Source: Lophium mytilinum
Lineage: Eukaryota
Length of the DNA: 64,000 nt
Reading direction: 5' to 3'
NCBI GenBank assembly: GCA_010093605.1
Contig: MU004198.1
Span: 250,726 to 314,725 of the forward strand
The notes beneath the pieces are model-generated. The model made no database searches. It worked only from the letters and a program-made list of their open reading frames with translations, and was not told the origin of the DNA. Below are positions 1 through 64,000 of the stretch, piece by piece. Every line of letters begins with the position of its first letter. The stretch's first letter is position 1. Made by a program: the position numbers and the translations under genes.

Positions 1-226
1 CCAAACCATAGGAGGCGATGCGAGATGCCCAATCTATACTGCCTATTTGAATGTTCGGTTCAAGCAACCAGTAAAGACGCCAGGCGTAGTGGCCGTAGAC
101 TCAAAGATCGTGTCAATGGAAGGGCGTAAGAAAAAGGTCCTCGTTCAAATGAAGGATCAGGGGAGGTCAGTCCTCGCTGAAGCAGAGGCTCTCTTTGTGA
201 GGAGCAAGGAAGTCGCAAAGATGTAA
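1..226 (+). CDS. 3' end of a hotdog-fold (PaaI/4HBT-like) thioesterase, peroxisomal; truncated by the window edge
   Basis: The frame starting at nt 2 reads QTIGGDARCPIYTAYLNVRFKQPVKTPGVVAVDSKIVSMEGRKKKVLVQMKDQGRSVLAEAEALFVRSKEVAKM* (TAA 224-226). The TAYLNV.F..PV.TP / EGRK / VLAEAEALFV pattern is typical of fungal thioesterases. It ends in PTS1-type AKM and is not in the supplied ORF track. Confidence 0.8.
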   Translation, partial: QTIGGDARCPIYTAYLNVRFKQPVKTPGVVAVDSKIVSMEGRKKKVLVQMKDQGRSVLAEAEALFVRSKEVAKM

Positions 227-666
227 TCACAGAGCTCGCATGATTATGGACTATGCCTCTTACATTAAAACGGAATCTTTAACGGCGGAAGTTGTGGATC
301 TGTACAACCTCTTCAGACGATCTATACATCATAAAGGAATTTGTGCGTATGGCAAGCTAGTATGGTGCTCTATATACTTGCGGATTACTGACGGCTTTTA
401 TACGCCTCAGTAGTCTCTTTTCCGTTGAAGTCAGATAATTCTTACCAGACGGATGCATCAAGTTAGCGAACGTTTACCCCACAAACCATGACGAGAACCC
501 GCCTTCGTGCGTTTGTATGCAATGAAGAGCTGTCCCAATAGCTTGTTTCCGGGGAAGAGGGGTATCATGCGGGGAAGCCTAGTCTTCCCACATCCGTGAA
601 CAGTAACATCGATATCTTATATACATCTAATCTCAACAAAGCTCTCTCCTCAGATTGTAAGCCAGG

Positions 667-2768
667 ATGGCACAACGGATATATCAGTCTATCTATCCAG
701 ATAACCACGTGCCGACGAATCTCTCGGTCGCCCAATTTCTTCTACGATACAATCCAGAAGATGTCACCGACGACAAAGTCATTTTGCAAGACTTGGATTC
801 GCAAGGAAAAGCTCTCACTTATGGTGACTTTCGTCATGGTGCTGCAGTCGGAGGGGCAGTACTAGTTGACGCTTTCAATCTATCCGCGGGGGATGCAGTA
901 CTTGTCGTTGCGCCAAATAGCGTGAACTGGGCGCTACTTGCTCACTCTGTCATGTGGTTCGGGGGAACGATAGTGTAAGCAGTCCCCACACGGGAGTATT
1001 GTTGGTAATGGCCCCTCTAATGCGTTACTTTCAAGAGGTGTGAATCCCGTAGCAACCGCGCAAGATCTGAAGCATTATATCGCAATATCAACCCCAACAT
1101 TGATAGTATGTGATCCATCGCTTCGAGACAGAGTGGAGGAATCCTTGTCGCCACTCAATCTTTCTAATCTCAAGCCGAGAATCATAGAACTTGGAGGAGA
1201 GTCTGCAGATTCAGTGAGCGCCCCTTCTTTTTTAATTAGGAAGGGAACGAGTCCAAGAGCCAGCAATTGATGAGAGTCAATGCAGTTTCCACCCAAGCAA
1301 ATAGATACCCAAGATCGCAATCGAAAGGTCCTCCGCCCTTTTGACCTTTCTGAAAAAGACAATAGAAAGCATGCAGCCGCTATCGTGTTTAGTTCCGGTA
1401 CCACTGGGCTACCTAAAGCAGTGCAGCTTAGCCACCACAACCTAATTGGTCATATGCTTTGCACTAGAACTGCAAATCCGGAAATGTACAATAGCGCATC
1501 GCGCGAAGTGTTCTACACGTCCTGTAAGTCCCTGGAGTTGCCTGAGTGTATGCTTTGCTAATGCTGTTAGAAGTTGCTCACATATTCGGCATGATTAGTG
1601 GCATCATTGTGCCTCCATACGTCGGCAGCTACATCGCGATGATGAGGCAATTCAACTATGATGATTTTGTCCATGGAGTTGCAAGAACGAAGGCGACAAT
1701 GATGAGGATGGTGCCTTCGACGGCTATTGCCATTGCAAAAGACCCGGCACTCGACAAAATCGACTTGAGTAGTGCAGATACGATCCTATGTGCTGGGGCT
1801 ACGCTTCAAACCGAGGTTGTGGAGCGATTACAGCACCTACTCAAAGGGGTCGCTATTGTCCAAGGATACGGGTGAGATTTGTATGTACTCCAAAGTTTGC
1901 TCCCTTTCTTACACGCAAGGCTGTGACTAGAATGAGCGAGGGTTCCGTTGCCGGGCTGCGTGCGTCGTGGTCAGTCAAGAAGCGCGGGAGCGTTGGTAGA
2001 TTATACCCGAACGTGTGAGTTGAAGCCGACCCCGTAGAAGCTCTACGTTCACTCACATCTATTTGTAGTTCGATACGAATTGTAGACGAGAACTTGAACG
2101 ATGTTGAACCTGGTTCGCCTGGAGAGGCTCTTCTGAGAGCTCCGACTGTTTTCATGTAAGTTGTTCAAAGGTGTGAGGGACGAAAGTTCCCGAACCGGAA
2201 GAGGCTCTGAACATCTTGAAGGGGATATAAGAACAACGAGAAGGGCACTTCAGAGAGCTTCGTAGATGGCTGGCTACGTACTGGCGATATCTTGTCTATG
2301 GACAATGACGGATTCCTATGGTTCATTGATAGGAAGAAGGAAATGATCAAGGTGAAAGGGTAAGCACGTGAATCTACATCGTTAAGAGAGGACTTGCTAA
2401 TAGCTTCTCCCTTTCCGAACAGCTACCAAGTCGCCCCTGCAGAACTGGAAGACATCCTAGGCTCTCACCCAGACATACTTGAAGCGGCTGTATGTGCTAT
2501 ATTCGACAAGTCCCAGCAAAGCGAATTCCCAATTGCGTATGTTCGGTTGCAAGAATCTATTCTTGAAAAGCATCGACATAGAAAACTTGAGGAAGTAAGA
2601 ATCTGGTTTGACGGAAAGGTCTCCTCGTTCAAGAAGCTACGCGGTGGCATACACCATATTGACGAGATACCGAAGAATCCTAATGGGAAAGTAGTGAGGT
2701 CTCAATTACCGGCAAGACTAAAAGCGGAAGCAGCTTTGGCTAAGACCAAGCTCGAAGCAAAGTTATAA
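667..2768 (+). CDS. 4-coumarate-CoA-ligase-like AMP-dependent acyl-CoA synthetase, peroxisomal (7 introns)
   Basis: Adenylation motifs FSSGTTGLPK, QGYGMSE, GWLRTGD, DRKKEMIKVKGYQVAPAELE and IPKNPNGK are assembled across GT-AG introns. C-terminal PTS1 AKL. Confidence 0.93.
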
Positions 2769-2889
2769 ACTCCGGAGAAACCCTCCATGAATATATCATA
2801 GGCCGATCACTAAGCGAAGTTTGGCTCTCACGCACAGGGAATCGAGTTTGGCGGAGGCTTTGCGAGTATTGATCTACACAGCTTGCAGA

Positions 2890-4912
2890 TCAGTTCAACC
2901 GTATGATTCGAGACTCAGCGCGAGCGGCGTATGTCGCCCGCGCGCTCTGATATTCAGTTTCAATCTTCATCTTCTTAGCCTTTGTAGCTCGCTTTCCATC
3001 ATCGAAAGGTTTCCAGACAGTCGCCCAAGCAGTGAGACACTCGGAATCCGTGATGGCACCTTTTGGGCAGGTAGAGACAAAGCAGAAAGGTGGTAAAATA
3101 CACGGTAGAGAGAGAGACCAGGTGATACAATCGATAGCTTTAAGACGTGTGCTTTGGTCTACAAGGGGCTCGTGTTCCTGTCTTGTTCTTTGTTTGGTCT
3201 CAGTGATGTCCACAGCCCAGACCGTCATTGGCTCCATGGAAAATCCACTGCGATCTCGGTTTCTGGGGATGGCCCTTGTCGGACTGTGAAAAGGCACCAA
3301 CTGGATCGATACTTGGAGGTTGAGCTCGGGGATGGCGTGGTCGGTCAATCCCTGCTCTTTGTTAATCCAGATATAGGATCTCCCTGCGGGCCATTCAAAG
3401 TGGTCATATCGGTCCTGTGTGCCTTTCCAACGTGCGTATTTTTCCGCTCCATAGCGTTCAGCCGTGTCTTCTGTCATAGATTTTTCGTGATCACAAGATC
3501 GTTCTTCTGAACGCTGGGATGCGAGAGCATTCTCAAACGGTCTTTGTAGTCGGCCAGACTGACTATCATTGGCTAACCACAGAGCAGGAGTCCCTTTGAA
3601 GTTGAATCCGAGTTTGATCCAACGAATCCTTGACCATTCAGAACGCTTCGAGATGTCTTTTGGTTTTATGCATACAATACCAGCATTCCCCTGGCAATAA
3701 TCGTGCTGGAATACATAATCTTCTCCCGGGGGTTGGCAATTAGAAAGGATCACCACGTCGCTCTCAGTATGCCCTGGGGGCTGTAGGGTCCGCAGCCAAA
3801 ACCCAAAGAAGGTACGTTTCGGAGGTTCGCAAGGATAAATCGGCACGTTGATTCGACGTCTCGGGAGCTTTAAGATATCTTCTATCGTTATCATACTGCT
3901 GTCATCGTGGTCTCTCACACGAACGTAAGTGTTGTCGTTCGGTAATCTGGCAATGATAAGGCCGACCGCCACGTGGGCACGTAATGTCGTAGTGCAGTTG
4001 AGTACGGCGATATCTATTCCAGGGGCACAAAGTGAAACCCTCAGCTCTATAGACAGTTCACCGTTGGTCTCTGTGAAACCTTGAGACCCTAGAGTTGGGG
4101 TCACGTAGCTGCTATCGAGGTACACAGAGGGAGACGGTGCGTATAAACTAGAGTATCTTGGAGAGGCGTCACCTGGTTCCATGGTCCAGGCAAAAATTGA
4201 TTCATCCTTGGTTTGCTGAATGATATGTTGTTGTAGCCGCAGAAAGGCTTTTTCTCGCTCTCCATAGATCATAGGCATATTCACGTTGAACAGTCCCATA
4301 AGACTATAGGCTCGGTCCTCTATCCTTTTCGTTTTTCTCTTTGCTGCCCACGACATTCGTTGAGCAACGGAGCAGGAGGAAAGCGCGGCGGTATGGCTCA
4401 GGACATCCTTGGGAATCTTCGTCTTGCGTGACAGTTCTACGAGAAGTTCGGTCTTCGATCCCATTGGATTCCATTCATGATCAAAGAAGGATACTGCTTT
4501 TGGCGCGATTAATTCCTGTAGAGTCCAGCCTCTGTCGAACCACTCGCTATCCGAGAATTGCTTTTGGGGGATATCTTCGAGGTACACGACGCATAAAGCA
4601 CTACAGCTGTACCACAGGTACATGCTATTGATGGCTTCTGTTAGCTCGCTCGAGTTTCCCTTATTGATGCAGCAGGTGTCCACCCAGCCATAACGGCAAT
4701 TAGATGCAGAGGCCAGGTCGCAAAATCCTTTGATTTTAGCGAACCCCCTTCTTTTGGGAAGCTCTGTTTGGTGACAGCATATCCTCGTAGGTGACTTCAT
4801 CCTCGTCAGGGCCCCATCTGTGTGACAGAATTGCATACTGATTGTTGTCGAAGTCCAGCTCGGAATCTGGAACTTGCTCGAATTCCAAGGTAGTAGTATT
4901 GAGAAAGCGCAT
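2890..4912 (-). pseudogene. HET-domain (heterokaryon-incompatibility-like) protein with a +1 frameshift near the N-terminus
   Basis: The N-terminus MRFLNTTTLEF...YAILSHRWG..EVTYEDM is in one frame, while FAKIKGFC...WVDTCCINK..SSELTEAINSMYLWY...WFDRGWTLQELIAP...RIEDRAYSLMGLF is in another. The junction is a G5 run (plus-strand C5 at 4744-4748); removing one G gives KKGFAKIKGFC. Confidence 0.85.
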
Positions 4913-5664
4913 CTTGACGGATGAGAAGTCTACAATCAAGACGAGGCGTAGGAGAGATGCGCTGGGCCAAAAGACACGCAATTGCAACGAGAACGCGAGA
5001 AGCTCTAGCCTCAGCCTTGCGCTGAGAGTATACGATGCTGAGAGATGGGAAGTCTTAAAGAAGGATGGTGCGTCGCGAGTTAAGAGCTATAGCGATACGT
5101 TGTGGTTTTCTGCATTCGATAGGCCCTCTTCAACTAAAGAACTTATGAGAGATTAGTGAAGGAGTGAGACGACACGTCCAAGGCTATGAAGCTGACACCA
5201 TTAGTTTGATTACATAAGTAGAGCTGAGCGATGATGCTAGAGGATAGAATACGCCGCTAGCTATCATAGTACGGCGCTAGTTATTAGCATGGGCGGGAAG
5301 AGCACGGATAGATTCTAGCCTGGAACGTGGTTGGGAACACGTGGGATAGAACGACCCTAGGAAGCCACGAGGTCGATGGATAAAGAGACCGCCATCAATT
5401 GTTCTTTCACCCCGCGCTCGCCCTCCAGCACTCAGTGTCATCGGGACACTCTCCTAGCACCATCCCTTCGAGATGCATGAAGCATCACGCGCGAAAAGCC
5501 ACCCTTGCATAATATGTAGCGTGGCAGCTCCAGCGGCCCGGGACCTTCAAACGCCTTAAATCTGCCGCTTGGAAAAGGACGGCGGCATCCTCTCTCTCGC
5601 GAGCAACCCCTCTCGAGATATACGGGTGTGTAGTCTGCGACACTGACGAGCCAGAGTGTTGCCG

Positions 5665-6822
5665 ATGGCGAGCCTAGCTGCCATTCCGGATCTACTCCTA
5701 CATATCATCCTCCAGTCAGATCTCGACACCCTCCTGCACCTACGCCTCACCTCCCGATCCGTCAAGGACCTCATAACCGCATACGAGTCCACTGTTGTAC
5801 GACGCGTTGCGCGGAACACGTTTCCACAGAGCAAGCGCCTCCTCCTGGAAGCATCTTCAAAGGGAAAATACGATTTGAAATGGTTACTAGACTGCAAGCT
5901 TCGACAGTTGGCCGCGATAGCTGTGGACAAGCATCGATGGGAACACAAGCTGCGGGTCGCGGATGGGGCGGCGGCTGAGGATCCAGTAGGAGAGGAGTTG
6001 CGCGAGCGGGTGTTCAAGGGATTTCGAATATTGCGCCTGTTCTCGAATGTCGCCAGAGATGCCGAGTCAGTGCCGTTGGACGAGCTCCCGCAGATCGCCA
6101 TTGCAGCCCAGAATGACCACTCGAAACCCTTCCATGTCGTACAACGAGCGGTGCCACACTTCAGACGGAAGAGCCTCATAACTTCGACCGCATATTGCAT
6201 ATCGAAACGGTGGTCACAAGCTCAAGAGAGCACGCGCCTGGCTTTGCTGTCGTCGGATATGATCCGGGAATGGAGGAAGGAGTTGTGGATACTGGAAACG
6301 CGGGAGAACTTCCTAAGACAGATGTGGCCGGAGTATGCCTGCTATTTCCAGGACATGTTCTTCTTTGTCAAAGCTTCATTCAGTCACTTGGACAAGCAGG
6401 ACAAGCACTTCGACTGGGGTTTTGAGAAGGGATCTAAGCGGCTCGATGATTCGTGGGTTTCTTGGTACATTCTGCGGGAAGGTCCAAGGCTCTTCTGGGA
6501 GCAGTGGTGGGCGAACAGAGATAACCCAGAAGTACCCCCGATACTCGAGGAAATCGAAGATGCTTGGGATGGTCGACCACCTGTCTTGGCCAAGATGGAG
6601 CGGGAGAGCTGCCGACGCTTATTTGAGACATTGGACGACCTAGCGCAGGATGCGTATCCATACAACCCAATTGCTACAGTGTTTCGGCCTCAGCCATGGA
6701 CGTTTTTCGCAGAGTATGGGCTAGCATTTGAAAGGAGACTTCGAGCTGTTGAGCGCCATCCAGAGGAGATTCTCGAGCGTGTTGCCTTTCATGTCGATAT
6801 GAAACCATTCGTGCCATTGTAG
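5665..6822 (+). CDS. F-box-like domain protein
   Basis: Single long ORF whose N-terminus LAAIPDLLLHIILQSDLDTLLHLRLTSRSVKDLI has the F-box hydrophobic pattern. Confidence 0.65.
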   Translation: MASLAAIPDLLLHIILQSDLDTLLHLRLTSRSVKDLITAYESTVVRRVARNTFPQSKRLLLEASSKGKYDLKWLLDCKLRQLAAIAVDKHRWEHKLRVADGAAAEDPVGEELRERVFKGFRILRLFSNVARDAESVPLDELPQIAIAAQNDHSKPFHVVQRAVPHFRRKSLITSTAYCISKRWSQAQESTRLALLSSDMIREWRKELWILETRENFLRQMWPEYACYFQDMFFFVKASFSHLDKQDKHFDWGFEKGSKRLDDSWVSWYILREGPRLFWEQWWANRDNPEVPPILEEIEDAWDGRPPVLAKMERESCRRLFETLDDLAQDAYPYNPIATVFRPQPWTFFAEYGLAFERRLRAVERHPEEILERVAFHVDMKPFVPL

Positions 6823-7222
6823 CTGGTACGTTGGAAGGAAGGCTGTGTTGCAATCACTATGGGCAATGCGAATGCCTTGTGCTGCTATCGGGCATAAAAA
6901 TAATGGAACTACATATGTTAGGTCGCGTAGATAAGTCCAAGATGACTGCTCTTTTCTTCTCAACTATATACCAGACCTATAGAAGTAATGGAAGTTTGCA
7001 CTACCAACAAATACAAACGCCATTGTAGTGGACACATTGAATTATAGGACATTGATGGGTATCAGAAAACAAATCCCAGCCAGTGCCAGCTTAGCGCCAG
7101 TGCCAAGATGGGGGCCAAAAGGATGATCCATTTCAACCTCAATCTTAGACGCGAAACATGGTTGCGAGATCAATGTGAGGCAAGCTTATATCCGGTTTGG
7201 ATCGATTGCCGTCGCGTTCGAG

Positions 7223-10200
7223 ATGGAACAGACCGATGCGCCGCTAGAGAAGGAAGCAGAGAACGCGTCCCAAGTCTCACCACCACCATCCCCTGACACC
7301 GGCTCTGTCCAGAACGAGCAGCATCTTGAGACACTGGTCTTTGTGGACCACAATGGCAAGAGGTTTCTCTTCCCGTGGGTCGAGTGCAAGACATGGCAGG
7401 TACACGATGTTAATTCTACTTGACGTAGGAAATTTGCAACTAACACTTCCCACAGGGCATAAAAAAGCTCATTGAACGAGCGTATTCACGTGGCGAGAAC
7501 TCTGCGCTCTTGCCTGAGGTCTTAGAGGAGAGATTTGATCTCTTGCTTTTTAACAGAGATGTCGCACTCCCTGAGGTATGGGATGCCGTAATCAGACCAA
7601 TGGTGGAAGTCCATCTATCTTTGTGGTCTATGCCCCCCGTTCCATCGCCCCAGCTTCCACCAGCACCATGGGCAATAGCAGGAGCTGAAGCGCCTGGTAC
7701 TGATCCCCCCTTTCCACTCCCATTTCCAAATCCGGCCCCGAAGTCCTCAAGCTCGAGATCAGAATCTCGCTCTCAAGACTCTCGTTCGCGTGCTCGGTCT
7801 CGACCGCGTGCCCGATTAGGGTCCGGATCACGTTCACGTTCTCAATCCCGCTCTCAATCTCGCGATTCTGTGGTTTCGTACCTATCTGGTGGAGGATCCT
7901 CTTGGGGGTCTGTCTCAAATGCGTCGAGTTCGGGTAGCGTTCCCACTGACTTCGAACCTCCTAGGCCGTGGGCCCCCCCAAGGGACAGAGATGGCAATCA
8001 TTTGTCCTTTCTCGCAACACACTCAGAATTCTCTGACCAGGTAAAATCAGAAGGGACAAGCCCCAAGCCTCCGGCCAGTCGGCCTATGACGAAGGAGCCT
8101 GTTGATATCTTAGAGGCTCACATGTCTCGCATGTCTTCAAACGAAACCAAAACCTATGTACTCATCCGCCAAGCCAACTCCCCCCAAAAGCCTGGAAGTA
8201 AAGACATCGCAAGTATCCGCTGGCATCACCTGCATGCTTCCGACGAATTAGACTTCTATTCGTTTAAGGATGCTTGTACCAGTATTCCCAAAGTGAGCCG
8301 CCAGGCATGCCATGCCGTTTCAACGCTATTAGCAAAGGTAGAGAAAGAAAATATCAAAACTGCGTTGGATGGTATGTTCATCGAACCGGGTACAGTCCTG
8401 CGATGCGACTTTAAAGACGACCAGGGCAAGGAACATGCTGTCATATTCGCCTGTGTTCCATTTTTCGATCTACAAGCTCCGTTGAAGCCAAGGCTCAGTA
8501 GAGGACAACGCCTCCATCCTGTCAGGACCCTAATGTCGACGTTGTATCCGTACGAAGACGTAGTGGAGCGTGACCGAGAGCAAGCATTCCGAAAGCATGG
8601 AAACAACTCCTCCGAAAGTATCATCCATGTACCAGTCTTCTGGATGCTCAGCATCGGATCTGAGGCGATTGTAACATGCGGTTATAAAACGTTATCAGCA
8701 ACAATGGGGCCATCCATGCTAATAGAGCGTGACATTCAGAAGCTCGGAAGGTTAGAGACTGCTGTTGACATCAGATTTACTGATTGGGAAGGCCGTGTTT
8801 TCTTGTTTCCACGGGAGCGATGCAACACCTTTTTCGAATTCGAGCAGAAGGTCCGAGAGGTACGATCGGCTTCAACTCGACAGGCTCCAATAAAGGGTAC
8901 TCTCAAATTTGTGCTTGTGCAAGAGAAAGACAAAACGTTGCTGACACCCGGCAATTGGGTTGATGAGGTCCATTCATTGAAGACTACGTTCGTTGATATT
9001 ATAACTTTGAATAAATGGGGACGCATGTCCGACGGAACTAATGCTCTTGAAGAGTGGGACTCGGATGAAGAAATCTCACAGACCGACGCGACTCCTGAGA
9101 CTAACTCTTCGCGGAAAGATGCACCAAAAAGAAACACATTATACAAAGTGGCACCATTCTTTACCTGGAAGCCTGACAATTTGTTGCAAAATGAAAAAGC
9201 GGGGCAGGACCATCATGGATATGATTCGAACATTGTTGACATGCTCGACGTTATCGGTAAGACGTTTGACCGCCTCTATACAGTGCTAAAGGCTAATTGA
9301 ACTCCTATATCAGATCCGGACGTTGCCACCCTCACTACAGAGCGGAGAAGGATGCAACAGCCAGCTCAGGGACACGAAATGCCACACGAGATCAATCGAG
9401 CCGGCCTTGATCCTGTCCTCAAATATCATCGTCGCGGGAGTCGTTCCGCCGCAGTCGTGAATCGTCGTGTCCGGGAGGGGAATCATATTCATATCCGGGG
9501 CGTGAGACTTGAGCCGGCGCAAAAAACTTCTGAGGCCCTGATACTCGAGAAACTGGCTTTGGTGGAACGAAATCTTCTATGCGATACTCTCGATAACGAT
9601 GCTATTGATCACGACGTGAACAAGGGATTTGCTTCGACCGACTACTATAAAGGCCTTTCGGAGCGTGAATTCGAAACGACCAAGGAAGCCATGGATAGAC
9701 TCAAAGCTGGAGCGCCTCTAGAGCCGTCTCTGCTTCTGGAAACTGACTTCCGCCCCGGAAAATACCAGGGGTCTAGTCTTACTGATGAAATACATGCTAA
9801 AATTATCGAGTTGCAGCGGTACCACATCGCGAGGCTTGCATATGAATTCTTAGAGGAAGTATCTCTAACGTTCTCTCTATACATTGGCAAGCTTGATATA
9901 AGTCCTGTTTCAAGGAAAGTATGGTCAGCTCTGAGTATGATAGCGGCGGTACTTCAAATCGCCGTTGACAACGATGCACAACCCACACGCAAAAGCAAGG
10001 CCAAGCTCTGGACGCTTCGAAAGAGGTCCGAATATATAGACAGGTCCTTAGCTCCAGATCTCGGCTCCTGGCTTCCCCAGCATATCAAAAGCTGCACAAA
10101 ATGTCGAAAAGCCGAGTTCGCGACCGAAGACCATGCAATCAAGCACCTGCAGAAACGATATATGAGAGACGATACGAAGACCCCATTGGAAGGCGATGAA

Positions 10201-12106
10201 CATGATCTAACCCCCGATTTTAGACCTTGTCTTCGTAATGATTTGCAAATGCGCTTAGAGGAACGCAACTCCGCGTTCATTCTCATCTTGTCTAAGAGCA
10301 TCAAGGGGATCTCGAATTTGATATTGCAAGCCAAGGAGCTTGCAGATGGGGTCACCTTCGATAACAAAACTGTTGCGGACTCATATGCATTGCCAATTTC
10401 GCTAGTTGAATCGATGCGAAGGTTCACTGTTTTGTTCCTAGGAGTTGAACGCGCCATATATTTCATTGACGTTCGTTTCAGGAATTGGAAATTCGAGCAC
10501 AGAAAGGAGGCCATGGAATACTTCACAGACGGCATGACTGCTCTTAAAAGGTTTGAGTCTAGTGTCCATAATTCGCTCGCGGAGGCCCGGAAAGACCTTT
10601 GTTTCATGGTTCGATCTCCCCCGAACGATAGCAACCTTCTCTTGAAGCTTTCTCTTGGACCGGAGTTCATCCTTGCGTGGTTAATGCGCCGCCTCATCGT
10701 CAAGCCCATAGACCACAACGTGGGGACACCCGAGCTGTATAGAGAATACCTCTCGGCTCTTGTAAGCAGGCCGTGTATCGTTCATGGAAAGGAACTGACA
10801 TCGATCCCCAGGTATTCCAAGTCAATCACCATCCTAGGAAAAGACTGCTACGGGACATCAATCTCCTACAAGAGGAGTTTCATGCGTTGGACCAAGTCAA
10901 TGGCTGGCAGATAAGGCTAGTCGAGAACTATTTGGCTGTCCTAGACGACAAATCATTCTCGACCGAGATCGCTGGTCGTCGAGCCCTCTTCGAACATGAA
11001 GAGAACCTCCTTTCTGGTTTCATGCCGCACCTACTAGACGATCACGAAGATTACATGGAGCTGCTGGGGCGCTGCCAGCCTCTGATAGAGACGACTAAGC
11101 AAAGCACAGAGATCAACGAAGAAGACCATGGCAAAGCAATTCTGGTATTCACGTTGGTGACCATCATTTTCTTGCCACTTTCTTTCGTTACATCATATCT
11201 TGGTATGAATACGGCCGATATTCGCGATATGGAGAACAAGCAATCCCTTTTCTGGGAGATAGCTCTTCCGCTTACTGCCGTTACGGTGGGATCGATTCTC
11301 TTAGTTGCTTATAATGGTGACCAAGCCCGCGATATTGTTTCGTCCGTCTCCCACACATTGACGGGGAAGAAGTCAAGAAAGAGCAGACACACCTTGTCGG
11401 TGGCCCAAAGAAAGAAATTTTCGGCAGGTATTGACTCTTCGAGCGACGTCGACTATAAGAGCTCTGGAGACTCTGCGGAGTATGCAATGCCAGTGCCTAA
11501 CACGCTTGCTGGAGGAGTGATTGGTAGGCCGCCGCCGCGAGCAGCTCCGGGGAGGGCTGGCAACACAGTTCAGGACGGACACTACCTCTTACCCGAACCC
11601 ATCTCAAAAATCATGAAAGATCCCCGCTCTCGGACCTACACAGCCCAAAAGAATGAGCCTTTGTCTCCACCATATATGCGATCGCCGGCGGTTATGCCCC
11701 TGGAGAGAAGTCGTCCAACCTATGCGAGAGTGCTTCGGAAATACGTCACTTCTGACTCACTAGCGTACGGATCAAATTTCTTTATCTTCAAATCTCCAGA
11801 GACTACTTCGTCAATGGTGCCTGGCAAACATGACATGTGGTCCCCCCGAATCCTTCTCATGCTAACGAATCAATTAGTCACTTTCGGCTGCCTTGGGAAT
11901 ACGATGCTCAGGACCCCGACTATTTGATCATCACGAAGGATGTAGACACTTATGACCTCGACGAACTATTCGAGCACAGTCGCCGTGCTAGAAATCCGCA
12001 GACGCGTACCAAAACGCGACGTAGGGACGCTGAGTCTTATATAGATACTTACAAAGCGGATTACACTTGGGTAAAGAAGTCGAATCGAGGGACACACCCA
12101 CGCTGA
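7223..12106 (+). CDS. Large multidomain protein: two fungal ubiquitin-like repeats, a CorA-like 2-TM module with GMN motif, and a small C-terminal domain (4 introns)
   Basis: Repeats LVFVDHNGKRFLFPWVECKTW and IRFTDWEGRVFLFPRERCNTF. TM segment GKAILVFTLVTIIFLPLSFVTSYLGMNTADIRD..FWEIALPLT. Tail PTYARVLRKYV..SLAHFRLPWEYDAQDPDYLII...LFEHSRR. Introns at about 7400-7455, 9257-9313, 10762-10810 and 11766-11877. Confidence 0.8.
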
Positions 12107-12655
12107 GTATGGCAAAGGTGGCAAAGTCAGCAAACATTGAAGAGTCATTGTAGACTCTCAATGGGTGTACGGCTCGCAAGGCTCTCTCCACTACGTGATT
12201 CATGGCAAATAAAGTGTCCTAAAATGAGAGCGAATGTGTATAGGCGTTCCGTCGACATCATCCTGACTCCGTAAGATGGTCCATACATTCACTCTGTGAC
12301 CCTGCGAGGCAACTTCAAAAAGCAAGAACATATGTTAAGAGTTGTCGTATTACACAAACACATCTTTCTTTTGCGTCCCCGAATTTTGACCACAGTGTCA
12401 CGCCGGGCCTGAAGAAGTGGCACTCAGCAAGCATATTGTCTCGTGCCGTCGTGTGTACACATGTTTGCCAATACTTAAAGTGTTACTATTGAAGCGCCTC
12501 AGCGGTAGCAGTTCCATGCTCAACGATTCTTGAAGTTGCTGTTATGAACAACATGCATTTGATAGCCCAACCCCAATTCCCCTGAACGCCTTACCATGCA
12601 TGCATATCGTAACCCCGATTCTGACATTCTTATCTCGTGATCTTCATTTCAACAC

Positions 12656-13297
12656 TCACTTCTTTCCCTTCTTCTTCTTCTTCCCACCCCCGGCCGCCCC
12701 TCCGCCCGGCGGTCCCTTCGCATCACCAACTTTCACATCCTTGCCCGTCCCCTCCGGCACCGGCGTATGTGTGCCCGTTTGATCTATCGGCGCGTTCAGA
12801 TCTGCCAAACATACAATCAGCGCACGCTCTACAGCCTCGAGTCCTTCTATTACAGTGGTTAGAGGGGTCGACTCACCTTCCACAACCTCCGGCAGCGCCG
12901 CCATAACCCTTGCCAGTTTCCCCAAGCTTCCCACCAACCGGCCCACCTCTGCTGCTTTATTGGTCTGATACTTCAGACATGTGCCGGAGTCTGGGTCGTA
13001 CGTTTTGAGCGTGAATGTTGCGATATTGAGGCGAGTGGGAGTAGCGGACGCATCGTCGGATACCGGGGCTGCTGCAGGTTCAGATCCCGCCGCGGCAGCC
13101 TTCTTTCGCGATTTCGAGACCTTGGAGACTTTGGGGCTGAGGACGGAGTATTTAGATGAAACTCGGGTCTTGCACCGGGGTTAGTGTGGGCATTGAGGGA
13201 TGGGTGGGGAGCTTGAATAACATACAGTTCTCGGGTAGGCTTTTACCAGGAGAGAGGACTGTGCGAGCCATTCTGAGCTGGTTGAGATGTGAGGCAT
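12656..13297 (-). CDS. SRP21: Signal recognition particle subunit SRP9/Srp21 (1 intron)
   Basis: MPHISTSSEWLAQSSLLVKAYPRT|TRVSSKY...TLKTYDPDSGTCLKYQTNKAAEVGRL plus a lysine-rich tail GGGKKKKKGKK. Intron 13169-13225. Confidence 0.85.
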
Positions 13298-13707
13298 GTT
13301 GGGCTGGTGGTTTTGGGCGGAGAGGGATGAATTGGGGAAGCTTTTCGCGGGGTTGAATGGGGATGGAAAAATGTTTGGCCGAGGAGTGCTGACATCTGGG
13401 GTTGGCCTTTCTCAGGCATCCACCTCACTCCCAATAAGAGGTCTAATTCACCCAATACTACGATTGAAGGCACTTAGTAGACTGGCTCAGCGGTCAAACT
13501 TCTCAGGTCTAGCCGTACTCTCAAACTTGGACGCCCTAACGTCCTTAACCCAGCCGCAATTTCTTTTGACTGGCATTAGCAACTCTTAGAACATCTTAGA
13601 ATTTCGAGAAAGTACCTACATATGAGTCAAACATATTATTTAGACTTGCAGCTCTCCAATTTCTTTTTCCCATCCTCTTGCCCTCTGGGTCGAAGCACTT
13701 CACTATC

Positions 13708-15372
13708 ATGTCGAATCAGCATGGGAGATTCCACAAAACCAAAGGAAACACTCTAGACGTCGACATGAAATCTCTAAACATTCATGAAAGCATGGCCGTA
13801 GTTTCTGAGGCGTCTAAATCAGAAAACGACCAGGCCGCCGACCAACCATCTGAGGACACAGACGCGCCAGAAAATCCTGCCGAGCTAGAAGCCATTGCGC
13901 AGGACTTATTGAGCAGAGCCAAATCCCTCCTATCCGAAGTCGAAACATGGATTGAAGCTGTCCACCAGAAGAAGTTAAGCACGGGTCAACGGGCCGTAGA
14001 ATACAGGACCATCAGAAATGACATCGAGGCTGAGATTGGATTCCTACAGAAACTCGCTACAATGGATCTGTCCCAAGAGAAAGCGCGGCACTACATTGTT
14101 TCTTCCAATCTGATGTATTTCGAAGCCATGTGGGCTGCTGCTAAAAGATCTTCGGGTCTTTTAGCCTTCAGGAAAAACCTGTTCCACAGTCGACCAGCAG
14201 AACGGCGAAGAGGGGTCGAGCAAAAGTAATATCACTCTTACGCGTGATACTGTAGGCTAGACTAATTTGATTCTAGAGGCGCCACGCCATCGAGGGTTCG
14301 GGGAGACGACAAAGCGTTTGCTCTCGTAGATATCATCGCTTGCGATGGGCTTGAGTGGATCAAAATCTCTACTATGTCGGAAAAACGACTCTTATTCGAT
14401 CTCGCTAAGCTAGGATGGCAAAACGACGCGTTTTCAGACGATGAAGATGAAGACATGAATGACCAGCCAAATAGACTCGATGAAGATGACGACGACGAAG
14501 TATCCTTGGTGAAAACGGCACGAGATCTAGCGAAAGGTGCCCCCAAAAGTCGCGTCATGGGCAAAATACCAACTGTTCGTTTTGTTCTACCGAGGATACA
14601 TTCGGGAAAGATAAAGGAAATCGATAGTGTAATCCAAAAGATGAGAGCTACGGGCGCCATCGTCGAATGCGGAAACGATCTGGAACTACCTCCGCCGATG
14701 GAAGTGGCTCTACCTCGTCTTCTCGTCGATCGATCTACCAACTTCACCGAAACCCTCAATATCGATTGTACCATTCTCCTCGCGATTATAAGCGACATTA
14801 GTCATGCCGACGTTCCAATACAAGATTGGTACCCTCCCGCGGTGAAATCTCAGATCGTTTCAGAGGCCAAAGAACGTCTTCTCCCCACCCAATTCTACCC
14901 AATATTGAACGGCCGTTCTATGGTCTGTACAGAAGAAGCGGCACTACAAATGAAAGAGATTGCAGCTATTATCGGCACGGAGACGGAGAAACAGCGTGCC
15001 CTTGTCCTCTTTGGTGAAATATCCCACCAATCTGGGGAAGATCTTGTCATGGCCTGGTCGAAGCTATCCGCCTATTCTACTCCGGCGGACTTCCTTCTCC
15101 CTATTCGAGTTCTTCCAAAAGATGTGCCAGATGCCCGAATCTCTCCAGCAGCTGCCGCAGTGGCCTCCGAGCTCACCCCGATCAATAGCTCTGTTTTTCT
15201 CTTTGGCTGGATGGCTGGTCTCACTACGCTAACATCGAACCGGACAACGGTGAAGCAAATAGACCGTATAGTGGACGATGTGGGCTTGGAAAATTGGGAT
15301 TCTGGGCCGTTGCTCTGGGTCTCTGAAGAGGCAAGGAGTTTGATCGCCAAGCAGGGCAGGCGGAAAGCGTAA
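13708..15372 (+). CDS. DUF1308 / UPF0415 (C7orf25-like) family protein (1 intron)
   Basis: SSNLMYFEAMW, LVDIIACDGLEWIKIST, TLNIDCTILLAIISDISH and TTLTSNR motifs. Two ORFs are joined by an intron at about 14226-14277. Confidence 0.8.
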
Positions 15373-16022
15373 CCGATCTTAAGCCCTTTCGGTGTGAGTG
15401 CGCAGTAGAGAGTACCAGATGCACCATACACAAACAAATAGAAGCAAGCGCGGATGAAGCCACTCGCAAGCTTCACACTGCCATGTCGAATTCAAAAGTG
15501 ATGAAGCCACCGTCACTATGAATCACTCACCTCTCCTCCTAGCTTCGCCAATTCATACCGTGTGTATTCTCAATTGGTTTTCCTTGACCGCTCGTTTATC
15601 CTAGGGAGGTCCGAATGAACGCTGGAATATTACGAGATTATAAGATTCTACGACTGTGCTATCCGGTGCTACACGGTTCTCTTCGAATAGGATAAGTTAT
15701 TGATCGAACAACATATATCCTGATAACAAGGAGTTTTCTAGACCTGCCCTCAAAGGAGGTCCCCTCGTTTCTTCAAGCTAAGCTGACCAATAACGGAGGT
15801 TATTACTCCGCCGTTGATGTGGATCCCGGAGATCGGCATAGAGACGGGGAGTTTTGCCCTCTTGGGATTGATGGATGTGGGGAAGGTCCAACGTCACTTC
15901 ACGAAAAGATTAAACATGCATACTTATAACTAGATCTCGTCTAAGTTCAAATCTCATTTCTAGCGCAGCGACGTAACAAAACCTATTTCTATTATCTTCT
16001 CGTATGTACATATCTTTTCAAG

Positions 16023-17195
16023 ATGAACGGCTTTCACAATCCCATCCCTTCCCGACATTTCCCCAAAGACACGCCTCCATCTCTCTCAGACTTCAAAATC
16101 CTCTGCTCGAAAACCACTCAAAGCAAAGAATACCCCCTAGCCTCCTCCATCCAATCCAACATCCCAATCTACACTCTCCCCCCCTTCTCATCCCTCCCCC
16201 CTTCCCAAATCTCCGCCCTCCAAGACGAATGGCACCAGATCCTCCTCTCGGGCCCAGGCGTCTTCGTCACCAAAGCCACCCTCCCCAAACCCACCATAAC
16301 CCTTACCAACACTATCTACACCTCGATCATCGCCTCGGAGCTCGCCACCGCAAAAGGCGACCACTTCTCCTCCGCCGGCAACAACAGCCGCATCTGGAAC
16401 TCCTTCAGCAAGCACGCCCTCGCCGACCCCCCCAGCTTCATCGCCTACTACTCCTCCCCCTGGCTTTCCGCCATCAGCTCCGCCTGGCTCGGCCCCGCCT
16501 ACCGCATCACCGCCCAAGTCAACCTCGTGCGCCCCGGCGGCGCCGCGCAGGTCGGCCACCGCGACTACCACCTCGGCTTCCAGACCGCAGAGGCGACGGC
16601 CGCGTACCCGAAGGTCACGCAGATCGCGACGCAGCTGCTCACGCTGCAGGGCGCGGTCGCGCACTCGGATATGCCGCTCGCGAGCGGGCCGACGCGGTTC
16701 TTGCCGTTTAGTCAGATGTTCGAGGCCGGATATGTTGCGTACCGGATGCCGGAGTTCCAGGAGTTCTTTCAGGAGAGCTTTGTTAGTGTGCCGTTGGAGA
16801 TGGGGGATGGGGTGTGGTTCAACCCGGCGCTGTTTCATGCGGCGGGGGAGAACACGACGACAGATGTAGAGCGTTGTGCGAATCTGTTGCAGGTGAGTAG
16901 TGCGTTTGGGCGGACGATGGAGAGTGTGGATGCGGTGCCGTTGGTGGAGAAGTGCTGGGGGAGGTTGGTGGAGATGTTTAAGGAGGAGGGGTGGAGTGCG
17001 GAGGTTGAGGCGTTGGTGAGGGCACTTGGGGATGGGTATTCGTTTCCGACGAATTTGGATCGGAGACCGCCGCAGCCTGGAGGTATGGCGCCGGAGAGTG
17101 AGCAGGATGTGCTGAGAAGGGGGTTGAGGGATGGGTTGGATGTGAAGGGGGTTTTGAGAGAGTTAGAGACGATGAGGGAAGAGTCGAAAGCCTGA
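16023..17195 (+). CDS. Fe(II)/2-oxoglutarate dioxygenase of the phytanoyl-CoA dioxygenase (PhyH) family, intronless
   Basis: Facial triad HxD..H (GHRDYHLGF ... LFHAAGEN), with R in the VERCANLLQVSSAFG segment. Confidence 0.9.
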   Translation: MNGFHNPIPSRHFPKDTPPSLSDFKILCSKTTQSKEYPLASSIQSNIPIYTLPPFSSLPPSQISALQDEWHQILLSGPGVFVTKATLPKPTITLTNTIYTSIIASELATAKGDHFSSAGNNSRIWNSFSKHALADPPSFIAYYSSPWLSAISSAWLGPAYRITAQVNLVRPGGAAQVGHRDYHLGFQTAEATAAYPKVTQIATQLLTLQGAVAHSDMPLASGPTRFLPFSQMFEAGYVAYRMPEFQEFFQESFVSVPLEMGDGVWFNPALFHAAGENTTTDVERCANLLQVSSAFGRTMESVDAVPLVEKCWGRLVEMFKEEGWSAEVEALVRALGDGYSFPTNLDRRPPQPGGMAPESEQDVLRRGLRDGLDVKGVLRELETMREESKA

Positions 17196-17346
17196 TGATT
17201 TTATTTGTGATTAAAATATTGAGCCTCTAAGGATACTATGTGTAGTCGAAGAAGTGCCAATATGACACACGTCCAGCTTAGAGTATGAAGATCTCCACGT
17301 CGTGAGGCCGTTCAGAGCCTGCACTGTGTCGAGCCCTCCACCTAGG

Positions 17347-19253
17347 TTACAGCCGGTCATACCGCCCCTGCCGTGCAGCGCTTGGAGTCTGAATCCGCTT
17401 GAATACGTTTTTGATTCCATGGCTCCCACCCTCAATCTCATCCACAAAGACGAGCCGCTGCCGACAACTTGCCTCTTCAAAGGTTCCCATCTCGCCGTGG
17501 GCCGTCGTCCTAGTTCCCTTCCACTTCAATTTCGGCAGCTTGCTATCCCGCTCACTGAGTGCGACAGCATTGCATAGTCCATTCGCCCTCCCACTATGCA
17601 TTACCTCAGTGAGGTCCATAGTCATAGCCGCGATCGCCGTATCCCGCACTGTCTTCGTTGCGCTGGATCTCTGAGCAATGTACACAAGCACCGCGGATAG
17701 AGCCAGCGTCATGTTCATCCCCAGCCATCCGTACAATTTGGCTCTAGCAATCTGAGATTGAACGACCGATTCAGCTCTTCTGAACGAGGCAGACTCCGTA
17801 TCGTTGCCTAGGTTCTTCATCAATCCGCTCCACGCCGCGTGATACCCCAGTGTTAGCATTCCGGAGGTATACTGCGTTATGTCGCGGTTCAGGTACGGCT
17901 GCGTGAATTTCTGCATGACGGTGTACTTCATCACTTCTGACATGTAGTCCAGCGACAAGCACGTCAACCAGTCGTCTTCGGGAACGCGTGCTGTCGTTGT
18001 GCAGGTTGCGTACCGGTCGATAGAGCCATCGGGCGAAGCGATACAGTCAGTGGCATTGTGTTTCCCAGCAAGGATAGAGGCGTTTGCGACAATATAACAA
18101 TAATTAGCGGCCCAAGTGTCGTTGTCATAGACGTAAGGAACTTGGAATTGGCTGACGGCGGGTAGCTTGCCAAATGCGTCTGACGTCCTTGGACACGCTG
18201 TGCTGTTGTTGATTATGGTGCCGTCCTCCAAACGTTCGCCCGAGTTCAGGGTCTGTAATTTGACGTATACCAGCTTATGGCCTGAAAAGATTTCAGGCTT
18301 CTCTGGCGGGACGTAGGAGTCATAGAACTTCTTGTCTTGCATAATTGCTACGGCACCGAAATCTCGAGTCACAAAGCTGTTATTGTTTACGTCGATGTAG
18401 TCGGAATTGCCGATGCGGTCGCGATAGTGGACGACTGTGTGATTAACCCATGTAAGATTAACGTCGAAATACGGGACTGTGAGACTCATAGAGCTGTTTG
18501 TAGTCAGGTATGGGTGAGTTGAATCAAAGTATCTGCGTAAGGGGAGGCCGGTCGGGTTGAAGGCGTATAATGGGTCTTTCCCAGTCATGGCGGCTGCGCT
18601 AACAACAGCCAGATAACTCGTTTCCATATCTTGCCAGAAGTTCCAATATGCGTCTTTGACTATTGCCCCCAGCGATGTTTGTGTGGAGCCTTCGAGGAGC
18701 CTTGTCCAAGGGAGCCACGCTACTGAGAAGACGCAAGTGGAGCGGAGAATGCGGACGGCCATAGCAAAAAGATCACGACCATCGCCCATGCCGACCATAT
18801 TGTTTGCGTGGTAGAACCGCGTCCGGGGAAGATAGGCACTCGCCAGTTGCTCAGGCGCGTTATCTCGGCCAGTGATACTCCGCGCTTCTCGAGTAGGATG
18901 AAAATAATTCTCCAGGCTAAGAGCGCGGTACAGGTGCTACCTAGAAGGCGTATACCGACTAGTGCGATGGATATGAGGCCGGCAACTTGAGTTTGGTAGA
19001 GGCCAGACTTCCACTGAAACCAGAAAGGAGGCGAGCCGGTGTGGAAAGTGTTCTCGTCAACCCAGATGGTGATGCTAAGGACGAAGAACCCGCAGGCTGC
19101 CGCATGTAGTAGGAAAAGGTACCAAGCTTCGAAGGCGTTCCATTTTCCCGAATCGTCGGAGCGTAGGACACACTCATCTGTTGTTTTGCTTTGGGGTATC
19201 TTGACGGCGATAGTCTCGTAGACCGGTGTGTGGTAGCTAGGGCTAGACTCCAT
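17347..19253 (-). pseudogene. Multi-TM fungal membrane protein of unknown function, split by a 1-nt frameshift
   Basis: The N-terminal ORF (three hydrophobic segments) ends ...APLASSQ* and the downstream ORF continues SVAWLPW. No intron signals are visible at the junction (~18722-18730), and adding one base gives APLASSSVAWLP. Confidence 0.65.
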
Positions 19254-19730
19254 ATTCAAACAACAGGGGATATATGGAAACTGGCACAGAACCGGACAGA
19301 AAAGGTGGAATTAGGCTGCGCCTGTTGAGCCCCGCTAGTGGTTGAGGGAAGGTACTGAAGAAGAGGAAGGCACGGACATGCAGACGGGCCATGACTTCTC
19401 TAGCAAGACAACGTGGCCGTCGCATGTGAAAGTGAAGTACGGAGGATTGCTGGCAGTGAATTGTAACGTCACCGTCCTGAATGGGGGATATTAAGGGTGG
19501 GTTGGGCCGCAGAGCGGTGCTTGCACCAGCTGCCAGCTTTCCGTCCAATCAGCGCGCCCAAGAGCATTTTCGAAGGATTCGGGATACTTTAGACGGTGGT
19601 CCTTTTTCTTGTTCATCCTTGGGACAAAGTCAAACTCGTGAGGAGCATGAAGCTGAATGGCCTAAAGATAGCTAGCCATTGATTGTTTTTGATATTGTTA
19701 CAGTAGAAGATATATGTCCAACATACCTCC

Positions 19731-20988
19731 CTAGAGGCGTGACTTCACCCAGTCTTCCACGACCACATGGCTCTTCCCCTTCTCCTTATACCCAAACATC
19801 ACGTCAAGAATCATTTCCTCGTGCGCGGAGCGTTCTGTGACGGCCGTCGTCACCTTCCCACCCGCGCCACGGAAACCCTTCCTGAATCGTGCCATGAACT
19901 CTTCGATCCCTTCAATTAAGACCTCATCGGCACCGCCCCAAATTAGCACCTCGTCCACGACGTTGGCGACGCCCTCCCAGAACGACGCCGGGGCTGTTAC
20001 GGGCTCTGAGTAGAAGTCGCCGGCAAATGGAGAGTCGCTGCCGAGGAAGGCGGCGGACCAGAGTCGCAGCACGCGGCCGTCGAAGGCGTCTTTTTCTGCG
20101 TTGGTTTCGAATGACGAGATGAAAGTGTTGAAAGATACCCAGGGTGATATCAAGAAAGTGGCATGGAATTTGGAGGGTAGGGAGAGGGTGGGCACTGCGG
20201 GGTTGGGATGGGCGAGATGCGCGAGTACGCCAATTGTAAGGTTGCCACCAGCCGAGTCACCACCGAGAGTAATCTTTGAAGAGTCAGCTGTGTTGTTCGA
20301 GGGTCGAGGGTCGAAACTTAGGAACATACGTTTGTTGGGTCCCGCTTCTCAGTCTCAATGAGGTGTGTCAGAAGCTCAATTGCCTGGGTCAGTTGGGTGG
20401 GGTATTTTGCTTCCGGGGCGTTGGTGTATGCTAGAAGTAGGACAGCTGTGTCCCGTCCAGCAGCGATACAAGCATCTTTCATGTCTGCGAGGAATTTCAT
20501 TTGGCCTGCGTTGGCAGGTAGAACGTATCCGCCGCCTGTGGAAGTAATTAACATTTACGCTTCTGCTACTGTCATCAGTACGCTCCAGCTCACCATGGAA
20601 GTAAACTATTGTCTTTTGCGCGTTCTTGTTCCCAATCCAATGCGCCTGTGTGCCGCTCGGTAGCGTGATGGTATCAGGCGCGAAGCCTGTATCCTTCGCA
20701 AACTGAATGTATACTTCGCTGGTCCACGGATTCATGTATCTGAACTGCGCTAGGTTCAGGGCGCCTAGTTGGGACCGCATCATGGCGAAAGTGACATCTT
20801 TGAAGTAGCTGGAGGCGCCTTTCTTGCCCTTGAAAGGCGAGGTTCCGAGCCGGACGACTGCGGCGGCCACTGTCGAAGTTACAGATTAGTATAGGCTTGA
20901 TAGGAGAGGCAACCAGGCACGAACTTGCTCGGAGGGTAATGGAGGCAATGCCTATCTTGCTAACATTTTGAACCTGAGGATCCGACAT
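19731..20988 (-). CDS. Alpha/beta hydrolase of the HSL / steryl-acetyl hydrolase (Say1-like) type, possibly peroxisomal (3 introns)
   Basis: YFHG|GGY oxyanion motif split by an intron, nucleophile motif GDSAGG, LISPW, and His in SAHEE. Ends in SRL (PTS1 consensus). Confidence 0.88.
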
Positions 20989-21523
20989 AGTGATGAAGTG
21001 TAGTGGAAGACGAGGGTGCAAAGAGTGAAAGGAAGGTCAAACTTACCGTCATCGGCAATGGCTGTCTTTAGCTCTGTGATTAGGAACCTGTGCTACCCGG
21101 CGGGCATTGTTGCTGGCTGGAATACAGTATCCGAGGCAAAAGGCCCCCGCTTGTGGAAGGGCTAGGAGCTCATTTATGCACGGGAAGCTCTTCTCCTCAA
21201 CGAGACATCGCTAAACGACGACCACGCTACGCACCTTTACGGATTCATATTTGCGCCTTCCGGTCGCTGTTCCCTTACGAAATGAATAAATGAACACCTG
21301 TTGTACCTATGCTATTATACGAATGCGCACCTGTTCACGCCGCTTTAGCAGCTTTCACGCAGTCATGACCTGGACGTAGATCCAGATCTGCTGACTCGGA
21401 ACTCCTGGCCCCGTGGGGTAGCGTGTAACTTGGCGACCGGACATGAGTCAGGCTCCAGAAGGCTGCTGTCGACTCTGACTCTCAACCCCAGACCGTCTGC
21501 CCCGATCACCTTTTCCCCGGATT

Positions 21524-23215
21524 ATGGCAGAAGAAGCGGATACGTCGACGCCTTCGGTAACCTCGAATGACCCCAGTGGCGCCCCTGCGAAGAGACGGAG
21601 GACTTCGCAGAACCCTTCCTCGCGCGGCGTCGCCAACCTCACTCCTGAACAGCTTGCCCGAAAACGCGCAAATGACCGCGAGGCCCAGCGTGCCATCAGG
21701 GAGCGCACGAAAAACCAGATAGACCGTCTCAATGGCCGGATTCGCGAGCTAGAGTCGCAGCAGCCGTACCATGAGCTCCAGGTTGTCCTGCGCGCGAAGG
21801 AGGCGGTTGAGCGCGAGAACGACGATATCCGCAAGAGGCTGGCCTCCGTCCTGACCATCATCCAGCCCATATTGCGCGCCCAGGGCCTCAATGGTGCGTA
21901 TCAAGCTCAAATTCTTTCTTGAAAGCTTGACACTAACGATCTCACAGATTTGGCTGCTGCTGCAGAGCGAAGCCCATTGCCCATTCCTCCACCCGCGGAA
22001 GTAGGCTCCCAAACCTCACACCATCTAGATCGCGAATATCAGCATAGCCACACTCAATCTCAGAACGGCATATCACACACGAATGAGGCCCAAGGCGCGC
22101 AGTCGCCGGGAGCTCAGAGCTCAAGCAGCAGACCATGGCCTTTTCCTGGCGATCCTCCCACTAGCAACGTCAGAGGATGGCCAGGAGCAATTCCCCCCTT
22201 CGATGAGGAACGACATAGCATATCTCAAGAAATGGGCTTTGATGAGCGACTCGGCGTGGACTTCCTGCTAGAGGGTAACCAGAGATTGAAGTTGGGAGCC
22301 CGTCCGGCTCCACACTCCCCCCCAGGGCCGATGATGGCTGGCCACTCTGACCACGCGATGATCGCTCATTCTACCCTACCACGAAACATTGAGCCAACAT
22401 GTCCGCTGGATGTGATCATGCTCGACTTCTTGGCAGACAGGCGGCAGCGAGCTGCGGAGGGGGTGCCCGTGAAGGCCTTGGTGGGCCCGCTTTACCCCAA
22501 CTTTACCTCACTCGTGTATCCGGATCGTCAAATTGAAGCTCACCCTCTTTCAAAGCTCTTCACGGATATCCTGCGTACATTTCCAGATATATGTGGTCTT
22601 CCCGAGCAAGTGGCTGTGGTGTTCATCATGTTTCTCGTCATGCGGTGGAAGATTGAGCCGACACAAGAAAACTACGATAGACTACCAGAATGGGTCACAC
22701 CCAGGCCGAGTCAGCTGTTTACTCCCCATCCATGCTGGATGGACCATCTGCCATGGTAAGATAGTCAGACTTGGTTCAGTTAATTCACTGCTAACCGGTG
22801 CACTTTTTACAGGCCACGACTTCGTGATCGGATAACAGCTGTGCATCCCTTCACTGTTTTCGATACTTTCTTCATCTCGTATACAACCACCATATCTCTT
22901 AATTGGCCATACGAAGCCCGCGACTGTCTTCTCCCCGTATCAGCTGCAAAGGCCTCATCGACTTCGGGCTCTCAGTTCTCTGCCACGTCTCCGTACAGCA
23001 CCACAGCCCACGCAGGCTCGCCGCCAGGACCACCTACGCCTGGGGGTGCGGCGAGCACGCCAGGAACTGGAGGCTCAAAAGACGACGACTACTGGCTCAT
23101 CAACCCCGCCTTCGAAAGTCATCTCAGAAACTTGAACAATTGGAGTTTGGGACCTGCCTTCCGCACGGCCTTCCCACACTTTGCTGAAACCGTGAGGATT
23201 AAGGAGGGCCACTGA
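21524..23215 (+). CDS. bZIP transcription factor with C-terminal DUF3425-type domain (2 introns)
   Basis: Basic region LARKRANDREAQRAIRERTK with a zipper. C-terminal P.W..P.PSQLF.PH..W.D.LPWP.LRD and F..H.RNL.NWSLG..F motifs. Confidence 0.92.
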
Positions 23216-24216
23216 TGTATATATAGACGAAAGGAAGGTATCAGTGGCGTATTCATTGAAATGGCGTTCTTTTATGTGGCGCTCTGGGCGTAGGAGGCTC
23301 CCTATACGGCCAAAAGGGGCGGCATAAAATCTCGTGCATGGTGCTAGTCTGTACGATTCAGTTTGTGCGATCAGTTCCACTGTCAATCTGGTTTATTTTT
23401 CCTTGTAGTATCATTTTATGCGTTATCGGCGCTATGACAATGTCCCAAGACTTTACCCTGTCTACTCTTCTATACTACTGCCGACGGTGCTTCAACACCT
23501 TTCCAGAATCGAAGAAGCGGCGTGTTACATCATATCTGACTACCTTTTTTCTTTTCTCTTACTACCCTTGCCTCAGACAATCCTAACATGAGATCGAGAA
23601 GGCATGAGAGCTATTCAGCTCGTGGGGCTGTGACTGCACTTGCCCTGTCTATCGTCCCTCCCTAGTCGGGTTCCAACCTTAATTCCACCTCTACCACCCC
23701 GCTTCCCTTTCGCTTCTCGTCCCTCGCCAGCATTTTCGATTGCCAACGTCGCCTTCCATGGCTTCGGCCTTAGCTTTCTGGTTTCCTGCGTTTCGTTGAT
23801 AGTACTTTCGTTGTGCAAATAATAGGAGTCTTCGACCCTACGAGCCAACGCAAGGTTTGAAGGCGCACTCCGTCTCTACTACAACACAACTTCGCCCGCC
23901 GCCGACAGGCTTTCAAGAAGCCCAGCAACCGGCAAGGTCGAACCGGCATCGGAAGCTCTCCTACAGCGTTCTTCGATGGACGAGTGGGCTCAGATGGTCC
24001 AGAAGCGGAAGAACAAGAACAAGGCGGCAGCTCGGGAGAGGAAGCGGTTGAGGTCAGAGAAGGAACACACAGAGAACGCAACAACTGGGGCACTTCGGGG
24101 TTCCGATTCTCACACTGGTAATTCTCTCGCTTGTTTCTTTGACCAGCAGGGCTGATTGTGTTTGTCGTGCTCTCTTAGCATATACGGCACAGCCGGTTGC
24201 CAGTTCGACCGACGCT

Positions 24217-25668
24217 ATGTGGCCCCCGAGGCCTGCCTTGCCTTCGTATGCGTCCTCCTCAGCCAATCTGGCCCATTTAGCTGCGGAGAGGCCGACGAGT
24301 GAACTTGAGACGCAATTGGAAGCCGATTCTGTGGATAGTGAGCCGCCTGCTAGGCCTGCTCTAGTTCCTTATACGTCTTCATCGCCCAGCTTGACCAATG
24401 CCATTCCAGCAGTTGTGGAACCCATTACGAACCAACCTGCGACCCAACCCGTATCCGATTCTAATCCTACCGTGCCATCTGCTCGAGCTCGTCGGTGGGC
24501 TTCTTCGTCCGACGGCACGTGTGACTTCATGGTAGCCGCGGGAGGTACGCCAGATCAACCACTATCAACACCAATAGCCATCCGAGACGAACCCCTAGAC
24601 CCCTCAACCATCAAGCCCACTCAACCTTCCCCAGAAGCACTCGAACCCCGTGTTCCCATTCCACGCGTCTCCCCACCACGTATAGCCATCCTGGCATCCT
24701 CCGACCCACCCACCGCGACTCCAACGCCCTTAGAGCCTCTCGCACCCACCAAAGCCACCGCCCCAACATCCATCAACGCTGCGCCGGACACCTCCACCCG
24801 CGAGACTCCTACTCCGCCAGCACCTCCAATCCCTAGCTCGCTCCAAGCCCTCTGGACGACTCTCACCGGCGATCAACGCATCCGCCTAATAACCGCCTGG
24901 CTCGAAATGGCGCCGACGCCGCAACAACGCGGCATCTTCCGTGCCCTCCTAACAAACCACATGGACCAAACCACCCAGCTATCCTTCGCCTACATGACCG
25001 TCGCATCCATCGAAGCACTCGACACCACTACCGTACCCTTCCCCCAACTTCCCCCTCAACCTCACCCAGGAACCCCCTTCTACCCCCAATCCCCCGATCT
25101 CGTTGACACAACTATGCTCGACGTCTTCACCACTTCTCCTAGCGCCACCGCCACAGCCACCGCTACCTCTGACACAACTTCAACCATCCCACTTGGCACG
25201 CGCCCCTACCGCTCCCGCTCCCGTTCCCGCTCGCACCCCCCTTACCCCCTGCTCTCGCCCACTGCACCTAGCCAACGTTACGCGAGGTCGCACCCCCAGT
25301 CCCCGCCGTGGAAGGCATACCGCGTGCTGGGCATCTACCCGTCGCGGTCGCCGTTCGAACCCCTCCGCTCGGCGCGGGCAGAGCTACGGGAGGAGCCGGA
25401 GGGCGGGGGCTATTTTGACGGGGGAACTTCGAGCACGGGACTCGATCTAAAAGATGAGGCGGGGGCGTCTGGGGTCCGGCAGCGGAAGGTAAGAGCAGAG
25501 GAAGTGGTTGATAGCCCCTCGCGGCAGATCTATGAGGAGGTTGCGGCTGTGGCGAAGGCGGGGGATCAGAACGCGAGTCCGAGGAAGGAGGAGGAGTGGT
25601 CGAGTCCGGGGCCGATGATCTCGCTGAAATGGGGGGAAGTGGTGTGGGGGGGATTGGTGTGGTGGTGA
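24217..25668 (+). CDS. Hypothetical Pro/Thr/Ser-rich protein
   Basis: About 480-codon ORF, mostly low complexity with one possibly folded segment (LQALWTTL...SFAYMTV). The start codon is uncertain. Confidence 0.5.
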   Translation: MWPPRPALPSYASSSANLAHLAAERPTSELETQLEADSVDSEPPARPALVPYTSSSPSLTNAIPAVVEPITNQPATQPVSDSNPTVPSARARRWASSSDGTCDFMVAAGGTPDQPLSTPIAIRDEPLDPSTIKPTQPSPEALEPRVPIPRVSPPRIAILASSDPPTATPTPLEPLAPTKATAPTSINAAPDTSTRETPTPPAPPIPSSLQALWTTLTGDQRIRLITAWLEMAPTPQQRGIFRALLTNHMDQTTQLSFAYMTVASIEALDTTTVPFPQLPPQPHPGTPFYPQSPDLVDTTMLDVFTTSPSATATATATSDTTSTIPLGTRPYRSRSRSRSHPPYPLLSPTAPSQRYARSHPQSPPWKAYRVLGIYPSRSPFEPLRSARAELREEPEGGGYFDGGTSSTGLDLKDEAGASGVRQRKVRAEEVVDSPSRQIYEEVAAVAKAGDQNASPRKEEEWSSPGPMISLKWGEVVWGGLVWW

Positions 25669-26216
25669 GGTGGGAAGTGTGAAGTGTGATGGGTAGGAAC
25701 GTCTTGGACCGCACCCACACGCAGCACCCCCGGTTCCGGCCTTGACGTATCTTTCGGCGGATGTCCTTTGATGTCTCTCATATTCCTAGCGGTGTAGTTC
25801 CTTACCCCCTTTACTCTCCACTCTAGCCTGCCCTACCTACCGCATCTTCCTGCGTTAGTAATTAATCGACGCAAACACGATAAGCCTATCACATAAATTA
25901 ATCAATTTCTCACCCACAAGCGCTGCCACGTTTCTCAAAATAGTCGATCGCAAGCATATTGACAATTAGATGTGATTGCTAGATCAGCGAATTCCTCGCG
26001 ATACATAGGGGTATTATTTGATAATGAGGATGAGGAGGGCATCAGGTCGTGGGGAACGTGGGCCTCGTGATTTGCTTGTTTCTTTTCTCTTCTTTTGGTA
26101 CAGCCGTGAGGATGGCAGGAGGTCCTAGAGCAGGGCCGGAGGAGAGCGAGTTTGGCTCAATCCTCCGCGAACGGGATGGGCGGGTGCTGTGTGAATTAGG
26201 CGCGGCGAGGAGGAGA

Positions 26217-27578
26217 CTATTCGGGTTTTCGGCCGTATACGAAACGTCTGGAAAGGCAAAGTCAGTACGTATTCCTAGAGAAGGTCGCGGAAGAGGTCTA
26301 CGAGAGGGGGAGGCAAACTCACATGCTCCAATACGCATGAATATCGCGATTCATAACATCCTTCCGCGCCTCGGCGACCAACACCTGCACCTCCTCCTTC
26401 TCCCATCCGAGTATCCGCGTCAGCGGCGCCATAGCCAGCGCCTCGAGTGCCTCGACCGTGTTCTCGCGGCTCCACAGCCCCATCAGCTTCATCTTTTCGT
26501 CCTTAGGCCATGTGTTGATCGGCCACTTGTACGTCTCATCCGTGACATCGACGAATCCGGCGTCTATCATCCGCCGCTTGTGCAGCGGCGCCTCGACCAT
26601 GGAGCGGCCGATCTTCTCGACCGCCTCGCAGGTCAGGTTCCACCAGCGCGCGAGGCTGCACGAGGGCGGGTCGAGGGTGAAGCTGTCGTCGTCGCACTTC
26701 AGCGTCCACACGTCCTGGTTCTCCAACCACCCACCCGGGCGCAGGTTCGCGAAGGCGGCGGCGAAGAACTTGGGCCAGTCGGCCAGGCTGGCGACCATCA
26801 TGCGGCTGTGAATCAGGTCGAAGGGGTGGCGGTAGTGCCAGGTCTCTTCACAGTCGTCGATTAGGAAGGTGAGGTTGGGGGGAACGTCGGTGGGTTGGAT
26901 GGGGGAGAGGTCGATGCCGATAACTTCGCAGCCTGGGTGCGCGTCGGCGAAGTCCATGGCCCAGATTCCTGTGCCCGTGCCGACGTCGAGGCAGTGGAGG
27001 GGGTTTTGGAGGGGGGAGACGTAGAGGGCGCCGCTGATGGTCATGGAGAAGAGCATGTTTTGTAGGTCGAGGCGGTCCATTTCTGAGTCGTCGTTGGGGA
27101 GGATGTATTCTGTGGAGGGGGGTAGAGTCAGTCGCGAGGTCTGATTTGAGGTGTGGGAAGCTGTTCGGGGTACGCACTCCCATCTCGATATGAATGATAC
27201 GTCCGCCCATTCTCTTCGCGGAAATGTTGTATACTTGACGTCAACGACGCGGTCCACGTCGAGCTGTTTCTGCAGGCGAATTGTTAGATGGATCGCACAC
27301 GTTGTCCCTGGTGTGCAGTCTCGACTCACACTGAACCGGCATATGCGGAGTCGTTGTCGGAGCCTGTCTGGAGCACGCACGGCATTAGTTTGCTGCGTCT
27401 TCTTCGTATAACGTGGACAGTCTCTCACATCCAATTCGATGTCCTGGTTGTGCTCGATATCCGTGCCGTCGGTGTGGACGTCGTCATCCGGCGTGTCACC
27501 GGCGTCGTGCGGTGGTGGATCGAGCGCGGAGTTTGGATTCGCAGTGCCGTCGCCGCGGGAGGAGGACGACGACGCCAT
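26217..27578 (-). CDS. LaeA-like SAM-dependent methyltransferase (several introns)
   Basis: YILPNDDSEMDRLDLQ, SAM motif CLDVGTGTGIWAMDFAD, GIDLSPIQP, FDLIHSR and LRPGGWLE. The terminal exon RFVYGRKPE* follows an intron. Confidence 0.92.
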
Positions 27579-28410
27579 GGGGATTGATTGCGTGCAGTAC
27601 GCACTGCAGCTTTCGTGTGGTGGTCGTAGTAGTGTGGTTAGGGCGGATGAGGCTACTGCCGCGCGGGTGAAAGAAGAGAGGAAAAAGGTGAGTGGCAGAT
27701 CGTATGGAAGAGGCGGAGAAGAAGAGCAGCGATTGATCAGGCCCTCGGTCCAGTCAGGCTGCGCGGTTCAGGTGTCGCGGTTCGTATGCCCTCTCGATGC
27801 GAACGGGAGGAACCGATGCTGCGAGTGTGCGGCGAAGTGACCAGGGACGGCCGGTGTGCCGCATAAGATAGCGCACGCAAAGCAACGCCCGGGCCTCTGA
27901 CGGGGAAGCGTGGTCCGGCCCGGCAAGCTTGCTGTCAGTGCCCGTGTGGGGTATTCCGCCCAAGCCAATTGGCTCGAGAGTCTTGGATGCACTGGGCCAA
28001 GGGCACTTGTGCACCGCGTTCCCGAGTCAGCTAGGGCGCTGTCCACTAAGAGGCCGGCATCCCGAGCGACCCTGGCAAAGCGTGGGCTTGGGAGAAGCCG
28101 GTGGCCGGCTCGGCAGTGCATGGCGCTATCAGGCATTGATATTGACCCTAACCCAGCCGCTCATAGCCCATATCCAAGCAGCGGGTTAGAACGCAGCTTA
28201 GCGGTCCTCGCAAGGCACCGTATTTATGGACCTCTTGCCGCCGTGTGGTGGGGGGCGAACGTGTTGGTTGCTGACAGCTTTGCTTTGCTGGGTCGCCGCA
28301 TAATTCCAACCATCTGGTCGGTCCCAGTCAATCCGCAAACTACTTCCTACCCCGACGGGACAAGAACCCTTGGAAACCACCTTTTCTTCTTTTTGCAATT
28401 GCGCCCAGCG

Positions 28411-30512
28411 ATGCCGCAAATTGGCCCCCTCAACGTCGCCTACTGGCACCTGGCGGCCGTCGTCGTCTTGGCGTATGTCGCGCGCTTGTACGGCCAGTAT
28501 CACCGTCTGAGACACTTCAAGGGCCCTGCGACGACGGGCTTCTCGGCCTGGTGGATGATTCTGGCTGTGAAGGGCAAGAAAGCACATTTGTCATATTCGG
28601 GAGTCAATGAGAAATATGGTAAGTAGCGCTATGTTGAGTTTGCTGCTTTTGTTGCTTTTTCTCAATTGCGTCTTATCATTGCCAGGTGGTGGTGAGAGAC
28701 CGCCGCGACGCTGCTGTGTAACGGCGACCAGCCGCTTTTCTTACCCTAATTTGTGTTTTTGTCTGCAGGATGCCGTAGAAGAGCGGCGGACCTGAAAGAG
28801 CTGGGGGAAGAGTGGTACAAAGACCCATTGCTGACCATGTTCGTACCCCACAGGCGCCCTCGCTCGTATTGGCCCCAACGACCTCCTCACCAGCTCCCCC
28901 GAGCTCTTATGGCGCATGAACAGCGTCCGATCTACCTACACGAAAGGTGGCTGGTACAACGGCTCCAGGATCCAGCCAGGCCGTGACAATGTGTTTAGTG
29001 GGATCGATGAGGACCGTCATACGAGTCGGAGGGCACAATTGGCTCCAGCTGTAGGTGTTTTCAAACCTCCTCTTTGGACACAAGAAACCCCTCTCTAGGT
29101 GGAAGAAGCCCACACTATGAGAATTTGAAGCAGAGAATCCATCGTTGAGTGATAAATCGGAAAAGAGTACAAAAGCTAACAAACAACCACCCACAGTACT
29201 CGGGCAAAGACATCCCCTCGCTCGAAGCCGAAATCGACGATCAGATCCACAACCTGCTGCACCTAATCCGGACCTCGTACCTCTCCACCCCAGGCCAATT
29301 CCGTCCCATGGACTTGGCCCGCAAAGCCCAGTTCTTCACACTCGACGTCATCACTAAGATTGCGTTTGGAGAAGCCTTTGGTGATCTGGAGAATGATAAA
29401 GATATGTACGAGTATATCAAGAGCACCGAGGACATGTTGCAAGTGATCATCATGGCTGCCACGATGCCGCTCATGAAGAGCATGTTCACGGTCGAGTGGA
29501 TTGGAAACCTGATGTTTCCGAGTGATAAGGACGGAGTCGGGATCGGGAAACTGATTGGGTGAGTACCTTTCATGTCAGTTTAAACTATCTGCGCCGCAGC
29601 CACGCAGACGTCAGAGTCCGCTCAGGCACTCGTCAAGCTCTCGATGCGTCTATCCAATGGCGAGATTGGTAGCCCTATTCCTGCTAGCTGTAACTGACGA
29701 TGTTACAGTATCGCCAAAGACCTCATCTCCCGCCGCTTCGGCCCCAAACCCATCCACCGCCAAGACATGCTCGACTCCTTCATGCGCCACGGCCTCAAGC
29801 AAGACGAGCTCGTCTCCGAGTCGCTGATCCAAATCCTCGCCGGCTCCGACACTTCCGCCACCACCATCCGCGCGACGATGCTGTATCTCATGTCCCACCC
29901 CCGCGTCTACCGCAAGCTCCAAGACGAAATCGACGCCGCCGTCCGCGCGCGCAAATCTGCCCAACCCATCATCACTGCCACCGAAGCCGCCGAGCTACCC
30001 TACCTGCAGGCCGTAATCAAAGAGGGCATGCGCATCTGGCCCGCCGTCACGGGTTTGCTGACGAAAGTCACGCCGCCAGAGGGCGATACCGTCGAGATCG
30101 ATGGCGAGACGGTGTATATCCCCGGTAACACGAATGTAGGGTATGACGCGTGGGCTGTGCATCACAGCAAGGAAGTGTTCGGACAGGACGCGAATCTGTT
30201 CCGGCCTGAGCGGTGGCTGGAGAAGGAGGGGGAGGAATTGAGCAGAATGCAGCGGACCGCGGAGCTGATTTGGGGATGGGGGAAGTATCAGTGCCTGGGG
30301 AGGCCAATTGCGACTATTGAGTTGAATAAGGTTTTTTTTGAGGTGAGTGCTTGCTTTGAGAGATGGGGGAGTTTGTGGCTAATAGATGGCAGCTTCTCCG
30401 CAACTTTGACTTCTCAGTCGTCGATCCGACGAAGCCGTGGAAGAGCGCGAATGTGGGACTGTGGATGCAGTCGGAGTTGTGGGTTGAGGTTACGGAGAGG
30501 AAAGCATCCTAG
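28411..30512 (+). CDS. Cytochrome P450 (pisatin-demethylase/CYP57-clan-like; 4 introns)
   Basis: N-terminal TM anchor, ARIGPNDL, I-helix AGSDT, K-helix EGMR, PERW, and heme motif WGWGKYQCLG. The last exon ends TERKAS*. Confidence 0.93.
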
Positions 30513-30829
30513 GGGCGAAGTGGGTGGTGGGTGGGTGGGTGGATGGCGGGAGACGGCATTGTAGATGTGAGCGTTCTTGTCGGTCGAAGCGGTAGCCTTC
30601 ATCAGCATGTAGATGTGAGCGTTTCGTTCCGCTAGTTCCATCCGAAATGTTATGACTGTAATGCTCTTGAAATGATTCAACAAAGTGACGGGTTATAGCT
30701 CTCTTGTGCGGCGTGCTCTCCCTGCGATTAATTGCGGGATTGAACTCGGTGGCTGGTTCTTTGAAGTTTCCTCTGCTCGGCATCCAATTCTTCACCGCTT
30801 GCATCGTTAGAGGTGGTGTAGTAGGATTA

Positions 30830-31060
30830 GATAGGCGCAGGCATATACTATAGAGGCTGTTGTCTTGTTTGAGCTTACCGCGCAGGCAGCTAGGGATACC
30901 ACCTCTGCTATACCACGTCAACCTCCTCTTAGTACTACTAAATAAGAAAGTTAAGATAGAAAGTAGCACCTATAAGTAATAATAAGACACCCTTCTATTC
31001 TATCTAGAGTAGAGTAAAAAGAATATCTAAGGAGCAAAACACCACCCTCATTAGAGGGTG
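30830..31060. repeat. Short AT-rich relic with a RIP-type dinucleotide signature
   Basis: A hand count over 30921-31030 gives about 20 TpA versus about 2 CpA and no TpG, in an otherwise GC-balanced neighbourhood. Confidence 0.6.
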
Positions 31061-31264
31061 TAGCCACCTCGGAGAGGTTTCTTTAGATCCATCCTGGAAT
31101 TCCGGAGCCCGCAATTCTTCAATCCATCGAATCTTCACCGGCCACTCTCAGCCTCACGCACCAACTGCATACAGCCTCTTTACCGGCTTCCAAGCCTCTC
31201 ATGCCGCCTCCGAGCCGGTTCCCAAAGGAAATCAGCTTTTAACACCATAAGTCGAGTCGAGAAT

Positions 31265-31418
31265 CGCCGACTGCTAGGGTCGAACGCCAGACCAACTTCT
31301 AAACTCAGGTGAGGAGTGTCGGCGGTGGGTAGAACCCACCTCGCGAGGTGCGATGCCTGGAATCCGGCCGCGGGCTTACACTCGGTGTGGCCGACTTTAC
31401 CAACTGAGCCACAGGACC
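31265..31418 (-). other. tRNA-like Pol III element (degenerate intron-containing tRNA pseudogene or tRNA-derived SINE head)
   Basis: The minus strand begins GGTCCTG-TGGCTCAGTTGG-TA (tRNA 5' end plus consensus A box, 31411-31400). B box GTTCGACCC at 31285-31277. The T-stem and acceptor 3' strand pair poorly. Confidence 0.5.
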
Positions 31419-31557
31419 TGCGAAAATTAGTTGGGAGTTTACCGAAATATACGAAATATATAGATAGGCTCGGGAGAGGTCACGCTTATAACGTCGCACT
31501 CATGAAACAATACAGAGATAGAAAACAGCATATGGATAGAACTACCTACGACTTAAC

Positions 31558-32515
31558 TCACGCCTTGCCCGCCGAATAACACACATCAAACTGCCACTCC
31601 ATCAGCTTCACCACCTTCTCCACCCCCTCCTCCATCAGCGTCGTCAAGCCCAACGTACTCGCCTTCTCCTTCAAATGCACCAAATAGTCATCCAACACCA
31701 GCTTATTTACATTGATCTTGCTCACGCCGAGCTGGATGCACCGCCGCATCGTAACCTCATCAAAATCATTCGTCCCATGCAACACAATCCGCACCCTCCC
31801 CGCCGCGAACTTCGCAATCGCCTCCAGCCGCGGATAATCCAACCGCGGCCCCCTTGCCCCATACTCCCCATGGACATTCCCAAACGCCGGCGCGAGAAAA
31901 TCCACCCCCGTCGCCATAAACTCCCCCGCCTCCTCCGGCGTCGTCAGCATGCCCTCCAAATCCGCCGTATCCGCGATGCCATCTTCACCCCCTTCGATGC
32001 GCCCGGGCTCGGCCTCCGTCGCGATCCCCCGCTCGTGGCAGTATGTCACGAGGGCTTTGGTCTTGGCGAGGTTCTCGGCTTTCTCGTAGTGCGACATGTC
32101 GACCATGATGGAGTCGAAGGGGAGGGTGTCGGCGGCGAGGCGGATGAGCGCTTCGTCCTGCGCGTGGTCGAGGTGGATGGCGATGGGGACGGTGGCGCGC
32201 GAGGCGGCGTCGGCGGCGGCGCGCACGAGGAGGCCGGCGGAGAAGGTGATGGCCCAGGGGAAGACTTGGAGGATTAGGGGGGAGCGGGCGTGTTCGGCGG
32301 CGCGGATGCAGCCGATTATGTGCTCGATGTTGTAGCTGGAGGGGGGTTAGCTGGGGAGGTCTTATAGCTTCTTTGCGAAGAGGAAGAGGAGGAAGGAGAG
32401 GTGTGGTAAGTGAAGAAGGAAAGAGGGCATACACAATGGCAGCGATTACCCCATAACCCCCCTCTTCCGCATCTTTCAAGATTTTCACGGTTTTGTTATC
32501 TTTGAGGTCTTTCAT
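31558..32515 (-). CDS. Class II ketose-bisphosphate aldolase (GatY/KbaY/IolJ-like type, not housekeeping FBA1; 1 intron)
   Basis: Zn-binding and catalytic motifs IHLDH, DSIMVDMSH, EAEPGRIEGGEDG, AFGNVHG, VLHGT and KINVN; about 290 aa. Confidence 0.93.
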
Positions 32516-32648
32516 GATTCCAATTTGTCAAGAACAGAGGACGGACAAAGAAGCTCCAAATTGGAGAGGTAGGGTATACCAACCCCTCTCCAGCGGCGTC
32601 CCATGGCGGTTAATAGCATCTCAGCACGCGTTGTGGTGTTAGGTCGTT

Positions 32649-32657
32649 AGCTCGGAG
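32649..32657 (+). promoter_or_regulatory. Candidate Zn2Cys6 binding site AGCTCGGAG in the aldolase/SDR bidirectional promoter
   Basis: The same 9-mer occurs at 37187-37195 in the TF/kinase promoter, and CTCGGAG occurs on the minus strand at 43019-43025 in the MFS/SDR promoter. Confidence 0.35.
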
Positions 32658-33033
32658 GGAAATCCGGCGAGGGATGATGCATGCCAAGCGGTCTCCACAT
32701 CCCACAAAAAGCGGGTTGACCTCGTGTCGAGTCTCCTTCATCCACGACCCGCTACTAACACCCAATGGATCTGTACCATACGCGCTATCCCCGCAGTCCC
32801 TGGGGCCCTGAGGGTGGGAAAGGTGGGTTGCCAATTGCGGGCGTGATTGAGGGGCAGAGGCGGGATGTGCCAGTAAACTGATACCAGGGAACGAGGAGTA
32901 TTAGAAACTCGAATAGACATACATTTATCCTTACGAGTCCTGTTCCTTACATCTGTTCCGCTTCGTATAACTCTCACGACTCTCATATTTCTCTCATCTC
33001 TCACATCTCTCACATCTCTCCCATATCTCCACC

Positions 33034-34105
33034 ATGTCCAAAGAAGTCATCACCCCCCAAAAGAAAATCACCCTCGAGGGCAAGATAATCGCCAGTACGC
33101 CGCCCCCTTCTTACTCAACTCAACCTCGACCCCAAATCTCCTCCCCAAACCCACCTTCTCCCCTCCCCCACCTCCTCACCTCCTAACCTTCCCCCCAAGT
33201 CACCGGCGCCAACCGCGGCATCGGCCTCGGCATCGCCGACTGCTGCCTCACCAACGGCGCCGCCCGCCTCTACAGCCTCGACCTCGCCTCCCCCTCCCCA
33301 GACTCCGATTTCACGGCTCTCGCGAAGCGGTTCCCGGGCCAACTCTTCGCCCTCACCGCCGACGTGACCAACGAAGCCTCCGTGACGGCCGCCGTGGACC
33401 AGATCATCCAGGAAGCGGGCGCGATCCATGGCATGGTGGTGAATGCGGGCCGCACGCTGCATAAGGCGGCGCTGGACTTCACGACGGCGGAGATTGAGGG
33501 GTTGTGGAATGTGAATGTGCGTGAATGCCTGGATCTGAGAAAAGGAGGGGGAGGGGGAGGGGTTAAGGGAAGTGCTAATGCGGTTCGGTGTAGTTATTCG
33601 GCTCCTTCTACTGCGCACGCGTTGCCGCGCGGGCGTTTATAAAGCTGAACATCAAGGGCTCGATCGTATTCACGGCATCCATGGCGTCGTACCGGCCTAA
33701 CAAGGTACGTCTCCCTTCCCCTTCCCTTAACCCCCTTTCCACCCCTCTCTCTCCTACCCCCTCCCCTCGCCCCCCTTTTTTGCTCACCGGACCCAGCGCG
33801 TCCCCTCCGCCCCCTACGGCGCCAGCAAAGCCGGCATCCGCAACATGACGCACACGCTCGCGATGGAATGGGCCGCGCACAACATCCGCGTCAACTCCGT
33901 CTCCCCAGGCCTCGTCAACACCGCCATGACGTACTGGGTGCCACAGCAGCCGGATTGGGAGAAGCAGTTAGAGTACTATGGGGGCATGCCGAGGCTGGCG
34001 GAGGTGGAGGAGCTGGGCGGCGCGTATGTGTATTTGTTGAGTGATGCGGCGAGCTATACGACGAGTATTGATATTCCGGTGAATGGGGTGATTGGGATTT
34101 GTTAG
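33034..34105 (+). CDS. Short-chain dehydrogenase/reductase (polyol/sugar dehydrogenase-like), paralog 1 (3 introns)
   Basis: TGANRGIG, Asp after beta2 (YSLD), NAG, catalytic S..YGASK and IRVNSVSPG. Confidence 0.93.
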
Positions 34106-34291
34106 GTGGGAAGCGAGAGTTGAGCGAGGTTTTGAGCAGTTTCGAGATATGAAAAGTGTGTTCTGGCCGTCTTTGTGCAGTCGAACATAGGGGAAGTCTG
34201 TTCAGAAGCAATCAATGTTCTGTGATTATTCAGCAAAGGTATGGTATCTATCCATGAACGCCCCTTTTCCAACCACCCCCCCCTTTCTTGA

Positions 34292-37062
34292 CTACCCCAT
34301 CCGCCCATCCCCCTTCCGCCACTCCCCGACCAACTCTTCCCCTAGCGAGTTCACCGGCCACCCCGTCCGCGACTGGTGTTCCTCGATCATGTGCAGTATC
34401 GCTTCCCGCTTCGGCGGCTCCTGCGTATACAGCCCCGCGCCAAAGAGGCATTGGGTGCTGACGACACACGCCGCTTCCTCGGTCAGAGTAGATGCAATGC
34501 CGCCGATAGCATCAATAGCATCAATGAGCTGTTTGCTGCGTTCCGCATACTCCAGGAAGCCGCCTGGCGCGGGCCGGTGGACTAAGAGAAGGATGCGGGC
34601 GAAGGAGTAGAGTTGGATTGAGACAGCTAGGGAAGGATCAGTGATTTCAACAAGGCATTTGACAGGCACGTGGGAAAGGGGTATAACATACCGAAAGCAG
34701 GCGGATTTATCCAGATAGGTTTAAACACCGCATTCTCGCTCCCGCCCTGCAACGGCAGCGGATTAAAATGCACGCTCAGATTCCCCTTCCACTCCTCCAG
34801 CGCCGCCAGCAGCGCGTCTGCGCGCTCGATCCTGGGCCGGAGACTCGCTTCCCCGATTTTGCACTCCTCGGCGGAGCTGTAGTTGACGGCTTGGACGAGG
34901 AGGTACACTACTCGGGACGCTATGTCGTACTGCTCCATCACATGATACGGTTTCGTAGGCTTGAAGAAGCTGAACGCTCGCCGACCTTCGCGGAACGCGG
35001 CCCATAGGTCCTGTCGTAGCCAAGCCCACCACACGGCTTGCTTGAGGCCGCCAGATTCGCCGTTGATGTCTTGGGAGCGCTGGATCCAGAAGACGCCTTT
35101 TAGATGGCGTTCCCAGCCTTTGCCGGCGCCGTCGATCATTTCGTACATTGAGACGATGAGGGCGGTGGCGATGAGCTCGAGGCTGCGGGTGTAGGATTCG
35201 TGTTTCATGGCGCGTTGGAGGTATTGCAGCGTTTCATAGTAGTACTGCACGGCTGTGGTGCGGTCGAGGAGCGGGCCGCCTGGTTCCATGGGTTTGATGG
35301 AGAGGTGGCGCGAGGACAGGGCCAGGATGGCTTTCATGAGACCTTCGTTCTGCAGCGCGAGTTGGGGGACGAAGGTGGAGAAGTGCTTCAGCGGGTCGTA
35401 CATGTCAATCCAATGGCTTAGGTTCTCGACGAAGCGGCGGAAGATGGGGATTTCGCGGTCGCGTAATTTGATGGGTGACTGCCAGGATTCTCGACCGTCC
35501 CCAGCCGGGGGAATGCTTCGAGGGACGGAAGTAGGGGCGATGTGGGCGAATCGTAGACTCGGGGTTCCGGTGGAGTAGGCAGACGCTGGGTAGGTTGGAC
35601 TCCGCGCATCGTCCATGAGATTTTCGTTGATGCTTGGGGATTTTGTGGAGAGGTTCTCGTGAAGGAACGCGAGGGAGCCATCGTCGGCTCCGTTCGCGGC
35701 GTCGTCCGCAAGGAGGCCGAACCATCTTAAAGGTGCGACTTCTACTCCATAGCCAGCTGATCCACTGAAATTCGATTGAGGGCTTGTTGTGTTGGCATCG
35801 TTCCAGCTTCCTTGATCTATGGAGCGTCGAGCTGTTTCTGGGCTGCTGATTTCTGGTATTTGTTTGCTCTGTCAAAATTAGCATACACTCGCCAGTTCAG
35901 TGGAATCCGGGTTGAAGGTCTACTCACGGAAGGAAGTGACGGTACTTGACTCTCTGGAGGACTCCAGAGTACCTGCGATGAAGACAGGTCTTTCGTTGCT
36001 CGTCTCGATTCCTCATCCTCGGGCGGTGGTGATTGTTCCTGTTGCCAATGCCCTACTACAGAATTGGGAGCTGGCCTGTCGCTCTCACTGGGAGTCAAAC
36101 TTGGATTCGCATTGTGTGACTGAAGCATGCGTTAGTAAGAGTACAAGAAAGGTAATGATGGTAATAATTGAGGTTCGAAATTGAAGGCAGTTACAAGGCT
36201 CGTACAACTCGTGCCACTTGATTGCAGAAATCTGCGTCACCTGTGCGATGAACCACAATCACGCATTGAGTGACAGTGACCGGACACGAGTCCTCTTGCA
36301 CGGGTTTAGGAGCCATAATGGTTATTGGGCTGTTTTAATCGTGTATCGGTACCACTGGATAGACGAGCCACGCGCGCAAGGATTGCCGTGAGCACGAAGG
36401 GTATTATTGGCCTCTCTTCGAGTGCCAGCAGCACACTTGGTAGAATGGACTAGACTAGGGTCCGTAAGAAGCAAGTCATCGCCGCCTTGGGTCTAGTGCC
36501 AACGTGTTTACCACGTGTGCGTGGTGTCTATGCAGGGCAAGGCGGTCTACCTCCCCAGCCTTATGGATCTATCTGATATCGAGAGACAGGTTTACAAGAC
36601 CTCAGATAGACGTTCAAGCATTCTGGGAACGAGCATTCGAGAAGAAAATAGGAACCTATTACCTTTGCACCGTAGACGCAATCTCTGCCACCTTTCGCAC
36701 AAGGTCCACAAGTCGGCTTTTGTTCATCACATTTCTAGAATGGCTACGTTAACGCTTGTTCGGTCCTTTGGAACAAGCTTGACGCACCATATGACGACGA
36801 CGGCAGATGGCACTGAATCAGTAGTTAGCAGGTGTTCACGATACATGAATCTCAATTGGAAAGTGGCGCATGTGCTGAGCAGCGGTGAAGCGTGAGAACT
36901 GGTCTCGGCACGGGCTTAGCGGAATAGCAACCGGGCAGCTTACCATCCCGTCGTGGTCCGCAGACCACGGCCACGAGGCTTCCTCGGCTTCCGCAGGCCG
37001 ACTGGGGCCTGCGGAGGTTTGGTGGGGGGGTCGAGGGGTGTGGAGGTGGGTGCTGGCAGCAT
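34292..37062 (-). CDS. Zn2Cys6 transcription factor with a fungal TF middle domain (5 introns)
   Basis: The spliced zinc cluster RGLRTTTGC|AICRRRHM|KCDEQKPTCGPCAKGGRDCVY is built from exons 37062-36944, 36812-36788 and 36734-36663. Then come APLRWFGLLADDA, WIDMYDP..HFST.VP, WERHLKGVFWIQRS and AVWWAWLRQDLWAAFRE. Confidence 0.92.
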
Positions 37063-37845
37063 CGTCTCGTGGCAGTAGGGAGGGCGAGGCGAAGTTGCAC
37101 GAAAAGGAATTTCAAACCCCATTCCCACGCCGACTCGAGACGGGGCCAGGAACAGTTCCGCGGCCCTTGGCGGCCTTAAACACGTGAGCTCGGAGAAATT
37201 GGTGGCGTCACCGAGCGTTGCTGCACCTCCTGGCCTCCCATGCAGCACCGCCCACGACCAAAGACACGCTCTCGGGATGTCGCTTCTGGGCAAGAAACGG
37301 CGGCCACGCAGAGCCTCACAGCCTTTCCATCGTCTACTCGCATTGTCTGAGTCGCACGTGAGTTGACTCGCGTACCTCCATCCCGGAATACCGCTTTGGG
37401 CCTTCCAGACGCTCTTTAGCAGAGGGGCGAACCATGCGGCAGCTGAGTGGTTGACTGCGTCTGGAACAACCCCTCCCGCATCCACGATGGCGGGGTGTCG
37501 ATCCACTGACCGGGGTAGCTTTGTGCATCACTTGGGTAGAGACAAGGCGGACGAAGCCTTTTGACTGCGGTTCGGGTCGAATGTGACAGATTTCAATCCT
37601 GAGCTCTGTATGTATTGTATATCTTCTTCTGTCAGACCGAATTCGGTTCTTATCATCTCGATTGATTCAGTGGGTGGGCAGCAGTGATGACTTCCTTTCA
37701 TCGACAGCATGTAGCGCTACTCCAATCGAGCCTCCCGGCATTTGAGCGGGCACGCGGACAAATAAATACATAGCCAGCCCCTCACGTCACGTAGCACGCG
37801 TTTGTCTCCAACTTTCCACACTCTTCGTGTTCTCAATTCCACATC

Positions 37846-39851
37846 ATGTCTACGAAGCACTTCTTTCCCCATACCGAGGGAGTCGTCGTTCAGGCCCTCA
37901 ACTCCCTGGTGGCAAGAAACCAGCATTTGGGACTCGATGAGCCCAACCGTGTCGTGTTCTCCAAAGCCCACCCTCCCTCACAAGTGACGGTGATTTCAGG
38001 AGGTGGTTCTGGACATGAACCTGCATGGTCAGGCTATGTCGGAGAGGGTATGTTGGCGGCTGCGGCGTGCGGAGATGTTTTTGCCAGTCCCTCCACCAAG
38101 CAGATCATGGCTGCGATCAAGAACGTCCCGTCTGACGTTGGCATAATACTGTGTATAACGAACTATACTGGCGATAAACTGCACTTCGGCCTGGCTTGCG
38201 AGAAGGGACTCGCACTAGGATATAACATCTCCGTGGTGAACATGGCAGAAGACGCTTCTCTCGGGAGGAAAAAGTCAGAACTGGTCGGACGACGAGGTCT
38301 TGCGGGAAACTTGCTTGGTAAGTGGCCTTCGTTCCTTTAGCACCTACTCTCCCTGAAACAGCTGCTAATCTCTCTTCTCTACAGTTCTGAAGCTTGTCGG
38401 AGCTGCAGCACAGCTTGGCTGGAATTTCGAACGATGCTTGAAACTTGGGAACCTCGGAAACGACCAACTGGTTACAATGGGTACAAGTCTTGATCACTGT
38501 CATGTCCCCGGACGAGCACATCATGAGGCCGTTCCAGAAGATGCGGTCGTGTTGGGAATGGGTATCCACAACGAGCCAGTTAGTCCTACTTTGGTGATGA
38601 TTGACGACTGAAAATCCTGCTAATATGACTGATAGGGACTTCGAACCGTATCACCAATGCCATCAGCGGAAGATATCGTCAAGGAGATGTTCCTCTTCCT
38701 CTTAGATCAATCAGACGCGGACCGTGCCTTCGTCAAAATCGAGCCAAAAGACGACGTCGTTATGCTGATTAACAACTTCGGTGGCCTGTCAGGTCTGGAA
38801 CTAGAAGCACTTACCAACATATGCCTTGTTCAGCTAAGTATGCTGGCATTCCTCTCCGCTCATATGAAGTTCGCTAACCCCAACAACAGAACGTGACTGG
38901 AAGATCGTCCCAAGTCGAGTATACGCAGGAGTTATGGAAACCTCGTTAAATGGCCCTGGCTTCTCAATCACCCTCGGAAACATCTCAGGGATCGCACGTA
39001 TCATGGAAACCAAAACGTCTGAAATCATCTCCCTGCTCGACCTCCCCACCACCGCCCCCGCCTGGCCAAAGAACGGGTACGCCCCCATCAAAGAAAACGC
39101 CTCTCTCGCACAAAACACATCCGGCGAAAGCAAAACCCCAGCCGCCCAAGGCCCCATAAGTGCGTGCCTCTCTCTACCCCTATTTCTAGCCTCCTTCACT
39201 TCAATCATACTAACAGCAACCACAGTCCCCGAGTCTTTAATCCCCTCCCTCCGCCAAGCCTGCACCGCCGCCATCAAAGCCGAGCCCCTGATCACAAAAT
39301 ACGACATCCAAATGGGCGACGGCGATTGCGGCGAAGCCGTCGAGTTCGTCTGCCACCGCATCGTCTCCAAACTCGACGAGCTCCCCTCGCCCACCTCCAC
39401 CCACATCTTTCCCTTGCTCGACCGCATCATCGACGCCGTCGAGGACACCGGCGGCTCCCTCGGCGCCATCATCTCCATCTTACTCACCGCGTTCTCGAAC
39501 TCCCTTCGTTCGATCGAGAAAGCGAATCCTAAAGGGTTTACTTTGGATGCGCAGACGGTAGGTAAGGCGGCTGGTCCGGCGATGGAGAATCTGAAGCTGT
39601 ATACGTCTGCGCGCGTGGGCGATCGCACGGTGATGGATGCGTTGATTCCGTTTTGTGAGAGTCTTGAGAAGGAGGGAGATTTCGGGAAGGCGGTGGCGGA
39701 GGCGGAGAAGGGGGCCAAGGCGACGGCGGGGATGAAGGCACGGTTTGGAAGGGCGACGTATGTGGCGGATGATAAGGCGCAGGAGGGGGACATGCCGCCT
39801 GATCCGGGGGCTTTTGCGGCGGGGGTGTTTTTGAGGGGGTTGGAGGGGTGA
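37846..39851 (+). CDS. Dihydroxyacetone-kinase-family (Dak1+Dak2 fused) ketose kinase (4 introns)
   Basis: GGGSGHEP, NYTGD, GRRGLAG, DHCHVPG, GMGIHNEPG, GDGDCG, GDRTVMDAL, ARFGRATY and PDPGA. Confidence 0.95.
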
Positions 39852-40782
39852 AAAAGGGTGACGAGACTAGGTTCGCGTTGTTTAGCATGGTATCGATACT
39901 TTGTGTTCTTTATTGACTACAGCATATCGACTGTGAAGTGAGCGATGAGCTTCGAATTGGCCCCTTACCCTCGAGACTTTGCCAGCACACAAACCGCACC
40001 GAAGCACCCCGGCCCCTTTCTCGAGTCCCCAGTTTCCTCAATAGCCAGTTCTAATTAGAAACCTCTTAGCAACAGCTTCCCCAATCGCCCCAATCTCCAC
40101 CCATAATCGCCGTCTTTCTTCCCTCGATCCCATTCCCTGCCTCCCGTCTCTCAACATCCCCCGCATCCGATCCCGTGTGCTGAAACCCTCTCGACACCTT
40201 ACTGTATAAACCACAACGCACGGAATTTCGCAGAACAATTTGAAAACGTATTCTCCACCTCTGCTCCATTCGTCTATTTATCACTTCTCACCTCTGTCTC
40301 TTAAGCGCATATATACATCGCTGAAAATTTCCAGATAGTTGCGGATTTAAGACTTCATTGAACCGTAACCTAATCACAGCATTCAAAAACCACAGTCTTA
40401 GTTACTGGGAGGTAAAATGATGTCGCTAGGAATAGGGAAAGTAATTAGGATCCTTGGGACGTGAAGCTTGGCCGGGGTTGAGGCGATGAGAGGTGTGATA
40501 TGTTAGGTAGTAGAAGAGTAGCAGAGAAGAGCTCCAGCCGAGAAAACTGAGAGTGAACGCAGCGAGGAGCTCAAGCATAAAAGATTAGAGCCATTAATAA
40601 GAGTAGTGGTCCTCTTATCAAAGGTCACCGCAAGATCAACCCACAGCCGTAAGAATGCATAACTTCATTATCATCGCTCACTCCACAAACTCCCGCTCAA
40701 GCCCGTATATACCACACACCCCACAGTCAGATCTATATACAACCCCACCCGCCCCCAAAAGCGCAACAACCCCTCGTCCATC

Positions 40783-42354
40783 TCACTTCGACGGATATCT
40801 CCTAATAACCACATGCGACACCACATAAACCCCCACCCCAAACGCACACATCCCACTAATAACCCCAAACCCGAGCAAATACTTCGGCGCATCCTCCTTC
40901 GGAAACAGATACGCGCCATAAATCTGCGCAAGATTCCCCATCGCATTCACAAACGCCAGACTGACCGCGCGCACCTCCTGCGGCATGGACCCGAACGTCG
41001 AGGCGCTGTAGCTCAGCGCGAGCCCGTTGGAGGCCCACAGCCCGGCGGCCATGAAGACCAGCAGCACGTAGCGCGCGGTGAAGTTGTAGATGGTGCAGAC
41101 GAGGATGCTGCAGATCATGGAGAGGGTCAGCCAGGCGGCGATGACGATGCCGCGCTGGGTGGGGTGTTTGTCCATGAAGTAGCCGGTTATGCCGACGGCG
41201 AGGAAGGCGACGGCGTAGATGGGGACGACCTGGGGGGTGGTTGGGTTAGTGTTGTCGTTGACATGGGAGTTTGATGCGAGTGGTAGAAGTCGTGGGAGGG
41301 GAGGATGCGTACCATGTATTGGGCCATGTGGCTGGTGTAGCCGAGCCCCTTGACTAGTGTTGGGTAGAAGTAGGAGAGGGTGGAGGAGCCGACGATGACC
41401 ATGTACCCGGCGGTTAGCAGCCAGGTCCTCCAGTTGCTGAGGGCCATGGCGAGGGCTTGGAGGGAGGTGAGGCGGGGGTTGTCTTCTGTGCGCGAGGTCA
41501 CTTCGTCGGCGGCGAGCCGGCTGATGGCGAGTTCCCGTTCACGGGGGGTCAGGCGGGCGGTGTTGGCCGGGAAGTCGAGGAGGATAAAGTGCGAGCAGAT
41601 GGCCCAGAAGGCGGTTGCGGCACCTTCGACGATCTTGAGAATGTTAGTCATGGTGGTTGGAATGGAGAGGGGAAACTTACGAAGAGCCATCGCCACCCTT
41701 CTAACCCGCGGACACCGTCGAGGCCGCCTGTGATAGCACCAGCGAGGATGCCGCCGAATGCTCCTGAGAGAACAGCGGCAGAGATGTAGACAGCGAAACG
41801 CTTGGCCTGTTCATCCTTCTTATACCACGATGACAGGATGAGCAGGATACCAGGCGCGAACCCAGCTTCCAAAACACCGACTATCAGCCGTAACGAAAGA
41901 AGCGCGTGATAGCTGTGTGCGAGAGACATGCAGCACGTTACGGCTCCCCACAGCGTCATGATGATCGGGAGATAGATAGAGGGCTTCGTCTTTGATAAGA
42001 TGAGGTTGGACGGGATCTCGAACACGACGTAGGTGATGAAGAAGACAACAAGGGAGATGGAGTATTGGCCTGATGTGAGATGCAGGTCAACGTCCATGCC
42101 CGCGACTTTAGCGTTGCCAATACTGACGATTATTAGTTGGTGGAATTGATGACCCCTTGATGGGAGCACATGGTATCTCACTTGGTACGGTCCATATAGG
42201 ACAGGAGATACATAAGCCATATCGTCGGTAAGAGGAACAGATCGATCTTCCGGACGAGAGCCTTCTCTTCCGCTTTCAGCGCTTCGTCGTCCATCGACGG
42301 CTCGTACGCCTCGATCTGCTCAGCATCGGGGGTTTGCTTGAGATCTAGCGACAT
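40783..42354 (-). CDS. MFS transporter of the allantoate-permease / anion:cation symporter type (3 introns)
   Basis: LVRKIDLFLLP...SYMDRTNIGNAK, FEIPSNL, EAGFAPG, SSWYKKDE..KRFA, GLEGWRWLFIVEG and NAMGNLAQIYG. Confidence 0.93.
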
Positions 42355-43365
42355 GATAGTGGAGGCAGGCAGGTGGCCGAACAAGGAGAACAATCTGCAA
42401 TTGAAATCAAGGAAGGAGCTGGACTAGGAGACTCAAAAGCGCGTAAAACTCGTGGAACTGACTGAACAAGGAAAGCAGGAAGATGTGAGAGTATCAGAAT
42501 GAACAGAGGTTATATAGCATCGCGGGCTCGCATCTTGAATCGAGCAGTCCAAGGTCGAATTCCAGCCTTTTGCCCTAAAACCAGGATGCACGGCCGCTAT
42601 TCGCATTGGCTGTCGAAAAGCGGCCGAGACAAATTCGCCGAAGAACGAGCGTCCTGACCCAGATGCCAGGGAAGCCATGGCGAGCGACCGGTTGTCGGTA
42701 GCCTAGCACATCCTGTGATGGCCCCGCGCTGACCTTCTCCAGTCTTCTGGGGAACTTGTGGAGGCGAAAATGGGGAGGGAGGCTAAGGGGCGTGGAGTCG
42801 TAGTAAAGAATGGGGATAGACTCGGCACGAGGCCAGAAGCTCGTCTCGGGGCAGATATATGGCCACCCTGCGACCCAATCAACCTCCCAGGCCGTCTTTA
42901 ATCGGGCCATCCCCACAATCTCTCAACCTAACGAAACCACCTGTTGAGCCTCGAAGCGGTGTCCCCGGGTAGAGGTGGCCTCAGCACTAAAGTCGCTCGT
43001 AGCTCCCACGGCGCGAAGCTCCGAGGTACCCACAGAGGCTCCGGACCGCATGTATGGACGCGCACCGTGATGCTGTGCCGTGGGGGAGAGCTTTCAGGGA
43101 AGATGGGTCTTTCGCGGTGGGAGATGTGCCGACGTTCTTTCCGACGTGTAGAATAAGTATCATAGGGTCCTGCGCTTCTCTTTCTTGCTATCTGCGCTTG
43201 TCGTTTGTCTGAGTCTCTGTCCTCCAGCTTCTTCCTCTCTACTGAATCTCACAGCTGTTGTCTAAATATCAATCTTCCCTCAAACCCTCCCTTCTCAACC
43301 TGAGTCTATAGACTCGTGTCTTCACACTCCCATTGAAAGCACCGATTCCCCTCTAAACCCTCACA

Positions 43366-44367
43366 ATGGGCTCCAACGAAAACGGCGCCGGCGTGTCTTC
43401 TGCTGCCGCTCCCTCTTCCACAACGACCCCCCTCACCACCCAACCCCCCGCAAACTTCAACTGGCAAATCACACTCGCCTCAAAAGTCATCGCCATCACA
43501 GGTGCCAACCGGGGTATCGGCCTCGGAATTGCAGAAGTATGCCTCGCCAACAGCGCGAAAATGGTGTACTCGCTCGATCTCATGGACCCCTCAGAAGACT
43601 TCGCCGCCCTGCACAAGAAGTACCCAAACTTCAAGTACATCCAGATGGACGTCACAAACGAAGAGAGCGTGCAGAAAGCCATTGATAGTATAGTAGAGGC
43701 CGAGGGCCGAATCGACGGTTTAGTAGCGAACGCAGGCATGACGAAGCACCAACCCGCCCTAGACTTCACAAGGGCAGAGGTAGAGAAGTTGTTTAATCTG
43801 AACGTGAGTCTCCAAAATCCCCATCGTCCTCATCCCAACCCAATCAACTCCTAAACCTACAATCCGGTAACCCCCTAACCAACCCAAACCCCCGCCTCCA
43901 CCTACCAACCGAAGCCCCAATATCTCTAGCTAATGCCCACCCCCTAGGTCTTCGGCGCCTTCTTCTGCGCCCAAATCTTCGCCAAAAAATGCATCGCCCT
44001 CGGCACCCCCGCCTCCATCGTCTTCACCGCCTCCATGACCTCCTACCGCCCCAACCGCGCCGCCCCCTCGGCCCCCTACGGCGGCACCAAAGCCGCCGTG
44101 CGCAACATGACCCACACGCTCGCCATGGAGTGGGCGGCCCACGGCATCCGCGTCAACAGCATCTCCCCCGGCTTCGTGAAGACGGCGATGACGTACTACG
44201 TCGAGAAGGCGCCGGACTGGGACCTCAAGATGCAGTATTACGGCGGCATGCCGCGGTTGGCGATGCCGCAGGAGCTGGGAGGGGCGTATGTGTATTTGTT
44301 GAGTGATACGGCGAGTTATACGACGGGGATTGATATTCCGATTGCGGGGATTGTGGGGGCGTGGTAG
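43366..44367 (+). CDS. Short-chain dehydrogenase/reductase, paralog 2 (1 intron)
   Basis: TGANRGIG, YSLD, NAG, YGGTK and IRVNSISPG; closely similar to the SDR at 33034. Confidence 0.93.
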
Positions 44368-45065
44368 GGGGTGGGTGGGTGGCCGAGGGTGAGTGGGTGG
44401 TCGGGGTTTAGAGTGTATAGGGGGGCTCTGGCGTTGGCATTTATGGTGTTATGATATATCTAGACCGACAGATATCAATAGAAGAGATTGCGGTGCTTTG
44501 TCCGATGTCTTTTTTTTAAGTGTAAGACTGCTGAATACTCCCTCCCGCGTACGCCTTCTTTTACACATACCGCATCTCTGTCCCCTCACCTCCGTAGTCC
44601 CTCTCTAAAGACCCTAAGCAAGCTCGAGGTGTTATGTTGTTGTGATAAGGTAGTGCGGTATAACATATCAGACGTAGAGAGGAGAGCAGAGGAGGAAGCA
44701 AGAGTTCGATGCGAAAAATAGAGCGGACGGTCGTCAAAGTGCGGGTAGCGCAGTGGGCAGCAATAGTAGATAGTTGAGGAATAGCTGGTGCTATTAGCGG
44801 TCCGTTGACGGGATACGTGGAGGAACCCGCGGCTTGCCCCATTGAAGCAGGAAAAATCGCCTCTACTATTTCAACAACCTATGTTTGCATGACCCAGGTC
44901 AGCAAGCTCAGCGGTTCGATGAAGCAGCCAAGCCCAAAGAAGAGCTGTGACTCCACCCCAAACTCACCACCACGCGAATGTACCTCTAGACCTCAAACGC
45001 CCACAAATGCTGCTCAGAACGCCATCCCATGCCCCCCTTTTCTCCTAAACCTCCCCCTCCCCTCT

Positions 45066-45901
45066 CTAACCCGATCCCCCCCTTCCAAGCACCTCCTCCC
45101 TCTCCAACACCTCCCCCCTAAAACAAATCAAAAACACCGTCTTCCCCGGCCACATCCTTCCCTCCACGCCCCCACCCCCCTCCTGCTCGCCCACACTATG
45201 CGCACTCACCCCCGTCGTCGGGAACCCCGCGCCATCACAAACCCCCTCAATAACCCCCGCCACAAACGCCGCGCAGTTCAGCTGGCTCATCTCCCTCGGC
45301 AGCGAAATATACGTATTCGGTAAGGGGTCGTTGTCATACAGCATGTACTGCGCGGGGTCCGACTCGCTCTTCTCGAGCGCGTCGGCGGGCCGGTTGAAGA
45401 GGTGCCGCCAGAGGGTTTGCGCGATGAATTGGAGGAGGGGGAGGATGCGCGTAGGGCGAAGGGACGGGGGCGGGAGGCGGGTTAGGAGGAGGTCGAGGAG
45501 GCGGAGGCCGAGGGGGTAGCCTTGTTGGTTTAACCTGTAATCACCCGTATATTAGCAACTTCCACCTAAATTTTGAAGGGTCTTCTCAAGGCCCTCCTAC
45601 GGGATTCTTACCGTCTCTCGAGGTCCGCAATCCCCTTCACCCGCTTCTGCGCATAGCTTATCATCTCGACAAACAGGTACGCAAACGCCGCCCGGCTCAG
45701 CTCCGCGTTTTTGCTGCGGTTTAGGTTGCGGTCGTAGATTGTTTTCTTGTTCGAGGGGTAGCGGAGTCCCGGCGTTGCAGCCATGGCGGTGCCGCCGCCG
45801 CGTTGGGAGACTGTTGCTGCAGGCGGGCCGGCGGTGCTGGAGGAGGGGGCGGGTGTGGGCGCGGGTTTGAGGGCGCGGGGGGCAGGGTGGGGAGTGCTCA
45901 T
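45066..45901 (-). CDS. TRS31: TRAPP complex subunit Trs31/TRAPPC5 (1 intron)
   Basis: TIYDRNLNRS..ELSRAAFAYLFVEMISYAQ, WRHLFNRPADALEKS and ISLPREMSQLNCAAFVAGVIEGVCDGAGF..VSAH. Confidence 0.95.
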
Positions 45902-46864
45902 TTCCGGATTGGCAAGGTGTATTGTGTGGAATTGGGGTGGTGGATAGAGGAGCTTTGAGGGTTGAGGTTTGAGGTTTGAAGTGGAGTGGAGGTTGGGGAG
46001 AGGGAAATGGTAGCTCCGCTTTTTCTGCCTTGGGGATCAGGCGCTAGGATCATACTTTATGCATATCCAGTGAGCACACTTGCTCATCACCGTTTGAGGT
46101 GCTTCAACCAATTATGAAACTTCTGATAATACTGCAAGGCGCTGAGGGTATGAATCGGGGAGTTTTCAAGCGCCTACAGTCGGCCTGCTTGGCCGCTGTT
46201 TGTGGTGTCTCAGCACATTATCATATTTCTGAACGAGAGCAAACGCCGTCGTGCCCAAAGTCGTATCCTAGTGCATAGCAAAGAATCACATGCTCTCCGA
46301 AGAACCGCCACAAGTATTAACCAATCGCTCTAGGCTCTTCACTATAATTATATTTTTACACTCGAAGCGAGAAAGCGCCTGCTTGCACGGCTCCAGCTGT
46401 GCGCTCACTCATAATATCCACTCTTCCCCGCCTCCCCCTGGTATGCAGTTCGCTGAAAAAACAACCACCACCATCAGCAAGAAGCCCACATCCCATCAGA
46501 GCCCTTCATAGAAAACCGGGCCCAGCGTAGAAGAAACGCCATTCCTCTCAGCAAGGCAGAATCGAAACAGAATAAAAACCACATTTTTGTGCCCTCCAGA
46601 CTAAAATCCATTCCACGGACCAAGCCCAACCAACTTAAAACCATTATAAACTCTAAACCAAACAAAAGAGAAACGGGGTGCCCAGTATCGTACGGTCGTG
46701 CTAGCAAACATCTGCCTGATATCTCACAGCGAAAGAGAAAGAAAGCCGGAAAGTGGCGGGGTATGTTGAAGTGGCGAAAGCAAAAGAGAAAATGGAGGGA
46801 GAAGACGCTGTCAATTACATGACTTAGGGGTAAGGAAGTTGCGTGTGCGTGAAGGAAAGGTGGA

Positions 46865-49800
46865 TTATTGTCCGTAGGCCATCCAGGCTTCGTGTGCTTC
46901 TCTCAGAACTGGAGATGCTTGTTAGCAGGGATGAAGGACTGGGGAGGGTTGCTACATACTTTGAAGAACATGCACCTGGGACACGTAGGTCTCGCAAGCG
47001 CACTGCAGCGTTCGGCCATCGAGAAAGTCTAGGATAACGCCTGTTCGATTTAGATTTTGTGCCTCGCGAAGATGGTAGAGGGGTAGCCTACTATTTGGGA
47101 GTTCTTGCGCGTCCTGGTCGGGTGAATAAGGGGTGCGGAATTCAGTGAGATGGAATCGCTTTACGATGCCACGAGGATGCTAGAAAAGAGGTCAATTTTG
47201 GAAACTTTTGGTGGGTTACGGGATACTCACGTCATTTGCTTTGGAAAGGGTCAAGACTATGTTGCCCGACCCATCAATCTCTACCCATCGTCGCTTCCAG
47301 AGCTATCTTTAGGTTAGCAAACTTCATTCAGGTTGACAGAATATTAACTCACGAGTGTGTCTGGGAACTGTATATTTAAGTCGCCCACCTGCACAGCTGG
47401 TGGCGGTTCCCGAAGTGATGGTAAATTGGCCTCATGATCCTCTTCATGCACAGTAGGACTCAGCGACGCCAGGTTCTTCCGGGAAGCTGAAGAAATGGAC
47501 ATTGATGATGACATCCTTTTGAAGAGGCGGCTCGTCCTTGAGTCCCTTTTGCTGTCTTTCTTGTCGTCTTTCTTCTCGTCAAAGCTTTCCAAACTGGCTG
47601 CAGACTGACTGCGGACGGATACAGCAGTAGGCGGAGGCTTGGCTTCGCTCATACGCCGTCCTAGAGACCGCCAACTGCTCTCAGAAGACGAGCGCGGAAG
47701 TCCCGAAGAGCTAGCCTCCTTGGATTGCGGAGAGCCAGGAGGTTCCGGGGATGCAGGCTCTGGTCTCGCAAGGCTGATCCTTGAGCTTGACACCGGTATC
47801 AACACCTTCTGAGCTTTTTGGTGATCGATGATGAGGGGACTCTGATGAAGCTCGAGCGGCGAATCTTGAGTCGGCATTGTCAAGTTCGGCTTTTCTGTCC
47901 GAGGATCGCGGATAATGCGAGCAGTAACTTGAACGGATTCCGGCTTGTCGATTTGTTGTACATTGTACATCGGGTTGGTGGTTTCCGGGGGCTGTATGAA
48001 TGATTGTCGGTTAGGCGAAGGATTGGTAAATGAAGCAAAAGACTGTCTGCTGAAACGCTTTGTGTGTTGTAAAACGGGTGAAGGGCCAGTAGATGCAGGT
48101 GGTGTACGGAAAGATGATTTTCGCTGTGCGACAATCGAACTTGACGCTTCTGGGGGCGTAACGGGACTTACGGATGCTGTAGATTCTCGATTCGATTTCT
48201 CAGCAAGGGCCTTGATCCTCTGAGAGATACCGGATGACACATTGATCTTCTTGGCAACTGTGAGGTTTTCCTGGTTGGGTTTTGTTAACCAGGAGCCGGA
48301 AGATGTACGATCACCACCAAAGACCTCGGGCGATCTCCGCTCTCCTGGAAGAAAGTGACTCGAAGATGATCGCTCTGGAATAGAAACGACTGATTGATTT
48401 GAAAATTTGCGGGGAAATAATGGGCTAATGGGAGATTTGGAGACGGAAATGGGTTGGGCTTGCTCGAATTTTGCACTTTGTAGCTCCTCCATGAACGAGT
48501 CATCTGAGAGATACTCGGTGTCGGAGGCATCGGCAGTGGTGAGATCGATGCGAATGGGTTCCACGAGGGCGCGACGTTTTTGGCGAACTTCGACAGTACT
48601 TCTCCTTTTGAGATCTGCGGGCGTCGGTGATGGTGATGGTTGAGACGGCACTGTTTCTTCCGTCTCGGAGACATGTGGGGGATTTGGCTCCACTTTGTCC
48701 CGGCCATTTTCTGATCGAGTGGTTGCAGGCGCAATGACTTCAATTGACGGCACCGGAGAATTATCCTCTGGGACAACAGTAGGAGAGCTTTCCACGGACT
48801 CTTCCACGGGCGTATCCTGGCAGTTGGGGATATCAGCTTGTCCATCGACCCCAAAGTTGGTTGACTTCACGTGCAAGTCAGGCTTTGTCTCTTGGTCATG
48901 ATCGATGTGGTCATCTTCCTCTGATACCGATGAGGGGCGAGTAGATGGTGACTCGGAGGAGCCTTGTGTCTGTGCGGACGTTGGTGACGAGGCAGATGCC
49001 GATTGTAAGTCTTCGGATTCGGGATGATCGTCTTCCAAAACCTCCACTGCAGAGTCCGTCTTCGGAGGTTCCGTAACAGTTGACGACGAATCATGAGTAT
49101 TCGAAACAGACTTTAGCTCAGGCAATTCTTCCGTGGCAGGACTTGGCTCGATCTTCTCGGGTTCATGTTCCACAGCTAGGGGCTTTTCGGCCTGCTCCAG
49201 CTCAGCGGGCGGAGAGACTTCCGCAACGACGGCGGCCGGGGTCAGAGCGGCGTCCCTGGCTTTGTCGGCCTCATTAGCTTCCTTAGCTTTCCGAGAGTTC
49301 ATCTGCTTTTTCCTTAATTCTAGAGCTTTCATCAACCGTTGTTTCTCCGGTGTCATTCCCGGGGTCCTAGCAGGTAGAGACCGGATACTGGCGGGGCTGG
49401 ATCCAGGTCGCATTGGCGTGATCAACGAGAGTTCAGGGATATGTGGAATTGGCGGTGGTGGTGGGAAGGCGATGCTAGGGACGATGCTAGAGTCTCGCGA
49501 TTTTGGCCGCCTGGGATCTGTTTTCCTCTGGGCTATGCGTAGGCCGGGTGGGAGTTGCGACACAGGTCTAGCGTCTTCTTTCGAGCCTGTTCCTGAAGTA
49601 TGGGGACGTTTGCCAGCATCTACCGACGGGCGTGGGCGTGGACCTAGCTTGACCTTGGGCTTGTATAGGTAGTCGTAGAGCTCAGAGGTGCTTGGACGCG
49701 CTGTCTGCGACGAAAGTCGAGCCTCGTAGCTGTGGTCAAAATGGTTCTCGTAGTTCCTGAGGCTGGCCACATAATCCGCAGTAGCTTGGTCTGGCGTTGG

Positions 49801-50618
49801 GCTGTTTGCTGACTCCAAGACAGCGTCCACACTAATTTGAGACACAGACGTCTTGGCTCGAGGCGTTGTTGGCCTCCTGTCCATAGATCCTCGCACAGTG
49901 GACTGCTCAGATGCCTCTGATTTCGCCTCGGTCCTGGTGTTTGGGCTCGACGGCTCTACGATGGTAGGTATGGTGGAGGCTGCGGTCATCGGTCGTGTCA
50001 TGGAGGAAGTGTCATCGGCGGTCGCCTGCCCTTCCTCGGCGTCCTCAGTAATCTCATCTAATTTCCGCCTCCGGGAGGAGCTACTGGACGAAGAACTTGA
50101 AGGCGCGGCGGTATGGAGGGAGCAAGCTGCAGATAGGGCGGCATCGCTGAGGTCCTCGGCGCTGGTGATTGGGAGGATGGTGTCGTGGGGGGAGAACTTT
50201 TCCGTTACGGCCTGGAAGTGGACAGTCACACGTGCTATAACTGTTAGATATGTTCTTCAGAGCTGTGGCTGAGAGCGCCTTACCCTGCAGAAGCCGAGAC
50301 GTCCCCTCCGGAGTGTACTTTATCAGAACTTTCCGCCGCCGGTACAGCAGGAAGCCGTAGAGCGGTGATTTGTCTTCATACTGGGCGATGGCTCCTCGAG
50401 CTTCGACAAGGCCGCCGGTGCCACGAGTGAGGATTTCTATGGCATCGCGGGACGCGTATTTGAGGAGGAACCTGCGAATGCGGCGTCGTTAGCAGCAGAT
50501 CTTTCCAATTCGTCGAACGGTAAGGGAGAGCGGAGCGAACTGACCATCCTCCAGCCTCGGCCAGGGCAGACGCATATGCCTCCGCAACGGGTGCGCCATC
50601 GAGCCCATTCAGAGACAT
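46865..50618 (-). CDS. Conserved fungal protein with an N-terminal ADF-H (cofilin/drebrin-like) domain, a long disordered middle and a C-terminal PH-like domain
   Basis: The N-terminus reads MSLNGLD...AGGWFLLKYASRD...PLYGFLLYRRRKVLIKYTPEGTSRLLQARVTVHF. The C-terminus reads VGDLNIQFPDTLLWKRRWVEID...FHLTEFRTPYSPDQDAQELPN...LQCACE across short exons. Domain names are inferred from sequence pattern. Confidence 0.8.
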
Positions 50619-51968
50619 TGCGCGGGCTGATGTCTATATTGTCGTCCTGGAGGTCGCTGACCGCTGTCGTGCGTAGTGGAGGAGTTGGCAGGTGGTGAGG
50701 CGGGCCGAGCGCAGTATCAGGGGTCGCATAGGCACGCAGCAGCCAGATCACCGAGCGGTGCGAACCATTGAGCTGGCCGACGGGGGTGGTTCGCAATCGT
50801 CTGGATGCTTGGTCGACAGTGCGCCAGGCACTCTGGGGATGACGAGGGGCGCTGGGGGAAGAATGCAGATTGTCGATGAACAGATGAAGTCGCAAGGAGT
50901 TTCAGACGACGGGAGGGCGTTAGCGCAATTCATCAGCTCCACATCGACCAGCGTCGCCAGCTGGAGATGTGCTTGGCCGATCCAGCCGCTCGTGATCTAA
51001 TTCCCGCCCGCTAGAACCTGGGAGGCACGCTCTGCATCTGCGCCTTGTCGGGTTTGCGGAGAAGCAGAAAGCTGAAGCACAAAGTTATCCTCAAATTCAC
51101 TGGGCTGAGGACCCAGAACCAGATGTCGTCGAACCACTTCCCCTCCGGAGTACCATGGAACTGTATGGCACCGTTGCCGCACCTCGCGCTGGACCCTGTT
51201 GGCCTGTCACCGTGTCAGAGATGTCACGACCGTGTTTGATGCTCCCGGCACCTGTCAGACGTCTCTCTTGCATTCCACAGAGCTTAAGTCTGTGCAACTA
51301 TATAGCCTCTGATATAGCCTATCGAACCCCACTTCATGGTCCTGCACATCTCTAGATCTGCTCTGCCTGCCCATCTCCAAGCGCCTGGCGTCTTCAGTGT
51401 GTCCCTTCTGCGAAATGTGTACCGCCGATCGCCTCCTTTGCCGAATCACAGCGCCGCCCATATGGAGAGCTGAGTTCCCGGAACTGTGGTCGACTATGCG
51501 ACACCATTGGCGACATGCTGCAAGTTGCCGACGTCGTCAGTCGTTGATCTTGTACCTGATTAGTCCTGCGGGAGGGATTATCCATGAAGGCCGCAGATAC
51601 TCTTTGATGCATCGCGAGCGCCCACGTGGCTCGTTGCTGTTGGTCTCCTCGAACTCTTCCCTCTGGTATCTCACGGAGCGAGAGCCGCAGGCAACATAAG
51701 GCTTGACCAGCGTCCCCCATGGATCCGTGATGACTTCTCCTGACCACGTTGCGGGTCCCCCATCGGAAGCTAGCCGAACTTTTAGCCTTTCTAGATCGAT
51801 CTGGAAAGAATCATGGGTGAGTGTTGGATGAAGAAGCACGCCCCGCCTAAGATTAGGGGGACCGGAAAATAAGCGACGTTATATACTCCAACAGTGAGAA
51901 TTTGGAAGTGGTCGAGTTTCAGAGTTCTCTAAACGGAAGAGTGACACAATGTCCCTGCTCACGGGAAG

Positions 51969-52000
51969 CGCGTTCTTTTCGCGGAGACGTGTTTCGCGTC
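51969..52000. promoter_or_regulatory. Cluster of MCB/SCB-like CGCG elements upstream of the nuclease gene
   Basis: CGCGTT (51969), TTTCGCG (51977) and TTTCGCGTC (51992) lie within 32 nt, about 190 nt upstream of the ATG. Confidence 0.5.
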
Positions 52001-52186
52001 GCTTCCCGAGGTCCCCTTTCACTAACGCCCAAGCTCCGCACCTCAACCACCAACGAGTCCCATCGTCGTCGGTCCTAATCCTCCGCTAATCCTCCGCTTG
52101 TTCTTCGCCACCGATCGCCGCTCGATATAGAGCAACTTGAAGAAGTTCGAACCTCGCAGCGCGCCGTCTAGAACAGCGGTGTCGCG

Positions 52187-55109
52187 ATGGGGCTCCCAGA
52201 GTACGTTCCATTTCACCCCACCTTGCTTGACTCTACAATGCCTCGTCCACGCCTATTCCAAACCAGGAGATGGCAGCTTACCTTTTCCTGTCGCTATTTG
52301 GAGTGTTTGGATACTCTGTCAAACATTTCAACGACAGACGAGCTCATCATTTTGAGCAAGCTATGAACTCGTCAAGCTACCTCAAAAGGCTACGTCTAGT
52401 GCTTGTCCATAGGTCACCCGACAACTAACAAGGCCTCGTCCCACAGGCAGTGACTGAAGAGTCACCATGCTTTGGTGAGGAGATAGCGTACTGACCACTC
52501 ACAGGCTCTGGGAACTTCTCGGAGACGGCGACATTGTAGAGACTGCCCAGCTGGCCACCGAGCACTATCACAAAACAGGACGGCCTTTGCGCATTGCTGT
52601 GGATGAAGCTGGCTGGCGATTCAACAACCTGAATGAGCACCAGGTCAAGGCCATCCGGGAGAAGTCTGGCGAGCAAGCATTCCAAGGCATCGAGAAGCAA
52701 ATGTTCTGGAGAATAGCTCGCCTTCTGAAGCAGAATATCCAGCTTTTGTTCGTCTTCGACGGTTCACGCCGTCCCTGGAAGAACGGCAAAACAGCAGGCA
52801 GAATCGACTACAAATCGAGAGAACTCACTGAGCAACTTCTGGATGTCTTGCGCATATCCCACTATCGTGCGCCCGCCGAAGCAGAAGCGGAGTGTGTTCG
52901 CCTCCAGCAGCTTGGCGTCGTGGATGCCGTCTGGAGTGAGGATGCCGACGCCTTGATGTTCGGATGCGACTTTCTCATACGAGACTACCGAGAGCCCAAG
53001 AAGAAACGAGAGAAGACGAATCGATCAAAGACAGGGACCAAGAAGAGCAACACTCACGTGCGAGTAATTCGCCTGAAACACCTCCAAGCACTACAGCTCA
53101 GTAGAGAGGATATCGTTCTCTTCGCCGTGGTCTGTGGCGGAGACTACGATCGCGAAGGCCTGAGAAATTGCGGTCGCAACACTGCAATGAAGATGATCAA
53201 GCATGGCCTTGCAAGAACGCTGTATGCCTGCAAGTCGGAGACCGACCTGGGAGACTGGAGACACGCCCTAATACAATTCCTCGCGAAGGCTAAGGCAACC
53301 AGCAACGTTATTGTTCGCAACGACTATCCGAAGTTAAAGCACGTAAAAAATTACAGGGATCCCTTAGTCTCCACCAACGACGCAATAGCGAATCTTGAAT
53401 GTCTCCGCCATGGCTGGGATAGATCTTTAGACGAGGAGGCTCTGAGAGAGTTCATTAGCACACGTTTCAACCTGTGGACCAAGGGTTATTTCAACTGGAT
53501 AGGGCCAATACTGCTAACTCGGTTCCTCTCAATGTCGACTGCACGATCCAACCCACATGCGGTGAGGCTCACTAAACGTAGAGCACCTAAACCTTCGGAA
53601 ACGGGTGAAGATGAGGTTCTCCCGTCGTTCGAAAGCAAGCTATCCTTTTCGCCCTTCGATCTATCATCGCTCGGTCAAGACAGGTTTCACGATCGCTATT
53701 GGACTGGCAAGAGAGAGGATGAATTTGAAGCTGATCACCGCGTCGAGTGCGAGATACTGGATTGCATGCTTCGTCGAGCGTTGCCAGATGAGGTGCTAAA
53801 TCTACCAGCGAAGACACCTGCGAAGAAACGGAAGAGGGCGACGGATGCTCAAGAAGGAGAAGATGGCATCGAAGCCCAACCTCACGTGTCCCCAAAGAAA
53901 CGCAAGAGCAAAGCGACGAAGAAGGCTGCTGAAGAAGACAGCCGTATCCCCCCAACGAACGAGCCGACTTCTTCGAGCCTACTGGAGCATCGCCCACAGT
54001 TTCGAATACCCACAGACACCGTTTCACCGTTCGCCATACCTTCGACATCTGCGTCGTCGAACCACCTACCAGTGGTGACCGCAGCGGCGAGGAGTGCTAC
54101 GACCGACGTGATTGACTTGCTCGACTCGGAAGACAGTGAAAGCGAGGATGAGCAGCTCCGGGAAGCTATACGACTCAGTCTACAAGAGCAGAGAAAACAA
54201 CCAACTCCAAGAAATCCCACATTCCACAACAACCCTAGAAGAAAACATGAACCCCCATCGAGTAGTATTTCGAGTCATAGGTCTCCTTCCATCCACACCA
54301 TCAAATCCAAGTATGCGGGCAAAGCAAACGCTCAAATCTCGCCCGAACCGCCGTCCTCTCCCAGTCTATTTGTGAGCCCGCACTCGCCAGGAGTGATATC
54401 GAATCGTCTGGCGTTAATTGCCGGAAGCCCCCAGGAATCAATCCTTCCTTCTAGAGGCCTCACAGCTGTCAAAGACGAAATTCGCTCTGGTACATCTTGG
54501 AGCTTTGATATCGCCGATGTCAACAAAACCCCACAGGCACGGAGCTCGGCGGCCTCGCGAGCGGATGTTCTTAAAGCGATACAAGGGCTACCGTCTGTGG
54601 CAGCTGCTAGAGCACGTTTGTCACAACCGAAGCCAAGTCCTGCAAAGCCTCGAGACAGTCGCCCGACCTTCGACACATTTCACAGCACGCATGAGTCCAT
54701 TTCCACAACTTCGAACGGCCGTCTTCCTAGCACACAGGCATTCGTGAACACTTTCGCTGCTCCTCAAGAACGCCAGGAGAGCAGTCTGACGAGTATGGAA
54801 GATCTCAAAATTCTCTTCCAGCAAATGGTAGACCAGTCTTCCCCGATAGCGGCCAGAACGCCAGTACCAGCAGCAGAAGTGGACCCTGAGAAAAATGCTG
54901 AGCGAATTCGGGCAGCACGGCTGGCTCGATTCGGAAATAGTGTCTCTGCGACCGAAAAGCCCCATACTTCCGCACAAGCTCTCGTACCAGAGATCGCCGT
55001 TATGACCACGGATGCATTTCAGGAGCTTCCCGATTTGCCTGTGACCACGAAAAGGCGAGCACGCAAGGCAGAACCAGAGATTGAAACGATTGACTTGACT
55101 AGCGATTGA
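52187..55109 (+). CDS. XPG/Rad2-family structure-specific nuclease (GEN1/Yen1-like PIN fold; 1 intron)
   Basis: MGLPE|LWELL, RIAVD, FVFDG, EAEAEC, WSEDADALMFG, and H3TH GGDY..GL..CG...A. Intron 52201-52504. Confidence 0.9.
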
Positions 55110-56004
55110 GTCGAGCGATGGGGTTGGAGGTTTCGGGGCCTTTTGTGCAGATGATATGGAAGGTTAGGCAGCACGATGTGCGAATAATTGCTGGCTATCG
55201 TATGTATGATTCATCAAGGTATTGCGTGACTTGTCTATCGGGGTAAACAGCAGGTATGCTCTAGTAGACTAGCAAATCCATCTCATTACATACGTTAACG
55301 CTTGTTAAAATGCGTCACCCTGAAATATGTATTCATTAAGTCTTGTAAGTTATGCTTGCTTATAGATACTGGAGAAATATCGCTTAAGCTATGCAATACG
55401 CAAGCATATTCTTGATCTATAGACTAGCCAACCCTCTGTACGTGCAATTGCTTAAAGATTGGGCCCCTAGGCCCCCCGTTCTAACGATGCGTCCGGATCG
55501 GTACCTCGGCGGGGGAAGGATTTGCAGGATATAAATAGATTTAGGTGGCGTGAGGAGAACCGCTGCTCCCGACCTCAGGAAGAAGAGATAATAGATATCT
55601 TGAAGGTATAGAGCAAGCAGAAGGCTATAGATCTGCTGCTGAGGTTGGAACATGCATGTGGAGACAGATGTAAGGTGTTTGAGGTTTGCTAGGGATGCCG
55701 GTGCCCACGGTTGCACCGACGACGGCCCTGCAGCGAATTGCTTAGCGCCATCCCTGAAGACAACACCTGCATTCCTCACCCACCACCTCGACGACCACCA
55801 CTCTCGCTCTCGCTCCCACCACCGCCGCCACTCGCTGTCCCACCATCGCTCTATATTCTATCACCAGGTCGCTCTAAACCCCTACGGCATACTGAACGGC
55901 GACACCGACTCGCGAGCCTCAGCAGCTGCTGAGCTTTGTTTTGCGCGAGGCACAGCCGCCCCCGACCCTCCTCACCCCTCTACATCCACATCACCGTTCC
56001 CAAA

Positions 56005-57138
56005 ATGGGCTTCGGCGACTTCCACACAATATGCAACAAGGTCTCTATACCGCTATGCTCCGTCGTTGGCCCTCCGTCCGGCCTGACGGGCGCCGTGGGG
56101 ATCCAAGCCGCATGCTACTCGCGCAGCATTGAACTGGCCAACACTATCATTTTCCAAGCCGCTGCCGACTTTATGCACATTCTCGCCCTCACAATGACCG
56201 TCGTCATGATTATCCATGTGCGGTCGAAATTCACTGCCGTTGGTAGGTGCTGCAGAACCCCAACCTCGAGAGGCTGTCAAGCCAGTATCGCAGATAGCTG
56301 ACAGTTCATGTGTACAGGCCGCAAAGAAATCACATCCTTCTTCTACATCTATATGATCCTAACCATCTTCTCGCTCATCCTCGATGCCGGCGTAGTTCCC
56401 CCTGCCTCTGGCTCATATCCTTACTTTGTCGCAGCCCAGAGTGGCCTCACCTCCGCGTTACTCATGTGCCTCATGATCAACGGCTTTGTCGGATTTCAGC
56501 TCTATGAAGACGGCACGACGCTATCCGTTTGGCTCCTCCGACTCTCTTCCCTAGCCTGGTTCATTATTGTGGGCGCCATCTCCCTCTTGACATTCAAAGG
56601 ATGGGCAGGCCTCGGACCGACAAAGACTGCCGCATTATTCGTCACCCTATATATCATCAACGCCATCTTCCTGTTCGTCTACGTCGTGACGCAGGTCATT
56701 CTCGTGGTCAACACCCTGCAGGACCTCTGGCCGTTGGGCGATATTATTTTCGGTGTCTTTTTCTTTGTCATTGGCCAGGTTATCCTCTATGTCTTTAGCG
56801 ACACCATCTGCGATCACGTGCAGCACTACCTCGACGGCCTTTTCTTTGCCACTATCTGCAACCTCCTCGGCGTCATGATGGTCTACAAGGTTCGTCATTT
56901 CCCCCTTTCCCCCGATGGGAACTTACTTGCTAATTTGATACCGCAGTACTGGGACTCCGTCACCCGCGAAGATCTCGAATTCAGCGTCGGCATCAAGCAG
57001 CACAACTGGGAAGTCAAGGAACTCCTCCCCGAAGAAGACCGCAGAGCCACCGTGTACCAGGACTCCGAGTACGCGAGCAGCCTGTACCAGCAGCAGCCTG
57101 GGATGCGGCAATCTCATTACAGCGCTGTCGGGTACTGA
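56005..57138 (+). CDS. CHS7: Chitin synthase export chaperone (2 introns)
   Basis: MGFGDF..IC....PLCS, CYSRSIELANTIIFQ, HVRSKFTAVGRKEI, GFVGFQLYEDGT and [35 protein letters not shown]. Confidence 0.97.
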
Positions 57139-57852
57139 GATCTGCTCTGGAAATTAAACGACTGCTTTCACAAACCTACTTGTTAATATTTGCATCGCAT
57201 TGGGGGAGCTTTTTGGCGCTTTTCTGCTTTCCTTTGGCGTCGGGTTTCATGGACACAAAATGGTGCCGCAATGGCGTTTAAAGAATGGGGATTCGGAGAG
57301 TGCTGAATAGGGTGGGGGGACATAGGGTCGAGGGGAGACTCGGCACTTATTAGGTAGTAATTCAATCCATTCTTAACGCTCTCATCGTGTTCACGTACTT
57401 GAGTTTTGTGTGCGGTCCCGATTGTGCATACCTGTCAGCCACTGCTTGAAGTGCTTCAGCAAGTTTCCACATAGCCAAATACTTGCTAGGAGTGCCATCT
57501 CTCCATGTCTAACGTGAAATGCTAGGTTGAGAAAGGCAAATTCGTAAACTAATACTAGAACCACATTTAGGCGCTCTGATTGGTGGGCTAGCTGCTGCAT
57601 TAGTGCAAGGACCACGCCGCAGCTCAACTTCGCCCTCAAGGTCACCAGCCGAGGGCACTAGAAAAATCACCTCCCTCCCAGACTTTGAATCACAATGAGT
57701 ATGCACCGTGTTTTTCACAACAAGGGTAACATCTGATATTCTCTTGCTTTCAATTCTTGTCCTTCTTACTCCAACCAAGGTTCTCATTCACCCTGTCCCC
57801 CATTCATCCTATATTCATTTAGAGGCTCTGGAAGTTCCAGACTTGATTCAAC

Positions 57853-59892
57853 ATGTCTGCAGCTCTACAACACCAAGCCTCGTACTACGAGTCCATTGCT
57901 TTTGCCGGCATTGGTGATGGTATTTCCGAGACTCTAGGCTTCGACGACTATGCCCCGTTCTACGAGAATGATCTCAGCATTCCCAGTTCGGATCCTAGTA
58001 ACGAGTGGGACTGGGTAATATGACTACTCTCTTGATGACCAGACGGTACGCTGACTGCAGCTAGGCTTCGTCTCTCGAAACGCAAGAGCCTATTGATCAG
58101 GATATTTGGGCTCGTTGGCCTCAGATTTCTGCTGTGGCTCTGAAGGACTTGGCACTCGATATGCAGCCCGCAGAGCTTCCAGCCTCAGCAATTCCTCCCA
58201 ATCATGAACGGCTAGATGTTCGTGACGACGACACGATGGAAACTGTCAACAATGCCGGGCCTGAGGGTAGATCAGGGAACTGGGATACTTTCACTTCGAC
58301 TGATCCTTGGTCGCCTGAAGTAGTGCAAAGCTTGAGCACCAAGCCTCTGCAGCAGGGTTCTGAGCTAGAAAACGCCGCGGGATGTTACTAATCTCGTCAC
58401 TAAATGAAAATGCATGAACCAGAATTTCAAACTGACACACTGTGTTGCAGACAGCAGAAGAAGTACTAAAAGAAGTACCAAACCTGAGCTGTTAAGTGTG
58501 AAGGTTCCAAAACGACATCAACAATACCCACGCTGCAAATTCTCGTTAAAGTCGATTGCTATATTAGAGCGATGGCTCAGAGCACAGATGGATGATCCTT
58601 GACCCTCAGCTGATGACAAAGCAGTCCTTGCAGCACGTGCTGGTCTTCGAGAGAGTCAAGTACATACCTGGTTCACCAATATCCGGAAGCGCCGCTTGAA
58701 CCCTATCGAAGACTGGCTTAACTCTTCGTCGGAAGACGAGGAGGTTGCAGACGCAGCTAGGCGTTTCGCATCTGGGAACGACTCCTTCACCATGTCCTTT
58801 GGGACCGACAGATTCGGAGCCACCAAGAGCCCTTACCCTCGGGCTTCGTCTGCTCGAAACAGCTCAAGCTCAGTCGAAAGTGCCAGATCTGCGTTTTCTC
58901 AATCGAAGGATGCAGTATGGAAAATCTCAAAGAACCGTGGGAGCAAGAAGTACTCAAGGGCAACTCTAAGAAGGCAAGACGAGTCTCAAGACGTAATCCC
59001 TGGACGGTTTCAGTGCACGTTCTGCTCTAAAATTTTGAGCGAGAAAACATGGAAGAGGCATGAGGAGACCCAACATCTTCCGAGATGGAAATGGATATGC
59101 ACTACCAACTTCAAACATTTTACAGGGGTGGTAACATGCGTTATATGTCTAAAGCTGGACCCAGACCATGAACACTGCCGAACAGCCCACCCTGAGTTGG
59201 CCAAGTGCTTCGAAGCATCAGAAGAAGACCGCACATTCTATCGGAAGGATCACCTTGCGCAGCACATCCAGAACGTCCACGGCAGAAAATTGTATGAAGC
59301 ACCTGCTAGTTACTTAAAAGTCGACATAGATGACTCCGAGCAGACCTGGACCTGTGGATTCTGTGGGGAAGAGCTGGTCACCTGGGCTCTTCGGGCACGT
59401 CATATCGCTGCACACTTCAGACAAGGGGTCAACATGACGCAATGGGACTCTAACCGCCAGAAGGACGGATGAACTCATAGCTCTCTTCGACGTTAGGAGA
59501 CACGACATGCATGAGCGCTTTTTGGAGCCTTTTCTTCTTTGTCCAAAGATTGCCCAAGGTCTGCGTGTGACAGCGGATTCCCTAACCACTATCACGTCTT
59601 TGAGCATATCAAACAAGTGCATGACTGGAAGTGCTTGTTCAATGAGCTTCGGAAGCAGCATGTGCTGGAGGGATTCGACCGCGCGTTACCGCCTTTACAT
59701 CCAGGTTCAACTAGATTCCACGTAGCCCGCGGGGATGACTCGAACGTTTCGGCGAGTCGAGATACACCGTCCAAATATGTTAACGTTCATTTAAATAACC
59801 GCCTCTCTGAAACACTTGAGCGCTTCCATTCTCGGAACTCCGACCGCGCAGGCTCGTTATTGGCAAGGTCCAATTTATCACTGGCGCTTTAA
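57853..59892 (+). pseudogene. TALE-homeodomain + C2H2 zinc-finger transcription factor, disrupted
   Basis: The homeodomain ILERWLRAQMDDP*PSADDKAVLAARAGLRESQVHTWFTNIRKR has an in-frame TGA at 58600-58602. Fingers FQCTFC..WKRHEETQH, RKDHLAQHIQNVH and WTCGFCG..HIAAHF follow. A further finger CPRSACDSGF..HIKQVH lies beyond the stops at 59470-59514. Confidence 0.8.
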
Positions 59893-60426
59893 TCTGAGTG
59901 GAGGCGGCGGATAGTCAATTGTTTGAGCACATGAAAGAATACCGAGCGCAGAACCAGAAATCCTTCCATTACCGTTGTATTAGAAAACCCCTCATTTAGC
60001 TCACTAGCGTGCATCAAGAGGGGATTCAAAGCTGGTCCCTGCCTCACCCCGCTCGCTCACACTGTGCAAAGTCTATCAATTAGTCTCATCTCAAAAGTAA
60101 GACATGAAACAACTATAGAAAGGTCTATCTAGCCAATGTGAACAGCTTGTGCGCTCGCTTAACCATTATTCCTTCGCTTGTCACCTTTCGTCGTCAAAGA
60201 CACCTACCCCCTTGTCAAAGATCTAGCTTCCCCGACACCAACATGCCAACGTAGAGTGACACCTAAACACCCACAAGCAAATCTTCCCATATTGCCAAGA
60301 ACGCAATAGAAATCCGGTGAAGCACCTATATTCCTACTTATTAGCCCAATCTCGCCCCATTAACTCCCTAGACCCTCCCGCTCCAATAACAAGCAACCCC
60401 CAAGCCCCCTTCACCACTCCCACACA

Positions 60427-61185
60427 ATGCTCCCACCACCCCTGCTGCGCATCTTCTATGCCCTCTCCCTCGCCGCCGCCCAGCAAGCCACCACCATCCC
60501 CATCTTCGGCCTACCGCACCCCGACGCCCAGCGCCCCTGGCCGCAAACCCTCTACGGCGGCTCCATCCTCGCCCTCGATCCCACCGCCACAACCTACCTC
60601 CTCACCTCCACCTTCGCCTACCCCCCGCAGATCCACACAGGCGTGTCCGGGGCCGCGACAAGCTTCGAGACCAGCACCGTCCCGATCCCGGAAATCGTCA
60701 CGCAGGGCCCGTCGACGTACGCGCACACGACGAACGCGCTGGGGAATATCATGACGTGCTCGCTGTACGGCAGCACGTCGGCGGCGTGCAATATCACACT
60801 GTTTGAGCCGCCGGGGCAGGTGAGTTCGTCGTCGGCGTTTACGTCGACGTGGAAGGTGGGGATGACGGGTGGGGGGATGGGGAATGGGTCGCGGTGGCCG
60901 TATGCGGTGATGGATTTTGAGCCGGTGAGGATTACGGGGGGGTTGGAGATGGTGGGGATTACGGTGACGAGTAGTGTGGCGAGGGTGGTGGTGGTGACGA
61001 GTACGAGTGGAGCGGGAGGGTGTGAGGTGGGCTGGGGGGTGGGAGGGCTGATGGTAGTAGTGGTGGTTGCTGTGGTGTGTTTTACTTTAGAGATTTTGGG
61101 AAAAGTGGTGGAGACTAAAGATGGCCTATGTTTCTTGAGACATCGACGTCTTTTATGCGTTTGGAAAGATACCCAACTTGGATGA
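60427..61185 (+). CDS. Secreted Ser/Thr-rich, probably GPI-anchored or membrane-tethered protein
   Basis: Signal-peptide-like MLPPPLLRIFYALSLAAA, GSI...D.TATTY and TQGPST..C......A.C pattern, V.ITGG motif, and a hydrophobic segment near the C-terminus. Confidence 0.7.
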   Translation: MLPPPLLRIFYALSLAAAQQATTIPIFGLPHPDAQRPWPQTLYGGSILALDPTATTYLLTSTFAYPPQIHTGVSGAATSFETSTVPIPEIVTQGPSTYAHTTNALGNIMTCSLYGSTSAACNITLFEPPGQVSSSSAFTSTWKVGMTGGGMGNGSRWPYAVMDFEPVRITGGLEMVGITVTSSVARVVVVTSTSGAGGCEVGWGVGGLMVVVVVAVVCFTLEILGKVVETKDGLCFLRHRRLLCVWKDTQLG

Positions 61186-61634
61186 TTGAGTATGTCAACA
61201 TGGCCATACGGTGTTGAACAACGCCACCATACCTGGTCTCATTCCCAGTCCGTTCGTTCATAGCCTAGCAAGTCTAGAATACTCCAGCTGCCATCGCGAG
61301 AGAGGGGTTCTTTCTCTCCTTCAGCAAGCCGAGACATTATTTGAGCATCTGTTGCCGACTAGGTAAGTGACTCAGGAGGACGGGGAGTATATCACCTTTT
61401 GAACTCGGTTGGTAGTGTAGATTAGTCGTCGTAGGGCTAACCTAAAAAGGGGCTAAAGAGGAACCAGCGGTCTGACTAAGCAGGCAAATATGACCTCCGT
61501 TCGAAGTCCATTCATACACTGATTTTTTCAATGGCAAGTTCCTTTATCGACATTCAACCCTCAGATACATCATAGAATACGTCGGTTCCCCTAATTTTCA
61601 AGCTTCAAGATTTTTTGCCATCTTAGTTGCCCGA

Positions 61635-63859
61635 ATGGCCCCGCACCTTAAATCAAACGTCAAACTCGAAATATACCTCTCACACTCCCCTGATCATGCC
61701 AATGCATTCCTATCATCCACGTACGATGCAAATGTGGTGAAAGCTCTCGAATTCCCCACGCATCCCGCCCCAAAGGGTACCAAGTTCATCATGCCAGGAT
61801 CACGGCTTCCGCACCTAGATTTCTCAAGCCGATTGTCATCAACGACCACTATAGACACTATTGGTAAGATGCTAGAGAGTGACTACGGCATCCTTCTGAG
61901 TGTCCAATCTCACTTCCGCGACTTTGGACCCTGGTTCCACCAATACGGCGGCTATGTTGTCCTCGACCCCACGTCTACCCTTGTGGATGCTTGGGCTGTG
62001 CAGGAGGACACCGGAAGACTACCGTGGGGCGAAAGATCAAAGTATGGGTTGTATCCCGAGCCTGGAGAAAAGACGCCGGACCTCGTGCGCATTGTGCTGG
62101 TCACGACCGCAGGATTAATAGGTGAGATGGAGGAGCGGCGGGAGGAGAGAGGAGTATTACCATGGATGAAAAGGTGGAGGTATGAAGGCAACTGTGTCAA
62201 GAGTCTCCGCTCAAAAGTGGGTCGGTCTAAGCCTTCTGAGGAGGCTCAATACCAGGGAAAGTTGACGGAGCATGAAACGGAGTGGAAAAATATCGGAGAC
62301 ATGATCTTGAAACGGTTCAGGGAGTGGGAGACATTGATCTTCGAAGCCGGAGAAAGGCATGCCGATGAAGTAGGGCTATCAGAGCTAGAGGCAACTGTCG
62401 AGAGAGCATTCGAGCGCTGGGAGCAGTGGAGACGTGAGAAAGATGGCGAGTCAACCACACTCACTGGTGAGACTCCCCCCGGCGTCAACGTGGAAAACAA
62501 AGGCAAGTATCCTTCCTTGGGGCAAAAGTACCGCCTCTTCAATCATTTGAATGCCTCACAAAGGAACATTGTCATCTCAAAGCCTCTCCGCAACTCGCAA
62601 GGTCTCCTTGATTCTAGATTCTCCAGCTTCACCATCCATTCAGGACTATTACGTTGGGGACAATTGCAAACAGTGGTTGCGGGTTCTACAGCTAAGAAGC
62701 TTACGCGAACCACTGTTTCAAAGCAAGACCCTAAAGCCCGCGGGGGCACGATCATCCAGAGAGAGTACTCGTACCGTGCCGCGGCCAGAAAAGGCGAATG
62801 GAAAGTCCGACAAGCTTTCAGCAACCGCGACAATAGGTCTGGTGGAGGAAGTGGAAGACCGAAAGAACACTTTGGCTGGGTGATGTATCACGAAGATATT
62901 GACCCACTGGAGACCGTTGTTCGATGCAGCAGGCTGAATCCTTCTGAGGGATTCCATGAAGCGCACGTTGACGAGGTAAGCACCGGTACTACAGCGACAG
63001 GCCATAAATCTGGGTACACGGGTTCAGCATTGTTTGGGGTACCCCCACAGGATTTGGAAGATCCAAGGGCAAAATCGAGATTCAAGCAGTACAGATTGGC
63101 TGCTCAGCAGCCAGGCTAGCCCTAACAGTGGTATCAAGCGAGCAAGTCAGAGTCAAGCTGTGATGAGTCCGTGTGCCCAGACTTGTGGCCTAGTACTGTA
63201 GTTTCATGCCCGTCCGAGGCGTACTCTCGCAGGCTTGCTCTAATATATCCCAGACGTCCTTATGCTAACCACTCCTCAGGATATTCTCTACGTAAACCGC
63301 TACGATTGGTCAATGCACTGCCACCCCAACTCGGACAAATCCTGGAAAAGGTTCATTCGTCCAGTCAACCCCAGGTTTAGTCCGAAGAAGGGTGGTGATG
63401 ATGATGATGAATACGACGTTGACGATCTCGAAGAGGATCTAGCTTCAGGGTACATGATAGCCATAGACGCAGATAGCTTCGATCCAGACTTCGCAAGATC
63501 TTTCCTTCAAGACACGACCTCGAGTGGAGAGCGAGTGTTCCTTTACAACGAGGGTAAGATTAGTGATGGAAAGCCGAAAAGGATGAGAAGGGAGCCGTTC
63601 GGGGCCTGGGTTTCGATGCCAGATACCGAGTATGAGTATGGTAAGTCAATGTATTTTTCTTTCGCGCCGATATTCAGTCCAGAGATATAAGCTCTCACTC
63701 CAAGTCCTAACTCGTTATTCTCTAGGCTGGCTCGTCTTTTCCGATCGCACACATCCCGACTTTTCCGACGAACAAGAGCTGGTTGCTATTGTATATGACG
63801 GCTTTGGTGACGGACTAGACGCCTCCGAATTTGCCGTAGAGGCTGACCCGAGCTCCTGA
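61635..63859 (+). CDS. Hypothetical protein (2 probable introns)
   Basis: Long first exon to about 62974, a second exon ILYVNRYDW...DTEYEY and a third exon WLVFSD...ELVAIVYDG. No family recognised. Confidence 0.65.
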
Positions 63860-64000
63860 GTTGTCAATGTGATCCAGGAATTAGGCTGAGGCCTTAAGCC
63901 TGCGATTTGGCACCGCGGGCGGTGTCCCCGTGAGGTCCCAAAAGAATTTAAGCGCAATTTTTGAAGTATTCAAAGCCACGGCACCCACCCGCAACGCCTA

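What the first reader, a model, noticed from the sequence alone, without database searches (positions are those of the whole stretch)
31558..44367. Six-gene self-regulated cluster for an uncharacterised sugar-acid/polyol pathway (MFS, 2 SDRs, DAK-family kinase, class II aldolase, Zn2Cys6 TF)
Seen: three consecutive divergent pairs, aldolase(-)/SDR(+), TF(-)/kinase(+) and MFS(-)/SDR(+), all with intact catalytic motifs and bounded by a repeat relic and housekeeping TRS31. Known: DAK-family enzymes phosphorylate the CH2OH next to a keto group (dihydroxyacetone, erythrulose). Class II aldolases of this type release DHAP from ketose phosphates (GatY, IolJ). Allantoate-permease-type MFS proteins carry organic anions. 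Characterised fungal sugar-acid routes such as galacturonate and rhamnonate are non-phosphorylative. Inference: an aldonate or polyol is imported, oxidised to a keto compound, phosphorylated and cleaved to DHAP plus an aldehyde(-acid). That would be a bacterial-style phosphorylative route, analogous to IolC/IolJ, that I do not recognise as described in fungi.
Basis: partly seen in the sequence, partly recalled or inferred. Interest (0 to 1): 0.85.

Follow-up and report, generated by a model that had tools for sequence, protein, structure and literature searches.

The report
Fungal sugar-acid chain-shortening gene cluster
Six linked fungal genes, apparently switched on by their own regulator, seem to form an undescribed route that imports a sugar acid, oxidises it, removes one carbon as CO2 and feeds the rest into central metabolism; the substrate is inferred, not shown.

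Summary
Six intact genes lie in three divergent pairs, and 14 of 17 predicted introns appear as joints in an RNA run. Subsets of the cluster recur across filamentous ascomycetes. A conserved promoter element, TCGTCTCGAG, sits upstream of the aldolase-like gene in 21 of 23 orthologous loci (2 of 24 paralogous loci) and in this cluster's promoters, so a regulon is likely.

The 'aldolase' misses every fructose- or tagatose-bisphosphate aldolase cut-off. It nests among the decarboxylase-type domains of plant/bacterial threonate (LTD/2-OtnC) proteins, not with GatY/FBA-like ones. Elsewhere the regulon adds a sugar porter, an LraA-like aldose dehydrogenase, a lactonase, a DenD-like dehydrogenase and RpiB. 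This genome's unlinked RpiB carries the element.

Best reading (0.45): a C5 aldonate such as D-ribonate or D-arabinonate is oxidised, decarboxylated to erythrulose, phosphorylated by the DAK, then isomerised to erythrose-4-phosphate. Rivals: tetronate to DHAP plus CO2 (0.2); retro-aldol to DHAP plus an aldehyde-acid (0.18). No activity is shown. Ten literature searches found no description; the Aspergillus niger counterparts are annotated by homology only.

The parts
31558..32515 (-). Class II aldolase-fold metalloenzyme (PF01116), 286 aa, exons 32515-32433 and 32335-31558; 2-OtnC/LTD-related 'clade A'; proposed oxo-aldonate (isomerase/)decarboxylase
32516..33033 (.). Divergent promoter aldolase-like/SDR1, with variant element TCGTGTCGAG at 32722-32731 (score 10.8, weak; the same variant occurs in L045 and L096)
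33034..34105 (+). SDR1, 265 aa, 4 exons; Asp after beta-2 (NAD-type), S-Y-K triad, Arg/Lys in the substrate loop; 63% identical to SDR2
34292..37062 (-). Zn2Cys6 transcription factor, 639 aa, 6 exons (37062-36944, 36812-36788, 36734-36663, 36119-35928, 35868-34692, 34626-34292); PF00172 + PF11951
37062..37143 (.). Two copies of the candidate TF site in the TF/DAK divergent promoter: 37062-37071 (+, score 15.5, touching the TF start codon) and 37134-37143 (-, score 14.8)
37846..39851 (+). Two-domain ATP-dependent DAK-family kinase, 587 aa, 5 exons; above the TIGR02361 cut-off; proposed erythrulose (or DHA) kinase
40783..42354 (-). MFS transporter of the anion:cation symporter type, 460 aa, 4 exons; best model TIGR00893 (D-galactonate transporter), below cut-off
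42841..42850 (+). Candidate TF site in the MFS/SDR2 divergent promoter (score 15.2)
43366..44367 (+). SDR2, 285 aa, 2 exons; NAD-type, invariant Arg180 and Arg183; 77% identical to A. nidulans AN2402
30995..31410 (.). Left boundary, not part of the pathway: dispersed repeat with 7 long copies elsewhere in G000
45066..45910 (-). Right boundary, not part of the pathway: TRAPP subunit (TRS31-type) gene

Best explanation
A TF-controlled regulon that shortens a sugar acid by one carbon. (1) The MFS imports an aldonate; other fungi also make it from the aldose with a sugar porter, an LraA-like aldose 1-dehydrogenase and a lactonase. (2) SDR1 and SDR2, or a DenD-like enzyme in some fungi, oxidise it with NAD+ to a 2- or 3-oxo acid; the two paralogues probably take two stereoisomers. 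(3) The aldolase-fold Zn enzyme forms the enediolate as class II aldolases do but releases CO2, giving a ketose one carbon shorter. (4) The DAK phosphorylates that ketose. (5) RpiB, unlinked here but carrying the promoter element, turns D-erythrulose 4-phosphate into erythrose 4-phosphate for the pentose phosphate pathway. The most likely substrate is a C5 acid of the D-ribonate/D-arabinonate type. Shown: genes, splicing, co-conservation, shared promoter element, family placement. Inferred: every reaction, the order of steps 3 and 4, the substrate, and TF binding. The broad claim (self-regulated sugar-acid catabolic regulon) I hold at about 0.9, a decarboxylating route of any chain length at about 0.7, and this C5 version at 0.45.
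For: Decarboxylase kinship: after fungal hits, the best profile hits include LtnD-DUF1537-aldolase fusions. In a 40-row tree the fungal family (100/100) nests among them (97/89), with 14 FBA/GatY-like rows on the other side (98/98). PMC12540250 states that 2-OtnC, a decarboxylase, has this Pfam domain. Paralogous loci pair with LtnD-like (5 of 21 groups), DenD-like (3) or FMN hydroxy-acid dehydrogenase genes (3). Acid substrate: LraA-like gene in 6, sugar porter in 4 and lactonase in 2 of 22 clade-A groups. The same set forms A. niger NRRL3_08835-08842. SDR Arg180 and Arg/Lys183 are present in 118 of 118 rows, in the loop where Ltn3D binds the carboxylate. C4-ketose product: RpiB lies beside the gene in 3 of 22 groups, and between it and the DAK in L031/L044. 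TPI and DUF1537 kinase occur in 0 of 80 loci. RpiB is the only one of 11 tested G000 promoters scoring 14.7 or more (background 2 of 256 tiles). Precedents: the bacterial D-ribonate route via erythrulose, DerK and an unidentified decarboxylase; Yarrowia EYK1 is a DAK homologue acting on erythrulose beside an RpiB. Sister unit: N. crassa NCU10110 (HIBADH-like), NCU04401 (aldolase-like) and NCU04400 (DAK) are XLR-1-bound and in the pentose/xylan module.
Against: No enzyme activity, inducer or mutant is known for any of the six genes. The characterised 2-OtnC sequence is not in my trees; the clade is labelled by fusion architecture. The fungal family has changed the LHGAS and NVNT residues that LTD-type domains keep, so function may have moved. 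The DAK passes the glycerone-kinase equivalog cut-off (596 vs 575), and its best solved relative is named dihydroxyacetone kinase. The SDRs resemble polyol and gluconate-5 dehydrogenases, which oxidise the penultimate carbon; that fits the C4 or aldol routes better. RpiB is linked in only 3 of 22 groups, and the RpiB/DAK promoter in L031 scores only 8.6. The DAK is linked in 1 of 22 metagenome groups, is absent from the A. niger cluster, and lies on a different contig from SDR2 in several Pleosporales. The motif is not enriched genome-wide (103 vs 119 control), and its count in the window alone is weak (3 vs 1.07; 9 of 100 shuffles).
Confidence: 0.45

Rival explanations
1. Tetronate route. A four-carbon acid is oxidised at C3 by the SDRs. 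The DAK phosphorylates 3-oxo-tetronate (or DHA after decarboxylation), and the aldolase-fold enzyme releases CO2, giving DHAP. The DAK stands in for the DUF1537 kinase.
For: The nearest described relatives act on tetronates. DenD-like genes lie in 2 of 22 clade-A groups with the promoter element upstream. In a tetronate the penultimate carbon is C3, which suits this SDR class. The DAK passes the glycerone-kinase cut-off. An SDR-to-DHA-to-DhaK shortcut is discussed for Ltn3D.
Against: G000 already has LtnD-like plus clade-B enzyme (C20) and DenD-like plus DUF1537 kinase (C11), none with the element. DHAP needs no RpiB. An aldose porter, dehydrogenase and lactonase for a tetrose seem less likely than for a pentose (inference).
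Confidence: 0.2
2. First reader's route. The SDRs oxidise the penultimate carbon of a C5/C6 aldonate, the DAK phosphorylates the terminal carbon, and a true retro-aldol gives DHAP plus glyoxylate or tartronate semialdehyde.
For: The fold and Zn ligands are those of class II aldolases. The SDRs resemble mannitol, gluconate-5 and arabinitol dehydrogenases. The chemistry fits all three enzymes without an isomerisation. Invariant Lys/Arg239 could hold a phosphate or carboxylate. Housekeeping malate synthase could remove glyoxylate (established knowledge).
Against: The enzyme groups with decarboxylase-type domains. No aldehyde-disposing enzyme appears among 128 ORFs from 16 clade-A loci; malate synthase occurs only in one non-A locus. 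The route does not explain RpiB or the DenD-like 2-dehydrogenases in the regulon, nor the missing DAK in the A. niger cluster.
Confidence: 0.18
3. D-apiose/D-apionate route. The branched pentose from pectin RG-II is oxidised to apionate; oxidation, a hydroxymethyl shift by the aldolase fold and decarboxylation then give erythrulose, as in bacterial route 3 but without ApnO.
For: Bacterial route 3 ends in erythrulose, LerK and RpiB-type EryI, and apionate shares the C2/C3 configuration of erythronate and ribonate. The A. niger LraA paralogue is not specifically induced by eight common monosaccharides, which suits a rare inducer.
Against: No ApnO-like gene was found in any clade-A locus scanned. 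Route 3 gives L-erythrulose and needs a TIM-like isomerase, which is absent from 80 loci and has no element in G000. The carbon shift is speculation.
Confidence: 0.08
4. Polyol (erythritol/threitol/arabitol) route like the Yarrowia erythritol cluster: SDR, DAK and RpiB, with the aldolase-fold enzyme cleaving a ketose 1-phosphate.
For: The Yarrowia cluster has a Zn2Cys6 TF, a DAK-like kinase, a dehydrogenase and RpiB. The SDR family is auto-named D-arabinitol 2-dehydrogenase.
Against: The transporter is of the anion type. A lactonase and an aldose dehydrogenase are in the regulon. The SDR loop carries invariant arginines. The Yarrowia cluster as described has no aldolase-fold gene.
Confidence: 0.06
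5. Chance neighbourhood, or two unrelated mini-clusters.
For: No metagenome locus holds all six genes; SDR2+MFS and SDR1+aldolase-like often lie apart.
Against: Pairwise linkage in 14 named genomes, 18 of 22 vs 0 of 21 locus groups, and one promoter element across both modules.
Confidence: 0.03

Closest known systems
Bacterial three-step tetronate pathway (LtnD/DenD, 2-OtnK, 2-OtnC) and Arabidopsis LTD (AT1G18270)
   Same: A dehydrogenase, a kinase and a PF01116 aldolase-fold enzyme acting as decarboxylase. The window enzyme nests among LTD-type domains.
   Different: The kinase is DAK-family, not DUF1537. The dehydrogenases are classical SDRs. The phosphate-site residues differ. The genes are separate and under a Zn2Cys6 TF, and RpiB is in the regulon.
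Bacterial D-ribonate pathway (Rib2D, OrnI, unidentified decarboxylase, DerK, DerI), known to me only through PMC13753588 and PMC12994016
   Same: C5 aldonate oxidised, decarboxylated to D-erythrulose, phosphorylated and isomerised by an RpiB-type enzyme: the chemistry proposed here.
   Different: No OrnI-type isomerase in the fungal loci. A dedicated aldolase-fold gene is present. Orthology of the SDRs to Rib2D and of the DAK to DerK was not tested.
Ltn3D (L-threonate 3-dehydrogenase, SDR; PMC12994016)
   Same: An SDR that oxidises C4-C6 sugar acids, with an Arg in the loop after the catalytic Ser binding the carboxylate.
   Different: Ltn3D prefers NADP+ (Arg-Arg); these SDRs have the NAD-type Asp. 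The loop is two residues longer, and Asn181 has no counterpart by spacing. No sequence comparison was possible.
Yarrowia erythritol utilisation cluster (EUF1, EYK1, EYD1, EYI1, TpiA2; PMC5992420)
   Same: A fungal cluster with a Zn2Cys6 TF, a DAK-like erythrulose kinase, a dehydrogenase and RpiB leading to erythrose 4-phosphate.
   Different: It starts from a polyol and includes a TIM-like isomerase. It has no aldolase-fold gene and no anion transporter.
N. crassa NCU10110-NCU04401-NCU04400 and A. niger NRRL3_00967/00968 (sister 'clade B' unit)
   Same: A paralogous aldolase-fold gene (52-54% identity for the G000 copy) beside a sugar-acid dehydrogenase and, in N. crassa, a DAK. Also uncharacterised.
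   Different: It uses an LtnD-like dehydrogenase, is XLR-1-controlled and xylan-induced in N. crassa, and lacks the TCGTCTCGAG element. Clade assignment of the N. crassa and A. niger genes is inferred from published orthogroups and neighbours.
Class II FBA / GatY-KbaY / IolJ aldolases; PDB 3PM6
   Same: TIM-barrel fold and Zn ligands; 3PM6 is the closest structure (TM 0.92).
   Different: The enzyme is below all family cut-offs and lacks the second phosphate site. 3PM6 is itself only a 'putative' aldolase.

Membership tests
Class II fructose-/tagatose-bisphosphate aldolase | TIM barrel with Asp-His, two further His Zn ligands and Asn | tested here: met
   D84, H85, H183, H214, N236 in 120 of 120 homologues; fold
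Class II fructose-/tagatose-bisphosphate aldolase | Score above a curated FBA, GatY or KbaY model | tested here: not met
   Best 174 vs 343 (TIGR01859), 172 vs 216 (TIGR00167), 167 vs 383 (GatY); 0 of 20 families passed
Class II fructose-/tagatose-bisphosphate aldolase | Phosphate-site residues: Ser after the beta-2 Gln, Ser in LHGAS, D-T-x-x-R after the Asn (roles recalled; paper not held) | tested here: not met
   F53, N217, N238, K/R239, L242 in 120 of 120; alignments to 1RV8, 1GVF, 3C4U
2-OtnC / LTD decarboxylase domain | PF01116 domain grouping with LtnD-DUF1537 fusion domains | tested here: met
   (97/89 inside; 98/98 against FBA/GatY-like rows)
2-OtnC / LTD decarboxylase domain | Partnered with a DUF1537 kinase and LtnD | tested here: not met
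   DUF1537 kinase in 0 of 80 loci; in G000 it lies on C11, unlinked
2-OtnC / LTD decarboxylase domain | LHGAS and NVNT motifs kept by LTD-type domains | tested here: not met
   Window has LHGTN and NVNK
2-OtnC / LTD decarboxylase domain | Orthology to the characterised Arthrobacter enzyme; decarboxylase activity | not testable with these tools
   Sequence not on hand; paper not held
ATP-dependent glycerone kinase (TIGR02361) | Dak1+Dak2 domains, His/Asp/His site, score above cut-off | tested here: met
   596.2 vs 574.95; H57 and D110 120 of 120, H219 117 of 120
Erythrulose kinases (EYK1, DerK, LerK) | Orthology or preference for erythrulose | not tested
   No sequence or model on hand. T105 (120 of 120) replaces the Lys of 26VK and 1UN9, but the lone C1 DAK has Met there
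Ltn3D-type sugar-acid 3-dehydrogenase | Carboxylate-binding Arg seven residues after the catalytic Ser | tested here: inconclusive
   Arg at +5 and Arg/Lys at +8, invariant, in a loop two residues longer
Ltn3D-type sugar-acid 3-dehydrogenase | NADP+ site with two Arg and no Asp | tested here: not met
   D71 in 117 of 118 rows
Yarrowia erythritol cluster | RpiB and TIM-like isomerase genes inside the cluster | tested here: not met
   RpiB on C19, TPIs on C19 and elsewhere on C18
IolC/IolJ route | PfkB-family kinase beside the aldolase (recalled) | tested here: not met
   The kinase is Dak1/Dak2; no PfkB among 128 ORFs of clade-A loci
Anion:cation symporter (D-galactonate transporter type) | Match to TIGR00893 | tested here: inconclusive
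   Best model for a window exon (E 1e-31) and for the A. terreus orthologue (185.7 bits vs cut-off 395)

The most novel reading that the evidence does not exclude
Filamentous fungi carry two parallel, undescribed routes that shorten pentonic acids by one carbon and deliver erythrose 4-phosphate: this regulon, and the XLR-1-controlled sister unit, probably for D-xylonate. Both rest on a class II aldolase fold retooled into a phosphate-independent oxo-aldonate isomerase/decarboxylase, an activity so far unassigned even in the bacterial D-ribonate pathway. The two 'extra fructose-bisphosphate aldolases' placed in glycolysis in Aspergillus metabolic models would then be misannotated.
Probability: 0.3. 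Interest if true: 0.82.

Novelty: new variant of a known kind. Interest (0 to 1): 0.64.

Why it matters
Fungal sugar catabolism is thought to be well mapped in A. niger, N. crassa and T. reesei, yet this family sits in the models as spare glycolytic aldolases. The neighbouring LraA paralogue was called of unknown function in 2025. If the reading holds, it adds an oxidative-decarboxylation entry for sugar acids into the pentose phosphate pathway and a new activity for the class II aldolase fold. It also supplies a candidate regulator with a predicted DNA site. That bears on how fungi recycle oxidised plant sugars and on strains built to accumulate xylonate or other aldonates. The work turns an orphan cluster into specific tests in laboratory fungi.

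Tried and rejected
Literature: ten searches found no paper describing this cluster or assigning these enzymes. Most subscription papers are outside the library. Guo 2024 (2-OtnC) and an FBA structure paper were not held; Flipphi 2009 and Luo and Huang were seen only as cited. Expression values for NRRL3_08838 on nine sugars (PMC9781776 supplements) and the full N. crassa carbon-source panel (PMC7084071) were not seen and may name the inducer. PMC5674754 names NRRL3_08837 as the deleted lraA; I treat this as a locus-number slip, because two other papers give lraA = NRRL3_01494. Earlier scan findings: nothing. RNA: no holder on record as RNA was listed; run X1 gives contigs only, so no expression level. 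Bacterial context: plasmid searches gave only 32-42% generic hits, and the best SDR hit lies in a histidine-related operon, uninformative. The 13 cyanobacterial loci whose neighbours were scanned show no conserved neighbours. ESM Atlas gave generic family names. No solved structure was found for the MFS orthologue. No tRNA in the window. Rejected: the C20 paralogue being fused to DUF1537 (it is standalone); the C12 LRA1-like gene being a regulon member (it sits beside an amidohydrolase-type lactonase like true LRA1 and has no element); the flanking P450 being part of the cluster (no element of 14 or more left of the cluster). A first TF model was off by one base and was corrected. The 100-row tree finished only as a quick search; the 40-row careful tree left out 60 rows, including two long branches. 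No AU test was run.

Full report
VERDICT. The six-gene cluster is real, intact, spliced and conserved in parts across filamentous ascomycetes, and it shares a promoter element that makes self-regulation likely. The evidence moves the cleavage step from an IolJ/GatY-type aldol reaction towards decarboxylation, and the product from DHAP towards erythrulose phosphate. No reaction has been shown.

1. OBSERVATION. I read 30000-46000 and built spliced models in scripts. All six frames are open, with 17 GT-AG introns. Three models are identical to database proteins P0001, P0121 and P0243. The TF starts further upstream than a plain ORF list suggests: its six-cysteine cluster is split over three small exons and joined to the body by a 543-nt intron. 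Contigs of one run listed as possibly RNA show joints at 14 of the 17 introns, including all five in the TF. The SDR1 introns are not among the 15 rows shown (3 withheld), and one shown joint fits no intron. These contigs give presence, not level. The flanks are as described: a dispersed repeat with 7 long copies and a TRAPP gene. The window is G000:C18:250726-314725.

2. CO-CONSERVATION. Locus tags and accessions in the top-120 lists (120 of 2854, 7962 and 1202 hits) and in cluster look-ups place two of the genes within five numbers of each other in 14 named genomes. Aldolase-like/SDR2 are adjacent in three (M1837, VTO42DRAFT, M1834). Aldolase-like/DAK are close in four (B0A55, H2201, Glonium, Pseudovirgaria), DAK/SDR in six (LTR85, LTR36, LTR53, LTR78, Saccharata, Mytilinidion), and SDR2/MFS in A. 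terreus. Against: SDR2 lies far from the DAK in ACEQ8H and H2201, on contigs of other lengths in four more Pleosporales, and 18 genes from the aldolase-like gene in H2199. These lists give no prevalence. A metagenome scan kept 80 of 149 confirmed loci, which collapse to 63 groups. Of 22 clade-A groups of at least 4 kb, 18 carry at least one partner (TF 14, SDR1 5, MFS 5, SDR2 3, DAK 1); of 21 other groups, none does. No locus holds all six. L031 and L028 are clade A by a thin score margin; the tree supports L031.

3. THE WIDER REGULON. Clade-A loci add an LraA-like aldose dehydrogenase (6 groups; 309 bits against cut-off 400 for NF053807), a sugar porter (4), RpiB (3), an SMP-30 lactonase (2) and a DenD-like D-erythronate dehydrogenase (2). 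A. niger has the same set at NRRL3_08835-08842, without a DAK (supplement rows of PMC11537073); I equate it with clade A by gene content, not by sequence. PMC6231085 assigns NRRL3_08838 and NRRL3_00967 to 'Fba' by homology (passages) and lists one DAK for A. niger (supplement rows). PMC12028159 says the LraA paralogue NRRL3_8837 is not rhamnose-induced and gives no clue to its function (passages). The window's version lacks the porter, aldose dehydrogenase and lactonase and has an anion-type MFS instead, which suggests that it takes up the acid directly (inference).

4. PROMOTER ELEMENT. I compared 600 bp upstream of the aldolase-like gene in 23 clade-A and 24 other loci. GTCTCGA was present in 21 against 2 (Fisher P 4e-9; 659 features tested). 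The loci are related and some are near-copies, so P is optimistic. A matrix trained on those loci alone (44 sites, core fixed) gives four scores of 14.7 or more in the 64-kb window, all inside the cluster: two in the TF/DAK promoter, one in the MFS/SDR2 promoter, one in a TF exon. The aldolase-like/SDR1 promoter has a weaker variant (10.8) that recurs in L045 and L096. In other fungi sites lie upstream of the LraA-like, DenD-like, SDR/MFS, porter and RpiB genes; background is 10 sites of 14 or more in 267.5 kb of paralogous loci. The motif is not enriched genome-wide, and the bare count in the window is weak; the placement is the evidence. That the cluster TF binds it is inferred. Among 11 G000 promoters of related genes, only RpiB (C19), the gene I set out to test, has a strong site, 413 bp upstream and identical to the one in the TF/DAK promoter; 2 of 256 background tiles reach that score.

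5. THE 'ALDOLASE'. It has the fold and Zn ligands of class II aldolases (pLDDT 91; best match 3PM6, TM 0.92, itself only putative). It passes none of 20 NCBIfam aldolase cut-offs. Aligned to Thermus and Helicobacter FBA and to AgaY, the positions I recall as phosphate ligands are F53, N217, N238, K239 and L242, each invariant or nearly so in 120 homologues. After fungal proteins, the best profile hits include C-terminal domains of LtnD-DUF1537 fusions: 11 of the 18 long hits I scanned carry DUF1537-type domains, and P0505 has the plant LTD layout. The best prokaryotic genome hits are cyanobacterial singles at 37-41%; two non-cyanobacterial hits lie near DUF1537 kinases. In a careful 40-row tree the fungal family nests among the fusion domains (97/89), and 14 FBA/GatY-like rows form the other side (98/98; same split in the quick 100-row tree). 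Those rows are labelled by motif and architecture, not by tested function, and two 'fungal' rows are unnamed. PMC12540250 (passages) reports that 2-OtnC, which turns 2-oxo-tetronate 4-phosphate into DHAP and CO2, has this domain. So it likely works like a 2-OtnC. It is not filed as one: it lacks the DUF1537 partner and the LHGAS/NVNT residues.

6. KINASE, SDRs, TRANSPORTER. The DAK passes the glycerone-kinase cut-off and keeps the catalytic His, Asp and His. It is one of three DAKs in G000; the others are a lone copy on C1 and one in a transketolase cluster on C13. DAK chemistry needs a ketone next to the phosphorylated CH2OH (established knowledge), so on a 2- or 3-oxo C5 acid it can act only after CO2 loss, on erythrulose. 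PMC5992420 (passages) describes EYK1 as a DAK homologue acting on erythrulose beside an RpiB gene. SDR1 and SDR2 are 63% identical and each other's closest relatives in the genome. They have an NAD-type Asp and two invariant basic residues in the loop after the catalytic Ser, the loop whose Arg binds the carboxylate in Ltn3D (PMC12994016: abstract, parts 1-2 of 8, section 6 and passages). Their best solved relatives are mannitol, gluconate-5 and similar dehydrogenases, which argues for penultimate-carbon oxidation and keeps the rivals alive.

7. SISTER UNIT. G000 has a 52-54% paralogue on C20, divergent from an LtnD-like gene, and a DUF1537 kinase near a DenD-like gene on C11. In N. crassa, NCU04401 (aldolase-like) and NCU10110 (HIBADH-like) share one XLR-1 peak, NCU04400 is a DAK, and all three fall in the pentose/xylan module (PMC7084071 passages and supplement rows). 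NCU04401 and NCU04400 rise from about 1-2 FPKM on sucrose to 151-1042 and 72-387 on xylan (PMC4620465 passage and supplement rows; I read the conditions from column names). I place this unit in clade B from the published orthogroup and its neighbour. A xylan-induced dehydrogenase, aldolase-fold enzyme and DAK suggest a C5 acid, D-xylonate, which shares the C2/C3 configuration of L-threonate. This is independent support that the family couples to DAKs and may handle pentonates.

8. MECHANISM. Most likely: aldonate import, NAD-linked oxidation, Zn-enediolate decarboxylation to erythrulose, phosphorylation, and RpiB isomerisation to erythrose 4-phosphate. RpiB without a TIM-like isomerase points to D-erythrulose 4-phosphate, hence a D-pentonate. 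LraA-like and DenD-like partners point to the ribo configuration (inference from family specificity; ApnO paper part 1 of 9 and passages). The same paper gives the bacterial D-ribonate route with an unidentified decarboxylase.

9. NOVELTY. The chemistry has bacterial and plant precedents, so this is a new variant of a known kind. The enzyme combination, the fungal regulon and its element were not found in ten searches of a library that lacks most subscription papers. PMC6231085 cites an earlier proposal of a tagatose-bisphosphate aldolase in A. nidulans, which I could not read; PMC9781776 still lists NRRL3_08838 under glycolysis (supplement rows and passages). Unseen supplements on sugar-wise expression could name the inducer. 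Interest 0.64: a widespread orphan pathway in well-studied fungi, now with testable predictions but no biochemical proof.

Noticed in passing
G000:C20:156370-159270 (L002, L004:819-2274): Standalone clade-B aldolase-fold gene divergent from a two-domain LtnD-like dehydrogenase; the same pair occurs in 5 metagenome groups and matches A. niger NRRL3_00967/00968.
   Followed up: partly
G000:C11:814162-818900 (L191, L192): DenD-like dehydrogenase (over the NF043036 cut-off), an aldo-keto reductase and a DUF1537 kinase side by side. With C20 this gives the genome a full three-step tetronate gene set; a second DenD-like gene lies at C1:1428329.
   Followed up: partly
G000:C13:12000-24200 (L013, L014): Another orphan cluster: PF11951-like TF, sugar porter, third DAK, polyol-dehydrogenase-like SDR and a transketolase; probably polyol or ketose catabolism.
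   Followed up: no
N. crassa NCU10110/NCU04401/NCU04400: XLR-1- and CRE-1-targeted three-gene unit, a candidate D-xylonate pathway; no description found.
   Followed up: partly
L061, L066, L090: Clade-B aldolase-fold gene next to an FMN 2-hydroxy-acid dehydrogenase (cytochrome b2-like in L061, L066), a fourth type of entry dehydrogenase for this family.
   Followed up: no
L031:7657-18964: Six-gene variant TF, aldolase-like, RpiB, DAK, MFS and DenD-like, with no SDR1/SDR2 within the fetched range.
   Followed up: partly
window 30995-31410: Roughly 400-bp non-coding dispersed repeat, 7 long copies at 80-92% identity; no tRNA called.
   Followed up: partly
window 28376-30512: Cytochrome P450 gene just left of the repeat; no promoter element, not treated as part of the cluster.
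   Followed up: no
window 40900-41751: One contig of run X1 joins across 850 nt inside the MFS gene with non-canonical ends and only 21 letters on one side; probably an assembly artefact.
   Followed up: no
L097-L115: Cyanobacterial 2-OtnC-like aldolase-fold genes stand alone, without conserved neighbours.
   Followed up: partly
L058:1025-2527; L078:9223-9873: Malate synthase (L058) and carbonic anhydrase (L078) lie near non-A family members; single cases that point to opposite products (glyoxylate or CO2).
   Followed up: no
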